Shown: one piece after another, positions 1-64,000 of the stretch
How the letters are laid out: each line of letters opens with the position of its first letter
Numbering within the stretch: the first letter of the stretch is position 1
DNA from: Candidatus Thorarchaeota archaeon SMTZ1-45
GTDB lineage: Archaea > Asgardarchaeota > Thorarchaeia > Thorarchaeales > Thorarchaeaceae
Reading direction: 5' to 3'
Assembly (NCBI GenBank): GCA_001563335.1
Contig: LRSL01000118.1
Coordinates: 2 to 64,001 of the forward strand
Length of the DNA: 64,000 nt
Translations under genes and position numbers: made by a program
The notes under the pieces: generated by a model
The model's input: only the letters and a program-made list of their open reading frames with translations
The model's database searches: none
What the model was told of the DNA's origin: nothing

Positions 1-1149
1 ATCAAACCACGTATCGTTGTAGTTGACAACATGCTTCAACAAGAGAACATTTCTGATATTCTAGCTGTTACAAGAACACCGGATGAAAGATTGGGAGACC
101 TATCCGCTCAGATTGCAGCGAATAATGTTGGTATGGAACGAATTGGCGACATTGGCCAGACCTTTGGATGGTTAACATTATTGAGAACTTTCGAGGAACT
201 ATCTAATTATTCTGCAAAAAGAATGAGAGATGCTCTTTCCCTATATGCAGGACATAGAGCAAGTTTTACAGATATGCTTGAAAGTGATGGAGCTGGTGGT
301 TGGGATATTCCTATATCAATCAGTATTGGAATATCTGAGAGAGGGGTATTGGTTGACTTTAAAGGAACTTCTGAACAAGTCCACGGGAATGTCAATTGTC
401 CAATAGCGTCAACATTATCTTCCATCTATTATGTGTTCATCGCACTCTTTGGCAGAAACATCCCGGTCAACGAGGGGTGTTGGAGTATAATCGACGTTCA
501 AGTACCAGAAGGTTCACTTTTGAATCCAAGATATCCAGCGGCGGTTTCAGCAGGAAATGTAGAAACTTCACAGAGGATAGTAGATGTAACTTTAGGAGCG
601 TTGGCAGAAATTACTCCTGATTTGGTCCCTGCAGCAAGTCAAGGCACAATGAATAACTTAACAATTGGAGGATTAGACCCGAGATCTAATAGACCATTCT
701 CATTCTACGAAACAATCGGAGGAGGGTCAGGTGCATCAAAGGGACATAATGGCACAAGTGGAATACATACTCATATGACAAATACTCTGAACACTCCAAT
801 AGAATCACTGGAAACGGAATTCCCACTCAAGGTTCTGAAATATTTAATCAGAAGAGGGACAGGAGGTAGAGGTGAGTGGAAAGGGGGCGACGGTATTATC
901 AGAGAGATTGAGGTTCTAGCAGATAATTGTACAATATCAATCCAGTCTGAAAGAAGAAGGCTACACCCTTATGGACTTAACAAGGGTGAGAAGGGATCTA
1001 CAGGGAAGAATAGTCTTGTATACGAGAATAGAGTCCATCCTCTTGAAGCGAAGTCAACAATAATAGCTCCAAGAGGTGCAATAGTAAGAGTTGAAACACC
1101 TGGTGGAGGAGGATGGGGACCTCCTCCATTAGAAAGAGTACAGGTGTAA
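1..1149 (+). CDS. Hydantoinase B / 5-oxoprolinase family protein, C-terminal ~380 aa (5' end outside the window)
   Basis: The frame is open from nt 1 with no stop before the ATG at 31. The product carries a HyuB-type stretch, GGGSGASKGHNGTSGIHTHMTNTLNTPIESLETEFP, and a C-terminal ETPGGGGWG. Confidence 0.8.
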   Translation: MKPRIVVVDNMLQQENISDILAVTRTPDERLGDLSAQIAANNVGMERIGDIGQTFGWLTLLRTFEELSNYSAKRMRDALSLYAGHRASFTDMLESDGAGGWDIPISISIGISERGVLVDFKGTSEQVHGNVNCPIASTLSSIYYVFIALFGRNIPVNEGCWSIIDVQVPEGSLLNPRYPAAVSAGNVETSQRIVDVTLGALAEITPDLVPAASQGTMNNLTIGGLDPRSNRPFSFYETIGGGSGASKGHNGTSGIHTHMTNTLNTPIESLETEFPLKVLKYLIRRGTGGRGEWKGGDGIIREIEVLADNCTISIQSERRRLHPYGLNKGEKGSTGKNSLVYENRVHPLEAKSTIIAPRGAIVRVETPGGGGWGPPPLERVQV

Positions 1150-1896
1150 TTATACTGCTACAGACACAGACCCATCCACAGCGTTAACTTTCAGAGTTTG
1201 AGTTTTAGAGCCAGCAGTGATTTTCACGTAGTATATGGGGACATAGAAACCCTCCAGTTTGTTGAAAGTCAGAGAATGCGATATTACACGTTTTGCACCA
1301 GATGGTTTCTGTACTGCCATCTTGGAAACAGCTTTGATCACCTTCTCTAGACTGTTGAACTTACCTGGACTGGGTTTGTTCTTTTGAAGCCATGAAGCAC
1401 TGGCACCCTTCTTCCCAGGACCCTTTAGAAGTGATTCAAATGCTCGGGCGGGCCCGCCTGTTCTACCATCAAGGACCATACCATCAGAGCGTTTGATTTC
1501 AAGAAGTTCAACCATATCTACTCTAACCGAATAGAATTCTCCTTTTTTCTTGGGAGCATAGACATCTTTTCCAACTAATATTCCCTTTACCTGATCAGTA
1601 ACACCAATCTCTTGAGATCGGAGTCTTAGGAATTCAAGCATTAATTCTGCATCATATATACAGTAGAAATCATGTTTGAGAGAGGGTTTACTAACACTTA
1701 CTTCACTGGAAGTTACTCCGAGGATATCAGCGCTCTCAGACTCAGCTATTTTTGTAGCTTTTTTGATATCTATTTTGGGTGTAAAATAGTATAGTTTCCT
1801 CTTTTTGCTATCAACATTCATTTTTGAATGAGCACCTGTCAGTTTGAACATTGATGGTTTCGGTACTGTTTTTTTCTTCGCCTTTTTCTTCGCCAT
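1150..1896 (-). CDS. Hypothetical protein with a Lys-rich N-terminus (MAKKKAKKK)
   Basis: Long ORF 1150..1911. The ATG at 1896 is preferred over the GTG at 1911. No motif recognised. Its stop abuts the stop of the convergent hyuB-like gene. Confidence 0.6.
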   Translation of the reverse strand: MAKKKAKKKTVPKPSMFKLTGAHSKMNVDSKKRKLYYFTPKIDIKKATKIAESESADILGVTSSEVSVSKPSLKHDFYCIYDAELMLEFLRLRSQEIGVTDQVKGILVGKDVYAPKKKGEFYSVRVDMVELLEIKRSDGMVLDGRTGGPARAFESLLKGPGKKGASASWLQKNKPSPGKFNSLEKVIKAVSKMAVQKPSGAKRVISHSLTFNKLEGFYVPIYYVKITAGSKTQTLKVNAVDGSVSVAV

Positions 1897-1971
1897 GACG
1901 AACCACTGCACTGAAAGAGTATTACTAACTATATGTCCTCTTTGGCCGCTGATGTGTCTGGATGTACTTTT

Positions 1972-3708
1972 TCATTTGTGAGCAAATGATGCCTTTATGA
2001 TATCTCCTGTTTCATAGAGTCTAACAAATCCGACTCTTTCAAACTGTACAAACGTTCCCTTTGCTAGCTCTTTGATATCTGGCTCTCCAAGTCCAAATGC
2101 GACAGATCCATCAATTAAGGTAAGCTCCACAGGGACACTATTCAACTTAGGAACCCAATGGATTATGGGACCGTTTATCTTCCGGACTTCATCCACATCA
2201 ATACTATGCATCTTTACTGAAACTGGCTCAAGCTGTTCAAGTACAAAGTTTGCTAAATCCTTGAGACGGAAAATGGAGCCCTTCTTCATTCTCTTTAGGT
2301 CGTATTCAGCTATTCCAAATGTGGCTTTTCCATCACTAGCACCAATCGGTATTTCCCTCATACCTTTTTCAGGAAAATCAGGATGAACAGGGACATTAGC
2401 AACAGTAAGATCTGGAGCAATACCTTTGGCTTCAATCCATATCGGGTTGCGCACAAAGAAAACACGTGGAGTTTCAGCATCCCTCAATTTTCTGTTCTCT
2501 GAATAGACTGATTTCATTGATATTGAAATATCTACAATACTAAGACCTAAGTCAAGCATCACCTTTCGAAGGGCTCGCTGATCAATACCTCTCTTAGCAA
2601 GAGACTGAAGACTCCAAGTACGTGGATCATCCCAGCCAGTATACGTACCATCTCTTACCTCTCGGCGGGATTTACTCTTACTCAGTGTCGCATCTTCAAA
2701 CTTTAAGCGTCCATAATAGATCAATTCAGGATGTTGCCAGCCATAGATACTCCAAATGTGTTGTTCTATCTTACCTTCTTTCACTAAATCCTTGCCACGT
2801 ATGATGTGTGAGATTCCAAGTTCATGGTCATCAATACCCCATGAATACTCAAGCAATGGCCAGACTCGATACTTTGTACCTACTCGAGGGTGCTCTGTTT
2901 CAGATATTCGAAGAATCACGTGGTCGCGCATAGCGGGATCGGGGTCTTTCATCCCTGTTTTGAGTCGAACTGCGGCAGCTTTCTCTGGATATGTCCCATC
3001 TAGCATTTTCTCCCATCGTGCTAGATTATCCTCCACACTGAGAAACTGACATGCACAGGGAATTCCTCTAACTTTATGTTCTTTGCGCCATACATTGGCA
3101 TCGCAGTCACAGACATATGCCTCTTTCTTTTTCATCAGATTTACAGCATATTTGTAAAATAGCTCTAATCTGTCAGATTTGTATACAGTCTTGTGCCATT
3201 CGACATCCAGATATTCTAAACCCTCTGGTATTAGATCAAATGCTTGAGGCTCAACTACCTTTTCAGTAGACCCAATTGTATCATCAAAGACAAGAATCAG
3301 TTCACCTTTGTATCTCTTTACATAGTAATCATTCAGAATGACCATTCGGGAGTTTCCGACATGAAGAGGACCTGATGGAAAAGGTGCTAGTCGCATGACA
3401 ATTTTAGACCAGCGATCAATGTTCGGAAGTTCAGGTGGCTCTTTTTCTTCAGGGAGCTCGATTTCATCTGTGACTTCTAGTAATTCAGGAGCAATCTGTT
3501 TTAACTCTCTAATCTGATCTTCAATGGACATCTTAGAGATTTCATCTACATACTTTTGAACAATTGCCTTGACCTCACCTGCACGAGACCGTAGATCAGC
3601 TCGCGACCCAAGTAAAGTACTCATTACAGAGTTTACACTAGGCGTTCCCTCATATTTTACAGCGTTGTCAAGTACACTCTTGCGGACCTCATGCTCCAGG
3701 TCATCCAA
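1972..3708 (-). CDS. gltX: Glutamate--tRNA ligase, archaeal/eukaryal type
   Basis: 578 aa. It has a class I HIGH-type motif (PSGPLHVGNSR) and a KMSKS-type motif (LSKSKS). Length and layout are typical of archaeal GluRS. Confidence 0.9.
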   Translation of the reverse strand: MDDLEHEVRKSVLDNAVKYEGTPSVNSVMSTLLGSRADLRSRAGEVKAIVQKYVDEISKMSIEDQIRELKQIAPELLEVTDEIELPEEKEPPELPNIDRWSKIVMRLAPFPSGPLHVGNSRMVILNDYYVKRYKGELILVFDDTIGSTEKVVEPQAFDLIPEGLEYLDVEWHKTVYKSDRLELFYKYAVNLMKKKEAYVCDCDANVWRKEHKVRGIPCACQFLSVEDNLARWEKMLDGTYPEKAAAVRLKTGMKDPDPAMRDHVILRISETEHPRVGTKYRVWPLLEYSWGIDDHELGISHIIRGKDLVKEGKIEQHIWSIYGWQHPELIYYGRLKFEDATLSKSKSRREVRDGTYTGWDDPRTWSLQSLAKRGIDQRALRKVMLDLGLSIVDISISMKSVYSENRKLRDAETPRVFFVRNPIWIEAKGIAPDLTVANVPVHPDFPEKGMREIPIGASDGKATFGIAEYDLKRMKKGSIFRLKDLANFVLEQLEPVSVKMHSIDVDEVRKINGPIIHWVPKLNSVPVELTLIDGSVAFGLGEPDIKELAKGTFVQFERVGFVRLYETGDIIKASFAHK

Positions 3709-3865
3709 TCATAACAACTCCAATAGGTACGTCTTTGACTTTCATTTAACTTTGACTGGAGAGAACGAATCTTTCACAACAAAGGATAAGAAAATGCACC
3801 ACGGTTATGCTTATTTGGACTATTTGGGAAGAGTAAGGTAGTAACAGCGTTTAGGTGCAAAAGTA

Positions 3866-4213
3866 GTGTCTGAACTTAAATGTTGCAAAAGATGCGGGGC
3901 TTTCTTAACCTGTACCACTAAAGGCGAGTGTTGTCCCGAATGTGAATGGTTTGACCCCATTGACAACCTCTGTATGGCTGTTCCTGAGAAGAAGATCATA
4001 AAACCCGTAAAGCGCGAAGGGGAAGAGGAACAAGAAGAAGAATTTGAGGTAGATCCAGAAACATTCTTGTTTGAGGATGATGACGAAGACGATGATTTTA
4101 CTGATCTACCACCTGAAAGAGAGTCTACCGACGATGATGAAGATGATGATGATTTCGATTTCGACGATGAGGATAAGGATGAATTCGATTTCGATGACGA
4201 TGATGAATGGTGA
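3866..4213 (+). CDS. Small zinc-ribbon protein with a poly-acidic tail
   Basis: GTG start. N-terminal CCKRCG...CCPEC four-Cys ribbon. The C-terminal ~70 aa are almost entirely D/E (DDDEDDDFTD..., DDDEDDDDFDFDDED). Confidence 0.6.
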   Translation: MSELKCCKRCGAFLTCTTKGECCPECEWFDPIDNLCMAVPEKKIIKPVKREGEEEQEEEFEVDPETFLFEDDDEDDDFTDLPPERESTDDDEDDDDFDFDDEDKDEFDFDDDDEW

Positions 4214-4256
4214 TAACCAATATTATTTCCATTGTCCGATATAAGACACTTCTTGA

Positions 4257-5024
4257 TTATAATGCATAGAAATACCGAGCTAAAAGGAATATTGCAATTA
4301 TTAAAGTCCCAGTAGCATTTCCAACCAGCCAGTTGCGAGCATTTTTTGGGCTGATCTTGAATGATCCAAGAGGTTTCAATCCTGATGGTGCTTTGTGATC
4401 CGGGTCTCCTGCAATCCACAGAATCTCCAGCGGATTTGCATCACTTGGGAAAATATCTAGGTAAAGATGAGAGGCGTATCCTAGAAGGAAAAGAGCAGTT
4501 ATGTAATATTCAGCTTCAGCACCAGCAGCAAGAATTGTTCCAGTTCTACTAGCTACATTTACTGCTGTTGCTAAAACAGCTAGCAAGGGAAGGATGCCTG
4601 AGTGAAAGATGATATTTCTGTGGCGTGAAATTCCAAGAAATGGAATGTCCCAATCTGGCACCAAGGCGCCTGCAATGGTGATGATGGCACCGATGAAGAT
4701 CGATATGTTTCCAATAACAGTAACTAGGCTATAGAATTGGTAAACAGTGGTGCCAACTAATGAGCCAATGCAGAATGTGACAAAGAATAATGCACCCACA
4801 GCACCTTTATTGCTGGATGTTCTTGCTCTCATTTCTCTGTTAGGTGCTTTATAATAGAGAATCGGAACACAAACAATACTTGTTACAAAGCCACCCATGA
4901 TATAGAATAGCAGTAACTCGCTAAGAGTGCCTAAATCTGAAAGCCAGACACTAAAAGCGAAAATCAAAGAATAAAGACCTACAAAGAGAGCAAAAGCGAA
5001 TACAATGTGAGAAACACGATTCAT
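4257..5024 (-). CDS. Membrane-bound metal-dependent hydrolase-like protein (DUF457/YdjM-like)
   Basis: Multi-pass hydrophobic protein with an N-terminal SH, then PDWDIPF...RHRNIIFHSG and SHLYLD. These His/Asp motifs are characteristic of the YdjM family. Confidence 0.6.
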   Translation of the reverse strand: MNRVSHIVFAFALFVGLYSLIFAFSVWLSDLGTLSELLLFYIMGGFVTSIVCVPILYYKAPNREMRARTSSNKGAVGALFFVTFCIGSLVGTTVYQFYSLVTVIGNISIFIGAIITIAGALVPDWDIPFLGISRHRNIIFHSGILPLLAVLATAVNVASRTGTILAAGAEAEYYITALFLLGYASHLYLDIFPSDANPLEILWIAGDPDHKAPSGLKPLGSFKISPKNARNWLVGNATGTLIIAIFLLARYFYAL

Positions 5025-5068
5025 TCTTCAGACCCCTTCACATAGTCTAGTTCAGCTAGCTGTTAGTC

Positions 5069-7441
5069 TTATTTCTTTCCCCCTCTCAAACCGGGGAACC
5101 AATACTGAGTACTCCTAGAATAACTGCGTTGTTCTTTTGCAACACCATTCTTAACAAGGAGTTCAAGCGCGTTCTTCACTCGTTCCTCAGTCCAACCCAG
5201 ACTTACAACAGCATCTTCTATGTTGAGAAGTCCATCTTTGCTTGCTGCAAGACTGAGTATCTCTTGTGGATCATTTGTGAGTGCGACAGGGACGAATTCC
5301 ACCAGTAGCGCGCCTCCCTCTATTTTAGAGAGACCCTGAATTAAGCCCTCTTTGGCCATGTCTTCTATAATTCGTTCAATTTCATTTGCATGAGTTCCCC
5401 ACCCAGCAATATCCAGTCGTACAAGGAGTTCTGAGAAAAGCATGATTCCACCAAACATTTTGGAATCTTCTGCCATCCTAAGGATGTCACGTCGAAGACC
5501 ATCAGTTCTATTATCTCTCTTCAGGAGTCTTCTGACCATTCCAGATTGCTTCTTTGCTTCAGCGATCCATGATTCAGGTTCATAGCCTAATTCAGTAAGG
5601 AGCTCGAAGAGCGCAGATCTATATGCTGGAATACTTAGTAAGGTGCTTCCTTGGGTTTCAAAGGCCTCCCATAAGCGCTCACGAATCATATCTAAGCGCC
5701 GAGATCTATCAACTAATTCATCTAGTCTAGCTGCTATTTGCTCTTCATGTGAAAGTGAATTGAGCATTATTGGTATCGCCACAGCACTTGTTGATTCAAT
5801 TGTAAATTCAATAGGTTTGTCAAAATATCTCGACGCACGAACAACACCTTCGTAGCTACTCATTGGTATGGAAACAACAATGATTCCTTTGTCATCAGAT
5901 TTTGCAGAAATTGCACCTAGTTCAAGCTCAGCGTTTTCGACCGGTCGTCCAGCTTCGTCTTGAATATGAAATCGTACACGACAAAGGGTTCCATCAACAA
6001 CAAGAGGAGTAACACGACGTTTCATGCGTGTCTTTATTTTTACTTCAGGAAAACCTGACAAGATGACTTGCAATTCTTCAATTAGTGGACGTTTCACAAG
6101 TCCATCACCCAAGAGTGATTCCGCACCCTCCAGAATTAGAGTCCTAGATTCTTTTACTGAGAGTAGATTGAAATTCTTAGAAGACTCTCGTATGAATTTC
6201 CTCAACGCAACATCATTATTTGCTCTTTCACTCAATAGTGATGTGATAGCATCTATAGCTCGAGAGGGGCTTGAGAACCCATCGACAAAATCACGTCTTC
6301 GACTTACTTTTTCACCATTAGAAACAAGTTGAGAGATTGGATAAACTTCAATATGGAGTTGCCCCTTTTTTGAAAAGCCAGCAAGGAAGAAAGGTAACAG
6401 AATTAGGGCGTCTTTGCCCCCATCGTTCACAGGTGATATAGGGACAGACATATCGATAATGGAGGAAAGTTGATCATTAAGTGTCATTTTGGCAGCCTGG
6501 AATTCTGCAACAAGATTATCTCTCTCTATGAGTAAGTTTCGTGAGTTTCCTTGGATATTAGAGAGTGTTTCATTTCTTCTGGCTTCATCACGTTCAAGAG
6601 CAGCTTTTCTTGCCAACAGTGTTGTCTTTATTTCTGCAAGTCGCTCCGGTTTTGTATCTGATGATGATGCTGAAATTTTGGTAAATTCTGACTCCAGAGT
6701 TTCGATTTGTTGATGTAATGAATCAATCCGCAAGTCCAATCTTGAAAGAATTGGAGCTGATTCAGCCTCACCTTTTTCTACTACTGACTCAACCTTTGCT
6801 GCTAGATTATCAATGAGAGAGGATACTGTTTTCTCAACTGAACTCAAGGTTGATGCGGTTTCTAGCAGGATATCGATTGATTTTTGAAATTCCTTCTGCT
6901 TCAGTAAGCCTGCAAGAAGTACTTCGAAGTCCTCAACTTGATTTCTAAGAGGCCTGTCGAGTATCTGTGCAATTCCTCGAGCCATCAATCCACTCATCAA
7001 GCCCAAGATTGTGAAACGTTCAGTTGTTCTTAGTGATGTAACTATTTCACAAGCATCCCTAACAGCTCCCAACAGTGTTTCAGCATCGATACTTGATTCA
7101 AGCTTCTCAACAATTGATGTAGTTGTGTAACTTCTTTGTTTTATAACAGACTCACTAGTGAGGCCTAGAAGTTCAACAAGAAAACTCCGATTGGGAAAGG
7201 GGGATTTAGCTATTTCCACAGGCAAGTAGCATTTGAGAATGAATTCAAGTTCGCGACCATCGCGTTGTTCTATTGCACGAAGAACCATGCCAGCTAAAAC
7301 ATAATCTTCTGGTATTGACTGTTCCATTGGTTGACCGCCTGCTAACTGGAGTCTCCTCGTAGCTGTTGAGGGTACAATGAGGTTCCAACGGTCAAGGTTC
7401 ATCGTGATTCCTATTGTTGAAATCATAGGAATGCTTTTCAT
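5069..7441 (-). CDS. Large coiled-coil protein with a C-terminal EAP30 (ESCRT-II Vps22/Vps36-like) tandem winged-helix domain
   Basis: 790 aa. The last ~220 aa align by eye to human SNF8/EAP30: GGIMLFSELL, LLVEFVPVAL, LGWTEERVKNALELLVKNGVA, and terminal YWFPGL versus SNF8 HYWLPALF. The centre is heptad-rich helical. The N-terminal ~560 aa are unassigned. Confidence 0.75.
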   Translation of the reverse strand: MKSIPMISTIGITMNLDRWNLIVPSTATRRLQLAGGQPMEQSIPEDYVLAGMVLRAIEQRDGRELEFILKCYLPVEIAKSPFPNRSFLVELLGLTSESVIKQRSYTTTSIVEKLESSIDAETLLGAVRDACEIVTSLRTTERFTILGLMSGLMARGIAQILDRPLRNQVEDFEVLLAGLLKQKEFQKSIDILLETASTLSSVEKTVSSLIDNLAAKVESVVEKGEAESAPILSRLDLRIDSLHQQIETLESEFTKISASSSDTKPERLAEIKTTLLARKAALERDEARRNETLSNIQGNSRNLLIERDNLVAEFQAAKMTLNDQLSSIIDMSVPISPVNDGGKDALILLPFFLAGFSKKGQLHIEVYPISQLVSNGEKVSRRRDFVDGFSSPSRAIDAITSLLSERANNDVALRKFIRESSKNFNLLSVKESRTLILEGAESLLGDGLVKRPLIEELQVILSGFPEVKIKTRMKRRVTPLVVDGTLCRVRFHIQDEAGRPVENAELELGAISAKSDDKGIIVVSIPMSSYEGVVRASRYFDKPIEFTIESTSAVAIPIMLNSLSHEEQIAARLDELVDRSRRLDMIRERLWEAFETQGSTLLSIPAYRSALFELLTELGYEPESWIAEAKKQSGMVRRLLKRDNRTDGLRRDILRMAEDSKMFGGIMLFSELLVRLDIAGWGTHANEIERIIEDMAKEGLIQGLSKIEGGALLVEFVPVALTNDPQEILSLAASKDGLLNIEDAVVSLGWTEERVKNALELLVKNGVAKEQRSYSRSTQYWFPGLRGGKK

Positions 7442-7508
7442 ACTTTCTTATGGAGAAACAAATGAGCTTCAAGCGCGCTTCATTACGAAATAATGTAGTT
7501 CAAGGAGC

Positions 7509-7916
7509 ATGAATATGAAAAGAGATGATCCTCTGCTGCTTCCATTATGTCAAATCTGTGGAGAATACAAAGGCGTTGGACCTTGTAAGAATCCAGCATG
7601 TCCAGATTGTTTTAGTAGAGATACTGCTTTGAGAAAGGAAGATGTGGAACAGAACACACACCAAACGTGTGGTATCTGTGGAAAGGTGAAGTTTGTTAGC
7701 TGTGCTCAATGTGGAAATAGTTTTTGTGAATCACATAGTTTGGGTGCCAATTCGAATCATTTCATGAATTTTAACCAACATCTTGGAACATGTGTGGAGT
7801 GCCTGAAGATTATCTGTGAGAACTGCTGGATTCTAAGTCCAAAAGGGGAGATTATTTGCTTAGTACATCTAGAGAAAGAACGAAAAACACATGCATATCG
7901 CTCACCTAACCCTTAG
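7509..7916 (+). CDS. Cysteine-rich multi-zinc-finger protein
   Basis: 135 aa with CQICG-x9-CKNPACPDC, CGICG-x7-CAQCGNSFCESH and CVECLKIICENC...CLVH. The middle unit follows a CxxC-x7-CxxC-x4-CxxH cross-brace (HIT/B-box-like) spacing. Confidence 0.65.
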   Translation: MNMKRDDPLLLPLCQICGEYKGVGPCKNPACPDCFSRDTALRKEDVEQNTHQTCGICGKVKFVSCAQCGNSFCESHSLGANSNHFMNFNQHLGTCVECLKIICENCWILSPKGEIICLVHLEKERKTHAYRSPNP

Positions 7917-7940
7917 GCATTACATGAGGGTCAAACATTT

Positions 7941-9086
7941 ATGTTAATACTACAACTCCATAGAGTGGGACGGCATATGCCAGAGGCAACATTTGTGGTT
8001 CATCTTGATGATTATCAAGGATTCCTAGTTAAGCAAAGATACCCCTCATCACTTACTCTCAATGAGAAAGTTTTGAATTTGATTTTCTATGAGCAACAGA
8101 AAGAGGATAAAGAGGAATTGAGTCTGGCGGAAATTGAAGGATTTAGAATAGCAATCTTCAGCGCACCAGAATATCCAAAATGGATGGTTTGCACTATCCT
8201 CGGTGCTGAGGAGGATTACAACCTAGTCGATGAAGGACTTGCCGGTTCAGGAAGGCTCATTCTTGCCTTAATGAATGAAGATGAGGAATCAGTGAATCTT
8301 GAGGAGATTGTTAAAGCTGGGAGTATCCTAGAAAAGACCAAGGAAGAGCAAAAACTTGCATCTATCTTTCTCACTCCATCGTCAGCGTTACTACTCGAAC
8401 GTATGCAATATGAAGGTGTTGAGAAAGCTGCTAAACTCTCAATTTGGCTAAAGAATCAGGTCCAAGATGAAGTAGACCTTCGTGAGGCAATGGCGCCTCT
8501 AATGAACACAGGCGTGGTTAAAGTTGAACTCGTCGGAAAAACATCAGAGATGGTCTTTCTTGTCAAAGACATCTTTGGCTACCGTGCTCCACCCGTTGAA
8601 TCTCTAAAGAGAGCTGCTCAAATAATACCAAGTATCGCAGAAAGATACAAAGAATATGTAACAGCATTCTTCTCACCACCCCCTCCAAACAAAGGATACA
8701 ATCCAACTTTGCCCATTAGTGATCCAAACTCACCCATTCTTGAAGATAGAGAGAAACTCTCTCGTCTTCTTGCTGATAGTTTGAACTACATGGTTCTTGA
8801 TTCATTGAGAGCTGAACCACTCTCTGCAGCAGAGGTGTCTTTGAAAACTGCACTTCCAGAATCCATAGTGAAGAAAGTACTTTGGGCACTGGAATCAGAG
8901 AAGGTAGTCGTCCATTTTGAGGATGAGGATGTATGGGCACTTTTAACGAATCCTCGGATTGAATCTTTTATTCCTGAATACGTCCTACCAATGATTAAGA
9001 AGAAGGTATCAGAGAAAGAAATAACACCACAAATTGCACGCAGACATCTTGAACTCTTGATTCAAAACTATGGTGAGCCGGAATGA
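7941..9086 (+). CDS. Hypothetical protein: N-terminal alpha/beta domain plus two winged-helix-like segments
   Basis: 381 aa. GAGG lies 12 nt upstream of the ATG at 7941; the alternative start is 7977. WH-like stretches are LREAMAPLMNTGVVKVELVGK and LSAAEVSLKTALPESIVKKVLWALESEKVVV. The stop overlaps the next start (ATGA at 9083). Confidence 0.7.
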   Translation: MLILQLHRVGRHMPEATFVVHLDDYQGFLVKQRYPSSLTLNEKVLNLIFYEQQKEDKEELSLAEIEGFRIAIFSAPEYPKWMVCTILGAEEDYNLVDEGLAGSGRLILALMNEDEESVNLEEIVKAGSILEKTKEEQKLASIFLTPSSALLLERMQYEGVEKAAKLSIWLKNQVQDEVDLREAMAPLMNTGVVKVELVGKTSEMVFLVKDIFGYRAPPVESLKRAAQIIPSIAERYKEYVTAFFSPPPPNKGYNPTLPISDPNSPILEDREKLSRLLADSLNYMVLDSLRAEPLSAAEVSLKTALPESIVKKVLWALESEKVVVHFEDEDVWALLTNPRIESFIPEYVLPMIKKKVSEKEITPQIARRHLELLIQNYGEPE

Positions 9087-9934
9087 TCAGAAGTGTCTAT
9101 GTACTTGGCGAGCAGGGAAATATGCTCTATTCCAAAGATTATGCTAAAAGTGAGTCTAAAGCAGAACTGGTTGAGTTTCTGGTCAATCTTACTCATTTCT
9201 TGAAGACTGTAGACCTTGAAGATAAGACAGAGTTCATGAATGTGGCTATTTCACGTATCTTCTTTGCACAGAGAGATAATTTCACGTTCATGTTTGTTGC
9301 TGACAAGGCAGATGATGCAACTCAAATTGAAGAAAAGATGGGGCAATTAGTTGATTCATTTATGCGTGATTTTGCAAACCTAGCTCATGCAAACCAACCA
9401 CTAGATGGTTTTGATGAGAAAGTTGATGAGATTGCTGTCACGATGGTAAAAGTCGCCATCTTGGGGTTTGCAGGTGTTGGAAAAACCACGACACTCCATC
9501 TTCTTAGAGGTGAAACCCTTCCTCTTGTCCATGATCCCACAATAGGTGTATCAATCAAAAAATTACCTGAAGAGGTAGAGAATGCCAACATAGTTCTTTG
9601 GGATCTAGCTGGGCAGTCAAGATTTAGCATCCTATGGGCGAAAATGATTGCTAATGCTCAGGTTGTAATCATAGTCACGGACAGTACCTTAGAGAATGTT
9701 TTGAGGAGCAAGAAGCTAGTAACTCTTGTTAAAGAAGAGGTTCCTGATGCAAAAGTTATAGGTATCGCCAACAAACAAGACCTTCCTACTGCTTTAACAC
9801 CAGAAAGAGTCGGTCAAATTCTTGGAATTCCAACTTACGAACTTGTGGCCATTGACATTTCATATAGAGATAGGCTTATTCAAATCATTCGAAGAGCCAT
9901 CCTTGAGGGGAAGGCTGAAACAAAAGCCGCTTGA
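9083..9934 (+). CDS. Longin-like domain fused to a Ras-superfamily small GTPase
   Basis: The N-terminus MIRSVYVLGEQGNMLYSKDY... resembles the start of AP sigma-adaptin/longin folds. The C-terminal half has G1 GFAGVGKTT, G2 PTIGV, G3 WDLAGQ and G4 NKQD. GGTGA lies upstream. Confidence 0.85.
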   Translation: MIRSVYVLGEQGNMLYSKDYAKSESKAELVEFLVNLTHFLKTVDLEDKTEFMNVAISRIFFAQRDNFTFMFVADKADDATQIEEKMGQLVDSFMRDFANLAHANQPLDGFDEKVDEIAVTMVKVAILGFAGVGKTTTLHLLRGETLPLVHDPTIGVSIKKLPEEVENANIVLWDLAGQSRFSILWAKMIANAQVVIIVTDSTLENVLRSKKLVTLVKEEVPDAKVIGIANKQDLPTALTPERVGQILGIPTYELVAIDISYRDRLIQIIRRAILEGKAETKAA

Positions 9935-10022
9935 TTGAAATCCACTGAATATTCGTCAAGGCAAAGGTTAAGAACTAAACAAGAGGATGTACCACGTAAC
10001 TAGCGCACTTGGGTGACTATAC

Positions 10023-10589
10023 ATGTCCTTTGATATAAGCGCAATAATGGAGAAACTTAAAGAAATCGAAGACTTCGCCGAGAACGTAGCTGAAACCAAG
10101 AAGCTTGCGGATCAATTGGCTGAGAACTTCACGAAAATGAAGATGTCTATCAATCAGACGATTAATGATAGCTTTGCAGAAATAGCCAATCAGATTGAAG
10201 CTCTGAGGCAGAACATGGAGAAAATGGAAAGCGTCAAGACAGATGCCCCAAAAGTTGAGACTCCGGCCCCAGCACCAAAGCCTGCACCAGCGCCGGAGAT
10301 TACGACTCCAGCTCCTGAACCAACACCAGAACCAGTTGTTGAGGTGACTCCTGAACCGGTGCCGGAACCAGAACCCGAACCTGTCGCAGCAACTGAGGCT
10401 GCACCAGCAGAGGGTAGCGACCAGTTGGACTTCCTGCTTCAACAGAAAGATAGGCTGAAAGCTCAATTAACTGACCTGCGTTTTGACTACATGCGAGGGT
10501 ATATTCCAGAGGATGAGTACAAGACAAAAGAATCAGAGCTTGACACACAGCTTGAAGATATTGACAAACAGATTGCTGCCTTAAAATAA
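10023..10589 (+). CDS. Coiled-coil protein with a central Pro/Glu/Ala-rich linker
   Basis: 188 aa. Helical heptad ends flank APAPKPAPAPEITTPAPEPTPEPVVEVTPEPVPEPEPEP. Confidence 0.6.
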   Translation: MSFDISAIMEKLKEIEDFAENVAETKKLADQLAENFTKMKMSINQTINDSFAEIANQIEALRQNMEKMESVKTDAPKVETPAPAPKPAPAPEITTPAPEPTPEPVVEVTPEPVPEPEPEPVAATEAAPAEGSDQLDFLLQQKDRLKAQLTDLRFDYMRGYIPEDEYKTKESELDTQLEDIDKQIAALK

Positions 10590-10775
10590 GAAGTTGCAGT
10601 TAATTGTCTGGATGCAGACCCAGTCATAGCTTAGAATAGGGCAAAGGAATAATATTCGAGCCCTACTTCTTCTTTTTGACTAGTCTAGCAATTGCTTACA
10701 GGTAATTTTTGATTCTAGAATCAATATGCCATCGAAACTGTTTAGCAAGGGAACAAGTTGTGTCTATGATGGATT

Positions 10776-11621
10776 TTATTTCTTTTTAGTAGCCGTTTTT
10801 GAACCAGCTTGTGATTCATCAGCTTTCTTCTTGGTAGTCTTCTTCTTCGGAGCTTCCTTCTTCTCAGTCTTCTTCTTCGGAGCTGCTTTCTTCTCGTCCT
10901 TCTTCGGAGCTTCCTTCTTCTCAGTCTTCTTCTTCGGAGCCGCTTTCTTCTCGTCCTTCTTCGGAGCCGCTTTCTTCTCGTCCTTCTTCGGAGCTGCTTT
11001 CTTCTCTTCCTTCTTCTTTGGAGCCGCTTTCTTCTCTTCCTTCTTCGGAGCTCTCTTTCGAGTAACTTTCTTCTTTGGTATCTCTTCTTCTTCTTCTCGT
11101 TCCATTTTAGTTTCAGGCTTGGATGGAATTACCTCCAAAGGTTCGACAATGACCTCTGGTCTCGTGTCTTTGCGTTCCTTCTTTTCACCAGCTTCTCTTC
11201 GCTTTCGTGCAAGTTTGCTTGGTTTTACCAATTCTGGACTTGATGCTGCAGCAAGTGCAAGATCCATCTCCTCAGTAATTACAGGTTCCTTGGGTACACT
11301 AGATGCAATTTCTTCAAGAGCATCAGCAACCACAATTGGAGCTCCACCTTCTCGTTTCTCCAATTCAGACGGTGTAGTGTAAACAACAAACCCGCCTTCG
11401 CGGATATAGGGAACAACTGCTCCCTCTGATTCTTTCTCTTTTAGTATCCTACGGGCAATACTCATACGAATATTGAAACGATGGGCTAAATCATAACAAG
11501 TGACTGATTTTGCTTTCTTGAGGTATTCATCAATACCAGATTGTGTATCAGGTTTTGGAATTGCATCTCGAATAACTCTCTCTGTCTTTACGGCTGATTT
11601 GCCCCACTTCTTACGGCTGAT
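10776..11621 (-). CDS. Ribosomal protein eS25-like winged-helix domain with a long acidic/Lys-rich repeat tail; non-canonical start
   Basis: The frame is open to 11645, well upstream of the tracked ATG at 11465. The extended product reads SRKKWGKSAVKTERVIRDAIPKPDTQSGIDEYLKKAKSVTCYDLAHRFNIRMSIARRILKEKESEGAVVPYIREGGFVVYT, which matches the eS25 pattern (KKW-K ... ARR-L-E ... VYT). No ATG, GTG or TTG is present upstream. AGGAGAG lies 8 nt before the ATC at 11621. Confidence 0.6.
   Translation of the reverse strand: MSRKKWGKSAVKTERVIRDAIPKPDTQSGIDEYLKKAKSVTCYDLAHRFNIRMSIARRILKEKESEGAVVPYIREGGFVVYTTPSELEKREGGAPIVVADALEEIASSVPKEPVITEEMDLALAAASSPELVKPSKLARKRREAGEKKERKDTRPEVIVEPLEVIPSKPETKMEREEEEEIPKKKVTRKRAPKKEEKKAAPKKKEEKKAAPKKDEKKAAPKKDEKKAAPKKKTEKKEAPKKDEKKAAPKKKTEKKEAPKKKTTKKKADESQAGSKTATKKK
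10840..11052 (-). repeat. In-frame tandem repeats of about 27-30 nt encoding KKAAPKK(D/K)E / KKEAPKKKTE
   Basis: The unit cttcttcggagc[ct][tg]c[ct]ttcttctc recurs at least 7 times on the + strand, inside the eS25-like CDS. Confidence 0.8.
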
Positions 11622-11679
11622 AGTAATTACTCTCCTAGATACCTGTTACTAGGCTCACGGCGGAAAACTTGAGTTTGAC

Positions 11680-11686
11680 TTTTAAA
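11680..11686 (-). promoter_or_regulatory. TATA-box-like element upstream of the eS25-like gene
   Basis: The minus strand reads TTTAAAA about 60 nt upstream of the proposed start. This would give a ~30-nt leader containing the SD. Confidence 0.25.
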
Positions 11687-11734
11687 GATGCTCATTGCTC
11701 GCTTTTTTAAAATGGAAATGGAGCAATAATAACT

Positions 11735-12397
11735 TTGAACAAGGTCCAAGAGATCCCTATATTAATCGAGAATCTTGTTTCATTTGCATATCCTGAACTT
11801 CAACAATCGAGTATATCCATATCATGGGGAAAAACATCAAGTTACGCTCAGATTCAATGGAATCGCTCAAAGGATAATATTTCAATCAAGATTAGTAATG
11901 ATGTAAAAATCTGGCATGAGGCAGGGATAATTGGATTGATTTCACACGAACTCAGCCATCCAACACAAAAAGGAAGAGTTCTGAGCGAATTCAAAACCGA
12001 TAATGACGTAATATCTCGAGGTTTAGGACCGTACTTAGCTATCGAGAGATTGTTTGCTGGGAAGTATATTGACCATAGGATAATTAATGGGAGGGATAGA
12101 TATCTTGGATATAGATCAATCCGAAACCAACTTACAAATCTCGAAACTCAACAGCTAGATACACTTCTATCTAGAATTCAACTGGCACCAGCAAAACCTC
12201 ACATCCCAATTTGGCAAAGTCATGACACAGTGATAATTAATGATGAACACAGAAGCAATATTACTATCGAAGGTCATCAGTTCTTATTGCCAAATAACGT
12301 TCATGATCCAGATATCAAATTAGTAGAACGAAATAATATCACATTAATCTATGCTGACGATATTTTGGTAGGAGAGTACCCTGTCAAAGATGTCTGA
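11735..12397 (+). CDS. Hypothetical protein with an HExxH motif (putative Zn-metalloprotease-like)
   Basis: 220 aa. TTG start with GGAG 11 nt upstream. HELSHP is the only recognisable motif. Confidence 0.5.
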   Translation: MNKVQEIPILIENLVSFAYPELQQSSISISWGKTSSYAQIQWNRSKDNISIKISNDVKIWHEAGIIGLISHELSHPTQKGRVLSEFKTDNDVISRGLGPYLAIERLFAGKYIDHRIINGRDRYLGYRSIRNQLTNLETQQLDTLLSRIQLAPAKPHIPIWQSHDTVIINDEHRSNITIEGHQFLLPNNVHDPDIKLVERNNITLIYADDILVGEYPVKDV

Positions 12398-12413
12398 TTA
12401 CGTTGTCATGTAT

Positions 12414-13697
12414 TTAGAGGTCCTTCCTTTTTGAGATCTTTAGCTTTTGCTCCAGCATTACATTACTTTTTGGGGGAATATCTTCTTGAACAACACATCC
12501 TGCTGAAATTATACTGTCCTCTCCAATCCTTGTAGCAGGGTAAATCGATGCATTGACACCAATAACAACATTGTCACCCACAATTGCTCCAAACTTGCTA
12601 AGAGGGACTTGCACTTTCTTATCCTCTTGTGTAAGAAATAGTGGTTCACTCCCAGGGCGCCAGTTCCATAATTGAGCACCTGCTTCAATGCATGTGTCAG
12701 CTCCAACTATTGAGTCTGCGAGATATGTCATTCTACCAACATTGACCCTCTCAAAAACCATGCTGCTACGCATTTCAACTGCATAGCCAATTCGTACACT
12801 ATCACAAAGACTACTGTAATCTCGAATAAGCGAGTTGTTACCTATGTAGACATTCTTTCCTATGTATATTGGACCCCTTAGTGTTGTGTTTGGTCGGATG
12901 ATACTACCTTTATCTATAAAGACGGACCCTTCGATAACCACGCTTGAATGTACATCTGCAGATTCTGATATGAAACTGCCTTTGCCCTTGAGCATACGAT
13001 CCATGACTATCCGATTTGCATTTAGAATATCCCAAGGCCAAGTAAATTCAGCCCATTCTTTCTCCCAGACAGTGGCTGAAACTTGATTACCATCTTTTAT
13101 AAACTCCTCAAAAGCAAGTTCCATTGCACGATGCTTTTCGAGGAGCGGTAGCACATTAGTATCGAAAACAGAGACTCCCGCCACTGCATAGTTACTAACA
13201 TATCTCTCAGGACCGCCCTTCTCTACGAATTTTTCAACAATCCCATTAGGACCAATTTTTACAGTTCCAAATTGTTCAGGATTAGAAACAAGAGTCACTA
13301 GGAGGGTAACAGCGCTCCCCATAGTCTGGTGGTTGCTAAGTGTTCTTGTGACCATTTCAGGTTCTACCAATACATCGCCATTAACAAGCAGGAATTCTTC
13401 CTCGCCATTAAGCTCCTCTTTTGCGGTTAGAATTGCAGATTCTGCCCCTTCTTGTTTGTGCTGAATCATATAACGAATTCTAATTCCTTGTTCTCCACCC
13501 ATCTGGAAGTGATCGATTAATTCTTCACGTCCATGACCAACAACAATGATAATATCACGAATATCGTTTTCAACAAGACTATCGATTATGTATTGTAAAA
13601 CTGGATGTCCTGCAATCATCAACATAGACTTAGAGCGATTTGATGTGAGTGGTCTGAGTCGTTGACCTTCCCCAGCAGTTAGCACTAGTGCTTTCAT
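12414..13697 (-). CDS. Sugar-1-phosphate nucleotidyltransferase with a C-terminal left-handed beta-helix (GlmU/archaeal bifunctional type)
   Basis: N-terminal LTAGEGQRLRPLT nucleotidyltransferase signature. The C-terminal ~170 aa carry hexapeptide-like repeats ([LIV]G...). Confidence 0.85.
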   Translation of the reverse strand: MKALVLTAGEGQRLRPLTSNRSKSMLMIAGHPVLQYIIDSLVENDIRDIIIVVGHGREELIDHFQMGGEQGIRIRYMIQHKQEGAESAILTAKEELNGEEEFLLVNGDVLVEPEMVTRTLSNHQTMGSAVTLLVTLVSNPEQFGTVKIGPNGIVEKFVEKGGPERYVSNYAVAGVSVFDTNVLPLLEKHRAMELAFEEFIKDGNQVSATVWEKEWAEFTWPWDILNANRIVMDRMLKGKGSFISESADVHSSVVIEGSVFIDKGSIIRPNTTLRGPIYIGKNVYIGNNSLIRDYSSLCDSVRIGYAVEMRSSMVFERVNVGRMTYLADSIVGADTCIEAGAQLWNWRPGSEPLFLTQEDKKVQVPLSKFGAIVGDNVVIGVNASIYPATRIGEDSIISAGCVVQEDIPPKSNVMLEQKLKISKRKDL

Positions 13698-13764
13698 TGT
13701 GTGTCACACTATCACTACTCAACACTATGAAGCATAAAACTATTGGCTGTGATAAATAATAGTA

Positions 13765-14487
13765 CTAATCAATCAGTTTGAAGTAGATACGTCTCTTTCC
13801 AGCTCCAACATTCTTGGACTTACCAATCTGTAAACGACCAATTTCACGAGTGTTTTTCACATGGGTACCAGCACATGATGCAACATCGAAATCACCGATT
13901 ATAAGAACTCTGAACTCCTGCACCGACTCTGGTACCATCTCAAGATATCTAGTTTGATAGCCGCGGCTTCGTAGAAAAGAAATAGCTGCAGCTCTTGGCA
14001 TAAATCGAACATCAACATCGATGTTCTGCGCCAAAATATCGTTTACATCATTTTCAACACTGCGTTTCATTTCTTCATCAAAAGATTCCAATGGAGAATA
14101 ATCAGCTCTACTCTCTCCGGGTTTGATCATATTCCCCACTGTTACAACATCATAGTTCAATTGGAGATACCTAGAAAGAACATGTTGACAGGTATGAAAA
14201 CGCATACATTCATAGCGTCGAGCCCAATCAATCTCACCGTGTATCTTCTCTCCAACTCTGAAGGGCGAAGCAGATAGAATATGCCTAATCTCATCGTCCA
14301 CTTTTCGAACATCCGTCACTTGAACGGTCCTAGAACCATTAGTCAAAACACCATGGTCTGCTGATTGACCTCCACCCTCTGGATAGAATGCGGTTCTGTC
14401 AATAACTACATAGTTTTCGCCTGATGACTCGACTATTGCATCAAACTCTCTAAGATAGTTATCTCTCATGTGCAGAAGCTCAGTCAT
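13765..14487 (-). CDS. alaX: Alanyl-tRNA editing protein AlaX (AlaX-M type)
   Basis: FYPEGGGQSADHG plus the zinc motifs HTCQH and CAGTH. The start is taken at MTELL (ATG at 14487), which removes the overlap with the upstream gene. Confidence 0.85.
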   Translation of the reverse strand: MTELLHMRDNYLREFDAIVESSGENYVVIDRTAFYPEGGGQSADHGVLTNGSRTVQVTDVRKVDDEIRHILSASPFRVGEKIHGEIDWARRYECMRFHTCQHVLSRYLQLNYDVVTVGNMIKPGESRADYSPLESFDEEMKRSVENDVNDILAQNIDVDVRFMPRAAAISFLRSRGYQTRYLEMVPESVQEFRVLIIGDFDVASCAGTHVKNTREIGRLQIGKSKNVGAGKRRIYFKLID

Positions 14488-14501
14488 AACCGATGTCCCC
14501 G

Positions 14502-15026
14502 TTATGCTTCTCTGGATCGACGAACATTTGTCCATTCGGTCACTGCTAAATCTTGTGCTTTGACAAGTTCTGCCCCCGTTAAATCAACACCAGAGGTTTC
14601 AGCTGCGGCGGATATTATTGCTCGGACTTCAGCTTCATTCTCTTCTTCCATTAGACCTGCGAGAATAGCACTAACTGTATCATCCTGTACCCCTCGTTCT
14701 TTAAGAAATCGGGCGAGAGGTGTATAGGAGATCGGAACATAACCGCTATCAGTTGCAGGTTCAAGACCCAGAGATTTCATCTGGGAATTGAACTTCTTTG
14801 TTATAATATCTTGACGTGAGTTTACCACAGGTTCAATGAGTTCTTTCTCTTTGTCAATTTGTGTAACCATGCGACGCATTTGCTTTAAAACGGGGTCTGA
14901 TTTTGGAGATTTCGATTTTGTCGCGTAACGAGCCCCAGCCAAAATAAGAACCATCACAATTGTAAACAGAAAAATCGGGCTTACTATAAAATCGATGATT
15001 AAATCGATAATCTCTGGTATTTGCAT
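14502..15026 (-). CDS. Hypothetical N-terminally membrane-anchored protein
   Basis: 174 aa with one N-terminal TM helix (IIDLIIDFIVSPIFLFTIVMVLILAG). No catalytic motif. Confidence 0.55.
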   Translation of the reverse strand: MQIPEIIDLIIDFIVSPIFLFTIVMVLILAGARYATKSKSPKSDPVLKQMRRMVTQIDKEKELIEPVVNSRQDIITKKFNSQMKSLGLEPATDSGYVPISYTPLARFLKERGVQDDTVSAILAGLMEEENEAEVRAIISAAAETSGVDLTGAELVKAQDLAVTEWTNVRRSREA

Positions 15027-15122
15027 TCCTGAACGCCTCTCTGATGTTTCTCGTTGACATCAGTATGTTGTTCCTCGTACAATGTTAACTTTAAGGTTAT
15101 TCCTGATGGGACAATCGAGTCC

Positions 15123-16250
15123 TCAACTGCTAAAATGTCGAGCTATTTCAAGATAGATATCAATCGATTGATAGAGTTCATCTAGGGAGATGAACTCATT
15201 TGGTTGATGTGCTTGTTCTATTGAACCAGGTCCACAGATAACATTTAGAATACCAATCTTCGGTTGGAGGACCGAGCAATCTGTTCCATATGTGGCAGTA
15301 CCCATCTTGGGAATCATTCCTGTTACATTTTTCACTACATCTCTTACTATTTTAACTATCTCAGAATCGATTGGAGTGAGCACAGCAGGTTTACCATGGA
15401 TATATTCTACCTTGACTCTTTCTGATAATCCCGCTGATTCGATTCTTGTATTCATTGTCTTAAGCAGTGTATCAGGATCTTGACCTTTGACTATTCGCAT
15501 GTCAAGTTCAGCTTCACATCTATCAGGTACAACATTGATAGTTATCCCACCTTGAATTACACCAATATTCATAGTAGGTTGTCCAAGAATTTCATCGACT
15601 TCGTGAGGATAGGATTCTTCGGTAAGAAGACGTACTGCCTCTATGCAATCTTTAATTGCGTTGATGCCTTCATCTGGTCTTGATCCATGAGCAGATTTTC
15701 CAATAGCAACAACTCTTGACCAGAACATACCTTTTTCGCCAACTAGGACCTGAAGACTTGTTGGTTCAGCGCAGACTCCAAACTTTATCCCATTGAGAAG
15801 ACCACTCTTAGCCACCTCTTCAGCACCCGAGCATCCCAACTCTTCATCAGACGTTGTCAGGACAACAAGAGGCTTTGAATGGCGCTCCTCCGCATAGAGG
15901 ATCAAAGTTTCAGCAAGGGCTGCTACTGGGCCCTTCATATCGCAAGCCCCTCTGCCATAGAGGAGTCCGTTGTCAATATCAGATGAGAAGGGATCATGGA
16001 ACCAATCTTCAAGAGACCCAATTGGTATTGTATCCATATGCCCGTGCATGACGATATCTCCTTTTTGTCCATCATGACTCGAGAAAATCAAATTAGGTCT
16101 CTTTGCTGGTCCAACGGAGGTGCATGATATTCCATACGCTTCTAGATGGCTGCGTAGGATCTTAGCAACTTCTATCTCATTTCCAGGAGGATTTTCAGAG
16201 TTGGTGGCAATGAGCTCTTTCAACAGTTCAAGAACACGGGACTTGTCCAT
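15123..16250 (-). CDS. M20-family metallopeptidase (ArgE/DapE-type deacylase)
   Basis: HGHMDT, GACDMKG and SDEELG metal-ligand motifs, in the order expected for ArgE/DapE. Confidence 0.85.
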   Translation of the reverse strand: MDKSRVLELLKELIATNSENPPGNEIEVAKILRSHLEAYGISCTSVGPAKRPNLIFSSHDGQKGDIVMHGHMDTIPIGSLEDWFHDPFSSDIDNGLLYGRGACDMKGPVAALAETLILYAEERHSKPLVVLTTSDEELGCSGAEEVAKSGLLNGIKFGVCAEPTSLQVLVGEKGMFWSRVVAIGKSAHGSRPDEGINAIKDCIEAVRLLTEESYPHEVDEILGQPTMNIGVIQGGITINVVPDRCEAELDMRIVKGQDPDTLLKTMNTRIESAGLSERVKVEYIHGKPAVLTPIDSEIVKIVRDVVKNVTGMIPKMGTATYGTDCSVLQPKIGILNVICGPGSIEQAHQPNEFISLDELYQSIDIYLEIARHFSS

Positions 16251-16331
16251 CGAATTAAACCCCGAACCAAATTCAGTTCAAATCAATGTTAAGAAAGTTC
16301 CTGAATTTTTGTATAACAGGAAACGGACAAC

Positions 16332-16337
16332 TATATA
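16332..16337 (+). promoter_or_regulatory. TATA-box-like element upstream of the candidate small RNA
   Basis: TATATA is centred ~25 nt upstream of the 5' arm of the 16359..16438 stem. Confidence 0.25.
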
Positions 16338-16358
16338 GGATAACAATAGAATATCAAC

Positions 16359-16438
16359 ATGTGGCATTTCTGTGAGGCGGTTACCCCTGGCTGAGCTTCG
16401 GCGATGACGAGCCAAGAGCAAGCTGAGATTTGCCACAT
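16359..16438 (+). ncRNA. Candidate structured small RNA (terminal 8-bp stem; C/D-box-like internal layout)
   Basis: ATGTGGCA (16359-16366) pairs perfectly with TGCCACAT (16431-16438). The interior reads ..UGUGAGG..CUGA..GAUGAC..CUGA. and is GC-rich relative to its surroundings. It lies in a 700-nt gap. Confidence 0.3.
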
Positions 16439-16514
16439 CTTTTCTTCATGAAAAAACGAATGTCGAATTAAGGCTGAGACCTGCAAATGAAATGCGCAGA
16501 GAATTGGTCACAAT

Positions 16515-16682
16515 TCATTCGCCAAGTTTTAGGATTATCTTGTTCCTTTCAAGAGTGACTCCAAATTCTTGCCCATCGTCATCAAATAGGAAAACATCCT
16601 CCTCCTTGATGAAGACCTTCACAGTCTTCCTCAACTTGCGTGATGGGATGTCGCCCATTGGAATGACATAGGTCTCAGCCAT
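16515..16682 (-). CDS. Small hypothetical protein (55 aa), below the ORF-track cutoff
   Basis: ATG at 16682 with GGAG 10 nt upstream. Product: MAETYVIPMGDIPSRKLRKTVKVFIKEEDVFLFDDDGQEFGVTLERNKIILKLGE. It lies in otherwise empty sequence. Confidence 0.35.
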   Translation of the reverse strand: MAETYVIPMGDIPSRKLRKTVKVFIKEEDVFLFDDDGQEFGVTLERNKIILKLGE

Positions 16683-16949
16683 TTCTTAGAACTCCGACGG
16701 ATGCGTGGTGGTGCGACAGTCTAAGAGGGATGCAAGACTTAAGACTATGATACTCATTCAAGTATATATACGAGCATCCAACATATCGAGCCATTCTAAC
16801 GGTCAGGAAATTGATTCTATGCCACTTTCACGAGGGCTCAATAGAGAAGAACCTCAGAACCAATGAGGTTGAAGTTCCACAGATACATGCAAGATTTATT
16901 CACCTTAACAAATGGCCACGGGATGTATTTTGTGTGAAGTTGACTTGCT

Positions 16950-18434
16950 CTATGGATTGTAGGCGAATGGGTGCCTTGCTGATTCTTTTCGAGCAATTAT
17001 CTCATCTACTCCCTGACGACTCTCTATTGCCCTCCTGAGCGCATGTCTCACAGCAATGAAGTTGTTAATATGAACTCGTGTCTTGTTAACCGCACTTGGG
17101 TGTACAAAGACATTTGCAGCAATAACAAGGTCCCGAACAAGTTCCTCAGGGATTATATTGTCAGTGATTGTCCGGCGCACTGCATCAGCCACAGCCCTTT
17201 GTGCAACATCATAGACCATCTTCTTGTGATCTTCTGATGTGATTGTAACTGTGGGAGCAAAAACAGTAATCAACTCAAGGTCCTTAATGATATTCGATTG
17301 ATGCGTGTCCTCTGTCACTTTCCCTGCATTCCTAATTGCCACTCTCATGGGACCATCACGAATGCCCAATATTAGATCAACATGAGCAACTTCATTACCA
17401 CCACCAAATAACGCTTCTCCATGCATCAAGGTCAGATCTGGAATCACATCTGGCACCATTCCAACAGCTTTGGGGTAAGTTTCAGACTCAATTGAACGAT
17501 TACCCATCTTGAATGTGACAATACCACGTGGGATCATCTGAAGATCCTCAAGGCAAGTTCGAATCTCATCATGCATGTCATATCCAAGAATATCTCCAAT
17601 TAGGAGAGGCCGTCTAGCAAGTCCCACTGGCACACCCATCATATTCAAAGCCGCTTTTACTGCTAGTCCACCTCCATTGTTAACAAAAATACGTACAATC
17701 TTCTGAATGCTTCTTTGAATAATACGCGCTTCTTTCAGGTCTCCTGTGGCAAGTGCTGTTTGCATCCTAATATAGCGGTCAGGAAAAACGTTGGCACTCG
17801 CTAGAATTGCACCATTACAACCAGATGCAAGTGCAGGTAAAGCAACTTCATCATGACCCACCATCACTTGGAAGTTTTCTGGTTTTCGGACCAGAATTGT
17901 CGTCAGATTTACTAGGTCGCCACTAGAATCCTTCAAACCGATTATTCCATCAATATCTCGAAGACCATCAATAAGAGTCCAATGCATGGGAACGCCAGTC
18001 ACTTGGGGAATATTGTAAACAATGATTGGTATGTCACTATTATTAGCTATCTTTTCAAAATGTTCATAGATTTCTTTGTTTGATGGCTTCAGGAAGTAGG
18101 GAGAAACGATAAGCGCTGCAGCAGCTCCAAACTCAGCAGCTCTTCGAGTCAGTTTGATAGCATCATTTGTATACGCATGGCCGGTTCCAGCAAGCACTGG
18201 AACTCTTCCTTTTGCAGCTTTGCATGCTATACGTATTGCTTCCTCTTTCTCCTCAAATCTCATGCTTGTGAACTCCCCTGTAGTTCCACATGGCACGATG
18301 CCAGTCGCGCCACTCTTAATCGTGAAATCAATGAGATTGCGATACTGTTTTTCATTCACACCATTCTTATCAAAGGGTGTAACGAGCGCAGGGTAGACAC
18401 CTTTGAAACGATATTCAGCTGTCATTGGGATCAC
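16950..18434 (-). CDS. DapA-family class I aldolase fused to a C-terminal formaldehyde-activating-enzyme (Fae)-like domain
   Basis: The N-terminal ~300 aa carry GTTGEF, YNIP and IIGLKDSSG (Schiff-base Lys). The C-terminal ~170 aa carry GEALFGGGNEVAHVDLILGIRDGP ... IIPEE ... VFVHP ... ARHPFAYNP, matching Fae as I recall it. Confidence 0.85.
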   Translation of the reverse strand: MIPMTAEYRFKGVYPALVTPFDKNGVNEKQYRNLIDFTIKSGATGIVPCGTTGEFTSMRFEEKEEAIRIACKAAKGRVPVLAGTGHAYTNDAIKLTRRAAEFGAAAALIVSPYFLKPSNKEIYEHFEKIANNSDIPIIVYNIPQVTGVPMHWTLIDGLRDIDGIIGLKDSSGDLVNLTTILVRKPENFQVMVGHDEVALPALASGCNGAILASANVFPDRYIRMQTALATGDLKEARIIQRSIQKIVRIFVNNGGGLAVKAALNMMGVPVGLARRPLLIGDILGYDMHDEIRTCLEDLQMIPRGIVTFKMGNRSIESETYPKAVGMVPDVIPDLTLMHGEALFGGGNEVAHVDLILGIRDGPMRVAIRNAGKVTEDTHQSNIIKDLELITVFAPTVTITSEDHKKMVYDVAQRAVADAVRRTITDNIIPEELVRDLVIAANVFVHPSAVNKTRVHINNFIAVRHALRRAIESRQGVDEIIARKESARHPFAYNP

Positions 18435-19825
18435 CTCCAGATTCCTTCAAGTGCGCTTTCTACAGCTTGTTTTGTTGCTGCAGTAATTTCACGACGATTT
18501 CTTGAATTCAAATCTATGTCCAAAGCCAGAATGACTACATCATCAGTCATTGTTTTTGTGGGTATCTTTTCAGATTCCAAGAAAGATGCTATAGCTTTTG
18601 CAGCACCGGATTGTACAGGTCCATAGAACAATGAAGCTTGACGCATGGAATCGATTTTTCGGGTCGGAAACATTAGAGTACTAGGTTTTACAGCAAGATT
18701 TGGCTCGAGAATAACACTTAGAGCCTCATGTCCAATCTTCGGTACTGTGAGCAGGCGTACAAATGCACTGCCAACCAATCCTGCTTTGGGACCAGTAATT
18801 ATGCCTACTGACACTATTTCGTTTGCAGCACTACTTTTCTGCAGTTCTGAAACATCTTCAAGGAGAATTCCCTGATCTTCAAGGACAGCCAGTATATTGA
18901 TGTCATCCTGAACTGATGGATGTTCCAACTTCGAGATTACACCCATCTTCTCAAGCTCTATACGAATCTCTTCCTTAATCTCAGGAATAAGGGTTCCTCC
19001 ACTGTCCAAAGGCATCCGAGAACGACCTGCATTAATACCAAGCATTCTAAGAGCGGCTTTCACTGGTGGAGCAGCCCCATATTTTAGAACCATTCGAGCA
19101 AAAGTCTGTGTGGATCTTTGGAGTTCTGCAGCCTCCTCAACTCTTCCATTCTGTGCCAAGTTCATAATTTCAAGCCAGATATGCGGGATGACATTGGCAG
19201 AAGCCATAATTGCAGCTTTTGAACCAGCTACAACTGCAGAGAGGAAACACTCGTCTGCACCTATGATGACCTCCATTTTCCCCTTAATCTTTTGAATCAG
19301 TTCCAGAATATAAGGTACGCTTCCACTGCTGTCTTTAATTCCAACAATGTTATCTAATTCAGCCAAGTCTTCAACAACATTAGAGTTCAGGACTCCAAGT
19401 GTACACTGAGGAATATTGTACATAATTATAGGGAGATTACCATCACTGGCAACTTTTTCATAGTGCTCATAATATCCCTTGTCTGTTGGCCGGAGAAAAT
19501 AAGGAGATATTACAATCGCTGCATCATATCCCAAATCAGCAGCAAACTTTGTTAACGCGATAGTTGCCCGGGTGCTATGCTGACCAGTACCAGCAATTAT
19601 TGGAACCCGTCCATCTACATATTTGACTGTAAGTTTTAGCATCTTCTTACGTTCTTCCGTTCTCAGGTATGAGAACTCACCAGTTGTGCCTAGGGCTACT
19701 ACTCCGGTTGCACCCTTCTCTATCGTATAGTCAATGACTTGCCTATACCCATCCTCACTAATATCTCCATCACGTGTGAATGGGGTCACAAGCGCAGGCA
19801 TTACTCCTTCTGGCTTGAACTTCAT
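18431..19825 (-). CDS. Second DapA-family aldolase fused to a divergent Fae-like domain
   Basis: GTTGEF, YNIP and IVGIKDSSG. The C-terminus reads ITGPKAGLVGSAF ... LSVILEPNLAVKPSTLMF ... FYGPVQSGAAKAIASFLESEKIP. The start is taken at MKFKPEGV (ATG at 19825). The stop overlaps the next start (ATGA). Confidence 0.8.
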   Translation of the reverse strand: MKFKPEGVMPALVTPFTRDGDISEDGYRQVIDYTIEKGATGVVALGTTGEFSYLRTEERKKMLKLTVKYVDGRVPIIAGTGQHSTRATIALTKFAADLGYDAAIVISPYFLRPTDKGYYEHYEKVASDGNLPIIMYNIPQCTLGVLNSNVVEDLAELDNIVGIKDSSGSVPYILELIQKIKGKMEVIIGADECFLSAVVAGSKAAIMASANVIPHIWLEIMNLAQNGRVEEAAELQRSTQTFARMVLKYGAAPPVKAALRMLGINAGRSRMPLDSGGTLIPEIKEEIRIELEKMGVISKLEHPSVQDDINILAVLEDQGILLEDVSELQKSSAANEIVSVGIITGPKAGLVGSAFVRLLTVPKIGHEALSVILEPNLAVKPSTLMFPTRKIDSMRQASLFYGPVQSGAAKAIASFLESEKIPTKTMTDDVVILALDIDLNSRNRREITAATKQAVESALEGIWR

Positions 19826-19949
19826 CAGAGAATCACCATAGCCTCGAGCTTCGAAGTGGGTATAAATGGCCTTCGATTTATGAGAGAATAAGGTCAGTAG
19901 AAATTTAGTAATAGAAGTCGCTATATGATATCTTTGTGAGAGATAAATC

Positions 19950-20270
19950 ATGCATGAATATGTAGTTGTCATGACAACATGTCCAATGGAGATTAGTGAT
20001 GAGTTGGCTCGAATCTTGGTTGAAAGTCGAGCATGTGCTTGTGTAAATATTATACCCAAGATTACTAGTGTGTACCATTGGAAAGATGAAATAGTCGTAG
20101 ATGATGAATCCCTTTTGATAATGAAGACAGAAACAAAACAATCTGAACATCTCTGGAATGTTCTGAAGGACAATCATCCCTATGAGGTTCCAGAGTTTGT
20201 TGTTCTCCCTATCGAATGGGGCTCGCAGGACTATCTTGATTGGATTTCAAAAAGCGTACAGAAACGTTGA
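19950..20270 (+). CDS. cutA: Divalent-cation tolerance protein CutA
   Basis: 106 aa with the CutA1 pattern: VVMTTCP...A..LV...ACACVNIIP...SVYHWKDEI...E..L+MKT...YEVPE. Confidence 0.85.
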   Translation: MHEYVVVMTTCPMEISDELARILVESRACACVNIIPKITSVYHWKDEIVVDDESLLIMKTETKQSEHLWNVLKDNHPYEVPEFVVLPIEWGSQDYLDWISKSVQKR

Positions 20271-20279
20271 GTCAGCCAG

Positions 20280-22730
20280 CTATGCGATATCAGCTCTGCG
20301 AGCTGCATATGTTAGGGATTCGTTAAAGTATTTTCCAACAATTGCGCATATTGCAGGACCAACAACATAGTTGATTTCCCCAGGCATTAGCTCCTTCAGA
20401 TTTGTCTTTGAGGTCAGTTTGCCTTTTCTCTTGAGAATCCCTATCTCCCGATCAATGGTGGATTTTGCTTTATCCCAAGACATGGGCTCAACACCTCGAC
20501 CTGTACCTATCAAACCCTCTTTGATTTCAAATAGACTTCGCATAATGAAAATTGATAGATTATCCATATCAGAAGAGTCTTTCATGAAATTGACACCATG
20601 CTGTGAGCATTTTGCATTGCTTGGTTCAGATCCACAAGCAGAGCATATCTTACGTCCTCTGTTTGTTTTGATATAGTATGCCAAAAGATTAGCACATTTT
20701 GTAGTGTCATTTGGAGTCCATACAAGACCCTTCGCTCCCACTCGACTTATGGCTCGAAATACTGTGCGTGCTTTGTTGTGAAGGTACATCAAAACATCAA
20801 TGCCCTCTTTCCGCTCCTCAATTCTACGTTTTTCCTTCTGTTTGGCTTCGAAGGCAAACTCCTCCTTTGCGAGTTTCTCAAGCCGCTCTTGTTTCAAGAA
20901 ACGCTGCATGATATCATAGGCTATTGCATAGTTATCGAACTCCAAACTGGTCATATCTAACGATTTATCGACAATACCCTCAAAGACTGGACTGATGGAG
21001 GTTTCAAGGTCTTTAGCAGCAGCTATCATATCCTTCGTCGAAAATCGAGCGTGCATCCATGTGCAAATTGACTGTGCATCTAACTCAGGATAAACAATCT
21101 TCATCTCGTAAATTCTCATGGATGCAAGATCAATCAAGATTTCTTCTCTAAGGAATTGCAGGGTTGTATCAGTATCTTCGTAAATACTCTTTAAAAGTGC
21201 TTTAATTCGAAGAAGGTCTTGTTTAGATCGAATATAGGATTCAACGACTCGTGTTAGATTTGTAAGAATACCAATCGTGAAATGCCAAATGAAATCGAGT
21301 CTCAAACTTACAATTGTTTCATCTTCTGTTCTCTGTTGACTGAAATCACGAGCTGATGAAATACCAAGAGAACTCAGTGCACCACTTTTAACCTGCTCAC
21401 GTGTTTCTAGAAGCCTGATGACCTCTGCAGGAGGTGGAACTCGCATTTTATTATTGAGTGCTTCGAGTACTTCTATTTCTATACCGACTAATTTTGCACG
21501 ATCCTTGGTAAACATATCTATGCTGATTTTATCAAGTTCAGTTGCACGAAGTCCTTTTGATCTAAGCATGCCCTTAACTGGTCCATTAAGTGTATTTTCT
21601 ATCTTCTCGAGAGCCTTCAATGAGCGCTCAAGCATCTCAAGTTCTTCCTTACTAATAGCTGGTGCTGATGAATCTGAAGTGCTATCAGCAGTCAATGATT
21701 TTAATCCAGGACCGATTATTGATAAGTCGCTTATACCCTTCCTTCGAAGCTGTGCTTTAACATCATCAATATCTACATTGAGAAATTTCGAAATTGTATC
21801 AAGTACGGAATCCGAATCTATTGATAAGATTTCAGCAGCTTTGGTAGTCACAACCTGTCCTAGACGAGATTCATAATTTTCTAGCGTAGTTGGAATATCG
21901 AATTCTTTCTCGAGAACTTCGAGCAAATGTAATCTAATTTCATGAGCATTCCTAAGACCCTTGAGAGTATCAATAGGTTTGCAGAATCTCTTCGTTATTG
22001 TTGATGCAATCTCATCCCAACTCTTAATTGGAATGGTTGTATCAAAAATGTGGCCCTTAGAATATTCTATTCGTCCAAATATTTTCTCAAGACCCATTTT
22101 AAGAATGGTGGTTTCGGGAACCTCTGAAGGATGTTCCCGCAGCAATTCATCTCTTAGAGATAGCGCACTCTCCTTTAAACCAGAAGCTTTGACATATAGC
22201 TCCTGTCGCCAATCTTGACCCCAACCAGTGACCTCGAGTATCAAGTCAATATCATGATTAGAATTGTATTCAGAAGGGATTTTTTTTAAGGTTTCTTTGA
22301 GTAGATTGAGTGCCTTATCTTTACTATCGGAATTAGGATTTGCACCTCCCAGTTCGTCAACGAAACAAATTATCAACTCACTTACTAGCTTAGCAACATC
22401 AATCTCCTCACGCTGTTTACCCGAGAAGAATTGTCGGACTTCAAGCTCAAGCTGTCGTCGTTCCTCCGCCCCTAGTTCATCTTTCATGTCACTGCCCGCA
22501 CTAGGCACCTCCGATGGGGTCAGAAGGCGAATACCCTGATAGCTGTGGAGATAGAATGCAGCAAAGAAGGAAAAAACATCTTCAAGCGGTCGAGGTTCCT
22601 TGAGTAGTTCGTGAAATAATTGACGATCTCTGCTACTTCGCATATGTGAAGCCAGGGCTTCTCTCAGTAGTATCTCTTTGCCAGCCTCACTCATTTGACG
22701 TGTCTTTAATACCCAAGAACTTACCATCAT
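20280..22730 (-). CDS. Large orphan alpha-helical protein with a C-terminal Cys4/His zinc-ribbon-like motif
   Basis: ~816 aa. The ATG at 22730 lies 3 nt after the upstream stop and is preceded by GAGGTGA. CSACGSEPSNAKCSQHG lies near the C-terminus. No NTPase or other catalytic motif was found. Confidence 0.8.
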   Translation of the reverse strand: MMVSSWVLKTRQMSEAGKEILLREALASHMRSSRDRQLFHELLKEPRPLEDVFSFFAAFYLHSYQGIRLLTPSEVPSAGSDMKDELGAEERRQLELEVRQFFSGKQREEIDVAKLVSELIICFVDELGGANPNSDSKDKALNLLKETLKKIPSEYNSNHDIDLILEVTGWGQDWRQELYVKASGLKESALSLRDELLREHPSEVPETTILKMGLEKIFGRIEYSKGHIFDTTIPIKSWDEIASTITKRFCKPIDTLKGLRNAHEIRLHLLEVLEKEFDIPTTLENYESRLGQVVTTKAAEILSIDSDSVLDTISKFLNVDIDDVKAQLRRKGISDLSIIGPGLKSLTADSTSDSSAPAISKEELEMLERSLKALEKIENTLNGPVKGMLRSKGLRATELDKISIDMFTKDRAKLVGIEIEVLEALNNKMRVPPPAEVIRLLETREQVKSGALSSLGISSARDFSQQRTEDETIVSLRLDFIWHFTIGILTNLTRVVESYIRSKQDLLRIKALLKSIYEDTDTTLQFLREEILIDLASMRIYEMKIVYPELDAQSICTWMHARFSTKDMIAAAKDLETSISPVFEGIVDKSLDMTSLEFDNYAIAYDIMQRFLKQERLEKLAKEEFAFEAKQKEKRRIEERKEGIDVLMYLHNKARTVFRAISRVGAKGLVWTPNDTTKCANLLAYYIKTNRGRKICSACGSEPSNAKCSQHGVNFMKDSSDMDNLSIFIMRSLFEIKEGLIGTGRGVEPMSWDKAKSTIDREIGILKRKGKLTSKTNLKELMPGEINYVVGPAICAIVGKYFNESLTYAARRADIA

Positions 22731-22733
22731 CAA

Positions 22734-25370
22734 TCACCTCAAGAATGTGTTCCCGACTGAAACAGTCAACTCATCAGCCCTGCGTTCAAAGGTTACAAGA
22801 TAGAGTAAATCATCCACTTTAGGATCCCGCAAGTACATGCGAGTTATTCTTGGGAGTGATTTCCCAAGACCACGTACCTTGGAACCCATCAAATATTCAA
22901 TGAATTCATCACCGAGATCTAGTCCTATCATAGCGGCTGCTCCAATTCCTTCTGCTTGAAGCCGGAGAACGCGTTTCCCGAAAGTAGTCGCCATATCTTT
23001 TTCTCGCTCTTTCAAGTGGTCGAGTTTGCTTTGAAGTAAATCCCTTAACTCAACATAGTACTTGAGAGAGGGATCCGGTTCAGGCTTGGGAGGAATGGAT
23101 TTCTCTTCCTTCACAGGATATTGCGTTCGTATTTCATGCAACTCTGCATCAATCGGTAGTGGCTTTGTTGGTTCCATTGGGGGCGGTGCTAGTGTTTGAT
23201 CAGTTTCACCATGTGTGATAGATTCTGCATCTTGAATAGCTCGGTAGCGTTCCATCTGTGCCATATAGTCATTTAGGGCAAGCTCATACTCTCTCATCTG
23301 GTTTTCGAACTGTTGCGTCTTTTGATCAAGTAATTTCTCACGTTTTACATTATGTTCTCGTATTGCGACATTTTCTTGTTCGATAATATGACATGTTCTT
23401 TCCCATTCCTGTATTTCCGCTTGGTATTCTTGTTCTCTTTGATCAGCTTCGAGCTTTGCACGGTTCACCATTGCGCTAGGCGTGACTGTTTCACCAACTA
23501 TTTCGTGAATAGAATTCAGAAGTTTTAGGAGAGATTCGGATTTGGTCATTGAATCATCCAGAGTTGTCTTAAAGCTCTCAACCCATTCAATTGCTTCCTT
23601 TTTCCACTCATCAGCTCTTTCACCAGCTCCTTCCACGGCAGCTTCAAGCTCTTCAACAAGACTAGCTTGTTCAGTCAGCATCTTATCTATGATGCGCCGG
23701 ATCAAGGGTTTTGAAAGGAGCGTATCTGCAACATCAGGGATGATGTCTGATACAAGATCTTGAAACTCATTTAGGAGTTTCATAAGAGCTTCTCCATGCT
23801 CAGTAAGGTCTTCAGAATCAGGAACTGCGTATTTGATAGCAATCTCTCTTTTGGCAATCTCGGCTACATTCTCAAATCCGATAAGATTCCATATGTCAAT
23901 TTTCTTGAATGATTCTATCAATTGACGTGTGACTAAATCCATGAGTTGTTTGAAGTCTTCATACTTGGTTCCCTTGAAAGCTTCTTTTGAGAAAGCTGCA
24001 TTAAGCTGCGCTTGAATCTCAGCATAGAACAGGTCAAACAAAGTGAGATCAGTGGGCCCAATATCTTCTTGTAGAGTTTCTTTCTTGAATTCTTGGAGAG
24101 CTGTGAAGAACGCCTTCTTGGCTGCATTTGTCACTAGATACTGATTAAGTTCCTTGGAGAAATATTGTAGGACTCTCTTAGCATATGCAATAACATATCT
24201 CATTGTTCCTTTTAGTTCCCAAGCACGAATCTCTCTAGCCCCTCGAAATTCACGGCTGACTGAGTTCATGATCCCATCAATGATACAAATCGCAAGGTTG
24301 TTCTTTGTTCCTGAAGAAACATCACTATTTGTAGAAACTCCAGAGGTTAATGAACTCTTATGATCCTCAATAGTCAAAGTTTTTCCTGAACTAAGATGTT
24401 CTTCCACAATATGTTCTAAGGCATTGATAGAGTCTCCTAGAATTTTTACAAACTCACCAATGCGAGGTCTTAGCGTTTCTATTTCTGATAGAGAAACCTC
24501 TGATTTGCCAAGAAATTCTATTAATGCCTTTACAACGCCCCCAACTAATTCTGACTCCTCAACCGCATAAGCATAGTAGTTTATTTCATTCAAAAGAGAC
24601 TGACCGGTTTCTGGCACAACCTTTGTTAAAGCTTCAATAGCACTAGGTGTCAATACACGATGCTTGAAATGAGCAACTAGTCTATCGTCTGGTTCATTGG
24701 GAAGTTTAAACTCTAGACTCTTTCGACCTCGGATTTTCATTCCAGGAGGTAAAAGCGTAAAATCATCAACTACTTCCAGCTTTGCAACCAAGTCAACATC
24801 GACATGGTCAGGTTTGACTTGTAGTGAGTCCCAAGACCCTTGAAACCGCCGATCAAGCATGTCAACAAAGAGAACACTGTTTAGTCGGTCAGTAAATTTA
24901 GTAATTACTGAGATTCCTTCCAACTCGTAATTCAGTTCATTATTAATCACAGCACTCTCGACATCAGAAATCTTCTTAGAAACAGCCTTCATGTATTCAT
25001 TAATTTTGAATGGATCAACAACTCCTTTTTCCCAGCTTAACACACAGACATGAGAGCCAACGCCTCCTTCACTTCCACCAGCAACCACAAGTTGATCAGG
25101 TAACACATCAGAACCAGGAGTCCTATCGAGATCCCATTCGATTGAGAGTATCTCTAATCCTTCGGATGACATCAAGGTGTCTCTAATAGTGAAAACTAGT
25201 GGGACTATGTTCATCGAAACACTTGCAGAGTGTTGCTCCAACATACTTCCAGCACCAATGGCACTTCCAATGGAATATCCAAGCCCTGTTGAAGTCCCTA
25301 ATACAGACGCAGATGCCATTCGAATTGCTTCAACAGTACTTGGGGCTTGTACATCTCTAGGGTCCGACAT
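22734..25370 (-). CDS. Large orphan protein: beta-rich N-terminal region, long helical/coiled-coil region, Pro-rich linker, small C-terminal domain
   Basis: ~878 aa from the ATG at 25370 (AGGAG upstream; the tracked start at 25412 is TTG). Heptad-rich segment EADQREQEYQAEIQEWERT...; linker LAPPPMEPTKPLP...PPKPEPDP. No recognised motif. Confidence 0.8.
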   Translation of the reverse strand: MSDPRDVQAPSTVEAIRMASASVLGTSTGLGYSIGSAIGAGSMLEQHSASVSMNIVPLVFTIRDTLMSSEGLEILSIEWDLDRTPGSDVLPDQLVVAGGSEGGVGSHVCVLSWEKGVVDPFKINEYMKAVSKKISDVESAVINNELNYELEGISVITKFTDRLNSVLFVDMLDRRFQGSWDSLQVKPDHVDVDLVAKLEVVDDFTLLPPGMKIRGRKSLEFKLPNEPDDRLVAHFKHRVLTPSAIEALTKVVPETGQSLLNEINYYAYAVEESELVGGVVKALIEFLGKSEVSLSEIETLRPRIGEFVKILGDSINALEHIVEEHLSSGKTLTIEDHKSSLTSGVSTNSDVSSGTKNNLAICIIDGIMNSVSREFRGAREIRAWELKGTMRYVIAYAKRVLQYFSKELNQYLVTNAAKKAFFTALQEFKKETLQEDIGPTDLTLFDLFYAEIQAQLNAAFSKEAFKGTKYEDFKQLMDLVTRQLIESFKKIDIWNLIGFENVAEIAKREIAIKYAVPDSEDLTEHGEALMKLLNEFQDLVSDIIPDVADTLLSKPLIRRIIDKMLTEQASLVEELEAAVEGAGERADEWKKEAIEWVESFKTTLDDSMTKSESLLKLLNSIHEIVGETVTPSAMVNRAKLEADQREQEYQAEIQEWERTCHIIEQENVAIREHNVKREKLLDQKTQQFENQMREYELALNDYMAQMERYRAIQDAESITHGETDQTLAPPPMEPTKPLPIDAELHEIRTQYPVKEEKSIPPKPEPDPSLKYYVELRDLLQSKLDHLKEREKDMATTFGKRVLRLQAEGIGAAAMIGLDLGDEFIEYLMGSKVRGLGKSLPRITRMYLRDPKVDDLLYLVTFERRADELTVSVGNTFLR

Positions 25371-25451
25371 GTGTAGACACTCCTGAACGAAAGCGAAAGC
25401 TGTAAGATACAAAGAATCAATATCGCAATCTTTTGAATATAGCTCGGTCAG

Positions 25452-26402
25452 CTATCCGACTCTCGTCCATATTCCATTTCCGAGCTCTCGTACTAATCCG
25501 GCTTCCTTCAAACCAATAAGAGTGACATGCAGAGTTGTTGTAAGTAGTGCCTCATAGCTCTGTGGAATAGGAACACTTCGAGCTTGTTTAATGTCAAATA
25601 CTAATTGCTCGATATCAGCATCACCTCGAGCACTCAACAATGTGAGCAGTGTGTCCTGTAGATGTACTATTCCATCCTTCACTTCTTGAAATTGAAGTTG
25701 AGCATCTGCAAAGATATGGGGCGAATCATGAGCAGGAAGCACGTGGTCCGCACCAAGCTTTGACATGGTTTCAATAGCTGTCAATTTAGCAACAATACTC
25801 CCAGTGTTATCAACGTAGAACTTACGAGGATCATTTGGAAAATTGTTCAACTCATCGCCTGAGAACAGTGCTTTTCGTTTGATATCAAAGAAGACGCAAT
25901 GCCCTGCAGAATGCCCTCCTGTATGAATCACTTTGAGAGTCGTTTCACCAACAGAGATGTTTTGGCCATTTACGATTAGCTCATCAGCCTCCATTCCTCG
26001 ATAATTGACACGGAGAGGGCCTTTATCGAATTTCATTGAGAATCGTTCAGCTCGGTCCATCATAAGTCGCTCATTCAAGAAGATCGAGGGAGTTTGAAGA
26101 AGTTCTGCATCATCCTTGTGAATCATTACTGGTGCACCTGTTGATTTCTTCAGGCGACTTGCTCCAGCTGCATGGTCGGGATGACCATGCGTACAGATGA
26201 TACCGAGAAGATCACTTTTTGGATTAAGACCTATATTCTTTATCGATCTCTCGAGTCGATCTCCTGGATCACCAGCAGTTCCAGGGTCTATAACAAGAAC
26301 TTCGTTCTCATCTATGAGCAGGTAGCTTGCAATGAAACCAAACTCACTTGCGAATTTTCCTCGCACAACTTGAATTCCAGGGATAATCTCAGCAGATGCC
26401 AT
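25452..26402 (-). CDS. MBL-fold metallo-hydrolase
   Basis: THGHPDH (the HxHxDH motif) plus downstream His/Asp ligands (HTGGHSAGH, SGD). Confidence 0.85.
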   Translation of the reverse strand: MASAEIIPGIQVVRGKFASEFGFIASYLLIDENEVLVIDPGTAGDPGDRLERSIKNIGLNPKSDLLGIICTHGHPDHAAGASRLKKSTGAPVMIHKDDAELLQTPSIFLNERLMMDRAERFSMKFDKGPLRVNYRGMEADELIVNGQNISVGETTLKVIHTGGHSAGHCVFFDIKRKALFSGDELNNFPNDPRKFYVDNTGSIVAKLTAIETMSKLGADHVLPAHDSPHIFADAQLQFQEVKDGIVHLQDTLLTLLSARGDADIEQLVFDIKQARSVPIPQSYEALLTTTLHVTLIGLKEAGLVRELGNGIWTRVG

Positions 26403-26515
26403 TGGTCTGGTTGAAGTTGTCCCTCCAACACTTATGATAATATCGTCTATATGCTAATCTAAACAATAAATACTAAATCGAACTACTCACAATGAACTAC
26501 CTCTGAGGTCACAAT

Positions 26516-26974
26516 ATGAAAGGAGCCTACGTTCTCATTATTAGAGTAAAACAGCCCGTGAGTGTTCAGATAAAATCACTTGGGAACATTAGCTTTGATC
26601 CAGGTGAGTGGATATATATTGGATCAGCCATGGGCGATGGTTCGACAAGCCTAGAGAATAGATTGGAACGACATTTTCGAAAAGACAAAACAATCTATTG
26701 GCATATCGATTATCTACTTGATTCCGTTGCAGAACTTGTAGAGGCTATTTGGACAAGAAGCAGCAGGTCAATAGAGTGTGACTTGGTGCATTTAATTGAT
26801 AGTCATAATGACTTTATTGCAGGTCCGAATGGATTTGGATCATCCGACTGTAAAAGGGGATCTAGTACTCATATCTACTTCTATCAAGGAAATAATATTT
26901 TACGCATTGTTCTAATTCAATCCTTTCAAGCATTGGGTTTCCAGCCTTCATTCACTCAAGATGGTCAGATATGA
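26516..26974 (+). CDS. GIY-YIG-like endonuclease family protein (DUF123/Uri superfamily)
   Basis: GAYVLII ... GEWIYIGSA ... LENRLERHF ... YWHIDYLL matches the DUF123 signature. Confidence 0.75.
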   Translation: MKGAYVLIIRVKQPVSVQIKSLGNISFDPGEWIYIGSAMGDGSTSLENRLERHFRKDKTIYWHIDYLLDSVAELVEAIWTRSSRSIECDLVHLIDSHNDFIAGPNGFGSSDCKRGSSTHIYFYQGNNILRIVLIQSFQALGFQPSFTQDGQI

Positions 26975-27045
26975 TAAGAAACGCCTAAGCAGCAAGTATT
27001 AAATGCCTCAAGCATCCATCTTTTTCAAACTGGAGGATACCGAGA

Positions 27046-27279
27046 GTGCCAGACTGGAGGAGCATTTTTCAAGATTTGAAAAATACAGGACAAACATTTA
27101 CTGTATACCTAAGATATCAACAGAAAGACACGCTTGCAAAGATACCCAATGTGAGGGTTCAAGATGTTCATGATGATCATGTAAGATTGGAGAATCCAAG
27201 TGGCTATGGAGTTCTTGGATACGAGGACATTCTATACGTGTCAATACCAAGGCAGTCAATGACCAGACCACTTCAATAG
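27046..27279 (+). CDS. Small hypothetical protein (77 aa)
   Basis: GTG-start ORF in an intergenic slot with no motif. A competing antisense ORF has equal length. Confidence 0.35.
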   Translation: MPDWRSIFQDLKNTGQTFTVYLRYQQKDTLAKIPNVRVQDVHDDHVRLENPSGYGVLGYEDILYVSIPRQSMTRPLQ

Positions 27280-27351
27280 GCAACAATTCAGAGCCCCTAC
27301 GGCTAAGGTTTAATTGGCATAATCGGTGTTCTTACACATCCAGACAATTAG

Positions 27352-28326
27352 ATGGTGTTAATTGCAGTGTCATCACTAGTTTACATCCCAATTGAAAATG
27401 AACGCGTCCTTAGTCAACATCAGGAGTATATTCTGACAAATTACAGATGGATACAATTCGATAGAGGATCGCGAACAAGTGCTAGTTTACCCTTACACAT
27501 CATTAAGGAGTATAAGTTGACTACAAACTCTGCTATGTGCAAGGTTGTCAATGGAATTGTAAATTTCGTAGGAGCAATGCCAAGAAGAGAAGAATTGCGA
27601 GCTGCACTTGGACTTCGTGAGTTCGATAATCTCAGAGTTGGGGGACAGAGGAAGATTTGTGAAGTGAGTGGAGTGCCATTTGTACATCCAGACCATCCAT
27701 ATAATAGATGGATTTCAATTGGATTCCATAGACCATTTTCAAGACATTTCTATCAGACATTTGCATGGTTAAAAGGCGAGGAGGTCTTCACATATCATCC
27801 TGGAAGTTTCATACTTACAAACTATCGGTTGTATCAGTTTGATGCAGGTCCTAAGAAGATGTACATTTTCCCACTTCATATGGTTGAAACATTCGAAGCA
27901 AGAGGTAATGAACTCAAACTAAAAGCGACAACTGGAAAGTTCAAAATCAAAGGAAGAGTACCGCGACAGGACCATCTTTTGAGTGTGTGGCAGACTCGCG
28001 CATGGAGCCATATTTCGAAAGAACATCTAGACTGGTTAGTTCGGCCTTTCAGCTATATTGCACCTCATCACCCATTGTCACAATATTATGTTAGTGACAG
28101 TGCAACTGTCACACCAACTCCGGTTGCTCAAGAAACAACTCAGGAAATGCAGGTAACTGCAGGAAGTGCTGGTGCAGGTACAGTCTTCGTCAAACCAGTC
28201 ATAAAGGACAGATGCACTAATTGCTCAGCGCCCATGTCTTGGGAACAGATTGATTGGACAGGTCCAGATCAATATGCATGTCCTGCATGTGGTCATACTC
28301 ATAGAGTGGACTATGTTAGAATGTAA
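27352..28326 (+). CDS. Tandem PH/GRAM-like repeat protein with a C-terminal zinc ribbon
   Basis: Internal duplication: ILTNYRWIQFD..(L)PLHIIKEY and ILTNYRLYQFD..(F)PLHMVETF. The C-terminus reads CTNCSAP...CPACGHTH. Confidence 0.7.
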   Translation: MVLIAVSSLVYIPIENERVLSQHQEYILTNYRWIQFDRGSRTSASLPLHIIKEYKLTTNSAMCKVVNGIVNFVGAMPRREELRAALGLREFDNLRVGGQRKICEVSGVPFVHPDHPYNRWISIGFHRPFSRHFYQTFAWLKGEEVFTYHPGSFILTNYRLYQFDAGPKKMYIFPLHMVETFEARGNELKLKATTGKFKIKGRVPRQDHLLSVWQTRAWSHISKEHLDWLVRPFSYIAPHHPLSQYYVSDSATVTPTPVAQETTQEMQVTAGSAGAGTVFVKPVIKDRCTNCSAPMSWEQIDWTGPDQYACPACGHTHRVDYVRM

Positions 28327-28332
28327 TAATCT

Positions 28333-30225
28333 CTAGGAGTGGGCTTTGGTCCACTCCAATGAGAGTCTCTTGATTGTTTCTTTTGTTGGTAGACCTGTTT
28401 CTAAATCCCAACCACGGAGTCTGTAATAATCATCAAGCATAGGATCAAGATTTACAATCTGGCCTTTTCCTGGACCTTCAGGCATTGGTTCTTTAGTAAA
28501 TCTATCTGGTAGATTATCATCCTTACGAGTGATTCCTTCACGATTATTGAATAAGCGTTTCAGTGTTATTTGACGTTCTGCAATCTCTATAAGATTTTCA
28601 ACCTTCCCTAGATGTTTCTCTCCTGTTGCGAGAGGTAGCATCTCTGCAAAGTCTTCCATCCAAAATATGGGAGGCCATGAAACTGAATACCAACACACGA
28701 TCAAAGTATCTCTAATGCAATATGAGTTCTCACTCTCAAAGACTGCGTTTGCTTTGTGTTTCTCAGTGTATGGATCAATAATCTCAGGAAGTTTGTCAGC
28801 ACCCCATCTTTTTGCAGCTACGTCTTCATAACCCAGTTGGTCAACAACAACAAGACTTCTCAAGTGGTCAGCACCTCTTGCAGCAGTAGCATGTCCAAGC
28901 CCAATGCTTCGGTGTGTCCGACCATCCTGACCAGATACTTCCATTCCTTTTACATGAATAGCATACTTCTCTGAACCTCTCCCAATTGCATCAGAAGCCC
29001 TTTTACTGCCTTCAGCAAGCAGATCTCCAAATTCTTCCCTTTTCGCAATCATTTCCAAAAGACGGATAATCTGTTCTCTGTTGCCCCATTCAAGTTTGAG
29101 ACCTTTGGTATCTTTCTCTGATATGAGTCCATTCTCAAAGGCTTCAATAGCAAATCCTATGGTGGCTCCAGCAGAGATTATATCCATTCCATATCGATTG
29201 CAAATCTGATTCGCTTTCAGAGTAGTTGCATAGTCATCAATACCAAGAGAACTACCAAATGCCATTAAGCCTTCATATTCGGGTCCTTCCTCCAAGGTAC
29301 CAGCAAATGGTCCAGTCCGAACATAATTTACCTTCTTGCATCCAAGACTACAACCAAAACAGGCTCTATCAGAAATTGTGTATCTTGGTCTTATGTATTC
29401 GCCAGTTAATCTTTCAAAACCTGGAAATACACCAGTACGATGGTTGTATGTTGGTAATTCACCAATCTCTTGCTTGACTGCAGTTAAGATCCAAGTGCCC
29501 CACTTACTCATCTCTCTTGCCTGGGGATTCTGACGTACTCTGTAGTGTGCTTTCTTAGCAAGCTCTAAGAAACCTTCATGGTCGTATACACTCACTCCAC
29601 CATGACCGCGAATCGAGATTGCTTTTACATTCTTGGATCCTAAAACTGCACCCATTCCTGTACGACCAGCAGCTCGAGCGTGATTCACCATTACTGAAGC
29701 AAATCGAACCATACGCTCACCTGCAGGACCGATGGCTGCAACTTGAATGTCAGGATCACGATGTTTCTTCTTGATGCTGATAGTTGTCTGGTCAGTGGTC
29801 GTTCCCCACAACTTAGATGCATCTTGAAGTTCAAGAGATGAATCTTCAATATGAATATAGACTGGGCGGTCTGCTTTGCCTTCAACAACCAATAAGTCGT
29901 ATCCAGCATATTTGAGTTCTGGACCCAAGAATCCACCAACATGACTTTCACCCCAGATGCCTGTCAAGGGTGCCTTCGAGATAAACACAGTTCTGCCACT
30001 CATTGGCCACATTGTACCTGTGATTGGTCCTGTAGCCAAAATGAGCTTGTTATCTACACTTAGTGGATCGATACCTGCAGGTATTTCTTCAAAGAGTATC
30101 TTAACACCAAACCCATCGCCACCAATATAGTCTCTTATCCATTCAGTCGAGAGAGGGTCAATTCTGAATGTATCCTCACTTAGATTGACTCGTAGAATCC
30201 TCCCCTTGTAACCATCGGCAGTCAC
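28333..30225 (-). CDS. aor: Tungsten-type aldehyde:ferredoxin oxidoreductase
   Basis: The AOR N-terminus GYKGRILRVNL and the cluster cysteines ACFGCSLGC are present. The preferred start is the GTG at 30225, 1 nt after the ferredoxin stop, with GGAG 10 nt upstream. The longer ORF to 30381 would overlap the ferredoxin gene. Confidence 0.9.
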   Translation of the reverse strand: MTADGYKGRILRVNLSEDTFRIDPLSTEWIRDYIGGDGFGVKILFEEIPAGIDPLSVDNKLILATGPITGTMWPMSGRTVFISKAPLTGIWGESHVGGFLGPELKYAGYDLLVVEGKADRPVYIHIEDSSLELQDASKLWGTTTDQTTISIKKKHRDPDIQVAAIGPAGERMVRFASVMVNHARAAGRTGMGAVLGSKNVKAISIRGHGGVSVYDHEGFLELAKKAHYRVRQNPQAREMSKWGTWILTAVKQEIGELPTYNHRTGVFPGFERLTGEYIRPRYTISDRACFGCSLGCKKVNYVRTGPFAGTLEEGPEYEGLMAFGSSLGIDDYATTLKANQICNRYGMDIISAGATIGFAIEAFENGLISEKDTKGLKLEWGNREQIIRLLEMIAKREEFGDLLAEGSKRASDAIGRGSEKYAIHVKGMEVSGQDGRTHRSIGLGHATAARGADHLRSLVVVDQLGYEDVAAKRWGADKLPEIIDPYTEKHKANAVFESENSYCIRDTLIVCWYSVSWPPIFWMEDFAEMLPLATGEKHLGKVENLIEIAERQITLKRLFNNREGITRKDDNLPDRFTKEPMPEGPGKGQIVNLDPMLDDYYRLRGWDLETGLPTKETIKRLSLEWTKAHS

Positions 30226-30226
30226 T

Positions 30227-30751
30227 TCATTCAACTCCGCTGGATTCCTGAGCAGACCTCTGAATTTCTCTAAGGTAGCTTGAGATTTTGCCATGCCGAT
30301 CAATCGAAGGAGCAACGGAAACCTCAGAGTATGTGATTGCACCAGTTGGACAAGCTTTAGCACACTCTGGATCACCGCCACAATGATCGCATTTGATTAT
30401 TCTCATCAAAAAATTGTCCAGTAATATTATTCCGTTAACACAAGCTCCCACACATGATTTACAGAGAATACATTTGTCTTCATCTAGAAAGGTCATTTTC
30501 GTTATCGGGTTTCGCCGTATTGCATATACTGGACAAACATCTACACAAGGAGCAGTTTCGCAGGGACCACAGACATTGGGAAGATCTATCCCAAGATCGT
30601 CATATCGAACGATCTTAAGCCTGGCAAGACTTGGTTGAAAGCGATTTTCTTTTTTCGCAGTGCACGCAAGTTCACAGATTCTGCAACCTGTACATTTTGT
30701 GAAATCAACGACAAGGTGCGATGACATAGGACCAACTCGTAGGCATCTCAT
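30227..30751 (-). CDS. 4Fe-4S multi-cluster ferredoxin-type protein (AOR partner)
   Basis: CTGCRICELAC, CGPCETAPCVDVCP, CILCKSCVGAC and CDHCGGDPECAKACP cluster motifs. Confidence 0.85.
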   Translation of the reverse strand: MRCLRVGPMSSHLVVDFTKCTGCRICELACTAKKENRFQPSLARLKIVRYDDLGIDLPNVCGPCETAPCVDVCPVYAIRRNPITKMTFLDEDKCILCKSCVGACVNGIILLDNFLMRIIKCDHCGGDPECAKACPTGAITYSEVSVAPSIDRHGKISSYLREIQRSAQESSGVE

Positions 30752-30835
30752 TTCTACAATTCCACACTAAAATGCTTCGGACTATCTATACGTTTTATTA
30801 GGAGCAAGGTTCTACTATCGATTGGGTAGAATATT

Positions 30836-31219
30836 ATGTCCGAGGAAGAAAATGTCGAGGTCGACACAGGAAAGAAGAAGAAAAAAGTCGATTACTGTGA
30901 AGTCGAATTCGAAATTGGTAATATCGAGTTCGAAGCAAAAGGGCGGAGTATTGTTGTTGAACGTATGTTCAGAATGCTCTTAGAGAAAATCGAAGAGGGA
31001 AAATTAGTCGCCGAATTCAGATTACAAGACATTGATGAGGAAGAGGAAGAAGAGGAGGAGGAAGAAGAACTCCCACCTATGGAGCTCTTTGAAGAATCCG
31101 AGGAATCAGAACCAACTCCTGTTGAACCTGGGCTAGATCCACCTCCTGCTTGGGACAGTCTTGAAACTGAAGAACCCGATATTTCAGATGCTGAACGCGA
31201 AGAATTTGGAATCGACTAG
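30836..31219 (+). CDS. Hypothetical acidic protein
   Basis: 127 aa with a poly-Glu run (DIDEEEEEEEEEEEL) and an acidic C-terminus. Confidence 0.5.
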   Translation: MSEEENVEVDTGKKKKKVDYCEVEFEIGNIEFEAKGRSIVVERMFRMLLEKIEEGKLVAEFRLQDIDEEEEEEEEEEELPPMELFEESEESEPTPVEPGLDPPPAWDSLETEEPDISDAEREEFGID

Positions 31220-31232
31220 TTGCTGTTTCAAA

Positions 31233-32300
31233 TTATTCCACTGGCACTACCCATCCATGGGGATCTTCCCGTTCTCCAGATTGGATGCCAATCAAATCAT
31301 CGAAGAGCTTTTGAGTTAGCTCTCCAGTTTGACCATTAGAAACTTCATAGGGGATTCCTTTATACCAGAGAGACCCTACTGGAGCTATTATGGCAGCTGT
31401 ACCACAACCAAAGATTTCTTTCACTTTCCCTGAAGAGATACCCTCAATAACCTCATCTATGGAAACCATTCGTTCCTTCGGAGTCAAACCATAATCCTTC
31501 ACTAGAGTCAGCACCGAAGCTCTTGTAATTCCCGGCAATATAGATCCACTAAGAGGCGGAGTTACAACCTCATCATCAAATCGAACAAAGAGATTCATTG
31601 TGCCGACTTCTTCTATCCATTTTCGTTCAAGTGCATCCAGCCATAGAACTTGTGAGTAACCAACCTTGGTTGCATCAGTTCCTGCAAGTAGGCTTGCAGC
31701 ATAATTTCCAACAGCTTTGGCTGCACCAGTTCCGCCCTTCACTGCACGGACATATTTATCACTGACATAGATCTTTACAGGAGCAAATCCTTCTTTGAAA
31801 TATGGACCTACTGGACTTAGTATCACATAATATAGATACTCTGAGGATGGACGAACTCCAAGCTTTGGTTCAGTTGCAATCATCGTAGGACGAATATAGA
31901 GAGAGCTGCCAAGCACCTCAGGAACCCAATCGGAGTCGATCTTCAAAAGCTCCTTAAGCGAGTGCAGCGCAAAATCCACATCAATAAAAGGCATTACCAT
32001 TCTTTCTGCAGATGCATTCAATCGTTGAAAGTTCATTTCTGGTCTGAATAGGAGTACCTTTTCTCCTCTTCTGTATGCTTTCAAACCCTCAAATATTCCT
32101 TGACCATAATGAAGACACAATGCAGCAGGTTCTAAGGAAAGTGGACTGTATGGATGAATCCTCGCATCTTTCCAACTAGTGCCATCATGACGCATTGAAA
32201 ACATGTGGTCAGAAAAGACCGTGCCAAAGGGTACCTCTAGCACGTCAGTTGGTTTTTCCTTCCTTTGATCCTTGGGAACTAGATCGATGTCGATTTTCAT
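31233..32300 (-). CDS. ilvE: Branched-chain-amino-acid aminotransferase (fold type IV)
   Basis: EGLKAYR, EVGTMNLF and LPGITR motifs. The ATG at 32300 is preferred over the TTG at 32315. Confidence 0.9.
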   Translation of the reverse strand: MKIDIDLVPKDQRKEKPTDVLEVPFGTVFSDHMFSMRHDGTSWKDARIHPYSPLSLEPAALCLHYGQGIFEGLKAYRRGEKVLLFRPEMNFQRLNASAERMVMPFIDVDFALHSLKELLKIDSDWVPEVLGSSLYIRPTMIATEPKLGVRPSSEYLYYVILSPVGPYFKEGFAPVKIYVSDKYVRAVKGGTGAAKAVGNYAASLLAGTDATKVGYSQVLWLDALERKWIEEVGTMNLFVRFDDEVVTPPLSGSILPGITRASVLTLVKDYGLTPKERMVSIDEVIEGISSGKVKEIFGCGTAAIIAPVGSLWYKGIPYEVSNGQTGELTQKLFDDLIGIQSGEREDPHGWVVPVE

Positions 32301-32448
32301 TCTCAAGCACAACAATTATAGACTATGCATATCCGCCTCTTAAGCGGATAGGTTTATTGAAATTCTATAAAGATGGTTAATAATTGTGTCTTAGAAAATC
32401 CCTTAAGTCAGACAATCACTGATGAACACACTGCAGGAGTAACATAAA

Positions 32449-33054
32449 ATGAGTCATCATGAAGGAGCTCCACCTGAGGATGTTTACTATATCGATCCAA
32501 AAGAAGTACTCTCTCAATATAGTGTGGAGTGGGTTTCCCTCAGGAAATCGTTTGATGAGATAAAGAAGCAACTTCTTGAAGTACAAGCAGAACTCAGTCA
32601 ACTTGACAGACAGCTAGAAAATGGCACAATTACAGACCAAGAACATATCAAACTATATCGCGAAAAATGGGCTGAATCTACTCAGATTGTACAAGTGAAG
32701 AGAGAAGTGGAAAGTAGGCTATATGAGATTCAGAGAGAAATCCGTGCTGCAAACAGACAACTTAAGCAGGCTGAAGCGGAACGTCTCCGGAGAGAAAGAA
32801 TTGAGCAGGAAAAAGCCAATGCGATGATTGAATGGATGTCACTCAAACAAGGTTTTGATCTAGTCACTGCAAGAAGAAACGAGATTAATGCAGAGTCTGA
32901 CAAGCTGGAATTCAAGCGACGAATTGGAAAAATCTCTGAAGAAGAGTACAGGGAAAGTCGAATTCAGCATATCAGACAATTGGCTGAACTTAGTACAGTG
33001 GAGTCAGATGTTAAACGAAGACTTGCAGAACTTCTAGAAATAATAAGGCACTAA
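32449..33054 (+). CDS. Hypothetical coiled-coil protein
   Basis: 201 aa, heptad-rich and charged throughout. No motif. Confidence 0.6.
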   Translation: MSHHEGAPPEDVYYIDPKEVLSQYSVEWVSLRKSFDEIKKQLLEVQAELSQLDRQLENGTITDQEHIKLYREKWAESTQIVQVKREVESRLYEIQREIRAANRQLKQAEAERLRRERIEQEKANAMIEWMSLKQGFDLVTARRNEINAESDKLEFKRRIGKISEEEYRESRIQHIRQLAELSTVESDVKRRLAELLEIIRH

Positions 33055-33120
33055 GTGTCGTTTAATTCATGAGAAAAAGAGCACTTGCAGAACCCAAAAG
33101 AGGGTCCTGCAAATCTGAGT

Positions 33121-34482
33121 TTATAGGCGATGTCCTTGGTCAATCATTGCATTTGCAACTTTTAGGAAACCTGCAATATTAGCACCCATGACATAGTTAC
33201 CTTTCTTGCCAAAAAGTTCGGATGTCTTGTATGCATTCGCATGAATGTTTTGCATGATTTGATGTAGCTTTGCATCAACCTCATCACGAGTCCAAAAGAA
33301 ACGTTGACTGTTCTGAGCCATCTCAAGTCCTGAAACTGAAACTCCACCAGCATTAGCTGCTTTTCCGGGTCCAAAGAGAATGTTATTCTCTAAGAAGATT
33401 TCAACACCCTCAGGAACTGTGGGCATGTTAGCACCTTCACCGATAGCTAACACTCCATTGTCCACAAGCATTTTTGCTTCTTTTCCATCAACTTCATTTT
33501 GGGTTGCGCTGGGAAGAGCAATATCGCACTTCAGACTCCATGGAGTCCCATCTTTGCTTTCAGTGTAATCCACTTTGAAATGTTCAGCGTATTCCTTGAT
33601 TCGTCCTCTTCGAACATTTTTCAAGTCCATTATCCACGATAGCTTTTCTTCATCAATACCATCTGGATCGTGAATCCAGCCAGAGGAATCACTCAAAGCA
33701 ATAACCTTCGCACCAAGTTGAATACACTTCTCAGTAGCATATTGAGCAACATTACCAGAGCCGGAAACGACAGCAATCTTTCCCTTCATGTCTTCTCCGC
33801 GAGTCTTGAGCATCTCCTGAACGAAATAGACACAGCCGTATCCTGTTGCTTCAGGTCTAATTAGTGAACCACCCCAACCAGCACTTTTACCTGTAAGGAC
33901 ACAGGTTCCATGGTTGTTCGTGATTTTTCGATATGCCCCATACAAATAACCTATTTCTCTTGCTCCTACACCAATATCTCCTGCAGGTATATCGATAAAC
34001 TGACCTATGTGTCGATATAGTTCAAACATAAAGCTCTCACAGAAGTTCTCTACTTCTGCATCTGTCTTACCTTTTGGATCAAAATCTGAACCGCCTTTTC
34101 CTCCACCCATTGGCAGCGTTGTAAGACTGTTCTTGAAGACTTGTTCAAAGCCTAGGAATTTTAAAACACCTTGTGTGACTGTAGGATGGAAACGCAGACC
34201 ACCCTTGTATGGTCCAATCGCTGAGTTGTATTGAACTCTAAAGCCACGATTAACATGAATCTTGCCATCTTTATCCTTCCAAGGAACACGGAACTGAATT
34301 ATCCTTTCAGGCTCGGTTATCCTCTCAAGAATAGAATATTCCTCATACTTGGGATACTTCTGAATGGCAGGCTCCAAACTCTCAAGTACTTCCAACGACG
34401 CTTGATGGAAAACCTTCTGTTCGGGATCTTTCTCAACAAGGTTGTTGTATACATGTTCTATGTATCTATCCAAGTGACTCAC
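33121..34482 (-). CDS. gdhA: Glutamate dehydrogenase (NAD(P)+)
   Basis: LPMGGGKGGSDFDPKGK catalytic-Lys motif, a GSGNVA dinucleotide fold, and the length typical of hexameric GDH. Confidence 0.95.
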   Translation of the reverse strand: MSHLDRYIEHVYNNLVEKDPEQKVFHQASLEVLESLEPAIQKYPKYEEYSILERITEPERIIQFRVPWKDKDGKIHVNRGFRVQYNSAIGPYKGGLRFHPTVTQGVLKFLGFEQVFKNSLTTLPMGGGKGGSDFDPKGKTDAEVENFCESFMFELYRHIGQFIDIPAGDIGVGAREIGYLYGAYRKITNNHGTCVLTGKSAGWGGSLIRPEATGYGCVYFVQEMLKTRGEDMKGKIAVVSGSGNVAQYATEKCIQLGAKVIALSDSSGWIHDPDGIDEEKLSWIMDLKNVRRGRIKEYAEHFKVDYTESKDGTPWSLKCDIALPSATQNEVDGKEAKMLVDNGVLAIGEGANMPTVPEGVEIFLENNILFGPGKAANAGGVSVSGLEMAQNSQRFFWTRDEVDAKLHQIMQNIHANAYKTSELFGKKGNYVMGANIAGFLKVANAMIDQGHRL

Positions 34483-34654
34483 TCACCACTATTAATGCAC
34501 GCACGGTGCGCGTTATGACTTCCACATAAATCAATCGGAATCGAACCCAGACATAAAAAGCCTCTAAAACTACTGTTTTTGTCCATGTGTCTTCATCATT
34601 GTAAGACAAACAGTCATTAGTGCTGTTAGGAGATGAAAAACTGGGCAAGAAGAT

Positions 34655-35296
34655 ATGCCAACATTTGAACAGGAATGGATAAGTCCAATCTTAGAAGTGT
34701 ATAAGAAAGGAAAGATCACTGAGAGCTATTCAGTTCTTCTAGGTTTCAATCCCTTAGGACATGCACTTTGTAGAAGACTGTATGAGAGTAACGATTTCGA
34801 AACTGTTCTTCTCTTTAACTCACCAGCCTTCTCCTCATGGAATAGATATCCAATCGATCTAAAACCTCCTGTGGTTCCTGTGCATGGATTGGTGACAGAA
34901 GACTTAATGATAATATTTGGTGATGTTATGATTAAGGAATATGATTGGATGACAGATTTGCTCTTTTATCTCAGGGGAAATGTGCCAACTAGGTTTGTAA
35001 TCTCATTTATGATTCATGATGGACCTACATGTGGACAGGTGCTTTCAAAGAAAGGTGATAGATTATTAAAGAGAATGGATGTTCCTCTAGGTAGGTCTGA
35101 GTTCTATGATGGAATCACAGCGCCTTTAATTAGCGCAGGCAGTGCTGCTGGCCTCGACCCAGTTATCTTATTCCTTGAGGAATCAAAGGATCAAGAGGTC
35201 ATTCTTCAAGTTGATGAAATAACAGTCACCGAAGCTGATGTGGAAGAAGCTCATCAGATTCTCAAGAGAGGATTAGACTTTCAGCTCACTCTTTAA
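34655..35296 (+). CDS. Hypothetical protein (possibly PAC2/ATP-grasp-like; weak)
   Basis: 213-aa ORF with a 4-nt tail-to-tail overlap with the next gene. No firm motif. Confidence 0.5.
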   Translation: MPTFEQEWISPILEVYKKGKITESYSVLLGFNPLGHALCRRLYESNDFETVLLFNSPAFSSWNRYPIDLKPPVVPVHGLVTEDLMIIFGDVMIKEYDWMTDLLFYLRGNVPTRFVISFMIHDGPTCGQVLSKKGDRLLKRMDVPLGRSEFYDGITAPLISAGSAAGLDPVILFLEESKDQEVILQVDEITVTEADVEEAHQILKRGLDFQLTL

Positions 35297-36018
35297 TCCT
35301 CATTCTCGTCTATTGTTGTTCTTCCATAGCCAATTCGATTGCGCCCAGACATCTGATCGAATCGTTCATGTATATCACTCCGTGAGATTCTGCTGTCGCA
35401 ATTATTGCACATCAATGCTCTTGTTTCCTTAACATTTACTATGTCCCCACAGGAGATGCATGTCCATAATCCTCCTTGGAGAAGTTTTGTCTTTCTGAAG
35501 ACCACTCTAGCCATTTCTTTAAGAGATTCAGGACAGTCATCAGCAACCCCTACAACTCCCTTTTCTGACCATTCACAAAGAACTGAAACCAGAGTTGTCA
35601 TTAATTCGATAATTCGAGTTGTTCGATCCTCTATTTCAGTTGAGGATTCAGATTTTGTATCTCTGCGAGCGTCAGAGATCCTTGATAGCATTTCTATGAA
35701 TGCAAAGAAAGCTGGTGCTGGAAATTTTTCTCTACCTCGAGCTTCAACCATTTGACCAAGAACAGCGGAAATCATCAAAGTTTGAGTATAATCTTCTCGC
35801 AGGATTTGTTCAGCTTCTTGGACAATCTTCTCAACATCAATTCGATATTTGTTTTCTTTCAGTCCGTGTTCTTCAGCAATATCTCTTATAGATTCTAAAA
35901 GACCCATTCCTTTTGCCATCATGCGATTGACCTTTCTTGCAATGGTGTGATATGGCAATCCAGCATCATTAGCAAGCCGCTGCAAGAGATCTCTGGCTGT
36001 CAGACTCAACCGTAGCAC
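35293..36018 (-). CDS. Putative HTH regulator with a C-terminal zinc ribbon
   Basis: N-terminal LPYHTIARKVNRM helix-turn-helix-like segment. C-terminal CISCGD...CNNCDSR. GTG start. Confidence 0.55.
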   Translation of the reverse strand: MLRLSLTARDLLQRLANDAGLPYHTIARKVNRMMAKGMGLLESIRDIAEEHGLKENKYRIDVEKIVQEAEQILREDYTQTLMISAVLGQMVEARGREKFPAPAFFAFIEMLSRISDARRDTKSESSTEIEDRTTRIIELMTTLVSVLCEWSEKGVVGVADDCPESLKEMARVVFRKTKLLQGGLWTCISCGDIVNVKETRALMCNNCDSRISRSDIHERFDQMSGRNRIGYGRTTIDENED

Positions 36019-36143
36019 GTACCTGTGGTGACACGATTCTTTGACACAATCACCATTTTAGGTTACCGTAGCACTCATGGAAAAATGATGACTGGGAAAA
36101 ATCTCATAAAGGGATATTTGACGCCAAAACACGGTAGTCTACC

Positions 36144-37130
36144 ATGAAAGATTATGATATTATCCTCGCAAGCGGCGCTGAACACTTGAAGGAAAGTTTT
36201 CAAGAAGAGGGATTTCGCGTGTTCACATCTGGTCTTAACTATGATAGGAAGAGACTTTTTCCAAATGCAGACATATATGCTAAGCTAGAGGATATTTCAG
36301 AACTGTCAGATAGAAGAGTCGTTATCATTCAAAGTTGTACGGGGTCAGGACCTGCTGAAAATGAGCCATATACAACCTCTGACCGAGTTGTTGAACTCCT
36401 GCTTCTACTTGACCTTCTGGCTAGACCTGTAGCTGTTAGAGAAATAGGACACAAGTCCTATGAATGTAAACCGATAGCTCCTCCAAATATTGTAGAAGTG
36501 GTTTTGACATTCCAGCCTTTTGCTTTACAGGATAAAGCATTCAGAACGGGAGAGGCTGTGTCATGCAGATGGGCAATTGAAACCATCGTAAAAGCATGCA
36601 ACAAAGTATGGGTTGTCAATCCACATGCTCCAGATAGTCTTGAATGGGTGCAGGAGTTGAGAAGTAGGAATCTCTATGATACTATAGATGTAATTCCTGA
36701 TCTAGTCAAGTTCGCAGCAACGCATTTTGATTTTAAAGATCCAATTCTTGTGACACCCGATGAAGGAGCTCGGGAGAGGTATAAAATCCAGGGATTCGGA
36801 AAGCATAGAGAAGATTCATTCAAAGTTGATCTGCATGGGAACATTGGAGTTCGAGATAGAGAAGTAATTATAATAGATGACCTAACCAAAAGTGGTAGCA
36901 CTCTTTTGAAAGCTGCAGACAGATTGAGAAATCAAGGAGCAGATCATGTAGGAATGGCAGTCGCACATGTATTACCCTTGATTGAACGAGGAGAAGAATT
37001 GCTTGAGGAGCTGTTAGAAAAAGCTAGGGGAATGATTGTAACTACAAACACAATATATACTGAGATTTTTTGTGAACAAAATCCTCAATTAACATACAAT
37101 ATAGTTCAGACTTTGGTGAAGCATTTGTAG
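36144..37130 (+). CDS. prs: Ribose-phosphate pyrophosphokinase (archaeal type)
   Basis: FALQDKAFRTGEA...VNPHA and the PRPP-binding loop VIIIDDLTKSGSTL parallel the M. jannaschii Prs layout. Confidence 0.8.
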   Translation: MKDYDIILASGAEHLKESFQEEGFRVFTSGLNYDRKRLFPNADIYAKLEDISELSDRRVVIIQSCTGSGPAENEPYTTSDRVVELLLLLDLLARPVAVREIGHKSYECKPIAPPNIVEVVLTFQPFALQDKAFRTGEAVSCRWAIETIVKACNKVWVVNPHAPDSLEWVQELRSRNLYDTIDVIPDLVKFAATHFDFKDPILVTPDEGARERYKIQGFGKHREDSFKVDLHGNIGVRDREVIIIDDLTKSGSTLLKAADRLRNQGADHVGMAVAHVLPLIERGEELLEELLEKARGMIVTTNTIYTEIFCEQNPQLTYNIVQTLVKHL

Positions 37131-37144
37131 TCACATACAATGTT

Positions 37145-37441
37145 TCAGTCGATATAATCTTCAGCATTTTCTTTTGCAGTCCATGCCTTTGTAGTAAGCT
37201 TCTCAACAAGATTTCTCTTTTCAAGGTCGAGAAGTGCTTGTACAATATCATTTTGATTACAGGCAAAATTACGCCGTCTTAAGATTGAAGCAATAGCGTT
37301 TGGCCTGCGATTATCAGCAAGGATTAATCGAAGGATATTTTTTTGAAGCTCGGTGATTTCCTCAGACATTATAACCATGCAACTCGGCTCTTGTTGAGTT
37401 CTTAAGATTATCTCTGAAACAGAACTCATCATCATCACCAT
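37145..37441 (-). CDS. Small winged-helix-like protein
   Basis: 98-aa ORF (the real start may be the internal MSEEITELQ). LQKNILRLIL...IVQALLDLEKRNLVEKL resembles a wHTH. Confidence 0.45.
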   Translation of the reverse strand: MVMMMSSVSEIILRTQQEPSCMVIMSEEITELQKNILRLILADNRRPNAIASILRRRNFACNQNDIVQALLDLEKRNLVEKLTTKAWTAKENAEDYID

Positions 37442-37489
37442 GACGAAACCCTTTTGTTGTGTTTGTTAGTTGCGCCAGAGGGTTATGGC

Positions 37490-38233
37490 ATGAATAATAA
37501 CAGAGAATATCATATTGGAATCGCACCGGGAGAAATACCTGAATTGGTCCTCTTGCCTGGAGATCCCGACCGTGCACGGGATATTGCCATGAAATACTTT
37601 GATGAACCACAAGAAATTGCTAGAAAGCGCGAGTATTGGAGTTTCAAGGGAAAATGGAAGGGAGTACCAGTTGCGGTTTGCTCGACTGGTATCGGTTGCC
37701 CTTCAGCAGCAATAGCATTAGAAGAACTTGTGAAAGTTGGTTGTACAACATTTCTCCGAGTTGGTACTTCTGGTGCAATAAGTCGTTCAATAGAGTCAGG
37801 AGACCTTGTTATTTTCACAGGTTCTGTCAGAGATGATGGAACTTCGCGGCAATATGTGCCAATTGAATTCCCTGCTGTCGCCGATCCAGAAATGGTATTG
37901 GCGCTCATAGAGGCAGCACAGAACAGTGGCGCAAGGTTTCATGTTGGCATAGGTCACTCTAAGGATGCATTCTATAGCGAACATCCTGAATTTGTCACAG
38001 ATTCAGAAGGAACCAGAAGGAAATGGGAGTGGATGAGAAACTCTCGAGTTCTAGCTACAGAAATGGAAGCAGCTGCATTATTTGTTATTGGGCATCTACG
38101 CAGAGTAAAAGTGGGTACAATATGCGTAGTAATCGGAGAGAATGTGGAGAAGGAAGCTAAGATAGTAGGTAAACCATCAATCGATGAACTGGTTACAGTA
38201 GCCCTTGATGCAATAACCTCATTCAAAAGATAA
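37490..38233 (+). CDS. Uridine/purine nucleoside phosphorylase (PNP_UDP_1 family)
   Basis: LLPGDPDRA, STGIGCPSAAIALEEL, RVGTSGA and EMEAAALF. The ATG at 37490 is preferred over the upstream TTG. Confidence 0.8.
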   Translation: MNNNREYHIGIAPGEIPELVLLPGDPDRARDIAMKYFDEPQEIARKREYWSFKGKWKGVPVAVCSTGIGCPSAAIALEELVKVGCTTFLRVGTSGAISRSIESGDLVIFTGSVRDDGTSRQYVPIEFPAVADPEMVLALIEAAQNSGARFHVGIGHSKDAFYSEHPEFVTDSEGTRRKWEWMRNSRVLATEMEAAALFVIGHLRRVKVGTICVVIGENVEKEAKIVGKPSIDELVTVALDAITSFKR

Positions 38234-38242
38234 ACGGGTATT

Positions 38243-39025
38243 CTAAATACCACCAAACCAGACTTTCTTTTGAACTGCCATATGTAGGTCTTCAGCTGTC
38301 CTTTTATCAATCCCGGTGAGATTTGCTAATTGCTCAGGACTCGTTGCTACAAGGTCTGTTGTTGTGGCAATTCCTGCATTAAATATCAAATTAATCGTCG
38401 GTTCAGGTGTGCCAAGCTCAGTGAGAAGATCCCTGAGATTGGCCATAGAATCAACACTTGCTACTGGCGGTGCAACCTCAGGCATTTCTTTCTCAATTGG
38501 GTCTTCAGAATCAGCTTCAACAGGTTCGGTGATTTTAGCGCCTGGTTCAGCAGACTTTTTCAATTCACGAAGTTCTGATATCTCGCCCTTGACACTATGT
38601 TTTGCAATGAAAGAGGGTCTCAGAAAAATGATGCCAATTATTACACATAACACTAGAATTGGAATGAGGAGATAACTATCAATATCTATAGCGACTATGC
38701 CACCGAACCCTGGTCCTATGAGACCGCCAATAATACCATCTCGAAGTAGCACAGTCCATGAGTCACCTGAAATGTCAGTGAAGAGTATCAACCAAAGGGG
38801 AGAGAACAATCCAAAACCTCCTATTTCATAAATCAATAACTCTCGTACCTTTTCCCTCCTTGCAATGAAAACGAGTATTGGAGGAATGATTCCAAGCAAT
38901 ATCGAAGTCAAAAACCAGGTGACATAGACATCCCATGATAACGCAAGGATTTTGATGATTGCTGCACCCAGAAATATTACAAAGGTAAGGACTGCACCAA
39001 AAGTGATACCATAGGCATATCTCAT
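38243..39025 (-). CDS. Membrane protein with a C-terminal helix-hairpin-helix-like segment
   Basis: About 5 TM helices, then an acidic linker, then LANLTGIDKRTAEDL (HhH-like). Confidence 0.6.
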   Translation of the reverse strand: MRYAYGITFGAVLTFVIFLGAAIIKILALSWDVYVTWFLTSILLGIIPPILVFIARREKVRELLIYEIGGFGLFSPLWLILFTDISGDSWTVLLRDGIIGGLIGPGFGGIVAIDIDSYLLIPILVLCVIIGIIFLRPSFIAKHSVKGEISELRELKKSAEPGAKITEPVEADSEDPIEKEMPEVAPPVASVDSMANLRDLLTELGTPEPTINLIFNAGIATTTDLVATSPEQLANLTGIDKRTAEDLHMAVQKKVWFGGI

Positions 39026-39289
39026 CTGTCAAATTCACCTCATTGACGTTAACTGATACAACAGTGCGAGAGAATCTTTTAGGTGTTTGTAGGATTTCAT
39101 CACTGAATTCTTACAGTTATCCATATGTGTAGATAATTAACATCAAAACCTAAAAAGCAGCTCCTTAAACTTGAAAATACCTAAATAGCCCAGAATGGGT
39201 GGAAGCGCGCTCTAGAAGGCGTTTCTAAGATAAGTCTTATAAGGGTCTTGAACGACCTTAAATTCACCCTTTTGGAGGAGTAATGAAAA

Positions 39290-39460
39290 ATGACATTCAT
39301 CGTTAAGAAGGCAGTGCAAGACTATGCGAAAAAGAAGAAAGTCCAAGTGAGTGGAGACTTCTACGACGCTCTTGATAAGAAGATTGAAATGCTTCTCGAC
39401 CATGCTGCCAAAAGGACTAGCGAAAACAAACGTAAGACCCTCAAGGCTTACGATCTATAA
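39290..39460 (+). CDS. Small histone-fold-like protein (DUF1931-like), 56 aa, below the ORF-track cutoff
   Basis: ATG at 39290 with GGAGGAG 10 nt upstream. Product: MTFIVKKAVQDYAKKKKVQVSGDFYDALDKKIEMLLDHAAKRTSENKRKTLKAYDL. A hairpin plus T-run follows. Confidence 0.5.
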   Translation: MTFIVKKAVQDYAKKKKVQVSGDFYDALDKKIEMLLDHAAKRTSENKRKTLKAYDL

Positions 39461-39483
39461 TCGAGTCCGATGATGCCGGGAGT

Positions 39484-39520
39484 GGGAGCACATTAGATAG
39501 TGCTTCCACAACCTTTTTTC
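39484..39520 (+). terminator. Hairpin plus T6 run downstream of the histone-fold-like gene
   Basis: GGGAGCAC-attagata-GTGCTTCC (one bulge), followed by TTTTTT at 39514-39519. Confidence 0.35.
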
Positions 39521-39590
39521 TACCATTACATCACTCTTATCAGGTATTGAAGGGGTGACCAGTTGCTACAGATTTTAGGAGTAATGCCAA

Positions 39591-40370
39591 ATGTATAAGG
39601 TCTGTCTAACGAATGATGATGGCCCTCGAAGTGAAGGAATGCTAAAGCTCGCACAAATTCTGAACGAAGTCGTAGAGCTTATCGTAGTTGTACCAGACGG
39701 GCAACGAAGTGCGACAGGCAAGTCATTGACTCTTAAGAGACCAATAAGAATCACTGAGAAGCATGAACATAATGGATACAAATTTGTTTCGCATGATGGC
39801 GCACCAGCAGATTCGGTAATTCTCGCACAGGCATTCTATGACAATATTGACCTTGTTATATCTGGTATCAACTCTGGTGCTAATGTTGGATACCAAAGCA
39901 TGCTTACAAGTGGTACTGTGGGAGCTGCATTTGAGGCGGCCATCAGAGGATTACCAGCTATTGCTGCATCACGAGAGGCTTCACCTAGTGACTGGTTTGA
40001 AGCTACAGGTTCGAATAGCTGTTTCGAAAAGGTTTGTGAAGTTACAATTGATCTTGTGATGCGAGTTCTTAAGAGAGGTATGCCAAAAGGCATTGATATG
40101 CTGAATCTGAACTTCCCACGTAATGTAACAGAGGAGTCGAAATTAGTAGTTACTAAACCTACGAAAGTTCGAATGCATAATGAGGTTGAAGAACGAAAAG
40201 ACCCTAATGGTCGTCCCTACTATTGGTATCTTGGCATTGAACGCAACCCTCTGCCAAACACTGATGCTCATGAAGTGTTAATCCTTGGAAACATATCATT
40301 ATCTCCAGTTGTTCTAGATTGGATTAAGGATAATGAAATTAAAACTCTTGAAGATTTTATGAAAGATTGA
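39591..40370 (+). CDS. surE: 5'/3'-nucleotidase SurE
   Basis: N-terminal LTNDDGPRSEG and GINSGAN motifs. Confidence 0.9.
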   Translation: MYKVCLTNDDGPRSEGMLKLAQILNEVVELIVVVPDGQRSATGKSLTLKRPIRITEKHEHNGYKFVSHDGAPADSVILAQAFYDNIDLVISGINSGANVGYQSMLTSGTVGAAFEAAIRGLPAIAASREASPSDWFEATGSNSCFEKVCEVTIDLVMRVLKRGMPKGIDMLNLNFPRNVTEESKLVVTKPTKVRMHNEVEERKDPNGRPYYWYLGIERNPLPNTDAHEVLILGNISLSPVVLDWIKDNEIKTLEDFMKD

Positions 40371-41367
40371 CTTTCTTAAGTCCAAGCCATAAGGAATCGG
40401 TTTTAGGTCTTGGAAGTTCATAACTTTTAGAGTCTGTTATGACTATTCTATGCATAGGATTCTTTACGATTTTTCCAATTACACTTGCAGAAACACCTCT
40501 TGAATGAATTACATTCACAAGTTCGTTGACATTCTCCTGTTTGCAACATACAAGCATGCAACCACTGCTAATTAGCTCAATTGGATTAATCTCTAAAGCA
40601 TTACAGATTGCCTCTGTTGAGTCGTCAATTGGGATAGCATCTTGGTAAATCTCAAACCCAACTTTGCTAGCATCGCAAATCTCATGCAGTCCTCCAGACA
40701 GCCCCCCTTCAGTTGGATCATGCATAGCAGTAACATAGCCAGTTTCGAATGCTGCAACTCCCTCAGCCACTACGCTTATCTGTGCTCTCAATGCCATCGC
40801 TCTTTCAACAATATCAGCTCCAACTTTGAAACTTAGATATTCTTGACCTTCGGTTGCCAAGATTGTTGTTCCCTCTAGAGCTATTGACTTTGTCACTATA
40901 ATCGAGTTTCCTGGCTGAGCACCTGATGAAGTGACATACTTTCCCTGTTCAGCCACACCAATCATGAATCCAACAATTATTGGTCTGTTAATACCCTCAG
41001 TCACCTCAGAGTGGCCACCAGCAACCGAAATTCCGAGCATCTGAGAAGCAGCATCTATCTGATTCACAATCCTCTCAAGCTGATTAGGTGTGTATTCTTT
41101 AGGTAAAATAATCGAAACTAGGAACCATCTAGGTTGAACTCCAAATGTCGCAATGTCATTTGCGTTCACATGGACTGCAAGCCACCCAACATCAGACACT
41201 GAACCAGTTATTGGATCAGTCGCTACGATGATGACTTTATTTCCAACTCGAATAACAGAGGCATCTTCTCCAAGACTAGGACCAAGCAAAACATCAGGAT
41301 CAGCAATTCCCAGTTTAGTGAATACGATTTTTTGTAGGATATCAGGAGGCACTTTTCCTAGTAGCAT
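40357..41367 (-). CDS. AIR-synthase-related (PurM/HypE/ThiL superfamily) protein
   Basis: MLLGKVPPDILQKIVF..., GEDASVI and ATDPITG are typical of the PurM-like N-domain. There is no HypE C-terminal PRIC motif. The start is taken at the ATG at 41367. Confidence 0.7.
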   Translation of the reverse strand: MLLGKVPPDILQKIVFTKLGIADPDVLLGPSLGEDASVIRVGNKVIIVATDPITGSVSDVGWLAVHVNANDIATFGVQPRWFLVSIILPKEYTPNQLERIVNQIDAASQMLGISVAGGHSEVTEGINRPIIVGFMIGVAEQGKYVTSSGAQPGNSIIVTKSIALEGTTILATEGQEYLSFKVGADIVERAMALRAQISVVAEGVAAFETGYVTAMHDPTEGGLSGGLHEICDASKVGFEIYQDAIPIDDSTEAICNALEINPIELISSGCMLVCCKQENVNELVNVIHSRGVSASVIGKIVKNPMHRIVITDSKSYELPRPKTDSLWLGLKKVNLS

Positions 41368-41555
41368 TCCAGCTATCACCTCAGTAGTGGGTGCGCACAA
41401 GTCCTGTGACTGATGCATGAAAAGCAGATTCATGGCAACCCAGAAATGGGCTCTCCTCGCTCACTATGACACCAGACGTAAATCGGAACTTGTGCGCATT
41501 CTAGCAACCGATTGCCTACTAATAACATAATCGAGAGGAGCTACATCTTGAGTTC

Positions 41556-42986
41556 CTATTTAGGAAGATAAGCTTCAACATGCCTCAGATCCTGCTCCTG
41601 TAATCGAGATTTTGATAGGCTAGAGCTAAGCAATGTGTTGAGAATCGAGGTTTCATTGAGAAGGTCTCTAGAGAGGTAGGCACGCCCTCCAGCAGCTTTA
41701 GCAACAAGGTATGCACCAAAGGTTTTTCGAAACTCTTCCACTTTTAGAATAGTTTCAATTGGATCATGAAGTCCTTCCTTCTTCATTCTCAACATCGCAG
41801 CTAGCTCAAGAGCTTCATGGTAAGGACGCTTCAGAAACCGGGGCCATTTTGACTGTTCAGGATCGACATTAACAGCAGCTAGTCTAACTTTAGCTTTACG
41901 AACCAAACGAGCAGTTCGAACGAGATCTTGAACTGGTGTGAACCTCTCATGACCAGGACCGACAGATTGTGCGAGTGGAATATTCGGAGAGAAATCTGAA
42001 ACAAGTATCAAGAGTGGCTCGATGTCATTATTTCGCATACGTTCTCTTCTGATAGTTTCAAGAGACTTCTTTAATGCCTCAGCAAGGGGTGTGAGCCCTG
42101 AGATTCTCAACCGACCTAGTGCTCTATAGATTTTATTCCAATTGGTTGTTGGTGCCTGAATTTCGATAGCACCACTGTCCTTGAATGCTATAATTCCAGT
42201 TCGGTCTTTAGACCCTCGTGTTTCACTCTCAATTCGTTCAAGGAATTCTCTGACTTGTTCCATGCTGCCTTTCATTGAAAGACTAACATCGATGACAAGG
42301 ATGATTGTCAAGGTTGTTCTCCCTGTAAAGACACTCTCACGGATATCATCCTTAGTTATCTTGATATGACCTTCAGATATACGCCCCGTTCTAGCAACAG
42401 CAGCCATTACTGTAGATGGGACATGGATACTTCCCACTTCTCTTGTTGGTATTCTTGACCGGAATGGTCTGCCATGTTTCATTGTATCCGACGATTTAAG
42501 AGACCCAACAGCTCTTGAGCTGACCCGTTTCTTTACCCAGCCACCTGATGATACTTTTGCTCGAATCATGGCTCTTTTCCTTAACCTCTCTAAATCAAAT
42601 AGTTCCTCTCCAACATCAACATCAGGCATCTTGACAAAAAAGCCATCATCCAAACCAAAAGGGGCTTCCCTAATTTCAGATTTGGATCCAGACACCATAT
42701 CAGGAGTTTGAGGTCTATATGGTCTTGTAGCTAAACCCCACTCATCACCGGATTCGGGTTTTCCACCTCCAGGTTCAACGGTATCAATACCAGCAGCTGG
42801 TCCACTGTTTCTTCGGGTCATAACATCGAGCCATTTTCGGACGAGATACCACAACACTGGTGTGATTACTAGTGTGTCGAGGATTAAAGCAGGAACTTTG
42901 GGGAACTGAAAAATTGGCGTTCCAAAAAGCCAGTTGATTGGACTCACATAGAGCCAAGCAATGAAAATGAACACAACAACCATCAT
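41556..42986 (-). CDS. Membrane-anchored VWA-domain protein (ChlD/CobT-like C-terminal half)
   Basis: N-terminal TM helices, then a VWA MIDAS-like stretch (LVIDVSLSM ... IIAF ... LLILVSDF). Confidence 0.75.
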   Translation of the reverse strand: MMVVVFIFIAWLYVSPINWLFGTPIFQFPKVPALILDTLVITPVLWYLVRKWLDVMTRRNSGPAAGIDTVEPGGGKPESGDEWGLATRPYRPQTPDMVSGSKSEIREAPFGLDDGFFVKMPDVDVGEELFDLERLRKRAMIRAKVSSGGWVKKRVSSRAVGSLKSSDTMKHGRPFRSRIPTREVGSIHVPSTVMAAVARTGRISEGHIKITKDDIRESVFTGRTTLTIILVIDVSLSMKGSMEQVREFLERIESETRGSKDRTGIIAFKDSGAIEIQAPTTNWNKIYRALGRLRISGLTPLAEALKKSLETIRRERMRNNDIEPLLILVSDFSPNIPLAQSVGPGHERFTPVQDLVRTARLVRKAKVRLAAVNVDPEQSKWPRFLKRPYHEALELAAMLRMKKEGLHDPIETILKVEEFRKTFGAYLVAKAAGGRAYLSRDLLNETSILNTLLSSSLSKSRLQEQDLRHVEAYLPK

Positions 42987-43030
42987 AATAGCAATGATCG
43001 TACCTTTAATTGGATCGCCTCGAGGATTCC

Positions 43031-44224
43031 TTATTCCTTCCGTAGTTTTTTTTTGCCTTCCTGCCTGCCGGAGGTGGCAAATTTGTCTCCTCGGCCAAAT
43101 CTTCCTCCGCTTAATCGAGGTCCAGATTTGTCATCATCTTCTTCCGGAACTTCGGTTGGAGATTTTTTGCGTTCTGTTTTCTGAGCGACTTCTGCAGCTT
43201 TTGTAACCGCTTGATCGACATCATCAGGTGATGGAGGTTCTAGGAGGCCTCCTCGTCGTGTCCTATGACTAAGCACTAGTTGCGATGCGAGCTTCATGTC
43301 ACCAAGCGTGACTTGCATTCTACCCTCAAAAGCTGCGTTAGTGATTGCAGCTTTACTGATAATAATGTCCGGTCGGACACCATCGACCTCGAGAGCATCA
43401 CAAGCCATAGCAATTGCTCTTAGATTTGTATCAGGAAGAATCACATCGTTGAGGATTCCTTTTGCTTGAATTATTCGTTTCCGAAGCTCAGATTGTTGGT
43501 CCTCCCAAGTGTTTCGAAACTTATCTGGATCTTCTTCAAATGCAAGATTTCTCCTAACGAGTTCCATTCGATCCTCAATTGAGTGATGACTACCAACAGC
43601 AACATGAAGTGGGAATCTATCTAAGAGCTGTGGTCTCAACTCACCCTCTTCTGGGTTCATCGTTCCAATTAAAACAAAATCGGAAGGGTGTGCTATTGAA
43701 ATGCCTTCACGTTCAATAACATTGATCTTTGTCGCTGCAGCATCCAAAAGGTCATCAACTAGATGGTCTGGAAGTAGGTTTACTTCATCTACATAGAGAA
43801 CATTCTGATGAGTCTCAGCTAGTATTCCGGGTCTTAGAGCTTGGATTCCTTCTTTAAGCACTCTTTCAATATCAAGTGCTCCAATCAATCGGTCCTCGGT
43901 TGTAGAGAGCGGGAGGTTTACAACACGCATTTTTCGCTTCTCAGACTTTAGCTTCTTGCCAGATTCTAAATTAGCCCTACATTCAGCACACAAAAAATCA
44001 TGATTAGTGGGATTGCAGCCAAATCTACAACCAACTACAACTTCCACTTCTGGTAGCAAATCAGCTAAGGCTCTGACGACCGTCGTTTTTCCAGTGCCTT
44101 TAGGACCAGATATGAGAACTCCACCAATTTGTGGGTTGATGCCATTAAGAATTAGGGCTAGCTTGAGTTTTTCAAGACCAACCAATGAAGTGAATGGCAA
44201 GGTTGTCCTTTTTAACTCGCCCAT
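43031..44224 (-). CDS. ChlI/BchI-type AAA+ ATPase (Mg-chelatase subunit I family)
   Basis: [88 protein letters not shown]. The match to BchI/ChlI is close. Confidence 0.9.
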
Positions 44225-44300
44225 AGAAATCCCAAACTGCTGTTTTTGCGAGAAAACAAGGTGACAGGTACAAATAAGGCTAAGTGTTCATGTAAAACTA

Positions 44301-45464
44301 GTGAGTGTTTTGATATCACACATCTCACATCTGGAATGTCCGCAGTGCAGAAGAAAGCATTCAGCTGAAACTAGAGGTACCTATTGTGTGTGCGGGTCAC
44401 CTCTCTTCGTAATCTATGACCTTGTCGGTGTCAGGGAAGATCTAACAAATGGCGAATTTCCTTCAGATATGAACTCCATGTGGAGGTATTCGCAATTGTT
44501 ACCAGTTAAATCTCCATCATGCGTTATCAGTCTTGGAGAGGGATGGACACCACTGATTCTATCAAGACGTTTAGGAAAACATCTTGGTCTTCAAATGCTT
44601 CGTATTAAGGATGAGGCTCAAAATCCAACTACAAGCTTCAAGGACCGAGGACTTTCCGCCGCGATTTCAAGACATTATGAGTTGGGAGCAAAAGAATTTG
44701 CACTTCCTTCAGCAGGAAATGCGGCGGTTTCTGCAAGTGCATATGCTGCCGCAGCTGGACTAAAGGCTCATATCTTCATGCCAGATGACACTCCGGAACC
44801 ATTCTTCCATCAATGCGAACTTTATGGTGCAGTGACCACTCGAGTGAAGGGAACAATTACAGAAGCAGGAAAGGTCATGAGTGATCAGAATGGAGATTGG
44901 ACAGATTTGTCGACTACTAAAGAACCCTATCGCGTTGAAGGAAAGAAGACTCTTGGTTTTGAAATATGTGAACAAATGGGCTGGTCAGTTCCTGATGCCA
45001 TAATCTGTCCCACAGGTGGAGGTACTGCAATCATAGGTATCTGGAAAGCTTTCGATGAACTTGAAGCAATTGGATTGATAGGTCCTGAGCGTCCACGGAT
45101 GTACGCAGCACAAAGTGGAGGTTGTGCACCTATTGTTCGAGCAATAGAGAAAGGTAGCGATGATATCGAACCTTGGGTGAACGGCGAAACAGAAGCGCTT
45201 GGATTGAGAGTACCGAATCCCTTTGCAGGTAGACTCATTCTAAACTCTATAAGACACTCAGGTGGAAGCGCAGTAGCAGTAGCAGACCAAGAAATTGAAC
45301 CTACAAGAAGAACTGCTTCAAAACTAGAGGGTATTGATTTTTGCCCAGAATCAGCAGTTGGAATTTGCGGACTATGGAACTTAATTGAATCAGGCAAGAT
45401 AGATTATGATGAAGATGTTGTATTGCTTAATACAGGAAGTGGAGCTAGATATACCAACTTATAG
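44301..45464 (+). CDS. thrC: Threonine synthase with an N-terminal zinc ribbon
   Basis: CPQC...CVCG ribbon, the SFKDRG PLP-lysine motif and PTGGGT. GTG start. Confidence 0.9.
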   Translation: MSVLISHISHLECPQCRRKHSAETRGTYCVCGSPLFVIYDLVGVREDLTNGEFPSDMNSMWRYSQLLPVKSPSCVISLGEGWTPLILSRRLGKHLGLQMLRIKDEAQNPTTSFKDRGLSAAISRHYELGAKEFALPSAGNAAVSASAYAAAAGLKAHIFMPDDTPEPFFHQCELYGAVTTRVKGTITEAGKVMSDQNGDWTDLSTTKEPYRVEGKKTLGFEICEQMGWSVPDAIICPTGGGTAIIGIWKAFDELEAIGLIGPERPRMYAAQSGGCAPIVRAIEKGSDDIEPWVNGETEALGLRVPNPFAGRLILNSIRHSGGSAVAVADQEIEPTRRTASKLEGIDFCPESAVGICGLWNLIESGKIDYDEDVVLLNTGSGARYTNL

Positions 45465-45535
45465 TGATTGGTGCGTAGAAAACCATCATTATTAATAGTC
45501 AGGATAAGAACCACTTGGAGTAGTCAAGATAACCC

Positions 45536-46708
45536 ATGGGGGAAACTCAAATCGGATACTCGATGGATAATGATGACCACTACCATGGAGTAAGGGACTC
45601 AATGGTTGCTGGTAGAAAAGAACTAGCATTCTTCTTTGGACTATTGATTTTCTATTTCTACCTTAGATTCGCTGGCATAGAACCAACTATAGTAATTGTT
45701 CTCGGGTTTATTGGAGGTACATGGCTTGCCTTCCGACCTTCTGAGTGGGCTGTTGAAGGAATGGAGAGTGCAGCAGGGCATCTAGGATACACAGCATATG
45801 TTGCAGGTATGCTCACAAGTTTGGCAAGCAATATGCCCGAAGCAGTAATCAGTGGAATAGCAGCTTTTGATGGATGGAGAACTGGCAGCCAGGATCTGTT
45901 GGATATTGCTGTACTTTCTGTTCTCATTGCTGCAGGATTCAATATGTTACTTCTTGGAATAACGATAATCATATCCACAAAAGGGAAGGATGACATGAGT
46001 GTTCCAGAAGAAGCCATTAAGAAAGACTCAGTATTAATTAGGTGGACTTTTGTCGCACTTTTGAGCATGTTTGCCCTTGGGGTCATGGATATGATTGGTC
46101 CAGATGCACCATCAGATCCAAGATTTCCAGCTGCTGCATCATTTGTACTGTTCCTCTCCTATATTATTTACGCGGGAGCATTGACCACAGGAGATGTAGT
46201 TGATGAGGTTTCCAAACCCAGAGCAAAAGCTAGTCATTCAAAGAGAACTGCAGCTATTCTAGCTTTAATGGGATTCATTGGTATTTTCTTTGCTGGTGAA
46301 ATTCTCACACATTCAGTTGAGATACTACTAACTGATTATCATGATAGCATTGGTCTTATTGGCAATCAGGTTGCAATAGCAGCATTGATTTTGGGTGCAG
46401 CAGGTGCTTTACCTGAACATGGTATAGCTGTGATTGCAGCGGCAAGGGGAAAAATTGGAATTGCGGTAGGTAATTTGATAGGGGGAATCCTTCAGATCGT
46501 TCTACTCGTCATGGGAGGAATAGGTATGTTTGTACCGATTCCATTAGATAGATATGTCCTATTTCAAATCATGGTGATTGCAGGAAGTCTCTGGTTCCTG
46601 AAACAAGCAATAACCGACGACCACAAGCTAGACTTCTTTGAAGGAGCAATGATAATTCTGCTTCAAGCGTATGTCTTTGTCCTCCTTATAGCAGGTACCC
46701 CGGTATGA
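45536..46708 (+). CDS. Ca2+/cation antiporter (CaCA) family membrane protein
   Basis: Two alpha-repeat-like motifs (SLASNMPEAVISG and GALPEH...VGNLIGGIL) in a protein of about 10 TM helices. Confidence 0.7.
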   Translation: MGETQIGYSMDNDDHYHGVRDSMVAGRKELAFFFGLLIFYFYLRFAGIEPTIVIVLGFIGGTWLAFRPSEWAVEGMESAAGHLGYTAYVAGMLTSLASNMPEAVISGIAAFDGWRTGSQDLLDIAVLSVLIAAGFNMLLLGITIIISTKGKDDMSVPEEAIKKDSVLIRWTFVALLSMFALGVMDMIGPDAPSDPRFPAAASFVLFLSYIIYAGALTTGDVVDEVSKPRAKASHSKRTAAILALMGFIGIFFAGEILTHSVEILLTDYHDSIGLIGNQVAIAALILGAAGALPEHGIAVIAAARGKIGIAVGNLIGGILQIVLLVMGGIGMFVPIPLDRYVLFQIMVIAGSLWFLKQAITDDHKLDFFEGAMIILLQAYVFVLLIAGTPV

Positions 46709-47339
46709 CATATGGAAGAATAGCTCGAAGATCATCATTTCGGATTACTACATCAGCAGCATCAGCAACTTCTCTATCTTCAGGATTAACAGCTATTGAA
46801 AGACCGACAACTTCGAAGACACTCATATCATTGCGGCCATCTCCAACAAAGGCAGTTTCTTCTAATGGAATATTGAAATGATCACATACCTGAGGAATCA
46901 CCTCAGATTTGGCACCCCACGCTACACGGTTCTTTACTTCGCCTGTCAGAATTCCATCTTTGTGATGGAGGTTATTGGTTAGAACAAAATCAATGCCAAC
47001 TCTTTGACCAATGTCATCAGCCATTATATCAAGACCACCTGAGAGAATTGCTGTCTTTAGGTCATGGTCTTTCAAGATCCTAATCACTTCCTCTGCACCA
47101 AGAGCTAGTTGAGTCGAATGAACAACCTTCATGACTTCTGAAAGGGTTTTTCCCTTCCAAAGACTTGCATCAAGGTCCGCCCATTCGTCATATGTAATCT
47201 CTCCTGCAAAAAATTGGTCATAGAATAATTTGCCCTCTCTCGTTGTACCAAAGTGTTCATGTAATCTCCACCAAACACTGCTATGTTTCGTCAGGGTTCC
47301 ATCTACATCAAATACAACCAATCGAATATCCAATCTCAA
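46686..47339 (-). CDS. serB: HAD-IB phosphatase (phosphoserine phosphatase-like)
   Basis: FDVDGTLT, SGGLD and GDGRNDMSVF motifs. Confidence 0.75.
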   Translation of the reverse strand: MRLDIRLVVFDVDGTLTKHSSVWWRLHEHFGTTREGKLFYDQFFAGEITYDEWADLDASLWKGKTLSEVMKVVHSTQLALGAEEVIRILKDHDLKTAILSGGLDIMADDIGQRVGIDFVLTNNLHHKDGILTGEVKNRVAWGAKSEVIPQVCDHFNIPLEETAFVGDGRNDMSVFEVVGLSIAVNPEDREVADAADVVIRNDDLRAILPYVIPGYLL

Positions 47340-47372
47340 CTACACCTGAAAATATCTTTAAAGAAATTCAGT

Positions 47373-48050
47373 TTAACTCTCTTTTTCACGCGCTCTCTCT
47401 TCACGTGCTTCTTTTTCTAGGTCGGCAAGTAGCTCATCAATCCTTTTCTCATCTGAAGCTTCTTTTTTACTGGTCTTTGAAGGCATTACTCCTTCGGTTT
47501 CTAGTGGAGGAAGTACTCCCTCTTTTTCGAGTAGTACTTCTGCTTCCATAGCTTCCAACTGTCGGTCAATCCGCTCTTCATCCTCTACGGTTGAGTCAGC
47601 TCCTGACAAGTCTTCTGAGAGTAATTCGCCTGCTATTGAGATATGTTCAAAGGATTCTGAGAGCTTATCCAATTGCATCTGGATTTCCTCTGGCTTCAAC
47701 ATCGAACGTGCTTCGGTCAATGCATCGTTTGCAATTGTAAAAGCACGCAGAACTTCAGCTTGTGTTTTTGCTTCTTCTAAATTAAGCAAAGCAGTTTCTA
47801 GAGTAAGGAACTGCTGTTGATAACGAGACCTTCTATTCTCAAGATCCACGACTATACTAAGATGGGACCTTGCCATCGAACGGTTTCCTTGAGCCATAGC
47901 TTCTTTTGCAGACTTCTGCTCCTCTGTCATTCTGGTTTCAAGTCTGCGCATCCTCAATGTTAGGGCATTCATTGTGCCCTTCATCTCAAGTATTCCTCGC
48001 TCTGCATCCACCTTTTTTTTGCCACTAAGAAAGCCCATTTGTTCCACCAT
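47373..48050 (-). CDS. ESCRT-III / Snf7-family protein (CHMP4/Vps32-like)
   Basis: 225 aa. A basic N-terminal helical hairpin is followed by ALLNLEEAKTQAEVLRAF...MQLDKLSE...EDEERIDRQLEAMEAE, which parallels CHMP4B. The tail is acidic, with IDELLADLEKE. Confidence 0.8.
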   Translation of the reverse strand: MVEQMGFLSGKKKVDAERGILEMKGTMNALTLRMRRLETRMTEEQKSAKEAMAQGNRSMARSHLSIVVDLENRRSRYQQQFLTLETALLNLEEAKTQAEVLRAFTIANDALTEARSMLKPEEIQMQLDKLSESFEHISIAGELLSEDLSGADSTVEDEERIDRQLEAMEAEVLLEKEGVLPPLETEGVMPSKTSKKEASDEKRIDELLADLEKEAREERAREKES

Positions 48051-48154
48051 GTTTGGCCTTACGATTCTATCTCGTGTCTTGACGCATTTAAGGTATTGTA
48101 ATCAATACCCAACAAGTGATATAGAGTAATTAACACAAACAAAACGATGTTAGC

Positions 48155-48967
48155 ATGACTCTACTTCAGACAATAATAGGTGCAATTGATAGTGCAAAAG
48201 CGGTAATTATTGAAAATATTGACATGGCAAGAGAACGAACAGGTGAATTGAATCCATTTGGTGACAAAACACTCTTACTTGACAGAAAGGCGGAAGATGT
48301 GATTGTCAATGTCCTATCAAGTTCAAATGAAAACTTTGAGATGTTTACCGAAGAAAAGGGCTTTATCAAGCTTGAAGGCAAACCTGAGTTTCTTGCACTG
48401 ATTGACCCAATAGATGGGTCAGCGAATTTAGAGAGAGGAATACCACTTGCATCAATTGGAATCTCAATTGTTCCATATAAAGAGAAGATGACATCTGATG
48501 ATGTAGAAATTAGTGTAATTGAATCAATCTTCACTGATGAAACATATGTAGCAGTTACAGGAAAAGGTGTAACACGGAATGGAGTTAATGTTAGAACCTC
48601 AAATCCAATTGAATTAAAAGATGCTATCATCTCTTACGATACGAAGAAGACGTGGGATACGGATTTTTTGGAAAGAAGCTTGAGAACCATAGGTTCAGTC
48701 CATGATATAAGAAGATCAGCGAGTAATCTACTCGATCTTTGTTGGACTGCAGCAGGTTTCCTTGATGGAATGGTGGACCTTAGAAACATGCTGCCTTTTA
48801 TCCATCTATGCGGTACTCATATGGTTATTGAGGCTGGAGGGTTTGTTCTCGATCAGTATGGTAATCGATTCTGCATTCCTTTTAAACCAGAAATAATGAT
48901 GAATTTTATAGCCGCATCAAATGAATCGCTTGCTAGACAAATCTTAGTCATTTTCAATCAAAGCTAG
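48155..48967 (+). CDS. Inositol monophosphatase / FBPase family protein
   Basis: EEKG, LIDPIDGSANL and WTAAG motifs. Confidence 0.85.
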   Translation: MTLLQTIIGAIDSAKAVIIENIDMARERTGELNPFGDKTLLLDRKAEDVIVNVLSSSNENFEMFTEEKGFIKLEGKPEFLALIDPIDGSANLERGIPLASIGISIVPYKEKMTSDDVEISVIESIFTDETYVAVTGKGVTRNGVNVRTSNPIELKDAIISYDTKKTWDTDFLERSLRTIGSVHDIRRSASNLLDLCWTAAGFLDGMVDLRNMLPFIHLCGTHMVIEAGGFVLDQYGNRFCIPFKPEIMMNFIAASNESLARQILVIFNQS

Positions 48968-49026
48968 CATTTCAGACATATCCTATGTTTTATTAGAACC
49001 ACCCATGCGTTTCAGCTCTGAGAAAA

Positions 49027-49836
49027 ATGCCAAAACCTCCAGTACCGAAAGAAATTGCAGAAAATATGAAGGGTATCAAGCATAAGATTGTCGTACTTTC
49101 AGGTAAGGGCGGTGTTGGCAAAACCACAGTTGCCACAAATCTTGCAATATCCTTTGCAAAACGTGGAAAATCTTCGGGTATTGTGGATGTGGATATATAT
49201 GGACCAAACGTGCCTAAATTACTTGGTTTGGAAGGTCAACATCCTACAGCTGATGGAGAGTTCATCGATCCCATCATTGGTCCTCAGGGAGTAAAAGTCA
49301 TGAGTATGGGATTTCTTTTGAGAAAAGGCGATGATGCTATTGCCTGGCGTGGACCATTGGTGGCAAGAGCAATCAGTCAGTTTCTAGCAAATGTTAGGTG
49401 GGGAGAACTTGATGTACTTGTCGTTGATCTACCTCCTGGAACTGGAGATGAAATTTTAAGCATCCTGCAATCAATCCCAGATATTGATGGTGTGTTAATC
49501 ATTTCGACTCCTCAAGAGGTGGCGGTTCTTGATGCCCGAAGAGCTATTCAATTAGTAGAAAAAATGGACATTCCTGTTTTTGGAATCATCGAAAATATGT
49601 CAGAATTTGTCTGTCCAAAGTGTGGTGAGTCCTACAAATTATTTGGAGAAGGCGCAGCAAAGACAGCATCTAAAGACTATGACATTGAACATCTTGGTAC
49701 GTTGCCATTCGATCCTCGTGTAATTACTCTTAGTGATAAGGGAGATCCTTTTGTCATCAGAGAGCCAGAGTCCAGGGTTGCTCATGCATTCTCTTTACTT
49801 GTAGATAAACTTGCCACTAAAATCAAGATGGGATAG
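49027..49836 (+). CDS. Mrp/NBP35-family Fe-S cluster carrier ATPase
   Basis: Deviant Walker A VLSGKGGVGKTT, plus DLPPGTGD and CPKCG. Confidence 0.9.
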   Translation: MPKPPVPKEIAENMKGIKHKIVVLSGKGGVGKTTVATNLAISFAKRGKSSGIVDVDIYGPNVPKLLGLEGQHPTADGEFIDPIIGPQGVKVMSMGFLLRKGDDAIAWRGPLVARAISQFLANVRWGELDVLVVDLPPGTGDEILSILQSIPDIDGVLIISTPQEVAVLDARRAIQLVEKMDIPVFGIIENMSEFVCPKCGESYKLFGEGAAKTASKDYDIEHLGTLPFDPRVITLSDKGDPFVIREPESRVAHAFSLLVDKLATKIKMG

Positions 49837-49862
49837 ATGTACCAATTTTGAAGAGGATTGGT

Positions 49863-50396
49863 TTAGTCATCTTCACTAATGTCATCATCAACTTCTGAGG
49901 ATATGTCCTCGTATAGTTCTTCTTCAAGAGATTCCTCAGCTTCGTTTTCAATCTCAGAGATAACTTCTTCAAGATCATCCACCTCAAGCTCTTCTTCTAC
50001 TTCTTCTTCCCCAACATTCTGCGTTTCAAGCTCTTCTTCTACTTCCTCCTCCTCATATTCTTCTACAAGTTCTTCGTCAAAATCTTCAGAAGTAATGCCG
50101 GGTTTCAGACGGAGAATATACACATATCCAAGAGCAAAGCTAACTAGACCAAGTAGAAGTGTTAACCATGTAGCACCATCGAGACCAAACCATCTGACAG
50201 GATCAAGGGCAACATTAGTTCTAGGTCTACCTAGCAGGATGGTTTGAAACCACATTGGTACGACAAATGCCAATGGAATACATATAATCACAAGCAGAAT
50301 TATGGACATAATGATCTCTGCTGTGTAGTTTAGAATTCGTCTCAATGTGCTGTCAACAGCTTTCTTTGCTACAGACAATTTCACTCGCCTTGCCAT
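49863..50396 (-). CDS. Membrane protein with a poly-acidic C-terminal tail
   Basis: Two TM helices followed by ~80 aa of E/D-rich sequence (EEYEEEEVEEELE...). Confidence 0.55.
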   Translation of the reverse strand: MARRVKLSVAKKAVDSTLRRILNYTAEIIMSIILLVIICIPLAFVVPMWFQTILLGRPRTNVALDPVRWFGLDGATWLTLLLGLVSFALGYVYILRLKPGITSEDFDEELVEEYEEEEVEEELETQNVGEEEVEEELEVDDLEEVISEIENEAEESLEEELYEDISSEVDDDISEDD

Positions 50397-50499
50397 GGCA
50401 CAATGCGAACTCCATTAAAACCTTCTGGCTAAGAAAGAGTTGCACCAAAAAAACGAAGACCTTAATGGTCCATGAACCTAGTAGGAACGAGGGAGATGG

Positions 50500-50706
50500 A
50501 TGAATATCAGACACTGCCTGAGATGTGGGAGTACAGATCTTCAAGCTGGAGTCATTTATGATTATAGAGAATATGGCAAACCACAGATTTCATTCCACTG
50601 GAAGCCTGAATCAATACTTGGAATGGATTCAGTTTCGCTACATGCCATTCTCTGCAAATTTTGTGGTCATACTGAGTTAGTAGCTAATATTGATGCATTC
50701 ATTTAA
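50500..50706 (+). CDS. Small zinc-ribbon protein (68 aa)
   Basis: CLRCG ... CKFCGH four-Cys ribbon. Confidence 0.45.
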   Translation: MNIRHCLRCGSTDLQAGVIYDYREYGKPQISFHWKPESILGMDSVSLHAILCKFCGHTELVANIDAFI

Positions 50707-50715
50707 ACGACTAGA

Positions 50716-50805
50716 CATGAGTGTCCACACTGCAAGACAATCTATTCATACCGGGAAAATGATGAAGTAGCTCCAAAAGTCGTTAAATGGCAAAATTGCC
50801 TAAAA
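50716..50805 (+). pseudogene. Orphan zinc-ribbon module with no start codon (relic of a duplicated ribbon)
   Basis: It reads HECPHCKTIYSYRENDEVAPKVVKWQNCLK, in the frame of the upstream ORF just after that ORF's TAA. It is paralogous to KCPSCGAAYLYSLEKIKKGTVICQNCGN in the next ORF. It runs into that ORF's frame across the A4 run at 50802-50805. Confidence 0.3.
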
Positions 50806-50987
50806 CATTCAAAATCGTTCCTCCACAAAAGTGTCCTTCATGTGGAGCTGCATATCTCTATAGTCTAGAAAAAATCAAAAAAGGTACAGTAATCTGTCAG
50901 AACTGTGGGAACCTTTTCTTAATTCAAGACCCATTAGACTCGGATGAGTTAATTGAGGATATTGAAGCTGATTTACAAGAAGAGTGA
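50787..50987 (+). CDS. Small zinc-ribbon protein (66 aa) with an acidic tail
   Basis: CPSCG ... CQNCG four-Cys ribbon. Confidence 0.5.
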   Translation: MAKLPKTFKIVPPQKCPSCGAAYLYSLEKIKKGTVICQNCGNLFLIQDPLDSDELIEDIEADLQEE

Positions 50988-50997
50988 GTGAGGAGGA

Positions 50998-51101
50998 GGG
51001 GGCCCGTGAAAACAAGCGAGTAGTTCGCCAGTCGGGTCGGACGTTTTGAGAGAGAGAGGGAGGGAGTGACAGTATTCATGATGGTCGCGATTCGGACCCC
51101 C
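50998..51101. other. GC-rich long-range inverted repeat (candidate structured RNA or bidirectional terminator)
   Basis: GGGGGCCCG (50998-51006) pairs with CGGACCCCC (51093-51101) with one mismatch. It encloses a purine-rich GAGAGAGAGAGGGAGGGAG tract and lies between convergent genes. Confidence 0.25.
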
Positions 51102-51258
51102 TGTCCAAGATATGATATGAATTAATAGAATATAAGTATTACTCATATTATCATTGTAATTTGAAGAAATAATGATTTGTGAACTAATGTTGTCGACAAT
51201 AAAACTGCTGAGAAAGGTCGCAGATGTTTCTAATCTCTAATTTAGGAAAAATGATCTC

Positions 51259-52206
51259 TTATGTCATTTTTCTCAAATCGATTTCAACTACACTCAAATC
51301 CTTCTGTCTAATCCGAGTTTCTAATGACTGTATGTTCTTCCTTATAGATCTCTCATACATGACGAATGCAATTGAGATAGGACCCAACGCAAGTAACGGA
51401 GACACAATCACCGCTGCAACAGGTATGAGAAAAATCAACAGAGTGAAACCTCCTTCAGGAGGGAATATCAGGACAAACTGATACCATTCAATCGTCTGGA
51501 GAATTGTGAAAATATATGCTACAATTGTTGAGATCCCGGCAAAGCCCTTCATCATCTTCAGATACCAATTGCCTACTCCTTCAATATCGGCAGTCATCCT
51601 TGGTTTAGTCTTCAATTCGCAGACCAAACCCTTGTCTTGCATTAACCACATCGGCGCAAAAAGCAGCACAATAAAACATGATAATAAGAGAAGGATAAAC
51701 AGAAGAGCCATGCTAATGACGATTGTTTGAGCCTCAGGTGCAAGAGGGCTGAAACTCTCGGACACAAAAATCGCATTGGCGATGCTACGGATATTAGAGA
51801 TTGAATATGAAATGCCCAGAGTAACGAAGGCAGGTAAAATCATGCGTTTAGCTTGGGACTCTGACATTTGCTTAGCGTTGAACTCTTGCACATAGTAATT
51901 GTAGTTCTTGTTTGTAAGAATGCGATGGAATTTCCAAAGAAAGACAGAGATTGAAGGTGTAACAAAGTAGACCATAGTACCAATGATAAGTGAAAAAACA
52001 TAGAGCCAAACGAAGTCAAAAAGTATGTTTCCTGGGAGAATTCGATATATTCCTAGATTTGTGTCAAATGGAAAAGCACCCATAAAGGTGAAGACAACTG
52101 TTACAGTTATTGTGATGATCACAAGTATCTGAATAGCTATCACGATCTTCCAAGAAATCTTGGATTGATCTTCGTTATCTTTCAATGGAAACGCATCAAT
52201 ATTCAA
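51259..52206 (-). CDS. Hypothetical multi-pass membrane protein
   Basis: 315 aa with about 8 hydrophobic helices. No motif. Confidence 0.65.
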   Translation of the reverse strand: MNIDAFPLKDNEDQSKISWKIVIAIQILVIITITVTVVFTFMGAFPFDTNLGIYRILPGNILFDFVWLYVFSLIIGTMVYFVTPSISVFLWKFHRILTNKNYNYYVQEFNAKQMSESQAKRMILPAFVTLGISYSISNIRSIANAIFVSESFSPLAPEAQTIVISMALLFILLLLSCFIVLLFAPMWLMQDKGLVCELKTKPRMTADIEGVGNWYLKMMKGFAGISTIVAYIFTILQTIEWYQFVLIFPPEGGFTLLIFLIPVAAVIVSPLLALGPISIAFVMYERSIRKNIQSLETRIRQKDLSVVEIDLRKMT

Positions 52207-52334
52207 TGTTCATGCCTTCTAATTGAATATGCATCAATTCCCTTGTGGAATTTATGCTCATCTTGTATATCTAAACCATATTATGAATTCACTATTGCAA
52301 GAGAGATGAAACAAGAAAAAAGAGGGGGTGAGAA

Positions 52335-52393
52335 GGGGGCCGTAGAGAACATGGAAGGAGGAGAGAAACTGCTTCTGAGAGAGAAAGGCCCCC
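52335..52393. other. GC-rich inverted repeat in a purine-rich spacer
   Basis: GGGGGCC (52335-52341) is perfectly complementary to GGCCCCC (52387-52393). The loop is GA-rich. It shares the words GGGGGCC, GAGAGAGA and GGAGG with 50991-51070. Confidence 0.3.
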
Positions 52394-52554
52394 TGGCCCA
52401 CGGATAGTATTGTTTAGAATATATTTAAGCAAATGTCAGATTGCGAATACTCTTACTACAAATTCACATTGCAAATGAAGCCTAGAAGTCAAATAGTAAG
52501 AATGGAGTAGGATACGCTTAGCTGTTCTCAAAATCTGATAATTTCAATCCCAAG

Positions 52555-52908
52555 TTAGTCAGAGGTTTGTTGGATTCTACTGGATTCCATGGATAGTTGT
52601 TTTGTTTGATCTCTTCTGTACTGGAATATAGCCAGAATGAATAATACATAGCCAAAAAGAACACCAAGAATTTTAAGCCAACCAATTATGATAATATCAG
52701 TAGGTGAAGGGGGATAATAAAGAAAAATAACGCTTCCAACGCTAGCGCTGAATAAAAATGAAATCGCTGAGCCTGAAGCGTATATCACACTTCTAGTCGA
52801 TCCTTTGAGAGGACTGAGAAGCGCTATCAAAACTAATACTGATAGTATTTGACCAATAAAGCAAGCAATCTCATATGAATAATTCAGAATCATAGGTTCT
52901 GGTTGCAT
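52555..52908 (-). CDS. Small hypothetical membrane protein
   Basis: 117 aa with 3-4 TM helices. Confidence 0.5.
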   Translation of the reverse strand: MQPEPMILNYSYEIACFIGQILSVLVLIALLSPLKGSTRSVIYASGSAISFLFSASVGSVIFLYYPPSPTDIIIIGWLKILGVLFGYVLFILAIFQYRRDQTKQLSMESSRIQQTSD

Positions 52909-53061
52909 GAATCACTGCCACGTGTTATGAATATCAAATTTAGTCTTAATCTTTTAGATATTTCAAGAAAGATTACTGTTTATGCTGAAGTATTGTCAAA
53001 ATTGCACTTTGGAATTAAGTCATTGAAAATAAATAATAGATAGATGTAATGGAGAATCATT

Positions 53062-53391
53062 ATGGCAGAATTACAAATTGAAGACATAGTTGTTGGAACT
53101 GGCAATTCACCAAAGCAAGGTCAAACTGTTGTAGTCCATTACACAGGATGGCTGACGAATGGCAAGAAGTTTGACAGTTCAGTGGACAGAGGACAACCCT
53201 TTGAATTCAGAATTGGTGTTGGTCAGGTCATTCAAGGATGGGACCAAGGTGTTCTCACTATGAAGGTTGGTGGAAAAAGAAGACTCACAATTCCACCGAA
53301 TCTTGCATACGGAAACAGAGATGTTGGAAACGGACTTATACCAGCAAATTCGACACTTATCTTTGAGGTTGAGCTTCTGGATCTAAATTAA
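53062..53391 (+). CDS. FKBP-type peptidyl-prolyl isomerase, short FKBP12-like form
   Basis: 109 aa, collinear with human FKBP12: VVHYTGWLTNGKKFDSS.DRGQPFEF..G.GQVIQGWD.GV..M.VG..R.L.IPP.LAYG ... LIFEVELL. Confidence 0.9.
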   Translation: MAELQIEDIVVGTGNSPKQGQTVVVHYTGWLTNGKKFDSSVDRGQPFEFRIGVGQVIQGWDQGVLTMKVGGKRRLTIPPNLAYGNRDVGNGLIPANSTLIFEVELLDLN

Positions 53392-53462
53392 CCTTAACAC
53401 AACTCAACATTCAGAGGACTCTCTATTTATCCAAGCTAACTCACCCTTGGGAGGACTAGACT

Positions 53463-53810
53463 TTGAGAACACTAGCCTTTGATGGTCAGTACACACACAG
53501 TGTTATCAATTATCTTTCTCAGAATTATTCAGCAGTAACAAGGAAAGTACTCAATACAGAACAGGGCATAATGGCAATATTCATTCATGAGGAATATGTC
53601 TTCAGAACTGGTTCATTTCAGACATTGACATCAATTGTCGAGTCGCAAGGGGATTTTGAACAGTCTACATTAACTTTTGTTGGAAGTGGGGGCGGCGGTG
53701 GAATATGCAATTTTAACTGGGGGTTTCACTCAGCAGGTGAGGATACAATAATAAGGAATGTTCAGAGTCTTATCAATAGACACAGTCCTAGCTATTACTA
53801 TGATAGTTAG
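53463..53810 (+). CDS. Hypothetical protein
   Basis: 115-aa ORF with a TTG start. Its only feature is a Gly run (GSGGGGG). Confidence 0.35.
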   Translation: MRTLAFDGQYTHSVINYLSQNYSAVTRKVLNTEQGIMAIFIHEEYVFRTGSFQTLTSIVESQGDFEQSTLTFVGSGGGGGICNFNWGFHSAGEDTIIRNVQSLINRHSPSYYYDS

Positions 53811-53896
53811 TTGGACTGAGTCATTGCAGTATTGGGATAGAGATTGAATAACCAGCGCGTCTTATAGTTCAATAGATGAGGCTACAAATATCAGAC

Positions 53897-54421
53897 CTAC
53901 ATCTGAGGAATCAGGTTCATGATGATTGGAGCATAACCGTGTGAAAACACCTCAACCACAAATGGGTCGCTAGCCTCGGCAACCTTGGTCCATGCGCCAT
54001 TGTCGCGGCGATAATATGCGTACTGTGCATTACTGTGACGAATCTCAATTATGGATTTTGAAGGTAATCTGTCGAGATCACTAACTTCAAGTCTTCGATC
54101 AACCTCTGATTCATCATCTTCTGGTGTAGATAAGAAGACAGAGAAGATCACACCAGCATTAGGTAGCAGCAAGGCAACATGAGGACGGTCAATAGAATTC
54201 CATCTCTTTGGAACAGGCGGATAGCGACAAGTGAATGCACCTGATGCTGAGCGAAGAACCAGGTATGTACCCTCATCTATTGTCATTGGATCAGTAACCT
54301 CAAGCGTGCCTTGCGTATGTGGGGATATCTCTGAACTGATTGTCACATAGGATACATACACTAAAGTGTATATAACCTTCAGCCGAGCACTTGTCCATAA
54401 TTGCACCTTCTGGAGATGCAA
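53897..54421 (-). CDS. Hypothetical protein
   Basis: 174-aa ORF with an uncertain start (internal MTIDEG is possible). No motif. Confidence 0.45.
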   Translation of the reverse strand: MHLQKVQLWTSARLKVIYTLVYVSYVTISSEISPHTQGTLEVTDPMTIDEGTYLVLRSASGAFTCRYPPVPKRWNSIDRPHVALLLPNAGVIFSVFLSTPEDDESEVDRRLEVSDLDRLPSKSIIEIRHSNAQYAYYRRDNGAWTKVAEASDPFVVEVFSHGYAPIIMNLIPQM

Positions 54422-54575
54422 TATAACTTAACTAGGCGTCATTTCCAAAGTCCATTCTGACATAATTTATTTGGAAACTGCAATGCGAAGAAACCTACTA
54501 GAAGTCAATTTTTCGATGTGTCATCTAATATTAAGACGACTTAACAAATGGCCATTACATAAACTGCAAATCTCA

Positions 54576-55280
54576 TTAACGAAACGACTGGGCAGCCTCA
54601 AACACATCTTTCAAAGATGTGAACACCTTGGAAGCACCTGCATCATAGAGAACATCAGGTGCTGTTTCTCCAGTAGAAACCCCCCAGAATTCAATTCCAG
54701 CTCTTCTGGCTGCTGTGGCATCAATTAGTGCGTCCCCGATATAAACGACCTCACTTGGACTTACTCCTAGGTCGAATGCTATTTTCAGTAAGCCATCTGG
54801 AAAAGGCTTTGGTCTAGGCGACTCATGACGGGTTTGAATTATATCGAAATTCTCTCTAAGGGGTATTTGTTTCATAATCTTATCAAGTGCAGGTCGACCG
54901 TTGTTCGTGAGGATTGCCAATTTGAACCCTAAGTCACGTAGCTCCTTAACAATCTCTAGAGACCCTTCGATTGGCGTTGCTGTATCAGCTGCAAAGCCCT
55001 CATGCTGGCTAAGGATTCTATCAACTTCAGCCTCTATAGTGTTCCATTCGTCTATAGTTAATCCATTGTTAAGAAAATAATCACGGGCTTTTCCAGTTGT
55101 ACTTGAGATTCCATCAGCAGGTTCAAGTAGCCCAGGAGGTAGCCCCTTTGAGATATAGTACTCTTTGGTGTCTTTTCTCATGTCCTCGAGGGGGAGAGTT
55201 AGATGGGTTATTGTCCCATCCATATCGAACACCAAAGCTTTCAACACGCAGAGTACACCACCTCGAGAGCAAAAGGACAC
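54576..55280 (-). CDS. HAD-superfamily hydrolase (phosphoglycolate phosphatase-like)
   Basis: VFDMDGTIT, ILTNNG and GDALIDATAARRAG motifs. Confidence 0.8.
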   Translation of the reverse strand: MSFCSRGGVLCVLKALVFDMDGTITHLTLPLEDMRKDTKEYYISKGLPPGLLEPADGISSTTGKARDYFLNNGLTIDEWNTIEAEVDRILSQHEGFAADTATPIEGSLEIVKELRDLGFKLAILTNNGRPALDKIMKQIPLRENFDIIQTRHESPRPKPFPDGLLKIAFDLGVSPSEVVYIGDALIDATAARRAGIEFWGVSTGETAPDVLYDAGASKVFTSLKDVFEAAQSFR

Positions 55281-55309
55281 GCTATTAAGGATACCCGTAT
55301 CACCCTTAA

Positions 55310-55966
55310 TTACTTAGGATAGAGGTTGGCAATGAAATCGCGAATAGTCGATACAACAAAAGGCATACTTCTGTGATAGAAATGACCTTCTCCTTCTAAA
55401 GGTACAGAGTTACAAGGTTCTGGTTTAATCTTGTCTGTGAGTAGCTTTAGGTCATCAAAGGGAATCATCTCATCTGACTTTCCATGAAATAGGAGAACTG
55501 GACATTCAATATTGGAGAGTTTTTCTATATCAAATTCATCATTGGAAATTAGATCTATCGATGCACTGAGTGAAATTAGAAATGGAGGGGGCTTTAGTAA
55601 AGCCACTCTCATTGCAGTGGAAGCACCAAATGAATATCCAACGACTCCTACCTTATTGACCTTTGTGAGGGATTTTAGAAAGTCTATTGCGTTCATTGCA
55701 TCTATAATTGCCCCAGTTATTCCCGAGTATCCATGTAGAGGGGAAGTTGTACCACGAAAGTTAAACCGGAGTGTAGAAAATGATGCTTCAAGAAATACTT
55801 GCTCCAATGTAGTTACCACATGATTCTCCATGTTTCCACCAAACAGTGGATGAGGATGTAATATGACAACGCCAGGCTTGTTTGCTGATTCAGCTAGTGT
55901 TAGAATTCCACGAAGATTGTGACCTTCAGAATCGAATTCAACAGGTTTTGCTCTCAAAGGATTCAC
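55310..55966 (-). CDS. Alpha/beta hydrolase
   Basis: HPHPLFGG, the nucleophile elbow GYSFGA and a C-terminal GEGHFY. There is a 4-nt overlap with the upstream gene. Confidence 0.75.
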   Translation of the reverse strand: MNPLRAKPVEFDSEGHNLRGILTLAESANKPGVVILHPHPLFGGNMENHVVTTLEQVFLEASFSTLRFNFRGTTSPLHGYSGITGAIIDAMNAIDFLKSLTKVNKVGVVGYSFGASTAMRVALLKPPPFLISLSASIDLISNDEFDIEKLSNIECPVLLFHGKSDEMIPFDDLKLLTDKIKPEPCNSVPLEGEGHFYHRSMPFVVSTIRDFIANLYPK

Positions 55967-56469
55967 TCAACTTCAGAGGGTGTATATACTAGGGCTTTAG
56001 TACAAGCACGACTCATATCTGCGGGTCTAATAATTTCCATTTTGACGCCAGGAGCTATCTCTTCCCCAACTGAACCTACATAAGGCCAGCAGGCTGGTTC
56101 ACAATAGAGTTTTCCATGTTTCTTAAATTCCTCATATTGAGGGCAATATGGGTGGTCAGTAACTACACGAGTACTACCTTCCCAAGTCACCATCATCTTT
56201 GATCCCATTATATGACCAATGATAATCCACGCATCAACTGCATCCTTAAGGGTACTACCTAAACCAAGGCGATTTTTCATTGTTAAAGCATCTTGCTTAC
56301 CTAGCTTCTGGAATATTTCAGTTGTTGCTGCAAGACCCTGTTCTCCAAAACGAGTTTCTAACATAAGAGGGATTTCGGCTATCAATCGAAATAAATTGCT
56401 TCGAAGCTCTTTGACTTTGTTCCCAGCTGGAATGATACCTTTCACAGCAGCAGTCTTCATTATGCCCAT
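55963..56469 (-). CDS. Hypothetical Cys-containing protein
   Basis: 168 aa. DHPYCPQY...YCEPACWPY...SRACTK lies in the C-terminal half. Family not recognised. Confidence 0.5.
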   Translation of the reverse strand: MGIMKTAAVKGIIPAGNKVKELRSNLFRLIAEIPLMLETRFGEQGLAATTEIFQKLGKQDALTMKNRLGLGSTLKDAVDAWIIIGHIMGSKMMVTWEGSTRVVTDHPYCPQYEEFKKHGKLYCEPACWPYVGSVGEEIAPGVKMEIIRPADMSRACTKALVYTPSEVE

Positions 56470-56610
56470 TTTTTGATCGACATCCTTTAGGATTATGTTA
56501 GAAATCTAGAAATCTGATAAATTAGTCTTCTCCTTGAGTTCATATTTTCTGGAGGAATCATCTTATAGGTCAACGACATTCTAGTTTTTCAGAAGTGAGG
56601 TGAACCTACT

Positions 56611-57609
56611 GTGGTCGATATGAGTGACATGCATAGCATGGTAAAGAATTTCCCAAGCTTGCTAACTAGCTACAGAATAGAAAGTGAAACCAGAGAAACT
56701 TGTATTAGACTCGGAGACGAGGGCATTGGTGGAATCTTAATTTTGGGAATGGGTGGAAGTGCCATCGCAGGTCTTTATGTTCAATCTCTCTTTAGACACT
56801 CAGCGCCTATTCCAATACTAACAAATCAGGATTACACACTCCCTGCTTATGTAGACTCCAATTGGATTATCATAGCTGTGAGTTATAGTGGAAACACAGA
56901 GGAAACATTAGCGGCTTATGACGAATCTGTCAATCGTGGTTGTCAAACATTCATCATTGCATCTGGGGGTGAGCTTTATACCAAAGGTAACAGTCTGAGT
57001 AAAATTAAGATTGTAGATGGGTATCAACCAAGAGCCGCATTTCCATTGATTTTTCCTATAGTCTTGAATTTGGTTGAGTGTGTAATGGGATTAAAACCAA
57101 CAGAGCTGGGCACTATTGCGAATTCACTTTCAAAGAAAGCGCTTGAATGGGAGAATTCGTCACTCGCGCCTAAACGCCTAGCTCAGGATATTATAGGAAT
57201 TGTACCACTCTTTATTGGATCCAGAAACCTAGTTCCAGTTGCATATAGAGCAAAATGCCAGATTAATGAAAATGCTAAGACTATGGCATTCTTTTCTGAA
57301 GTGCCTGAAGCCAACCATAATGAGATTGAGAGTTTCATTTCTGGAAATGAATTCAAGATATTGCCAATATTCATTCGGAGCTCGTATGAAGATATTAAGA
57401 TTAAAAAGAGGATGAACATCACTGCTAGGCTCTACAAGGAGGAGGGATATTCTCCAGTTAGTCTAAGCATTGAAGGTTCAAACAAAGTCGAAGAGATGTT
57501 GGCTTTTACATTTTATCTTGATCTTGTTTCTGTGGAATTAGCCAAAATCCGTGAAGTAAATCCTTTGACTGTAGAACAAATTAGCAAACTCAAGAACGAG
57601 TTAAACTAA
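56611..57609 (+). CDS. Bifunctional phosphoglucose/phosphomannose isomerase (SIS domain, archaeal PGI/PMI type)
   Basis: ILGMGGSAIAG and VSYSGNTEET SIS motifs, with the C-terminal domain typical of PGI/PMI. GTG at 56611 or ATG at 56620. Confidence 0.8.
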   Translation: MVDMSDMHSMVKNFPSLLTSYRIESETRETCIRLGDEGIGGILILGMGGSAIAGLYVQSLFRHSAPIPILTNQDYTLPAYVDSNWIIIAVSYSGNTEETLAAYDESVNRGCQTFIIASGGELYTKGNSLSKIKIVDGYQPRAAFPLIFPIVLNLVECVMGLKPTELGTIANSLSKKALEWENSSLAPKRLAQDIIGIVPLFIGSRNLVPVAYRAKCQINENAKTMAFFSEVPEANHNEIESFISGNEFKILPIFIRSSYEDIKIKKRMNITARLYKEEGYSPVSLSIEGSNKVEEMLAFTFYLDLVSVELAKIREVNPLTVEQISKLKNELN

Positions 57610-57658
57610 GAAACTAAATCATGGATAATGTGCATTTGATGTCTTTTCCATATAGCAT

Positions 57659-58207
57659 CTAGGTCACTATAGTTACGCCGGTCGCGTTGAAATAAAGAGT
57701 TCTCGATGTTTGTGATTGTGCCTCATCAAATGTAATGAAAGTGTACCTAAGTCTAATATACCAGTTCCATGTATCAACCATATCTGCTTGAAGGACAGTA
57801 TTTCTATCAGTTTCAGAGTTAATCTCACTAGCCAATGTGAAATTCGAATCGTACCCAGGATGAAGTAACTGATCAGCATCATTGTTCAGATATCTGTTAA
57901 AGACTGTATAGGACAGAAGGTCATCATTAAGCCAAACAGTTCCATAGATAACTGTCAGTCGAACATTTCCTTCAATTGGTGAATCAGTCTGGAAATTGAA
58001 AGTAAATGACAGAAAAGGATAGATTGATTCATTTTCTTGATCAACGTTTCCAGCCAATACTTCCACAAGATTAACATTCATTCTGCCAGCTAGCACATAG
58101 CTACCAGAATAGTATTGTACATTGCCAACAAGGAAGACCGAACTTACCATTGCAGATATGATTAGAAACGCAACAATGATATTCTGGCTGCGTTCACTCG
58201 AGATCAT
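57659..58207 (-). CDS. Hypothetical N-terminally anchored extracytoplasmic protein
   Basis: One TM helix followed by a beta-rich region with several N-x-S/T sequons. Confidence 0.5.
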   Translation of the reverse strand: MISSERSQNIIVAFLIISAMVSSVFLVGNVQYYSGSYVLAGRMNVNLVEVLAGNVDQENESIYPFLSFTFNFQTDSPIEGNVRLTVIYGTVWLNDDLLSYTVFNRYLNNDADQLLHPGYDSNFTLASEINSETDRNTVLQADMVDTWNWYIRLRYTFITFDEAQSQTSRTLYFNATGVTIVT

Positions 58208-58272
58208 CTCTGTTCACTCACCAGACGTTCATATTGGTCAATATGTTCCTTTTGCTTCACGCACCAATCAAA

Positions 58273-59145
58273 TTAGATTAGAAAAGGCAATGATATAATA
58301 TGAACAACCCAAGGAAATAGTGCCAATAATGCAGGGAGAGGAATCCCTGGTAGAATTTCATTTTCGCGAGCCAAAACTGTCATGTTAATTGTGATTCCAA
58401 CAATTGCCAACGATACTGACATTATCCAGACATAAAGTGGGAAGAATATCAAAGAATGTGCAGAGATTAAAGAGAAAGCAATGTAGTCTCCAACACCAAT
58501 AGCAGCGGTCTTTGACTGAATCCTAGTATAATCGAAGGGATCTGATCCAGGAGTATCAATCAGGTATGCAGACTCAGCTACAGGAGAATATCTTGTGAGG
58601 AAAAAATCCTCAGCAACAACCGAGATTACAAGCACGAACATACTGGCAGTCAGGAAAATAATCCCGAGAAAAGTACCAAAAACACTTCCATAGAATGCAA
58701 CAAAGAAATTCCTTAGATATGAGGGCACAGAATCCATCATTATGAATGCAAATGAAATTAGAAGAATTCCTAGAGTAGCAATGGAAAAAATACTTGGCCA
58801 GATTGATTGCGTAGCGCCTTTTATAATAATAAGCAGCAAAGACTGACCCAGAATATAGAATGATACAGTCAATACAGGAGACACAATAAAAGCGATAATT
58901 GTCCTTCTTGCTCTTGGTCCCTGTTTTTGAATTGTAAAGAAAAGAGTTGCAACAACAAGTGTGCCTAATCCTGTGGATATGATAGCTTGAATTGCTACAT
59001 CAGCAAATGAAAAGATCTGTGAGTTTTGAGCGAGAATATCACCGATTCCACCTGATGTCAGAATCAATGCAGCAAGTCCAGCCCCAATCAGGAGGGGAAA
59101 AATGGAAATAAGAATCAATTCAAGTCTTTGTTTGTCAAGCTTCAT
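58273..59145 (-). CDS. Presenilin/signal-peptide-peptidase-like GxGD intramembrane aspartyl protease
   Basis: Multi-pass membrane protein with IGVGDYIAF (GxGD) followed by LPALLALFP (PAL motif), in the order seen in presenilin homologues. The candidate first Asp is in VAEDFF. Confidence 0.6.
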   Translation of the reverse strand: MKLDKQRLELILISIFPLLIGAGLAALILTSGGIGDILAQNSQIFSFADVAIQAIISTGLGTLVVATLFFTIQKQGPRARRTIIAFIVSPVLTVSFYILGQSLLLIIIKGATQSIWPSIFSIATLGILLISFAFIMMDSVPSYLRNFFVAFYGSVFGTFLGIIFLTASMFVLVISVVAEDFFLTRYSPVAESAYLIDTPGSDPFDYTRIQSKTAAIGVGDYIAFSLISAHSLIFFPLYVWIMSVSLAIVGITINMTVLARENEILPGIPLPALLALFPWVVHIISLPFLI

Positions 59146-59250
59146 TTAGAAATCCCTTGATCGTTTCTGAATCGCTGTGCATTAAAGTAACTCTCTTTCA
59201 CGCAATTTTGGAATTACCTATAGCAATATTTTTGCTTACAGATTAAATTC

Positions 59251-59283
59251 AAAAAATAAGAGAAGAGGGGACATATGTCCCCT
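59251..59283 (-). terminator. Hairpin plus pyrimidine/T-rich tract after the SBP gene
   Basis: Perfect palindrome AGGGGACAT|ATGTCCCCT (59266-59283). It is followed on the minus strand by TCTTCTCTTATTTTTT. Confidence 0.45.
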
Positions 59284-59293
59284 TAGATGTAAA

Positions 59294-61156
59294 CTATTTC
59301 TGTCGCAGCAGTACGAAGCCACCGACAAGGATCACAACTGCAGCACCAACTGCACCAGCAACAATTGCTAGTGTAGCATCAAATACAGGTTCAGTAGGTA
59401 CGCCTGTAGGAGTTGTGGTAGTTGTGTCAGGTGTAGCAAATCGATCCTCAGGCAGGTAAGCCCATAATGGGTCGATTGAAACCTCGTAGAACTCTCCAGC
59501 TTCCATGTCAGTGAACTTGAATGGACCAAGTGTGACAAATGGATCGTCAGGATTGTATCCTGGGTTCCAAGTGTTCCAGCCCTCATAGCCAATACCAGCA
59601 CCAGGCTCGAAGATGTGCTTGGGGATGATGTAGATTTGTGCGGCATTAAAGAAGTTCCAGAAGCTTTCTCTGGCAAACTCGACAACAAGAGTGTATGGTG
59701 TCGGAGCGTATGCAGCTACGAAACCAGCTTCTGCAAGACTCGCACCTGAAGGATTGCCTAATGGAAGAGTTTCCATATCGTAGGTGAATGTGAATGCGGC
59801 ATCTTCAGCAGTGAATGGGACACCATCGCTCCAGGTTGCGTTCTGGATGATGTCAAAGGTAAACTTTTGGTGTCCATTTGGCAGAACTTCCATTGTATAG
59901 CCTTCAGCCAAGACTGGGTATGGATCCAGGTCAGGACCAAAGTCATACAGCATCGACCAGAATGTACTGTAAACGTTAGATGTGTACCCTGAGTTCGATG
60001 TGAAGAGGTTGAATGTGTCTGGCTCTTGGCCAATTCGGACTGATAGCGTACCACCATAGGTGTCATCGAGCTTGATGAGTTTTTGCATGTTCCATTTGCT
60101 GTTAAGGTACCTACCTACGTCAGCAATATGGCCCTTGAACTTGTCGGTTCTGTAGCCTTGGAGATACATATTCTCATAAGTGATTAATATTGGCACTAGG
60201 TTCTGCATCTCCAACTGGAATTCAGCACATGCGTCAAAAGCTTCTTGATAGTTCCTTGCAGTAACTATATCGTCTAGAATACGATCAATGGTTTCGTTCC
60301 TGAAGTTTGCAGGATTCTGGTATGGAACATCTGCGTATTCTGAGCCATACCTTGTGACTAGATAGTCTAGGGTCTTACCATAGAAAATGGTAGCATAGAA
60401 GATCATATCATAGTCACCGTGCTGATCTAGGTTTGAGCTGTATGTGTTGAAGTCTTCCTGGTTTGTATTAGCACTGATGTGCAGAGCACGGAGTGCATCA
60501 ACACCTATCTGAGCAGTACCACCAGCAATGGCAGGTGAGGATGGTGAGTACGCAACCTCGATATGGATTGGGTTGCCATTCGGGTCTGTGCGGTACCCAG
60601 TCACAGGGTCAAAACCGAATCCTGTATCATTCAAAATTTGGTTGCCTTCCTGAACTTGAGGTAAGTAGTAGTGGAATGGAAGATCATCTTCAATGCAGAA
60701 TAGATCATTTGTATAGACAACAAGTGAGTCGTGCAATTGACTTAAGCCCTGGAAAACCTCTGATTGGACTCTTGTCTTGTCATATGCTAAGGCAAAAGCT
60801 CTGCGAAACTCAGTCCAGTTCGTGGGAGATTTAGCATTGTTCATCACTATGTGCCCATAGCCATTACGAAGTACTCCTTCACTCACTTCAATATTGGGAT
60901 CTGCCTCAAAGATGGGGACAGTTGTGGGTTCAACGAAACTATCATGAATGTCAACAGCCCCGCTTTGTAATGCAAGGATCATGTTGTCCTCTGTGGCAAT
61001 CACTTTGAACACAACTTTGTCAACGTTTGGACCTACATTCAGGTCCTCCAATGTAAACACTGGTTGTGCAACGCTAAGCGCAGGTGAAAGCGCCATAAAG
61101 AGAAAAGCTGTGACGAAAGTGATAGCTAGAAGACGATTTCTCCTATTAATATTCAT
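59294..61156 (-). CDS. ABC transporter substrate-binding protein (family 5, peptide/nickel type), C-terminally membrane anchored
   Basis: N-terminal signal/TM helix, a ~550-aa SBP-sized body, a Thr-rich linker (TTTTPTGVPTEP) and a C-terminal TM helix. It lies adjacent to DppB/DppC-type permeases. Confidence 0.8.
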   Translation of the reverse strand: MNINRRNRLLAITFVTAFLFMALSPALSVAQPVFTLEDLNVGPNVDKVVFKVIATEDNMILALQSGAVDIHDSFVEPTTVPIFEADPNIEVSEGVLRNGYGHIVMNNAKSPTNWTEFRRAFALAYDKTRVQSEVFQGLSQLHDSLVVYTNDLFCIEDDLPFHYYLPQVQEGNQILNDTGFGFDPVTGYRTDPNGNPIHIEVAYSPSSPAIAGGTAQIGVDALRALHISANTNQEDFNTYSSNLDQHGDYDMIFYATIFYGKTLDYLVTRYGSEYADVPYQNPANFRNETIDRILDDIVTARNYQEAFDACAEFQLEMQNLVPILITYENMYLQGYRTDKFKGHIADVGRYLNSKWNMQKLIKLDDTYGGTLSVRIGQEPDTFNLFTSNSGYTSNVYSTFWSMLYDFGPDLDPYPVLAEGYTMEVLPNGHQKFTFDIIQNATWSDGVPFTAEDAAFTFTYDMETLPLGNPSGASLAEAGFVAAYAPTPYTLVVEFARESFWNFFNAAQIYIIPKHIFEPGAGIGYEGWNTWNPGYNPDDPFVTLGPFKFTDMEAGEFYEVSIDPLWAYLPEDRFATPDTTTTTPTGVPTEPVFDATLAIVAGAVGAAVVILVGGFVLLRQK

Positions 61157-61321
61157 ATTCTCTCTATCTCCTTTCTTGTCCGAGTCGAAATCGGATGCAG
61201 TTCAAATGAGAGAGGAGAATAAAAGCATTACGTATGTCGTAACCGTTGTGTGAGGGAGTGCACACATGTGAAACACAACATTAGGGTCTAAAAGATTTAA
61301 TCATTTATTGAATAATTCCAG

Positions 61322-61353
61322 AAAAAATAAGAGAAAGGGAGTATGGAACTCCC
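61322..61353 (-). terminator. Hairpin plus pyrimidine/T-rich tract after the permease gene
   Basis: GGGAGT-atgga-ACTCCC (61337-61353), followed on the minus strand by TTTCTCTTATTTTTT. It shares the 14-mer AAAAAATAAGAGAA with 59251-59264. Confidence 0.45.
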
Positions 61354-61360
61354 TCAAAAA

Positions 61361-62437
61361 TCATCCATACTTGATTCGCGGATCAAGTACTCCATAGAGC
61401 AAGTCCGCCACGAAGTTTGCTAAGATGGCTGTGATTGCAATGATCATGAAGATTGCCTGAACCACAGGGAAGTCTAGAGCAATCAGACTCTCAAAGATGA
61501 ACCGTCCTAACCCACGCCATGTAAAGACAGTTTCCGTCAGCGTGGCTCCGTTTATCAGGAATCCGAAGGTCATTGCAATGATTGTCACCATTGGTAACAT
61601 CGCGTTTTTCATGCCGTGTTTATAGAGCACCTGATTCTCGTCTAGACCCTTTGCACGTGCAGTAAGGATATAGTCCTCAGTCATTACATCTATGAGATTG
61701 TTACGCATATAGAGAAAATAGCCCCCATAACCACCAACCCCTAGAGTGATCATAGGCAGGAAAAGATGGTGAAGCACATCTCCAGCTACTATTAAAGCTC
61801 CAAATGGACTCGTCCTTGCAACCTCCCATACCTCATAACTAATGGTTCCAAACTGTGGAAATCCGATTGCGACACCAAATGTTGTTTCAGTCCATAAGGG
61901 GAGCATATAGCCAAAAACCATGAGAAGCATCATCCCTAGCCAAAAGACTGGCAAGGCATAGACAAAAAGAGCCACTGTGACAGCACCAATGTCCTTTTTT
62001 GAACCAGGGTCAGAAGCCACTTTGACACCGGTCCAGATACCTAGTAGAATGGAAACCATTGAGGAGGTGCCCATTAACAGTAATGTGTTGGGTAAACGCT
62101 CAACAATTGACTCCATAACTGGTCTCTTGGTCAGAAATGAAACTCCGAAATTCCCAGTGAACATGCTGACGATATAGCGCCAGAACATATAGATCCAGTC
62201 AAATATGTCAGGATTCATCACAAGTCCAAAGTTAGCATACATCTGCTCCAACAGGTCTTGAGTTAAGTTACGCCGAAGCTCATCACTTAGCATCAGACTG
62301 ACTGGATTAGCTCCAAACAAGAAGGTCGGGAGTCTGAAGAGGAAAAAGTTGAAGCACACCACTGCTATTATCAAGAGGAACATGTAGACGCTGCGTCTTA
62401 TCACATACTCACGAAGACCCATTTCTTGATACTCCAT
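61361..62437 (-). CDS. ABC transporter permease (DppB/OppB type)
   Basis: EAA-loop region LTARAKGLDENQVLYKHGMKNAMLP. Six TM helices. Confidence 0.9.
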   Translation of the reverse strand: MEYQEMGLREYVIRRSVYMFLLIIAVVCFNFFLFRLPTFLFGANPVSLMLSDELRRNLTQDLLEQMYANFGLVMNPDIFDWIYMFWRYIVSMFTGNFGVSFLTKRPVMESIVERLPNTLLLMGTSSMVSILLGIWTGVKVASDPGSKKDIGAVTVALFVYALPVFWLGMMLLMVFGYMLPLWTETTFGVAIGFPQFGTISYEVWEVARTSPFGALIVAGDVLHHLFLPMITLGVGGYGGYFLYMRNNLIDVMTEDYILTARAKGLDENQVLYKHGMKNAMLPMVTIIAMTFGFLINGATLTETVFTWRGLGRFIFESLIALDFPVVQAIFMIIAITAILANFVADLLYGVLDPRIKYG

Positions 62438-62526
62438 TATTGTTAGTACATAGTGATACTAAGTACCGCAATATGTTGTTGGGTGGGTAAATGACTTATA
62501 AAAGTAGTGTTCAAGGCGGACGAATG

Positions 62527-62560
62527 GAAGAAGAGAGAGGCGAGAAGTGGAAAACTCCAC
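62527..62560 (-). terminator. Hairpin plus pyrimidine-rich tract after the DppC-type permease gene
   Basis: GTGGA-aaac-TCCAC (62547-62560), followed on the minus strand by TTCTCGCCTCTCTCTTCTTCC. Confidence 0.35.
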
Positions 62561-62583
62561 ACTCACATACTCCCTTGATTCCA

Positions 62584-64000
62584 CTACCTCTCTCGCAGTC
62601 GCGGATTCAGCACTTGGTCAAGTGTGTGGCCTACGAAAGTGAAGGACAGAGAGAGAAGTGTTATCATCAGACCAGGAAATACAACGACCCACCATGCACC
62701 CCTAATGAACGCTGCCCCATTTTGTGCATCCGCAAGCATCCTTCCCCAACTTGGTTCTTCAATATCTGTCAGACCAAGGAAAGATAAGCCAGCCTCAGAT
62801 AGGATTGCTCCTACTACACCAAGTGTGATATTAGCAAAGAGGATGGGCGTTACATTTGGCAGAACATGTCTGAACATGATGTAGGTATCTGTGGCACCAA
62901 TCGCTCTAGCGGACTCAACATAAGCCTTATTCTTCTCAGCAAGAACCTGAGATCTTATCAGTCGAGCAGTCCCGGTCCAACCCAGAATAGCTATCACTAT
63001 GATGATGTTTTGTGTAGATTCCCCAAGGAAAATAGCTAATACCATCATAAGCGGCAAGCCAGGAATGACCAAGAGGAAATCGACAGCCCGCATAAGAATC
63101 TCGTCTACTTTGCCGCCATAGTAACCCGCAACTAGACCAACTACAACACCCAAAACGGTTGAGAGAGCTGTTGCAAGAATTCCGATGGTTAGTGAAACAC
63201 GACTTCCATAGATGAGTTGAGAATATGCATCCGCGCCCCAAAATGTGGTCCCAAGGGCTCCAAAGTAACCTCCGTAAGCAGTAAGTTGAATGCCAGTGAC
63301 CATGAAAGTGACACTACCAGTATAGTTCTGCCATGGAATAATACCACCATAGCTCTCGAAATTACGATATGGAGCAAGTCCAACACGAATCTTAATGGTA
63401 TCATTTCTAAAAGGTTGAGTCTCGTTAACTTCAATTGTACCTCGAAATGTGTCTCTAACAAAGATATATGAGAACGGGACGCGACGCTCGCTTATTGTTT
63501 CTGAGTACGTAGCGTCTCTTGTTTCATAGACTCGAATCCACTCATTCTCAGGAGTAACAACCCAGACGTAAAGCCTGAACATTAGATTATTGTACGGCCT
63601 AGCTCCCGGAGCAAAGTCGCCGGTCAGGGTAGTGCGAAAAGAAACTGTCATGTTAACAGCACTAGGCATACCGTTCCACGTCCACTCAAAGGACTGATCA
63701 AAATAGACAAAGTCATTGTAATCAGGCATATCCATTGCTGGATCCGGGCCAATGTAATCGAGCTGTTGCCCAGCTATATGTTGCCACGTCAAGTTAACGT
63801 AACTAGTTTCATCAGGTTCAGTTGCTTGGTTGTATAGAGCGCTGAATTCGCCACTTGTCCCATTCACATACATAAAAGGCTCTTGGTTTAAATCAGACCT
63901 ATCCAAGTAATTAGCTGTAACGACACCCTGTGGGTCAAAAACACTCATCCATGATGGTGCTAGATACGAAGGAGCAATTGGTTTTAGTGGGTTTGGATCC
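62584..64000 (-). CDS. ABC transporter permease (DppC/OppC type) with a large extracytoplasmic insertion; 5' end outside the window
   Basis: ESARAIGATDTYIMFRHVLPNVTPIL EAA loop. The frame stays open upstream of the tracked ATG (63948) to the window edge. A ~230-aa sequon-rich region precedes the conserved core. Confidence 0.85.
   Translation of the reverse strand, partial: DPNPLKPIAPSYLAPSWMSVFDPQGVVTANYLDRSDLNQEPFMYVNGTSGEFSALYNQATEPDETSYVNLTWQHIAGQQLDYIGPDPAMDMPDYNDFVYFDQSFEWTWNGMPSAVNMTVSFRTTLTGDFAPGARPYNNLMFRLYVWVVTPENEWIRVYETRDATYSETISERRVPFSYIFVRDTFRGTIEVNETQPFRNDTIKIRVGLAPYRNFESYGGIIPWQNYTGSVTFMVTGIQLTAYGGYFGALGTTFWGADAYSQLIYGSRVSLTIGILATALSTVLGVVVGLVAGYYGGKVDEILMRAVDFLLVIPGLPLMMVLAIFLGESTQNIIIVIAILGWTGTARLIRSQVLAEKNKAYVESARAIGATDTYIMFRHVLPNVTPILFANITLGVVGAILSEAGLSFLGLTDIEEPSWGRMLADAQNGAAFIRGAWWVVVFPGLMITLLSLSFTFVGHTLDQVLNPRLRER

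Follow-up and report, generated by a model that had tools for sequence, protein, structure and literature searches.

The window analysed here is a 64,000-nt stretch of DNA from Candidatus Thorarchaeota SMTZ1-45. It holds a locus of two divergent transcription units, and all four open reading frames (ORFs) listed in the preliminary description, the 67-nt spacer between the units and the ATGA overlap between two of the genes are present in the sequence. The features of the locus are as follows:

4257–5024, minus strand: YdjM-family polytopic membrane protein (Pfam YdjM, 1.2e-7)
5069–7441, minus strand: EAP790, large multidomain protein; longest ORF 790 aa, probable start at M14 (7402; 777 aa)
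5087–5755, minus strand: EAP30/Vps22-like module of EAP790 (residues ~563–785), one long helix plus a tandem winged helix
5756–5992, minus strand: transthyretin/CarboxypepD_reg-like beta-sandwich of EAP790 (residues ~484–562)
6449–6898, minus strand: long antiparallel coiled-coil hairpin of EAP790 (residues ~182–331), from AF2 secondary structure
7442–7508: divergent intergenic spacer, 67 nt between the longest ORFs
7509–7916, plus strand: Cys/His-rich multi-zinc-ribbon protein, 135 aa, accessory gene
7941–9086, plus strand: NPRL2-like longin-WH-WH protein; ORF of 381 aa, with a probable start at 7977 (369 aa)
~7977–8291, ~8376–8588 and ~8736–8969, plus strand: longin, WH1 and WH2 domains of the 381-aa protein (AF2 model)
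9083–9934, plus strand: LonGTP, longin-Arf-like small GTPase, 283 aa, in ATGA overlap with the upstream gene
~9083–9427 and ~9440–9931, plus strand: longin-like and G domains of LonGTP (Pfam and sequence searches)
10023–10589, plus strand: cc188, small coiled-coil protein downstream of LonGTP

EAP790 likely starts at M14 (MNLDRWN), where its homologues and the family profile begin, so that the real spacer would measure ~106 nt. The 381-aa ORF, in turn, most likely starts at M13 (MPEATF). A sigma-70 promoter scan of the spacer relied on a consensus that is not applicable to archaea. In agreement with the preliminary description, no ESCRT-I, Vps25, Vps4 or ubiquitin gene was found among the window ORFs scanned, a set that covered the small ORFs in part. 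Moreover, neither ESCRT-III genes nor SRP or FtsY genes were found near the locus.

The 381-aa protein had been described as carrying two winged-helix (WH)-like segments. Both are present in the AF2 model (pLDDT 80, pTM 0.76), but they follow an N-terminal longin domain that had been overlooked, and the overall build is that of NPRL2. The top three Foldseek matches were NPRL2 and yeast Npr2, across the full length (NPRL2 chains 9o5d_D, 9v0j_A and 7t3b_B, and Npr2 chain 8adl_S, identities checked), with E=6.7e-4 against NPRL2 and a TM of ~0.22, which is low because the domain orientations differ; MglB and LAMTOR were among the weaker matches. At the sequence level, no homology of the family to NPRL2 or, using hhalign, to C9orf72 was detectable, and the NPRL2 resemblance, as judged from the predicted model, is structural only. 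The longin-WH-WH family spans Asgard lineages (182 clusters) and was already noted by Liu et al., who reported an NPRL2-like family in most Thorarchaeota MAGs, and longin-GTPase fusions as well. The longin part of the family contains no conserved arginine. R64 of the LonGTP longin is not conserved either. Since an NPRL2-type arginine finger is absent, the protein could act as a GAP, a GEF or an effector.

The G domain of LonGTP was assigned to Arf by Pfam (E=1.2e-19), its best PDB sequence matches being Arl1/Arf1, and the N-terminal longin assignment is below threshold but consistent. With the ATGA overlap at 9083–9086, these results bear out the longin-Ras-like GTPase fusion proposed earlier. 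The G domain is almost invariant across Thorarchaeota, where identity amounts to 73–97% for the whole of LonGTP, 51–87% for its 381-aa partner and 37–80% for EAP790.

The NPRL2-like gene abuts the LonGTP gene in 44/44 Thorarchaeota loci, and the pairing recurs in other Asgard classes. In Jordarchaeia, a full-length orthologous operon encodes a 358-aa protein, a 282-aa GTPase (259 bits, longin included) and a 107-aa coiled-coil protein. GTPases of the same subfamily adjoin the module in three further contexts, from Loki- and Njordarchaeia and an unassigned MAG, with differing gene orders and orientations: upstream of it in the lokiarchaeal locus L068 (183 bits), divergent from a fused module in L069 (130 bits) and divergent from the module in the njordarchaeal L063 (128 bits). 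By comparison, human ARF1 reaches 56 bits, and unrelated Arf genes in the neighbourhood 15–33 bits. As for cc188, it was found 3' of LonGTP in all Thorarchaeota loci that extend that far and probably closes the GTPase operon; its relatives are encoded after the module in Jordarchaeia (the 107-aa protein, HMM E=3e-4) and in the Hod lineage (105 aa, E=1.6e-10 to the Jordarchaeia protein). The NPRL2-like protein and the longin-Arf-like GTPase make up the well-supported unit of the locus, and what is conserved beyond Thorarchaeota is this pair plus the small coiled-coil protein. The four-gene set of the preliminary description does not hold up as a natural unit, as the zinc-ribbon gene is missing in ~10 Thorarchaeota loci (L003, L036, L037, L039, L040, L043, L046, L050, L054 and L057), the EAP30-like protein is found in Thorarchaeota only and cc188 had been left out. 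For the rightward genes, its reading as a GTPase-switch module is sound. According to Tran et al., Asgard GTPases rarely occur in operons with longin or roadblock genes, which makes it hard to match them to their regulators; this locus is a rare case in which the genome itself pairs an Asgard GTPase with its likely regulator.

Several known systems resemble this pair. NPRL2/3 consist of a longin domain followed by two or more wHTH domains (PMC5681675), and the 381-aa protein shares with NPRL2-NPRL3 of GATOR1, which acts on RagA/B (Npr2-Npr3 of SEACIT in yeast), the N-terminal longin followed by winged helices, the best full-length fold match in the PDB and the encoding with a small GTPase. It differs in the missing sequence homology and in that the catalytic arginine of NPRL2 (R78, beta4-beta5 loop) is not conserved; in addition, there is no DEPDC5 here, and the GTPase is Arf-like with an N-terminal longin, whereas Rag GTPases have a C-terminal roadblock domain. 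The longin GAP complexes C9orf72-SMCR8 (CSW) and FLCN-FNIP likewise regulate Arf or Rag GTPases from a longin-longin platform, but no DENN domain and no arginine finger were identified here. In the broad Asgard family, beta1-loop-beta2 carries a near-invariant WDxxxG, spaced like W33-D34 ... G38-P39 of C9orf72. Those residues, and 'GP-motif' Asgard longins, have been named before (PMC12290439); the Thorarchaeota subfamily differs in having LDDxxG, and the proline of the GP motif is only sporadic.

Asgard fusions of longin or roadblock domains with GTPases have been described as 'Rag-like, close to Arf' (Tran et al. 2024, Liu et al. 2021); LonGTP has in common with them the longin plus G-domain architecture and the annotation as Arf by sequence searches. 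In MK-D1, however, longin/roadblock GTPases generally lie outside operons with longin, roadblock or TRAPPC3 genes (Tran et al. 2024), while LonGTP is translationally coupled to a longin partner in a pairing that recurs across classes. Other prokaryotic operons combining a small GTPase and a regulator of the Roadblock/longin superfamily are the Asgard LAMTOR1-like/Rab-like GTPase/DENN operon (Liu et al.) and bacterial MglA-MglB; here, the GTPase is Arf-like rather than Rab-like or MglA, and the partner is a longin-WH-WH protein rather than DENN or a roadblock dimer.

EAP790, the product of the leftward unit, has 102 homologues, all of Thorarchaeota type and full length down to ~40% identity, and the family is Thorarchaeota-specific. 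No membrane segment was predicted in the protein, which is cytoplasmic and multidomain (AF2 model, pLDDT 78). The preliminary description had recognized an ESCRT-II-type EAP30 tandem winged helix in the last ~220 aa, and the searches agree: the family profile aligned residues 562–773 with residues 7–215 of human SNF8 (E=1.5e-10) and also matched yeast Vps22 (4e-4), the best Foldseek match of the model was 3cuq_A (E=9e-6), with 2zme_A at 1.2e-5, and Pfam EAP30 matched 22/24 family members (best E 1.3e-7), the window protein itself scoring under the gathering score (E=2.9e-4). A generic wHTH was ruled out by the SNF8 profile match and by 3cuq_A; the C-terminus is specifically EAP30/Vps22-like. 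It covers almost the whole of SNF8 (PF04157), the N-terminal helix and both WH domains, at 23–24% identity. Unlike Vps22/EAP30/SNF8 and the Asgard Vps22/36-like proteins, EAP790 adds ~560 N-terminal residues with other domains, lies outside any ESCRT gene cluster and is restricted to Thorarchaeota. Its beta-sandwich matched 6hif_Y, 9hfj and 5aq0 in Foldseek (E 4.5e-5 to 6e-4, TMt ~0.75), and Pfam CarboxypepD_reg matched 5/24 family members. The coiled-coil hairpin sits inside an N-terminal alpha/beta domain (residues 19–180 and 344–372) for which neither profile comparison nor Foldseek gave a fold match; matches to the hairpin region itself were limited to coiled-coil proteins or weak HlyD/SMC-type ones. 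The YdjM-family gene lies 44 nt downstream on the same strand, its product having 6–7 hydrophobic segments, and may be co-transcribed with EAP790: it accompanies EAP790 in most Thorarchaeota loci, the rearranged L045 included, and is missing in L005, L015, L053, L055 and L056.

Altogether, we favour a reading, with a probability of about 0.6, in which a rightward GTPase-switch operon is accompanied by a leftward Thorarchaeota-specific scaffold that would be the lineage-specific partner or effector of the switch. Unit 1 (7509–10589) would be the small-GTPase switch operon. Its Arf-like G domain bears an N-terminal longin-like platform of its own and is coupled in translation to the 369-aa protein built like the GATOR1 subunit NPRL2, with cc188 following and, in most Thorarchaeota, the accessory multi-zinc-ribbon protein preceding. 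The two longin domains may lie next to each other as a pair, in the manner of NPRL2-NPRL3, FLCN-FNIP, C9orf72-SMCR8 and Mon1-Ccz1, and form a platform that sets the nucleotide state of the G domain attached to it, while the winged helices, which are acidic, and cc188 would offer protein-docking surfaces. Unit 2 (5069–7441, perhaps plus the YdjM-like 4257–5024) would encode a cytoplasmic scaffold composed, in order, of the alpha/beta domain, the inserted ~150-residue coiled-coil hairpin, a helical domain, the transthyretin-like beta-sandwich and the Vps22/EAP30-like tandem WH. By adjacency and analogy, EAP790 may fill the place of the large proteins that lie beside or are fused to the longin-WH-WH module in other Asgards (Odin, 1552 aa; Njord, 1602 and 1469 aa; Loki, >2334 aa). 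These are single-pass surface proteins, not homologous to EAP790, some of which carry CarboxypepD_reg-type sandwiches as EAP790 does.

The GTPase-switch operon is real; its link to the ESCRT-II-like EAP790, drawn from adjacency and analogy, is weaker. A check proposed in the preliminary description was whether the four genes keep synteny in related genomes, and the divergent arrangement was indeed found in 48/49 Thorarchaeota loci holding both genes. Nevertheless, a block of ~16 kb from AlaX to hydantoinase B (AlaX / NTP-transferase / ... / GluRS / hydantoinase), tRNA synthetases included, is collinear in nearly all loci, and synteny inside Thorarchaeota does not discriminate because these housekeeping genes are equally syntenic. 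It is quite possible, if somewhat short of an even chance, that EAP790 (with YdjM) is unrelated to the GTPase operon and shares with it, by chance or history, a slowly rearranging chromosome region. The sole two rearrangements seen in the stretch fall exactly between the units: in L045, the EAP790 gene is surrounded by carboxylase genes and no GTPase operon lies within 7 kb of it, and in L050 a 4.8-kb insert parts them. CP070658.1 is an example of a Thorarchaeota genome with the two units apart. Phyletic ranges differ as well, EAP790 being confined to Thorarchaeota and the operon also occurring in Jordarchaeia, and no EAP790 homologue was found next to the module outside Thorarchaeota. Such an accident is harder to reconcile with the short spacer, as divergent gene pairs sharing one are often co-regulated, or with the repeated association of the module with a large partner elsewhere, which leaves a vacant partner role in Thorarchaeota that EAP790 could fill. 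The preliminary description had proposed self-contained membrane remodelling as one of two options, and a version in which all four genes form a single module and the GTP-bound GTPase recruits the EAP30-like scaffold, nucleating ESCRT-II/III-type assemblies at the membrane via Vps25 and Vps20/32 encoded elsewhere, appears unlikely. It would draw on the genuine EAP30/Vps22-like module, on the conserved arrangement, on the polytopic YdjM-like protein directly 3' of EAP790 and on a eukaryotic precedent, the binding of the Arf-like GTPase Arl4A to ESCRT-II VPS36 (PMC10687025). However, no membrane segment was predicted in any of the four products, nor do they show an amphipathic Arf N-terminus, no ESCRT gene was found among the window ORFs scanned, L045 and L050 have the junction broken and EAP790 is missing wherever the operon occurs outside Thorarchaeota; neither the four products nor their surroundings lend direct support to self-contained membrane remodelling, which is a hypothetical role for the locus.

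Other readings concern the 381-aa protein itself. The sequence of WH2 resembles DNA-binding HTH domains of the ArsR type (HTH_20, IclR, TrmB, MarR and DprA_WH; PH1932, E=9e-5), relatives are named 'ArsR family regulator' or 'winged helix-turn-helix domain-containing protein' in some sources, and the gene adjoins a divergent promoter, as regulator genes typically do. Even so, a DNA-binding transcription factor, with an ArsR-type wHTH and a longin sensor, controlling the divergent promoter region under modulation by the GTPase, is improbable: both WH domains are net acidic (WH2 -3.7, whole protein -19), the protein as a whole finds its best fold matches in NPRL2 and Npr2, where the WH domains bind proteins, and the module lies in Jord-, Loki- and Njordarchaeia without an adjacent divergent EAP790-like gene. 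Moreover, nine clusters have it fused C-terminally ~85 residues after the TM segment of giant surface proteins, which favours a membrane-proximal adaptor role. Much the least probable is an SRP-receptor-like pair, the longin and the Arf-like G domain acting as SR-alpha SRX and SR-beta in co-translational targeting. The best single-domain Foldseek match of the longin was the SRX domain (1nrj_A, E=0.012), but SRX is simply a typical longin fold; Pfam SRPRB on the G domain (E=0.001) did not reach its threshold and scored far lower than Arf, and the GTPase has neither a TM anchor nor an SRP or FtsY gene context.

Regarding the remaining products of the GTPase-switch operon, the zinc-ribbon gene is poorly conserved, being lost or truncated in several Thorarchaeota clades. 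It had been called a Cys-rich cross-brace-type Zn-finger; the family assignment is weak (zf-AN1, HIT and C5HCH, E 0.01–0.06), but the conserved Cys/His pattern is real (CxxC-x9-C-x4-C ... CxxC-x8-CxxC-x4-CxxH ... CxxC-x5-CxxCW-x11-CxxH). The fifth conserved gene, cc188, which was not in the gene list of the preliminary description, encodes a protein whose N-terminal helix is conserved and whose C-terminal motif is invariant, with a variable Pro/Ala/Glu linker between them.

The best-supported interpretation of this region is a small-GTPase switch operon, composed of an accessory Zn-finger protein, an NPRL2-like longin-WH-WH protein, a longin-Arf-like GTPase and a small coiled-coil protein, lying beside a scaffold that is specific to the lineage and ends in an ESCRT-II Vps22-like module. 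The features concerned are:

5069-7441 (-), large protein with a Vps22/EAP30-like C-terminus (EAP790)
7509-7916 (+), Zn-finger protein of 135 aa
7941-9086 (+), longin-WH-WH protein (381-aa protein)
9083-9934 (+), longin-Arf-like GTPase of 283 aa
10023-10589 (+), small coiled-coil protein (cc188)

The first four open reading frames lie exactly where the preliminary description had placed them, with the 67-nt spacer (7442-7508) and the ATGA overlap of the last two genes (9083-9086) that it had reported. At 100% identity, the 790-aa product corresponds to AM325_001600 of Candidatus Thorarchaeota archaeon SMTZ1-45, and the deposited version of the large protein begins 5 residues later than the 790-aa open reading frame. 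For two genes, a later start is indicated by the family profiles and by the lengths of the homologues: M14 of the large protein, which would give 777 aa, a start at 7402 and a spacer of about 106 nt, and M13 of the 381-aa frame, which would give 369 aa from 7977. Rfam and tRNA scans of the window returned nothing, and a sigma-70 promoter scan, the consensus of which is inapplicable to archaea, gave counts at chance level.

We then considered the 381-aa protein, for which the AF2 model (pLDDT 80, pTM 0.76) predicts the following:

residues 16-117, canonical longin domain (beta-beta-alpha-beta-beta-beta-alpha)
residues 146-216 and 266-343, winged helices, then C-terminal helices

The best full-length fold matches in the PDB were human GATOR1 NPRL2 (9o5d_D, E=6.7e-4; 9v0j_A) and yeast Npr2 (8adl_S), with Foldseek E values from 6.7e-4 to 4.6e-3; the identities of these chains were confirmed by a sequence search of the PDB with NPRL2, the query being identical to 6ces_N. 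NPRL2/3 consist of a longin domain and two or more wHTH domains (PMC5681675), and the modelled protein likewise has a longin domain followed by C-terminal winged helices, as in GATOR1 NPRL2/NPRL3. The NPRL2-like Thorarchaeota family of Liu et al. is very probably this same family. As judged from the model, the resemblance to NPRL2 is architectural only: no NPR2 or NPR3 Pfam hit was obtained in the family, its profile did not find NPRL2 among PDB sequences, and homology to NPRL2 was rejected at hhalign probabilities below 1%. Homology to C9orf72 was likewise rejected, as hhalign gave no match with the C9orf72 query used. Moreover, the arginine finger of NPRL2, R78, lies in the longin beta4-beta5 loop, whereas the 381-aa protein has a loop reading PEYPKW. 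Position 80 of the family is K, R or G in Thorarchaeota, and an alignment of 42 sequences holds no near-invariant Arg in the longin part. GAP-type longins carry a 'GP' motif, Gly-Pro before beta2 (PMC12290439); in this family the Gly is near-invariant (G15 of the family alignment A4) and the Pro is found in few members, e.g., P0401 and P0403.

Two rival functions for the 381-aa protein should be weighed here. It could be a transcription factor, a reading to which the second winged helix, ArsR-like by sequence, would lend itself; both winged-helix domains are acidic, and the whole protein has a net charge of -19. Alternatively, an SRX/SR-beta-like function could be proposed, SRX being one of the lower-ranked fold matches, all of them single longin domains (SRX, zeta-COP, sigma-adaptins, DENND10, LAMTOR and MglB), and NPRL2 and Npr2 being the matches over the full length.

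The partner GTPase has a G domain of the Arf family (Pfam Arf E=1.2e-19, 70.9 bits against a cut-off of 22.3), with Arf-type G1-G4 motifs (GFAGVGKT, PTIG, WDLAGQ and NKQD) and with Arl1 and Arf1 as its best PDB matches. Arf proteins have an amphipathic, membrane-inserting N-terminal helix, often with a myristoylated Gly2, whereas this GTPase starts with a longin-like domain of 115 residues beginning MIRSVY. It also differs from Rag/Gtr (PF04670), in which a roadblock dimerisation domain follows at the C-terminus, in ending about 15 residues past the G domain; the Gtr1_RagA match was below the cut-off (E=0.028). At its N-terminus, Clat_adaptor_s (sigma-adaptin) was matched in 8/12 members (best E=0.002) and Fuz_longin_1 (Fuz/Mon1 longin) in 4/12, an alignment with AP-2 sigma over its whole length (residues 1-105 on 1-103) had E=0.08, and the value for MON1 was 0.3; these sequence signals are sub-threshold and consistent with a longin domain, a fold of about 110 residues related to sigma-adaptin, SRX or Mon1. 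R64, in the beta4-beta5 loop of that domain, seemed promising at first as an arginine finger and was rejected, as it is not conserved; R58, R3 and an ADKxD motif are invariant, Jordarchaeia included. The G domain (window 9440-9931) is almost invariant across Thorarchaeota (homologues at loci L001-L060) whose other proteins are 40-70% identical, and identities within Thorarchaeota were 73-97% for the GTPase, 51-87% for its partner and 37-80% for the large protein. Only at locus L053 have switch I and switch II diverged (HIPTMAYDIK and GQSGYDKLW), as an exception to this pattern.

To look past Thorarchaeota, the profile of the 381-aa family was searched exhaustively, which yielded 182 clusters, 113 of them at E<=1e-10, and full-length members were found in Odin-, Njord-, Jord-, Hod-, Loki- and Helarchaeia. 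The longin-WH-WH architecture (hereafter the module) was accompanied by a GTPase at the following loci:

L065 (Jordarchaeia), 358-aa module, followed first by a 282-aa full-length longin-GTPase orthologue (259 bits) and next by a coiled-coil relative of cc188 with 107 aa
L068 (Loki), module between an upstream 411-aa GTPase that belongs to the same subfamily (183 bits, with the longin part) and a downstream protein of >2334 aa, which overlaps the module by 4 nt
L063 (Njord), module and GTPase (128 bits) in divergent orientation
L069 (unassigned MAG), giant protein with a C-terminal module, in divergent orientation to a GTPase (130 bits)

For scale, the same GTPase HMM gives 56 bits to human ARF1 and 15-33 bits to unrelated neighbouring Arf genes. 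No GTPase of this subfamily was present within 7-8 kb of the module in Odin L062, in L064 and L066, or in Hod L067. The pairing of GTPase and longin module recurs in at least four Asgard classes. Its recurrence there in differing orders and orientations is far better evidence for a joint function of the module and this GTPase subfamily than is synteny within Thorarchaeota. Counterparts of the EAP30-like and Zn-finger proteins were found at none of the non-Thorarchaeota module loci examined. In Odin L062 (4975-7667) and Jord L065 (1-2374), a module paralogue lies beside a conserved trio of proteins of about 416 aa, about 254 aa and a JAB/MPN deubiquitinase-like one, which hints at another copy of the module linked to ubiquitin-type chemistry.

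The coiled-coil protein cc188, absent from the preliminary description, is probably part of the GTPase operon. It follows the GTPase in all Thorarchaeota loci that extend far enough, and shorter relatives, also small coiled-coil proteins, follow the module in Jordarchaeia (L065 8961-9284) and Hodarchaeia (L067 8094-8411). Its C-terminal motif DQLDFLLQQKDRLKAQLTDLRFDYMRGYIPEDEYK is invariant and its Pro/Ala/Glu linker variable; a similar motif was suspected to be fused to the Loki GTPase at its C-terminus, and this match lacked significance (E=0.86). As to the Zn-finger protein, its conserved pattern of 16 Cys/His ligands is compatible with a cross-brace holding two Zn ions, with Pfam matches far below threshold (E 0.01-0.07 for zf-AN1, zf-HIT or MYND-type cross-brace families). 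The gene is treated as accessory: it is the least conserved of the set (33-59% identity), truncated in L001 and absent from about ten Thorarchaeota loci.

Within Thorarchaeota, 55 loci from species-representative genomes and metagenome contigs were compared. The NPRL-like and GTPase genes abut in 44/44 loci, and the large protein is divergent from them, at a distance of at most 1,031 nt, in 48/49. The expectation of the preliminary description that the arrangement be kept in related genomes was therefore upheld as far as gene order goes; its value is reduced by the fact that the entire block (AlaX, NTP-transferase, two hypotheticals, cc188, GTPase, NPRL-like, Zn-finger, EAP790, YdjM, GluRS, hypothetical, hydantoinase B) is just as collinear, so that Thorarchaeota synteny alone cannot show a functional link. 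The only two rearrangements among the 55 loci fall exactly between the two units, in favour of the rival explanation that the GTPase operon and the EAP790 unit adjoin independently. In L045, a complete chromosome (CP070658.1), the neighbours of EAP790 and YdjM are carboxylase and peptidase genes, and the surrounding 7 kb hold no GTPase operon. In the MAG locus L050 (2500-6900), the units are kept apart by a 4.8-kb insert with genes for a hypothetical protein, a solute-binding protein (SBP_bac_5) and a Band 7/flotillin-like protein of 444 aa. The YdjM-family polytopic membrane protein (window 4257-5024, -) is encoded 44 nt downstream of EAP790, and the two have stayed together despite the rearrangement in L045. 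The Hodarchaeota locus, too, has a YdjM gene (L067 4458-4973), 2 kb upstream of the module, which may be a coincidence.

Regarding EAP790, a single-sequence Pfam scan placed EAP30 below its gathering cut-off (E=2.9e-4, 21.1 bits against 26.8), and 22/24 diverse family members matched it at E<=0.05 (best E=1.3e-7). The family profile found human SNF8/EAP30 at E=1.5e-10, with residues 562-773 aligned to SNF8 7-215, nearly the whole ESCRT-II subunit, as well as yeast Vps22 at E=4e-4, and it retrieved no further winged-helix protein at E<1. The best PDB match of the AlphaFold2 model (pLDDT 78) was again human EAP30 (3cuq_A; Foldseek E=9e-6, 24% identity over 216 columns), and an N-terminal helix followed by a tandem winged helix could be aligned to Vps22/SNF8. 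The family-profile, Pfam-member and fold evidence therefore bears out the proposed EAP30 C-terminus over a generic wHTH. Vps22 assembles with Vps36 and Vps25 into the Y-shaped ESCRT-II complex, and the likeness of EAP790 to Vps22 is one of predicted fold and of sequence profile. The setting differs: ESCRT-II EAP30/Vps22 is a stand-alone subunit of about 230-260 aa, encoded in Asgards with other ESCRT genes, whereas EAP790 has 777-790 aa with four extra domains and is neighboured by GluRS, YdjM and the GTPase operon.

The remaining ~560 residues comprise, in order, an alpha/beta domain without a fold match, a coiled-coil hairpin (antiparallel, 150 residues, inserted in the alpha/beta domain), a helical domain and a transthyretin/CarboxypepD_reg-like beta-sandwich, and no hydrophobic segment was found. 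The family forms 102 clusters, all full length at identities as low as about 40%, and the only genomes in which it was found are Thorarchaeota-type MAGs. By hhalign the N-terminal domain had no similarity to the two longin domains, in a test that is insensitive because bona fide or likely longin profiles also miss each other; a longin fold would be compatible with the order of secondary-structure elements in residues 27-136. HMM searches gave no hit between EAP790 and the giant proteins beside the module in Odin, Njord and Loki, nor with a 747-aa protein in L064. The latter (8010-10253) is a repeated zinc-ribbon protein, with about eight CxxC...CxxH units and a C-terminal domain. Its gene is the second one downstream of the gene for the closest non-Thorarchaeota relative of the 381-aa protein, with a CN_hydrolase gene in between.

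The giants located before or after the module in Odin, Njord and Loki have an N-terminal signal/TM segment, a very large ectodomain (Ig-like, FG-GAP, LamG or CarboxypepD_reg) and, at the C-terminal side, a single TM segment with 150-200 residues of tail. Those with the module beside or fused are:

L062, 9595-14253
L063, 2773-7581 and 9180-13589
L068, 8125-15128
L069, 7001-13273

The arrangement was also noted for proteins P0378, P0379, P0382, P0384, P0390, P0407, P0423, P0433 and P0451. Nine clusters are fusions in which the giant carries the module at its C-terminus, always about 85 residues past the TM segment, and the fusions share a juxtamembrane motif, (K/R)IPxFVKK(V/I)R, also recognisable in unfused giants. 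From this position and the shared motif, the module behaves as a membrane-proximal cytoplasmic adaptor of large partners, in what looks like an Asgard-wide receptor-adaptor arrangement. This habit lends some indirect support to EAP790 being its large partner in Thorarchaeota; the giants are TM-anchored surface proteins, whereas EAP790 is soluble and not homologous to them.

By analogy with GATOR1, FLCN-FNIP, CSW and Mon1-Ccz1, the longin domains of the 381-aa protein and the GTPase might pair to form a regulatory platform; the partner of the GTPase could be a GAP, a GEF or an effector. A part in ESCRT function or membrane remodelling, as suggested in the preliminary description, would be a less probable reading. 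A wider reading, which we consider improbable as a whole, would have the module serve as cytoplasmic adaptor in a system of outside-in signalling or sorting common to Asgards. In Odin-, Njord- and Lokiarchaeia it is fused to giant single-pass surface proteins (integrin-like FG-GAP and Ig ectodomains, shared juxtamembrane motif) or encoded next to them; on this reading it would hand over to a dedicated longin-Arf-like GTPase, and the Thorarchaeota switch would have been rewired to a soluble scaffold ending in an ESCRT-II Vps22-like module. If that were true, the locus would be a prokaryotic forerunner of GTPase-controlled, ESCRT-linked cargo sorting, with a GATOR/CSW-like relation to the endolysosomal system.

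The switch operon and its neighbouring scaffold are built from known kinds of Asgard eukaryotic signature proteins (ESPs). In open-access papers and preprints we found no description of the 777-aa EAP30-bearing architecture, of a conserved operon in which the NPRL-like protein, the longin-GTPase and the coiled-coil protein are encoded together, or of an association between the module and giant surface proteins. Asgards have dozens of small GTPases and longin/roadblock proteins, and the usual scatter of the genes makes it hard to match regulators to GTPases (Tran et al.); the partner GTPases of GAP-like Asgard longins are a question raised by a 2025 survey. Here a single Arf-like GTPase is coupled in translation to a single longin protein of NPRL2 shape, so that biochemistry has a definite pair to work on, and SMTZ1-45 proteins have already been expressed and crystallised (Tran et al.). 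Should the EAP30-like scaffold be an effector, it would be the first prokaryotic link from a small-GTPase switch to an ESCRT-II-type module; should it not be, the locus would still be a useful, incremental addition to the Asgard ESP catalogue.

Elsewhere in the window, two adjacent large open reading frames of 817 and 892 aa (20280-22733 and 22734-25412, both -) had no Pfam match at E<=1e-5. Two tandem paralogous genes (16950-18434 and 18431-20173, both -) each encode a DHDPS-family aldolase domain fused to a formaldehyde-activating enzyme (Fae) domain.

Follow-up and report, generated by a model that had tools for sequence, protein, structure and literature searches.

A conserved gene pair of Thorarchaeota and related Asgard archaea encoding a longin-like winged-helix protein and a longin-fused Arf-like GTPase: a candidate regulator and its switch

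Asgard archaea possess small GTPases and longin/roadblock proteins by the dozen, but hardly any regulator has been assigned to its GTPase. The native regulators of Asgard Arf-like GTPases are yet to be identified (Zhu et al. 2025, PMC11914678), genome layout is seldom of help in such pairing, and the GTPase genes of MK-D1 generally do not share an operon with genes for roadblock or longin proteins (Tran et al. 2024, PMC10933270). The locus described here raises the question whether two overlapping genes represent one concrete pairing of this kind. They are located on the forward strand of the window (the whole stretch of 64,000 nucleotides from Candidatus Thorarchaeota archaeon SMTZ1-45 that was analysed), in which tRNA and Rfam scans revealed no RNA genes, and are designated here as gene A and gene B. 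A sequence-only reading had proposed that they encode a winged-helix (WH) protein and a longin-small GTPase fusion, i.e., a candidate GTPase plus regulator.

Reading frames and junction of the two genes

Both open reading frames and their ATGA overlap at 9083, as proposed earlier, are borne out by the sequence. Gene A can be read as an ORF of 381 aa (7941..9086; this and all other features given below are on the + strand), whereas gene B encodes a protein of 283 aa (9083..9934), by its translation and profile matches a longin-Arf-like small GTPase. In the start/stop overlap (9083..9086), the ATG of gene B occupies positions 9083-9085 and the TGA of gene A positions 9084-9086. Furthermore, there is a Shine-Dalgarno-like motif GGTGAG (9072..9077) within the end of gene A, 6 nt ahead of the gene B ATG. 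The same tight coupling is found in all 38 Thor-type loci, in which the distance from the gene A stop to the gene B start lies between -8 and +2 nt (-4 in 22 loci, -1 in 4, -8 in 2, and +1 or +2 in 10) and nearly all of which possess a GGTGA/GGAGTGA Shine-Dalgarno-like motif 6-10 nt upstream.

The upstream ORF of 381 aa exists as read, but its real start is probably located further downstream. More than 100 homologues of gene A have a length of 368-370 aa and the N-terminus MPEATF, and the AF2 model shows residues 1-11 of the longer, 381-aa reading as disordered; therefore, gene A probably starts with ATG 7977 (M13) and encodes a longin-WH-WH protein of 369 aa (7977..9086). The first 12 codons read from 7941 are then probably not translated. 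The ATG at this position sits in the AT-rich stretch TTTATGTTAATA, which, judging by its letters, may resemble an archaeal TATA box.

Gene B: longin domain, linker and G domain

The G domain of gene B comprises aa 121-283 (9443..9931; Pfam and phmmer). A complete set of G1-G4 motifs had been claimed, and all four can be read from the translation: G1 GFAGVGKTT (aa 128-136, 9464-9490), G2 PTIGV (aa 152-156 with T153, 9536-9550), G3 WDLAGQ (aa 173-178 with D174 and Q178, 9599-9616), and G4 NKQD (aa 230-233, 9770-9781). The G1 P-loop GxxxxGK[ST] is invariant in 37 homologues. The G5 region reads VAID (aa 255-258), with the alanine retained and atypical flanks, and the identical motif is present in the Frey orthologue. 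Gene B matches TIGR00231 small_GTP above the cut-off (7e-16); its top Pfam family is Arf (70.9 bits, 1.2e-19), followed by Roc (53.5 bits) and Ras (48.3 bits). In the PDB search, Arl1/Arf1 were matched with ~1e-15, and the best 60 matches were nearly all Arf/Arl chains; phmmer gave 58.9 bits for ARF1, 30.2 for RAB7A, and 23.5 for HRAS. By its sequence matches, gene B is thus a small GTPase of the Ras superfamily with a G domain closest to Arf. Note that its G3 motif is WDLAGQ rather than the Arf-type WDxGGQ signature, and that the free, membrane-inserting N-terminal amphipathic helix of Arf is missing; the ~105-aa longin stands there, and the helix before strand beta-1 is internal.

Other affiliations were considered as well. 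A Rag/Gtr identity was rejected: Gtr1_RagA scored 14.3 bits (cut-off 22), RagA was not matched by phmmer, and the protein ends ~10 aa past the G domain. The SRPRB HMM was below its cut-off as well (18.9 bits against 25). A grouping with MglA, named in the sequence-only reading as evidence against the proposal, was not observed either: phmmer gave no match to Myxococcus xanthus MglA (with an approximate query sequence), and gene B keeps the G3 aspartate (D174). MglA lacks this aspartate in its G3 motif. Across 37 Thorarchaeota species, gene B is 79-97% identical and is the most conserved gene of the neighbourhood, its G domain being nearly invariant within Thorarchaeota. It appears to be under purifying selection, with the catalytic Gln178 and all G motifs intact.

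The N-terminus of gene B reads MIRSVYVLGEQGNMLYSKDY, as stated in the sequence-only reading, which had likened it to sigma-adaptin/longin N-termini. This guess proved to be a good one. The family profile of aa 1-105 (9083..9397) matches longin domains in the PDB, with AP2 mu (6.4e-6, aa 1-104) and AP2 sigma (4.4e-5, aa 1-97) ahead of lower ranks occupied mostly by MON1, AP3/AP4 sigma, zeta-COP, VAMP7, and Bet5. Among 31 family members, Pfam Fuz_longin_1 is found in 7 (best 3.5e-9) and Clat_adaptor_s in 6; the gene B sequence alone matches Clat_adaptor_s with E 0.0023-0.011, and one or the other of these families has been precomputed by Pfam on several gene B homologues. The N-terminal ~105 aa are thus predicted by sequence profile to be a longin domain. 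The AF2 model of gene B is poor (pLDDT 51; shallow alignment of 37 homologues at 88-97% identity) and recovers only beta1, beta2, alpha1, and the C-terminal helices of the longin. The linker to the G domain (9398..9442) contains, according to the family alignment, a conserved amphipathic helix F-x2-F-x4-D-x-I; in the low-confidence model, this helix (110-120) is located directly ahead of strand beta-1 of the G domain.

Fusions of longin and Arf-like domains have been published for Asgard archaea since 2016 (Klinger et al. 2016, as cited in PMC4917890; Liu et al. 2021, bioRxiv 10.1101/2020.10.19.343400; Tran et al. 2024, PMC10933270; Zhu et al. 2025, PMC11914678), and the novelty of the fusion was over-estimated when it was first noticed here. 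ArfL has been described as a clade confined to Asgard archaea and without a direct relationship to eukaryotic Arf (Vargova et al., bioRxiv 10.1101/2024.02.28.582541). Relatives of gene B form 85 clusters at 50% identity (E<1e-30), and homologues named 'ADP-ribosylation factor-like protein' can be found in Thor, Loki, Odin, Hod, Hel, Heimdall, Hermod, Jord, and Frey MAGs. Judging by the named homologues, longin-fused Arf-like GTPases like gene B are restricted to Asgard archaea, and by its architecture gene B is a Thorarchaeota member of this group. Two homologues carry the labels Bathyarchaeota and Nitrososphaerota, probably as binning or naming errors.

Gene A: domains and possible roles

The upstream protein had been designated as a WH protein. 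A winged helix is present in it, but the label is incomplete, as gene A possesses a longin-like domain of its own in the AF2 model (pLDDT 85, pTM 0.81), followed by two acidic winged helices. The longin-like domain (aa 16-117 of the 381-aa reading, 7986..8291; DSSP of the AF2 model, Foldseek) has the topology beta-beta-alpha-beta-beta-beta-alpha without the N-terminal helix (pLDDT 77-89), with the elements E16-23, E27-34, H42-54, E60-65, E68-74, E81-87, and H93-117. Its local Foldseek matches are zeta-COP (prob 0.99), AP sigma (0.95-0.98), and LAMTOR (0.96-0.97); Pfam and PDB profile searches gave no longin match for gene A. The first winged helix (aa 135-244, 8343..8672; H-H-H-E-E-E in AF2, pI 5.5) is followed by a proline-rich linker, SPPPPNKGYNPTLPxxDPNSP (8673..8735; pLDDT ~72), conserved in Thor homologues, in which G252, Y253, N254, P255, T256, S264, and P265 are invariant in 46 homologues. 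This linker is Thor-specific and is missing from the Frey/Jord orthologues (L038, L044). The second winged helix (aa 266-375, 8736..9065; pI 5.0) was detected by Pfam, PDB profile, and AF2. Its Pfam matches include HTH_Cmi2_C (44 of 46 homologues), DprA_WH (22 of 46), and HTH_IclR (21 of 46), and its PDB profile matches are Z-alpha and ArsR-type WH domains.

Gene A could then be a WH transcription factor with a longin/roadblock-like sensor, whose DNA binding is modulated by B; the pair would be gene-regulatory rather than a membrane or trafficking switch. Matches of the C-terminal WH to the IclR, ArsR, MarR, and TrmB families in 9-21 of 46 homologues are in line with this possibility, as is the JGI label 'predicted transcriptional regulator' of some gene A homologues. 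However, every HTH match is below the Pfam threshold or marginal, both WH domains are acidic (pI 5.0-5.5, with pI 4.8 for the whole protein), and the best whole-chain folds are those of GTPase-regulator subunits. The WH domains of ESCRT-II are protein-binding, and the acidic WH domains of gene A fit protein-binding winged helices better than DNA-binding ones. We regard a transcription factor as decidedly improbable.

These best whole-chain Foldseek matches are NPRL2/Npr2 of GATOR1/SEACIT (the presence of NPRL2 in the matched PDB entries was confirmed; 8adl_S is Npr2), followed by Fuzzy and BLOC-3, subunits of tri-longin GEFs. Gene A might accordingly be imagined as a GATOR1-type, NPRL2-like GAP for B, and the pair as an archaeal forerunner of GATOR1, folliculin, and C9orf72-SMCR8. 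The NPRL2/Npr2 matches extend over 323-365 aligned columns with collinear domain order, gene B retains the catalytic Gln178 (a GAP's target), and an NPRL2-like family (longin and a small C-terminal domain) is present in most Thor MAGs (Liu et al., bioRxiv 10.1101/2020.10.19.343400). Nevertheless, the matches are weak (E ~1e-3, namely 1.5e-3; TM ~0.2), and neither Pfam NPR2 nor NPR3 matched any of the 46 members of the gene A family. As hhalign of the family against human NPRL2 (sequence verified against 6ces_N) was negative (probability 0.1%), gene A was rejected as an NPRL2 homologue. GAP-type longins (NPRL2, FLCN, SMCR8, C9orf72) carry a GP motif ahead of strand beta-2 (PMC12290439). In gene A, this motif is absent: the invariant G27 is followed by F28 in Thor and by A in Frey/Jord. 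Furthermore, none of the arginines in the longin of gene A (aa 13-120) is kept throughout Thor, Frey, and Jord as a possible arginine finger (position 33 is R or K), and the beta4-beta5 loop, where we place R78 of NPRL2, reads PEYPKW and contains no conserved Arg. Since both the conserved Arg and the GP motif are missing, an arginine-finger GAP of the GATOR1/folliculin type is quite unlikely, and the role of an exchange factor, stabiliser, or effector is more likely for gene A.

Conservation of the pair and its neighbours

In all 37 Thor species genomes, gene A directly precedes gene B, and the two genes are adjacent in each of the 62 examined loci that reach both (Thorarchaeota and Jord/Freyarchaeia). 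Starting from gene A, gene B directly follows in each of the 22 metagenome loci extending downstream. The adjacency is kept in a deep Thor-like MAG, where A is 48% and B 71% identical, and also in Freyarchaeum and Jordarchaeales, where A is only 26% identical (E 9e-31) and B ~41-43%.

Adjacency could in principle mean no more than that two genes without a functional relationship are transcribed together where synteny is strong. Indeed, the whole 10-kb neighbourhood is collinear across Thorarchaeota, synteny being high generally, and 4-nt overlaps are common in prokaryotic operons. Only the comparison of Thor with Frey/Jord is a strong test of the A-B adjacency. In the latter, the A-B(-C) block is kept among wholly different neighbours (Pribosyltran upstream, Nre or TBP downstream). 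Moreover, both proteins contain a longin fold, and longin folds typically go with the regulation of GTPases. Mere co-transcription can hardly be the explanation.

The probable third gene, gene C (10023..10589), follows gene B and encodes an acidic coiled-coil protein of 188 aa with a P/E/A-rich middle. It is present in those Thor loci whose sequence reaches that far. Its C-terminal ~70 aa show 30% identity (E 3e-5) to a 107-aa protein encoded after the Frey gene B orthologue, and the small gene for this 107-aa protein is kept in five of five Frey/Jord-type metagenome loci. Gene C is probably the third gene of the A-B module. Another neighbour of the pair is a divergently transcribed gene for a Vps22/SNF8-like protein of 790 aa; a kinship of the tandem WH of gene A with the EAP30/Vps22 domain of this neighbour was rejected, as hhalign was negative.

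No A-like neighbour stands beside the longin-Arf-like GTPases of other subfamilies (Odin, Hod, Hermod, Hel, Prometh-289, and Jord-304). A 321-aa gene located upstream in locus L045 was rejected as A-like, with only a weak N-terminal motif in common (hhalign E 0.006, probability 6%); the C-terminus of its product looks TFIIB/cyclin-like by eye. The longin-GTPases of Odin and Hod adjoin ESCRT genes, but a rough NJ tree places them outside the subfamily of gene B, and ESCRT adjacency was therefore set aside as evidence for gene B.

As these subfamilies do without an A-like neighbour, a fused longin can work without gene A. The longin would be self-sufficient there, and B might likewise homodimerise via its own longin, much as Rag GTPases heterodimerise and MglB homodimerises via roadblock domains. 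A would then be no partner in a longin heterodimer but a downstream effector or adaptor, using its longin or WH domains to bind the GTP form. In solved or predicted structures, roadblock and longin proteins of Asgard archaea are in fact homodimeric (PMC10933270). On the other hand, gene A bears a longin-like domain of its own in the AF2 model, and the conserved stoichiometric coupling is typical of obligate complex partners. We consider a B homodimer unlikely.

Proposed module and comparison with known systems

The reading of the locus as GTPase plus regulator is backed by the universal adjacency and coupling of the two genes and by gene A's own longin-like domain. A and B, probably together with C, constitute an operon conserved in Thorarchaeota. 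The likeliest reading, with chances that appear to us evenly balanced, is that a longin heterodimer of the two proteins controls or reads out the GTPase B. Longin/roadblock dimers are a recurrent platform for the binding of small GTPases (Levine 2013, as cited in PMC10933270). In the proposed module, gene B would be the GTP/GDP switch, a member of the Asgard-only 'Arf-like' group with its G domain tethered to an N-terminal longin, and gene A would supply a second longin-like domain and two acidic winged helices. The overlapping stop and start codons and the internal Shine-Dalgarno-like site would ensure that A and B are made in fixed proportion. We infer that the longins of A and B pair to a heterodimeric platform, as in NPRL2-NPRL3, Mon1-Ccz1, TRAPPC1-C4, and the MglB dimer. 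By touching the tethered G domain on its switch face, this platform would set or sense the nucleotide state of the GTPase. The winged helices of gene A may serve as a protein-protein output or scaffold.

In the literature on Asgard longin-Arf-like GTPases, we found no description of a conserved, coupled longin-WH-WH partner. While the fusion is already known, the conserved gene A partner is a testable candidate regulator; the pairing is translationally coupled and kept across two Asgard classes, and the two proteins are small and look soluble. Should the longin-longin heterodimer be confirmed, it would illustrate, in a relative of the eukaryotic ancestor, the joint control of an Arf-like switch by a cis-tethered longin and a trans partner. 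The current picture is unchanged by this, since this type of fusion and the wealth of such components had been established before.

Among known systems, GATOR1 with NPRL2/NPRL3 (RagA target) resembles the pair in that gene A likewise has a longin-like N-terminus and a helical/WH C-terminus, adjoins a small GTPase, and, like NPRL2, would pair with a second longin protein. In contrast to GATOR1, the second longin is here fused to the GTPase itself, which is Arf-like rather than Rag and has no C-terminal roadblock, and gene A has no detectable sequence homology to NPRL2 and lacks both the GP motif and an arginine finger; nothing equivalent to DEPDC5 was seen with the A-B pair. It is tempting to regard the A-B(-C) operon as a surviving archaeal version of the longin-heterodimer controllers that later became GATOR1/folliculin-type, with one longin still joined to its client GTPase, the other with an NPRL2-like WH tail, and a possible feed into ESCRT-II-type membrane remodelling via the Vps22/SNF8-like neighbour, but we hold this to be a speculation with little chance of being right.

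MglA-MglB is a bacterial and archaeal system of a small GTPase and a roadblock-dimer regulator, usually encoded in one operon. Here, too, a small GTPase and a regulator of the longin/roadblock superfamily stand side by side, and the logic of a platform binding the switch face would be the same. However, the G domain of gene B is unmatched to MglA and differs from it in its G3 aspartate, and the regulator domains of A-B are of longin type (no N-terminal helix, C-terminal helices), one of them being fused in cis. In the eukaryotic SRX domain of SR-alpha with SR-beta, a longin-fold domain goes together with an Arf-family G domain, as it does here; in contrast to this receptor, gene B stays sub-threshold with the SRPRB HMM, there is neither an SRP-receptor NG domain nor a transmembrane anchor, and nothing in the gene context points to the SRP pathway.

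The Asgard operon of a LAMTOR1-like roadblock protein, a Rab-like GTPase, and DENN (Liu et al., bioRxiv 10.1101/2020.10.19.343400) differs from A-B, in which the GTPase is Arf-like, DENN is missing, the partner has tandem winged helices, and the longin is fused to the GTPase; it is likewise conserved, contains a small GTPase together with a protein of the roadblock/longin superfamily, and has been proposed as a module of a GTPase and its regulator. The closest likeness is that of gene B to Asgard ArfL/AArf, which have the same architecture (a longin, then a G domain closest to Arf), are likewise Asgard-only, and differ from gene B in nothing essential.

The coupled gene pair and its conservation

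Gene A (7941..9086, plus strand), encoding a winged-helix protein of 381 aa, and gene B (9083..9934, plus strand), encoding a 283-aa small GTPase, share the ATGA at 9083-9086, and a GGTGAG motif (9072-9077, plus strand) lies 6 nt ahead of the GTPase ATG. The sequence-only reading had described the two ORFs as translationally coupled; the coupled pair is real, and every sequence statement made about it is correct. Homologues of the gene A protein are mostly 368-370 aa long and begin with MPEATF, i.e. at M13 of the 381-aa reading. Because of this, and because residues 1-11 are disordered in the AF2 model, the start of gene A is most likely 7977, and the earlier ATG (7941) appears to sit inside a TATA-like TTTATGTTAATA stretch.

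Gene A is located directly 5' of gene B in 37 out of 37 species loci, inside a collinear block (YdjM, a 790-aa protein on the minus strand, a zinc-finger protein, A, B, a coiled-coil protein). In 38 Thorarchaeota-type loci, with one deeper lineage among them (A 48% and B 71% identical), the gap between the A stop and the B start is always -8 to +2 nt, and nearly all have a Shine-Dalgarno-like GGTGA/GGAGTGA ahead of the B start. In Freyarchaeum deiterrae and on a Jordarchaeales contig, an A homologue spanning the full length (26% identity, E 9e-31) lies 14-29 nt upstream of a B orthologue (about 41-43% identity); the flanking genes there are unlike those of Thorarchaeota, and the A-B order is retained. 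A metagenome search starting from gene A yielded 23 loci, with B directly next in all 22 that reach downstream. Mere co-transcription was considered as an explanation for this adjacency. No A-like neighbour was found beside other longin-Arf-like subfamilies (Odin, Hod, Hermod, Hel and two others). The Thor and Jord/Frey proteins group as neighbouring clades in a rough NJ tree, which sets the Odin and Hod proteins apart as a subfamily of their own.

Flanking and paralogous loci

The 790-aa protein (5069..7441, minus strand) is transcribed divergently from the A-B operon, and most Thor loci have it in the same place. Over its C-terminal ~215 aa it matches human SNF8/Vps22 of ESCRT-II (PDB 2zme_A, 1.2e-8; Pfam EAP30, 2.9e-4), and the only Pfam match in its long N-terminal part is a weak V-SNARE. 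Its C-terminus shares 31% identity with that of a 605-aa Vps36-like protein from a Hodarchaeon (B-box, PH/GLUE-like, EAP30). In Odinarchaeia and one Hodarchaeon, a paralogous longin-Arf-like GTPase is located 1-4 kb from ESCRT genes (comparison loci L039 4001-8876, L041 3501-7897 and L042 3501-7395), namely two Snf7, Vps4, Vps25 (ESCRT-II) and one EAP30 gene in Odin, and a Vps36-like gene in Hod; these loci have the gene order VTT_dom, UbiA, GTPase, OB_Ssb-like in common. The longin-Arf-like family may thus be functionally linked to ESCRT, although the Odin/Hod subfamily differs from that of gene B in the rough tree. In one Promethearchaeota MAG (L045 1082-3870), a longin-Arf-like GTPase ORF of 259 aa lies upstream of a gene for a 321-aa protein, and another of 289 aa follows that gene; the N-terminus of the 321-aa protein is weakly similar to the longin region of gene A, and the C-terminus is TFIIB/cyclin-like by eye.

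Directly 5' of gene A, on the same strand, lies a gene for a cysteine-rich 135-aa protein (7509..7916, plus strand); it has several pairs of CxxC and matches AN1/HIT/C5HCH zinc fingers weakly. Most Thor loci retain it there, with an identity of only 30-59%. Downstream of gene B, gene C (10023..10589, plus strand) encodes an acidic 188-aa protein (pI 4.3) whose ends are coiled-coil and whose middle is of low complexity and rich in P/E/A/T. The C-terminal segment (LRFDYMRGYIPEDEY...) is SHOCT-like by eye, has weak Pfam CdvA and GvpG matches, and is the part common to the small coiled-coil gene that follows B in Frey/Jord. Further downstream, a lysine-rich 229-aa protein (10776..11465, minus strand; pI 9.8) contains about four tandem copies of a 57-nt unit (10839-11078) encoding KKAAPKKxEKK-type repeats; the F/S-rich 218-aa ORF antisense to it (10726..11382) can almost certainly be put down as a shadow of the repeats. 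Two adjacent paralogous genes (16950..18434 and 18431..20173, minus strand) encode fusions of a DHDPS-family domain (about 5e-75) with a formaldehyde-activating enzyme (Fae) domain (1e-27 to 1e-29). Two large adjacent ORFs of 817 and 892 aa (20280..25412, minus strand) have no Pfam match at E<=0.001.

The Arf-like GTPase

The gene B protein begins with MIRSVYVLGEQGNMLYSKDY, and its translation contains all four G motifs that had been read from the DNA: G1 (GFAGVGKTT), G2 (PTIGV), G3 (WDLAGQ) and G4 (NKQD). Its closest homologues (88-100% identity) are labelled 'ADP-ribosylation factor-like protein [Candidatus Thorarchaeota archaeon]', and when one genome per species was scanned, 37 Thorarchaeota-type MAGs proved to carry it (79-97% identity). 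The window accordingly belongs to a Thorarchaeota (Asgard) genome; its GC content is 41.6%. Arf is the top Pfam match of the G domain (1.2e-19, 70.9 bits); Roc, Ras and MMR_HSR1 rank lower, and neither Gtr1_RagA nor SRPRB reaches the threshold. Arf/Arl proteins make up nearly all of the 60 best matches in a PDB sequence search. In a small local phmmer test with reference sequences entered by hand, ARF1 scored 58.9 bits (in agreement with the PDB search), RAB7A 30.2 and HRAS 23.5, and RagA and MglA gave no match. Gene B therefore does not encode an MglA- or Era-type GTPase, the affiliation named beforehand as contrary to a GTPase-regulator module.

The N-terminal domain by itself matches Clat_adaptor_s only below threshold (E 0.0023-0.011). 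Searched exhaustively, 1.8 billion cluster representatives yielded 85 clusters at E<1e-30, many aligning from residue 1 across the G domain. A profile of 31 diverse N-terminal domains of this family matched AP2 mu (6.4e-6) and AP2 sigma (4.4e-5), as well as MON1, AP3/AP4 sigma, zeta-COP, VAMP7 and Bet5, longin domains throughout; taken singly, 7 of the 31 members matched Pfam Fuz_longin_1 (best 3.5e-9) and 6 matched Clat_adaptor_s. These profile and Pfam matches support a longin domain, in line with the sigma-adaptin-like N-terminus originally proposed. The AF2 model is poor (pLDDT 51, shallow alignment) and adds no support for the fold.

The fusion is less novel than had been implied. Five of the 41 longin domains of Lokiarchaeum had already been reported in fusion with Arf-like GTPases (Klinger 2016, cited via PMC4917890), Liu et al. 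mention GTPases carrying fused longin domains (bioRxiv 10.1101/2020.10.19.343400), and Tran et al. described longin- and roadblock-fused GTPases in MK-D1 (PMC10933270). According to Vargova et al., the 'ArfL' group is Asgard-only and has no direct relation to eukaryotic Arf (bioRxiv 10.1101/2024.02.28.582541); in the account of Zhu et al., some Asgard Arfs have longin N-termini and the native regulators are unknown (PMC11914678). Gene B thus adds a member to the known longin-Arf-like fusions.

The longin-winged-helix partner and known GTPase platforms

The only element of the locus for which we found no description in the literature is the conserved coupled partner. By sequence methods, only a C-terminal winged helix is recognized in the gene A protein (Pfam HTH_Cmi2_C in 44 of 46 homologues; also DprA_WH, IclR, ArsR and MarR; Z-alpha/ArsR-type domains among PDB profiles). 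Its AF2 model (pLDDT 85, pTM 0.81) has three domains: an N-terminal domain of longin topology (aa 16-117, beta-beta-alpha-beta-beta-beta-alpha) and two winged helices (aa 135-244 and 266-375), which bears out the winged-helix assignment of the sequence-only reading. Two longin-type domains, one of them tethered to an intact Arf-like switch, thus occur in a conserved translationally coupled pair. A conserved proline-rich linker (FFSPPPPNKGYNPTLPxxDPNSPILEDRE, 8673..8735) bridges the winged helices; it is near-invariant in Thorarchaeota despite its predicted flexibility, is missing in the Frey/Jord orthologues, and has the look of a short linear interaction motif peculiar to this lineage.

The best whole-chain Foldseek matches of gene A in the PDB are 9o5d_D, 9v0j_A and 7t3b_B, from GATOR1 entries containing NPRL2, and 8adl_S, yeast Npr2, followed by Fuzzy and BLOC-3 subunits; all are weak (E about 1e-3, TM about 0.2). 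The best local matches are zeta-COP, AP sigma subunits and LAMTOR. An NPRL2-like GAP was considered. Liu et al. report that most Thor MAGs encode NPRL2-like proteins in which a longin is joined to a small C-terminal domain (bioRxiv 10.1101/2020.10.19.343400). However, gene A has no detectable sequence homology to NPRL2, it lacks the GP motif (G27 precedes F or A), and no arginine is conserved in its longin domain among Thor, Frey and Jord. The missing arginine and GP motif argue against a GATOR1-like arginine-finger GAP.

On the favoured reading, the longin domains of A and B would heterodimerise into a platform that binds the switch face of the G domain, and this complex would control or sense its nucleotide state. 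A gene B homodimer with gene A as its effector was considered as well. Both winged helices are acidic (pI 5.0-5.5), and the pair could serve as a protein-interaction output; the other role considered for gene A is that of a transcription factor under GTPase control. What the locus offers is one well-defined Asgard pairing of a GTPase with a partner that can be put to the test. In MK-D1, GTPase genes are generally found outside operons with longin or roadblock genes (Tran et al., PMC10933270). Binding of a small-GTPase switch face by platforms of this kind is established for MglA-MglB, Mon1-Ccz1, TRAPP and GATOR1 (summarised in PMC10933270), and the proposed A-B platform would act on its G domain as these do.

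Follow-up and report, generated by a model that had tools for sequence, protein, structure and literature searches.

A conserved, translationally coupled pair of Asgard archaeal proteins without a recognised family, proposed as subunits of a cytoplasmic scaffold or adaptor

Here, we describe ORF1 and ORF2, two adjacent genes in a 64,000-nucleotide stretch of DNA from Candidatus Thorarchaeota archaeon SMTZ1-45 (the window), as a new pair for which no known family or solved fold is recognised. We demonstrate that, from Thorarchaeota and Jordarchaeales to Lokiarchaeia-type Asgard archaea, the two genes are inherited together and coupled. Both proteins, of ~1,700 residues combined, are confidently folded in structure models, match no known family or solved fold and have no recognisable catalytic motif or membrane segment. 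We propose, with the chances about evenly balanced, that they are the two subunits of a scaffold or adaptor complex that is soluble, cytoplasmic and non-enzymatic and is conserved in, and specific to, Asgard archaea.

Results

An earlier note on this DNA had described two same-strand ORFs of 878 and 816 aa, and we confirm their coordinates and their location on the minus strand (Table 1). The junction also reads as had been proposed, i.e., as a TGA stop, three nucleotides and an ATG (...TTC TTG AGG TGA ttg ATG ATG), and the Shine-Dalgarno-like GAGGTGA (22740-22734) overlaps the ORF1 stop codon. For ORF1, an alternative TTG start lies upstream of the ATG, at 25412; the ATG is preferred because of the N-termini of the homologues. 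The impression of conserved coding sequence was borne out: more than 100 homologues align end to end with each protein, with a mean column identity of 61% for ORF1 (alignment A1) and 71% for ORF2 (alignment A2). Both are genuine genes under purifying selection rather than chance ORFs.

Table 1. Features of the ORF1/ORF2 locus (positions in the window)
Feature	Positions	Strand	Description	Basis
MBL-fold hydrolase gene	25452..26402	minus		Pfam Lactamase_B, E 1e-26
Conserved intergenic motif	25429..25445	minus	GAGCTATATTCAAAAGA	Alignment of five Thorarchaeota intergenic regions
ORF1	22734..25370	minus	878 aa from ATG	ORF list
ORF1 N-terminal alpha/beta domain	24837..25346	minus	Residues 9-178	DSSP of model
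ORF1 stalk	22929..23480	minus	Residues 631-814	Model secondary structure
ORF1 Pro-rich segment	23073-23216	minus	Residues 719-766	Translation
ORF1 C-terminal small alpha/beta domain	22737..22928	minus	Residues 815-878	Model
Coupling junction	22728..22740	minus	GAGGTGA, ttg spacer, ORF2 ATG	Sequence read
ORF2	20280..22730	minus	816 aa	ORF list
ORF2 internal helical module	21381..21659	minus	Residues 358-450 (~93 aa)	Profile matches, translation
ORF2 candidate zinc knuckle	20598..20645	minus	CSACGSEPSNAKCSQH (C696, C699, C708, H711)	Translation

The searches recovered 158 ORF1 and 173 ORF2 homologues, every one of them full length. In Thorarchaeota, the relatives of either protein number more than 150, and distant full-length relatives of both occur in Jordarchaeales and in many Lokiarchaeia-type genomes; the label "orphan" in the earlier note is accordingly withdrawn, as is "giant", which we judge not to apply at 878 and 816 aa. 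The Loki-type relatives are spread over 123 GTDB species genomes, including those of Ca. Lokiarchaeum ossiferum, a cultured archaeon that carries the pair as NEF87_002840/002841, and Ca. Harpocratesius repetitus. The ORF2 profile matched just 50 clusters among 1.84 billion representative proteins, and the clusters with a named source are all Asgard except P0288 (partial, labelled Bathyarchaeota). With a diverse ORF1 profile, the best 120 matches were all Thorarchaeota "hypothetical proteins". As to whether the pair always co-occurs, an ORF1 homologue lies immediately upstream of an ORF2 homologue on the same strand in 85 of the 87 loci examined; the gaps in these 85 loci range from -44 to +44 nt, a 19-nt overlap being the commonest. 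The upstream genes were confirmed as ORF1 homologues by BLASTP and hhalign (for the Jordarchaeales protein, probability 99.7% over 792 columns). Far from being missing from all related genomes, the pair is thus found in several Asgard classes. No mention of the locus tags or accessions of the homologues from Thor AB_25, Loki CR_4 and L. ossiferum was found in the literature and its supplements. Two further ideas were rejected: ORF1 and ORF2 are not paralogues (hhalign probability 0.1%), and a downstream HEAT/alpha-solenoid third subunit is not a general feature, because only 6 of the 72 loci with enough downstream sequence have an ORF of 100 aa or more on the same strand that begins no further than 300 nt downstream.

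Searches of Pfam, NCBIfam, PADLOC and PHROGs with the full proteins and six excised regions gave no significant match, and neither protein matched P-loop, nuclease, protease, repeat or NTPase families. No Walker A (GxxxxGK[ST]) or Walker B motif is present in either protein; in a Gly-rich strand-loop-helix of ORF1 (residues 31-41), neither a Lys nor a Ser/Thr is conserved between lineages. Transmembrane segments are absent, with top Kyte-Doolittle 19-residue windows of 1.15 (ORF1) and 1.36 (ORF2). Family searches and hydropathy scan together uphold the earlier observation that neither protein has a P-loop, nuclease, protease, transmembrane or repeat signature. Profiles run against PDB sequences (A1, A2, a diverse A3 and an N-domain A7) returned just an AgI/II coiled-coil-type match and noise, and a Pfam scan of 17 diverse ORF1 N-domains individually revealed no recurrent family. 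In Foldseek comparisons of whole chains, both models against the PDB and ORF1 against BFVD, nothing reached E<=0.001; at this scope, a known fold might be found by a domain-level or AlphaFold-DB search. Clear homology to a known family was therefore found neither in Pfam and NCBIfam nor with PDB profiles and Foldseek, and the earlier view that no function can be assigned stands. The absence of known catalytic motifs would be compatible with a new enzyme, and ORF2 has the invariant charged residues E15, E97, E109, E206, R494, E497, K514, E529, R610 and D675.

The AlphaFold2 model of ORF1 (pLDDT 86.9, pTM 0.79) runs from an N-terminal alpha/beta domain through a beta-hairpin, a helical body, an 88-residue helix, a Pro-rich segment and a 48-residue helix to a small C-terminal alpha/beta domain. 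Within Thorarchaeota, no other part of ORF1 is as well conserved as the N-terminal domain; this domain had been taken as beta-rich and is instead mixed in the model, with the DSSP order alpha-beta-beta-alpha-beta-beta-beta-alpha-alpha (residues 12-172). Its residues G35, E78, L81, P91 and L111 are invariant in Thorarchaeota, Jordarchaeales and Loki-type proteins. In the stalk, the 88-residue helix has periodic Tyr/Trp/Asn and is followed by the Pro-rich return segment and the 48-residue helix. This segment had been read as a linker; it is present, but may be ordered rather than floppy, because most of it, about residues 731-766, is modelled at pLDDT 81-87. Likewise, the expected long helical region and small C-terminal domain are seen in the model, but deletion mapping shows that the long helix and the Pro-rich segment are largely missing from Loki-type ORF1. 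The C-terminal domain follows the long helix with the modelled order beta-alpha-beta-beta-beta, and its motif LPR.TR.YLR...L.YLVTYE...L.VS.G..FLR is recognisable in an alignment of Thorarchaeota, Jordarchaeales and Loki-type sequences.

ORF2 is all-helical, as had been suggested (AlphaFold2 model, pLDDT 84.9, pTM 0.69), and the reported cysteine/histidine motif exists with a spacing of CxxC-x8-CxxH rather than x9. C696, C699, C708 and H711 are invariant in 108 Thorarchaeota ORF2 sequences. The motif is, however, not a core feature of ORF2: only 8 of the 86 full-length homologues in the locus set carry it, most Loki-type proteins lack it, and in three distant members the segment is deleted. From these patterns, the candidate zinc knuckle, like the helix/Pro-rich stalk of ORF1, appears to be a lineage-specific addition. 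Within ORF2, the helical module at residues 358-450 is bounded by linkers modelled with low confidence (residues 346-360 and 450-460). Its homologues are the C-terminal tails, on the cytoplasmic side, of Thorarchaeota single-pass membrane proteins that carry an SBBP beta-propeller (hhalign probability 98%, E 8e-14, 41% identity; probability 95% in a second comparison). The tail-bearing clusters came from the search of representatives (P0278, P0284 and P0286), and their proteins have a signal peptide, DUF7948, SBBP, TSP3 and a single transmembrane segment. Because the homology was found on just these three clusters and only in Thorarchaeota, and because a Thorarchaeota-derived module HMM scanned against the loci matches Jordarchaeales ORF2 (E 6e-10) and no Loki-type ORF2, the receptor link possibly reflects lineage-specific domain shuffling.

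Discussion

Several readings of the pair have to be weighed. That it forms a longin/roadblock-type platform regulating a small GTPase as a GEF, GAP or anchor, resembling Ragulator, Mon1-Ccz1, GATOR1 or FLCN-FNIP and with ORF1 domains pairing with free Roadblock/LC7 proteins, is unlikely in our judgement. The helix and strand orders of the ORF1 N- and C-terminal domains speak for it, as do weak whole-chain Foldseek matches to small alpha/beta sandwiches, 5l10 (probability 0.44) and 8glv_AK, a 105-aa axonemal chain (probability 0.18). For the N-terminal domain, the DSSP order fits that of the roadblock and longin sandwiches, alpha-beta-beta-alpha-beta-beta-beta(-alpha) or beta-beta-alpha-beta-beta-beta-alpha-alpha. 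Moreover, a divergent Roadblock/LC7 gene adjoins ORF1 in most Loki-type loci; of 74 loci with enough sequence, 58 have a Robl_LC7 gene in divergent orientation no more than 1 kb upstream of ORF1, as do 5 of 11 diverse informative loci. Asgard genomes are also rich in small GTPases, and the window holds one Arf-like gene 11 kb away. However, neither the full proteins nor the excised domains match Pfam Robl_LC7 or Longin, nor do 17 N-domains at E<=10, and in hhalign comparisons the profiles of the N-terminal, middle and C-terminal domains stayed below 1% probability against genuine Robl_LC7 proteins encoded by neighbouring genes (first 3, then 20), so that at the profile level a roadblock relationship of the ORF1 domains is rejected. 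Neither Thorarchaeota nor L. ossiferum has the Robl neighbour, and its linkage is maybe plain synteny because, in Loki-type genomes, unrelated neighbours show the same degree of conservation (a 243-aa gene in 75 loci, PALP in 52).

An SMC-like ORF1 and a zinc-knuckle ORF2 working with HEAT and nuclease-like partners in a nucleic-acid- or chromosome-associated complex would be consistent with the long helices that separate the ORF1 N- and C-terminal globular domains, with CxxC-x8-CxxH in ORF2 and with some neighbours: in Jordarchaeales, the product of the next gene has HEAT repeats and matches Cnd1, PDS5 and cohesin-HEAT; in Thorarchaeota, DUF123 has a weak GIY-YIG-type Pfam match (E 0.14); and the 243-aa Loki-type neighbour has a weak PD-(D/E)XK-like match. 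This is nevertheless a poor prospect. The proteins have no Walker A/B or ATPase signature and are acidic to neutral (predicted pI 4.9 for ORF1 and 6.1 for ORF2), Loki-type ORF1 has lost the long helices, most homologues lack the zinc knuckle, few loci have the HEAT gene, and the PD-(D/E)XK match is below the Pfam threshold. Still less credible is a joint operon in which the pair would work together with the MBL-fold hydrolase encoded upstream, e.g., as a scaffold for the enzyme. The hydrolase gene is on the same strand and, as the earlier note had it at 40-80 nt, close by, ending 81 nt before the ORF1 ATG and 39 nt before the alternative TTG; this adjacency recurs in each of the five Thorarchaeota loci that were examined, even where ORF1 identity is as low as about 45%. 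By contrast, it adjoins ORF1 in none of four Jordarchaeales or Loki-type loci with called genes listed, so that among the listed loci the link is confined to Thorarchaeota and is no general feature. Within Thorarchaeota, the adjacency has no special weight because a whole block of about 12 genes (AOR...DHDPS/Fae), with the MBL gene inside, is collinear. The conserved intergenic motif 59 nt upstream of the ORF1 ATG, a candidate promoter or operator of an ORF1-ORF2 unit, and a GGAG of ORF1's own suggest a separate promoter and ribosome-binding site. The MBL gene is an upstream neighbour only, outside the conserved module. Finally, large unannotated genes with MBL and DUF123 nearby could suggest a mobile element, virus or defence island, a reading that our results effectively refute: GC in the pair region is 0.40-0.43, the same as in the flanks; PADLOC gave no matches, and those from PHROGs (E 0.006 at best) are all to families of unknown function, two of them falling in the helical stalk region of ORF1; and, from genome to genome, the pair keeps its chromosomal place among housekeeping genes. 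A viral origin was rejected since no relative was found on IMG/VR viral contigs.

Because the coupled pair matches no known family or solved fold, we consider a new cytoplasmic scaffold/adaptor complex probable, at the even level of confidence given above. The earlier suggestion of a scaffolding two-component system is still the most economical reading, while the complex itself remains predicted. In this model, translational coupling would make ORF1 and ORF2 in fixed proportion. The N- and C-terminal alpha/beta domains and the helical core would build the body of ORF1, from which, in Thorarchaeota, a ~13-nm stalk of helix and Pro-rich segment may additionally project. ORF2 would be the helical partner, and its flexibly tethered 93-residue module may serve as docking element. 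The module is also found on the tails of surface beta-propeller receptors; therefore, the complex, or the partner of the module, is probably engaged there, with the tails contacting it at the inner face of the membrane. The complex possibly also connects to roadblock-type small-GTPase signalling. Clues to function are thus the module shared by ORF2 and receptor tails, the roadblock/longin-like order of the ORF1 N-terminal domain and the Robl neighbour in Loki-type genomes. We speculate, with low confidence, that the pair is the core of an unrecognised Asgard-wide membrane-proximal adaptor that docks on receptor tails and couples them to roadblock/small-GTPase signalling or the cytoskeleton. 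If so, prokaryotes would possess a counterpart of the receptor-adaptor or GTPase-platform machinery of eukaryotes, built with folds unseen in solved structures.

Attention has mostly been on Asgard proteins that resemble eukaryotic ones. Because ORF1 and ORF2 are conserved, confidently modelled and unrecognised by family and fold libraries, the pair marks Asgard-specific cell biology that homology-driven surveys have missed. The presence of the pair in cultured L. ossiferum makes direct testing possible, and the module common to surface-receptor tails is a concrete first interaction to consider.

Compared with known systems, ORF1 is reminiscent of SMC/Rad50-like proteins in having N- and C-terminal globular domains joined by long folded-back helices; however, it has no ATPase motifs, its helices, of 88 and 48 residues, are short, Loki-type homologues do without them, and the zinc motif belongs to ORF2, the other subunit, rather than to a coiled-coil apex. 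In the stalk of streptococcal antigen I/II, a polyproline-II P region wraps around an alpha-helical A region. The A3 repeat of this stalk (PDB 3IOX) can be aligned with ORF1 residues 639-737 (3iox_A, E 2.7e-4), periodic Tyr/Asn spacing is common to both, and the ORF1 helix is followed by the conserved Pro-rich segment. Nevertheless, the match is borderline and involves a compositionally biased helix in a region absent from Loki-type ORF1, and AgI/II is a secreted, LPXTG-anchored bacterial adhesin whereas ORF1 is predicted to be cytoplasmic. Rather than shared ancestry, this likeness probably reflects an analogous structural solution.

The pair can also be likened to the longin/roadblock platforms (Ragulator-LAMTOR, MglB, Mon1-Ccz1, GATOR1 Nprl2/3 and FLCN-FNIP), which are multi-subunit, non-enzymatic-looking and cytoplasmic and are built around small alpha/beta sandwich domains with the helix/strand order of the ORF1 N-terminal domain; in Loki-type genomes, a genuine Robl_LC7 gene often neighbours the pair. 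Yet sequence or profile similarity and significant Foldseek matches to the solved complexes are lacking, and these platforms have no counterpart to the helical material that forms most of ORF1 and ORF2. ORF2, as a ~800-aa stack of helical bundles, can be likened to helical-rod tethering and adaptor proteins of the CATCHR/MUN and alpha-catenin/vinculin/talin types. Its weak Foldseek matches to MUN (6a30, 7t7c), M-Sec (5b86) and alpha-catenin (4igg), with probability <=0.10 and TM-score <=0.12, are indistinguishable from generic helical matches and come without sequence similarity; the best of those to MUN and M-Sec (E 0.6-1.1, probability 0.04-0.10) are not significant. Receptor-tail adaptors offer a further parallel, as the module common to ORF2 and the cytoplasmic tails of receptors suggests a membrane-proximal adaptor logic.

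Results

The coupled minus-strand genes ORF1 and ORF2 constitute a conserved two-gene module that spans several Asgard classes, and the finding of the pair is real and stronger than the earlier note proposed. As described there, the two ORFs lie head-to-tail in the window with a TGA, 3 nt and an ATG at their junction (TTC TTG AGG TGA ttg ATG ATG, read on the minus strand), and GAGGTGA at 22740-22734 overlaps the ORF1 stop 3 nt ahead of the ORF2 start. GC content of the pair region is uniform with that of the flanks. HMMs for ORF1, ORF2 and Roadblock were run over a set of 87 loci. In 85 of these, an ORF1 homologue lies directly upstream of ORF2 on the same strand, with junction gaps of -44 to +44 nt and a 19-nt overlap as the commonest arrangement. 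The two exceptions are a contig end and a locus with a divergent coiled-coil gene in the place of ORF1. BLASTP and hhalign confirmed that the upstream genes are homologous to ORF1: the Jordarchaeales protein matches ORF1 with an hhalign probability of 99.7% (792 columns), and in the Lokiarchaeia-type (Loki-type) proteins the homology extends over at least the N-terminal 235 residues. ORF1 and ORF2 as paralogues of each other was considered and rejected.

Neither protein is the orphan it had been taken for. At E<=1e-3, each has >150 relatives, all full length and all labelled "hypothetical"; almost all of them are from Thorarchaeota metagenome-assembled genomes (MAGs), in which the pair has consecutive locus tags, and the window is accordingly a piece of a Thorarchaeota (Asgard archaea) genome; mean column identity is 61% for ORF1 (alignment n=111) and 71% for ORF2 (n=108). 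When 1.84 billion representative proteins were searched exhaustively with HMMER and the ORF2 profile, only 50 clusters were returned, among them full-length proteins at 15-25% identity; the members with names are from Jordarchaeales and Lokiarchaeota CR_4. Among GTDB genomes, taken one per species, a Loki-type ORF2 profile detected relatives in 123, including the cultured Ca. Lokiarchaeum ossiferum Loki-B35 and Ca. Harpocratesius repetitus as well as genomes labelled Hermod-, Hod-, Odin-, Thor- and Helarchaeota, the MAG labels being the submitters' own. The pair is not a strain-specific one. In L. ossiferum, the pair is NEF87_002840 and NEF87_002841, both annotated "hypothetical protein"; no mention of these or other homologue accessions was found in the literature and supplements searched. 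The MAG JBHLLE01 has two ORF1-ORF2 loci (L035 and L070), with ORF2 proteins at 61-65% identity that are distinguished by a ~55-aa deletion; the loci could be paralogous pairs or reflect strain mixing.

Features of the gene pair and its upstream neighbor (MBL, metallo-beta-lactamase-fold; Thor, Thorarchaeota)
Feature	Position in window	Strand	Residues	Description	Source
MBL gene	25452-26402	-		Lactamase_B, E 1e-26	
Intergenic motif GAGCTAnATTCAAAAGA	25429-25445	-		17 nt, right after MBL stop, conserved in 5/5 Thor loci	
ORF1	ATG at 25370 to TGA at 22736-22734	-		878 aa	ORF list
N-terminal alpha/beta domain			12-172	alpha-beta-beta-alpha-beta-beta-beta-alpha-alpha	model
Long beta-hairpin			191-221		model
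Helical body			228-630		model
Putative stalk region	22929-23480		631-814	88-residue helix, then conserved Pro-rich stretch	
88-residue helix			631-718		model
Pro-rich segment			719-726; ~731-766	low confidence; pLDDT 81-87, without regular secondary structure	model
48-residue helix			767-814		model
Small C-terminal domain			816-874	beta-alpha-beta-beta-beta	model
ORF2	ATG at 22730 to 20280	-		816 aa	ORF list

The same-strand MBL gene, placed 40-80 nt upstream of the pair in the earlier note, is present, its TAG stop 81 nt ahead of the ORF1 ATG. It precedes the pair in five Thorarchaeota loci, down to ~45% ORF1 identity, and these loci are collinear (AOR, 317-aa gene, DUF123, MBL, ORF1, ORF2, (CutA), two DHDPS/Fae genes). 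No MBL adjacency was found in the Jordarchaeales or Loki-type loci for which gene content was listed. The MBL gene lies outside the conserved module, and its association with the pair is not a defining feature. The core of the non-coding motif GAGCTATATTCAAAAGA is invariant in the five Thorarchaeota loci, the ORF1 proteins of which are only 45-57% identical. Its conservation directly after the MBL stop in all five suggests a candidate separate promoter or operator for the pair.

Several other neighbors were recorded. Tandem genes for DHDPS-like/formaldehyde-activating-enzyme (Fae) fusions at 16950-18434 (-) and 18431-c.19830 (-), overlapping by 4 nt, are a conserved downstream neighbor of the pair throughout the Thorarchaeota loci examined; the listed 580-aa DHDPS/Fae ORF is over-extended at its 5' end. 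The gene at 27352-28326 (+) encodes a 324-aa protein of no known family with a C-terminal zinc ribbon, and in each of the Thorarchaeota loci examined, a syntenic gene of 317-319 aa holds the same position beside the aldehyde:ferredoxin oxidoreductase gene. In Jordarchaeales locus L005, the gene immediately downstream of the pair (12388-13584) encodes a HEAT-repeat protein of 398 aa with Adaptin_N, Cnd1 and PDS5-type matches; genes of alpha-solenoid appearance come after the pair in L004 and L006 as well, but most loci lack them.

AlphaFold2 models of both proteins are confident (ORF1, pLDDT 86.9 and pTM 0.79; ORF2, pLDDT 84.9 and pTM 0.69). The helical region, Pro-rich segment and small C-terminal domain previously described for ORF1 are all modeled, whereas its N-terminal domain is alpha/beta rather than beta-rich. 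ORF2 is all-helical as proposed, apart from a tiny beta zinc knuckle at residues 694-718; its late zinc motif, CSACGSEPSNAKCSQH, has the spacing CxxC-x8-CxxH and not x9. Calculated pI values are 4.9 for ORF1 and 6.1 for ORF2, and neither protein has a hydrophobic segment able to span a membrane, in agreement with the earlier reading. No family or fold could be assigned to either protein: Foldseek at E<=0.001 returned nothing in the PDB for either model, nor in BFVD for ORF1, the best matches having TM-scores near 0.1, and no family emerged from PDB sequence profiles, Pfam, NCBIfam, PADLOC or PHROGs, excised domains and diverse homologues included.

The core of the pair comprises the ORF1 N-domain, with invariant residues G35, E78, L81, P91 and L111, the helical bodies and the ORF1 C-domain. 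Loki-type ORF1 proteins lack Thorarchaeota residues ~656-674, 693-745, 755-774 and 807-820, so that little of the long helix and the Pro-rich segment is left. The ORF2 zinc knuckle does not vary within Thorarchaeota; in the wider set, only 8 of the 86 full-length homologues have it, and some show a clean deletion of it. Zinc motif and coiled coil are not defining features of the pair.

Discussion

The ORF1-ORF2 pair combines confident models without a known family or fold with conservation across several Asgard classes. A lead to its function comes from ORF2 residues 358-450, modeled as a helical module flanked by two low-confidence linkers. Segments homologous to this module form the very C-terminal ends of certain Thorarchaeota proteins (hhalign probability 98%, E 8e-14, 41% identity for one; 95% probability for a second). 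These proteins have the order signal peptide, DUF7948, SBBP beta-propeller and TSP3 repeats, one transmembrane helix and the ORF2-like tail. Their genes are arranged in tandem pairs with SBP_bac_5 solute-binding-protein genes as flanking neighbors (L090, 8001-13104; L091, 8001-13048), and the cytoplasmic tail is confined to the first protein of each pair. We infer that a docking element is the simplest role for this shared tethered module; it would link the complex, or whatever binds the module, to surface receptors on their cytoplasmic side. On the best-supported reading, to which we give an even chance, the two proteins form an obligate cytoplasmic scaffold or adaptor of two subunits, which may be tied to receptor tails and to roadblock/GTPase signaling.

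The main rival is a roadblock/longin-type GTPase platform. The helix/strand order of the ORF1 N-domain is that of the roadblock and longin sandwich, and of 74 informative loci, 58 have a genuine Robl_LC7 (Roadblock/LC7 family) gene in divergent orientation <=1 kb from ORF1. Against this, profile comparisons of ORF1 domains with Robl were negative, the Robl_LC7 neighbor is absent in Thorarchaeota and in L. ossiferum, and unrelated neighbors are equally conserved in these syntenic genomes; we do not adopt the platform as our conclusion.

In Loki-type loci (L013-L087), the Robl_LC7 ORF ~0.4-0.8 kb upstream of the ORF1 homologue has only 68-99 aa in many and 128-137 aa in others, as called by us; the short ORFs could stem from a different start position, from a frameshift or from a protein that is truly shorter. 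In the window, a 381-aa ORF without a family match (7941-9086, +) is overlapped by 4 nt by a gene for an Arf-family small GTPase (9083-9934, +; Pfam Arf E 1e-19) with a ~120-aa N-terminal extension, and the two are possibly a GTPase-partner pair. A 790-aa protein (5069-7441, -) has, in its C-terminal 165 residues, a weak match to the ESCRT-II-like EAP30/Vps36 family (E 3e-4), which falls below the Pfam cut-off.

The scaffold or adaptor may have a rigid element in Thorarchaeota. A match to the A3 repeat of streptococcal antigen I/II (3iox_A, E 2.7e-4) covers ORF1 residues 639-737. In antigen I/II, the A-repeat helix is wrapped by a polyproline-II strand. We estimate that ~40 Pro-rich residues in polyproline-II geometry span ~124 Å and the 88-residue helix ~132 Å, so that, by structural analogy, Thorarchaeota ORF1 may carry a similar rigid alpha-helix/polyproline-II hybrid stalk of ~13 nm. 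The ORF1 helix and the alanine-rich A3 repeat of antigen I/II have periodic Tyr/Asn residues in common.
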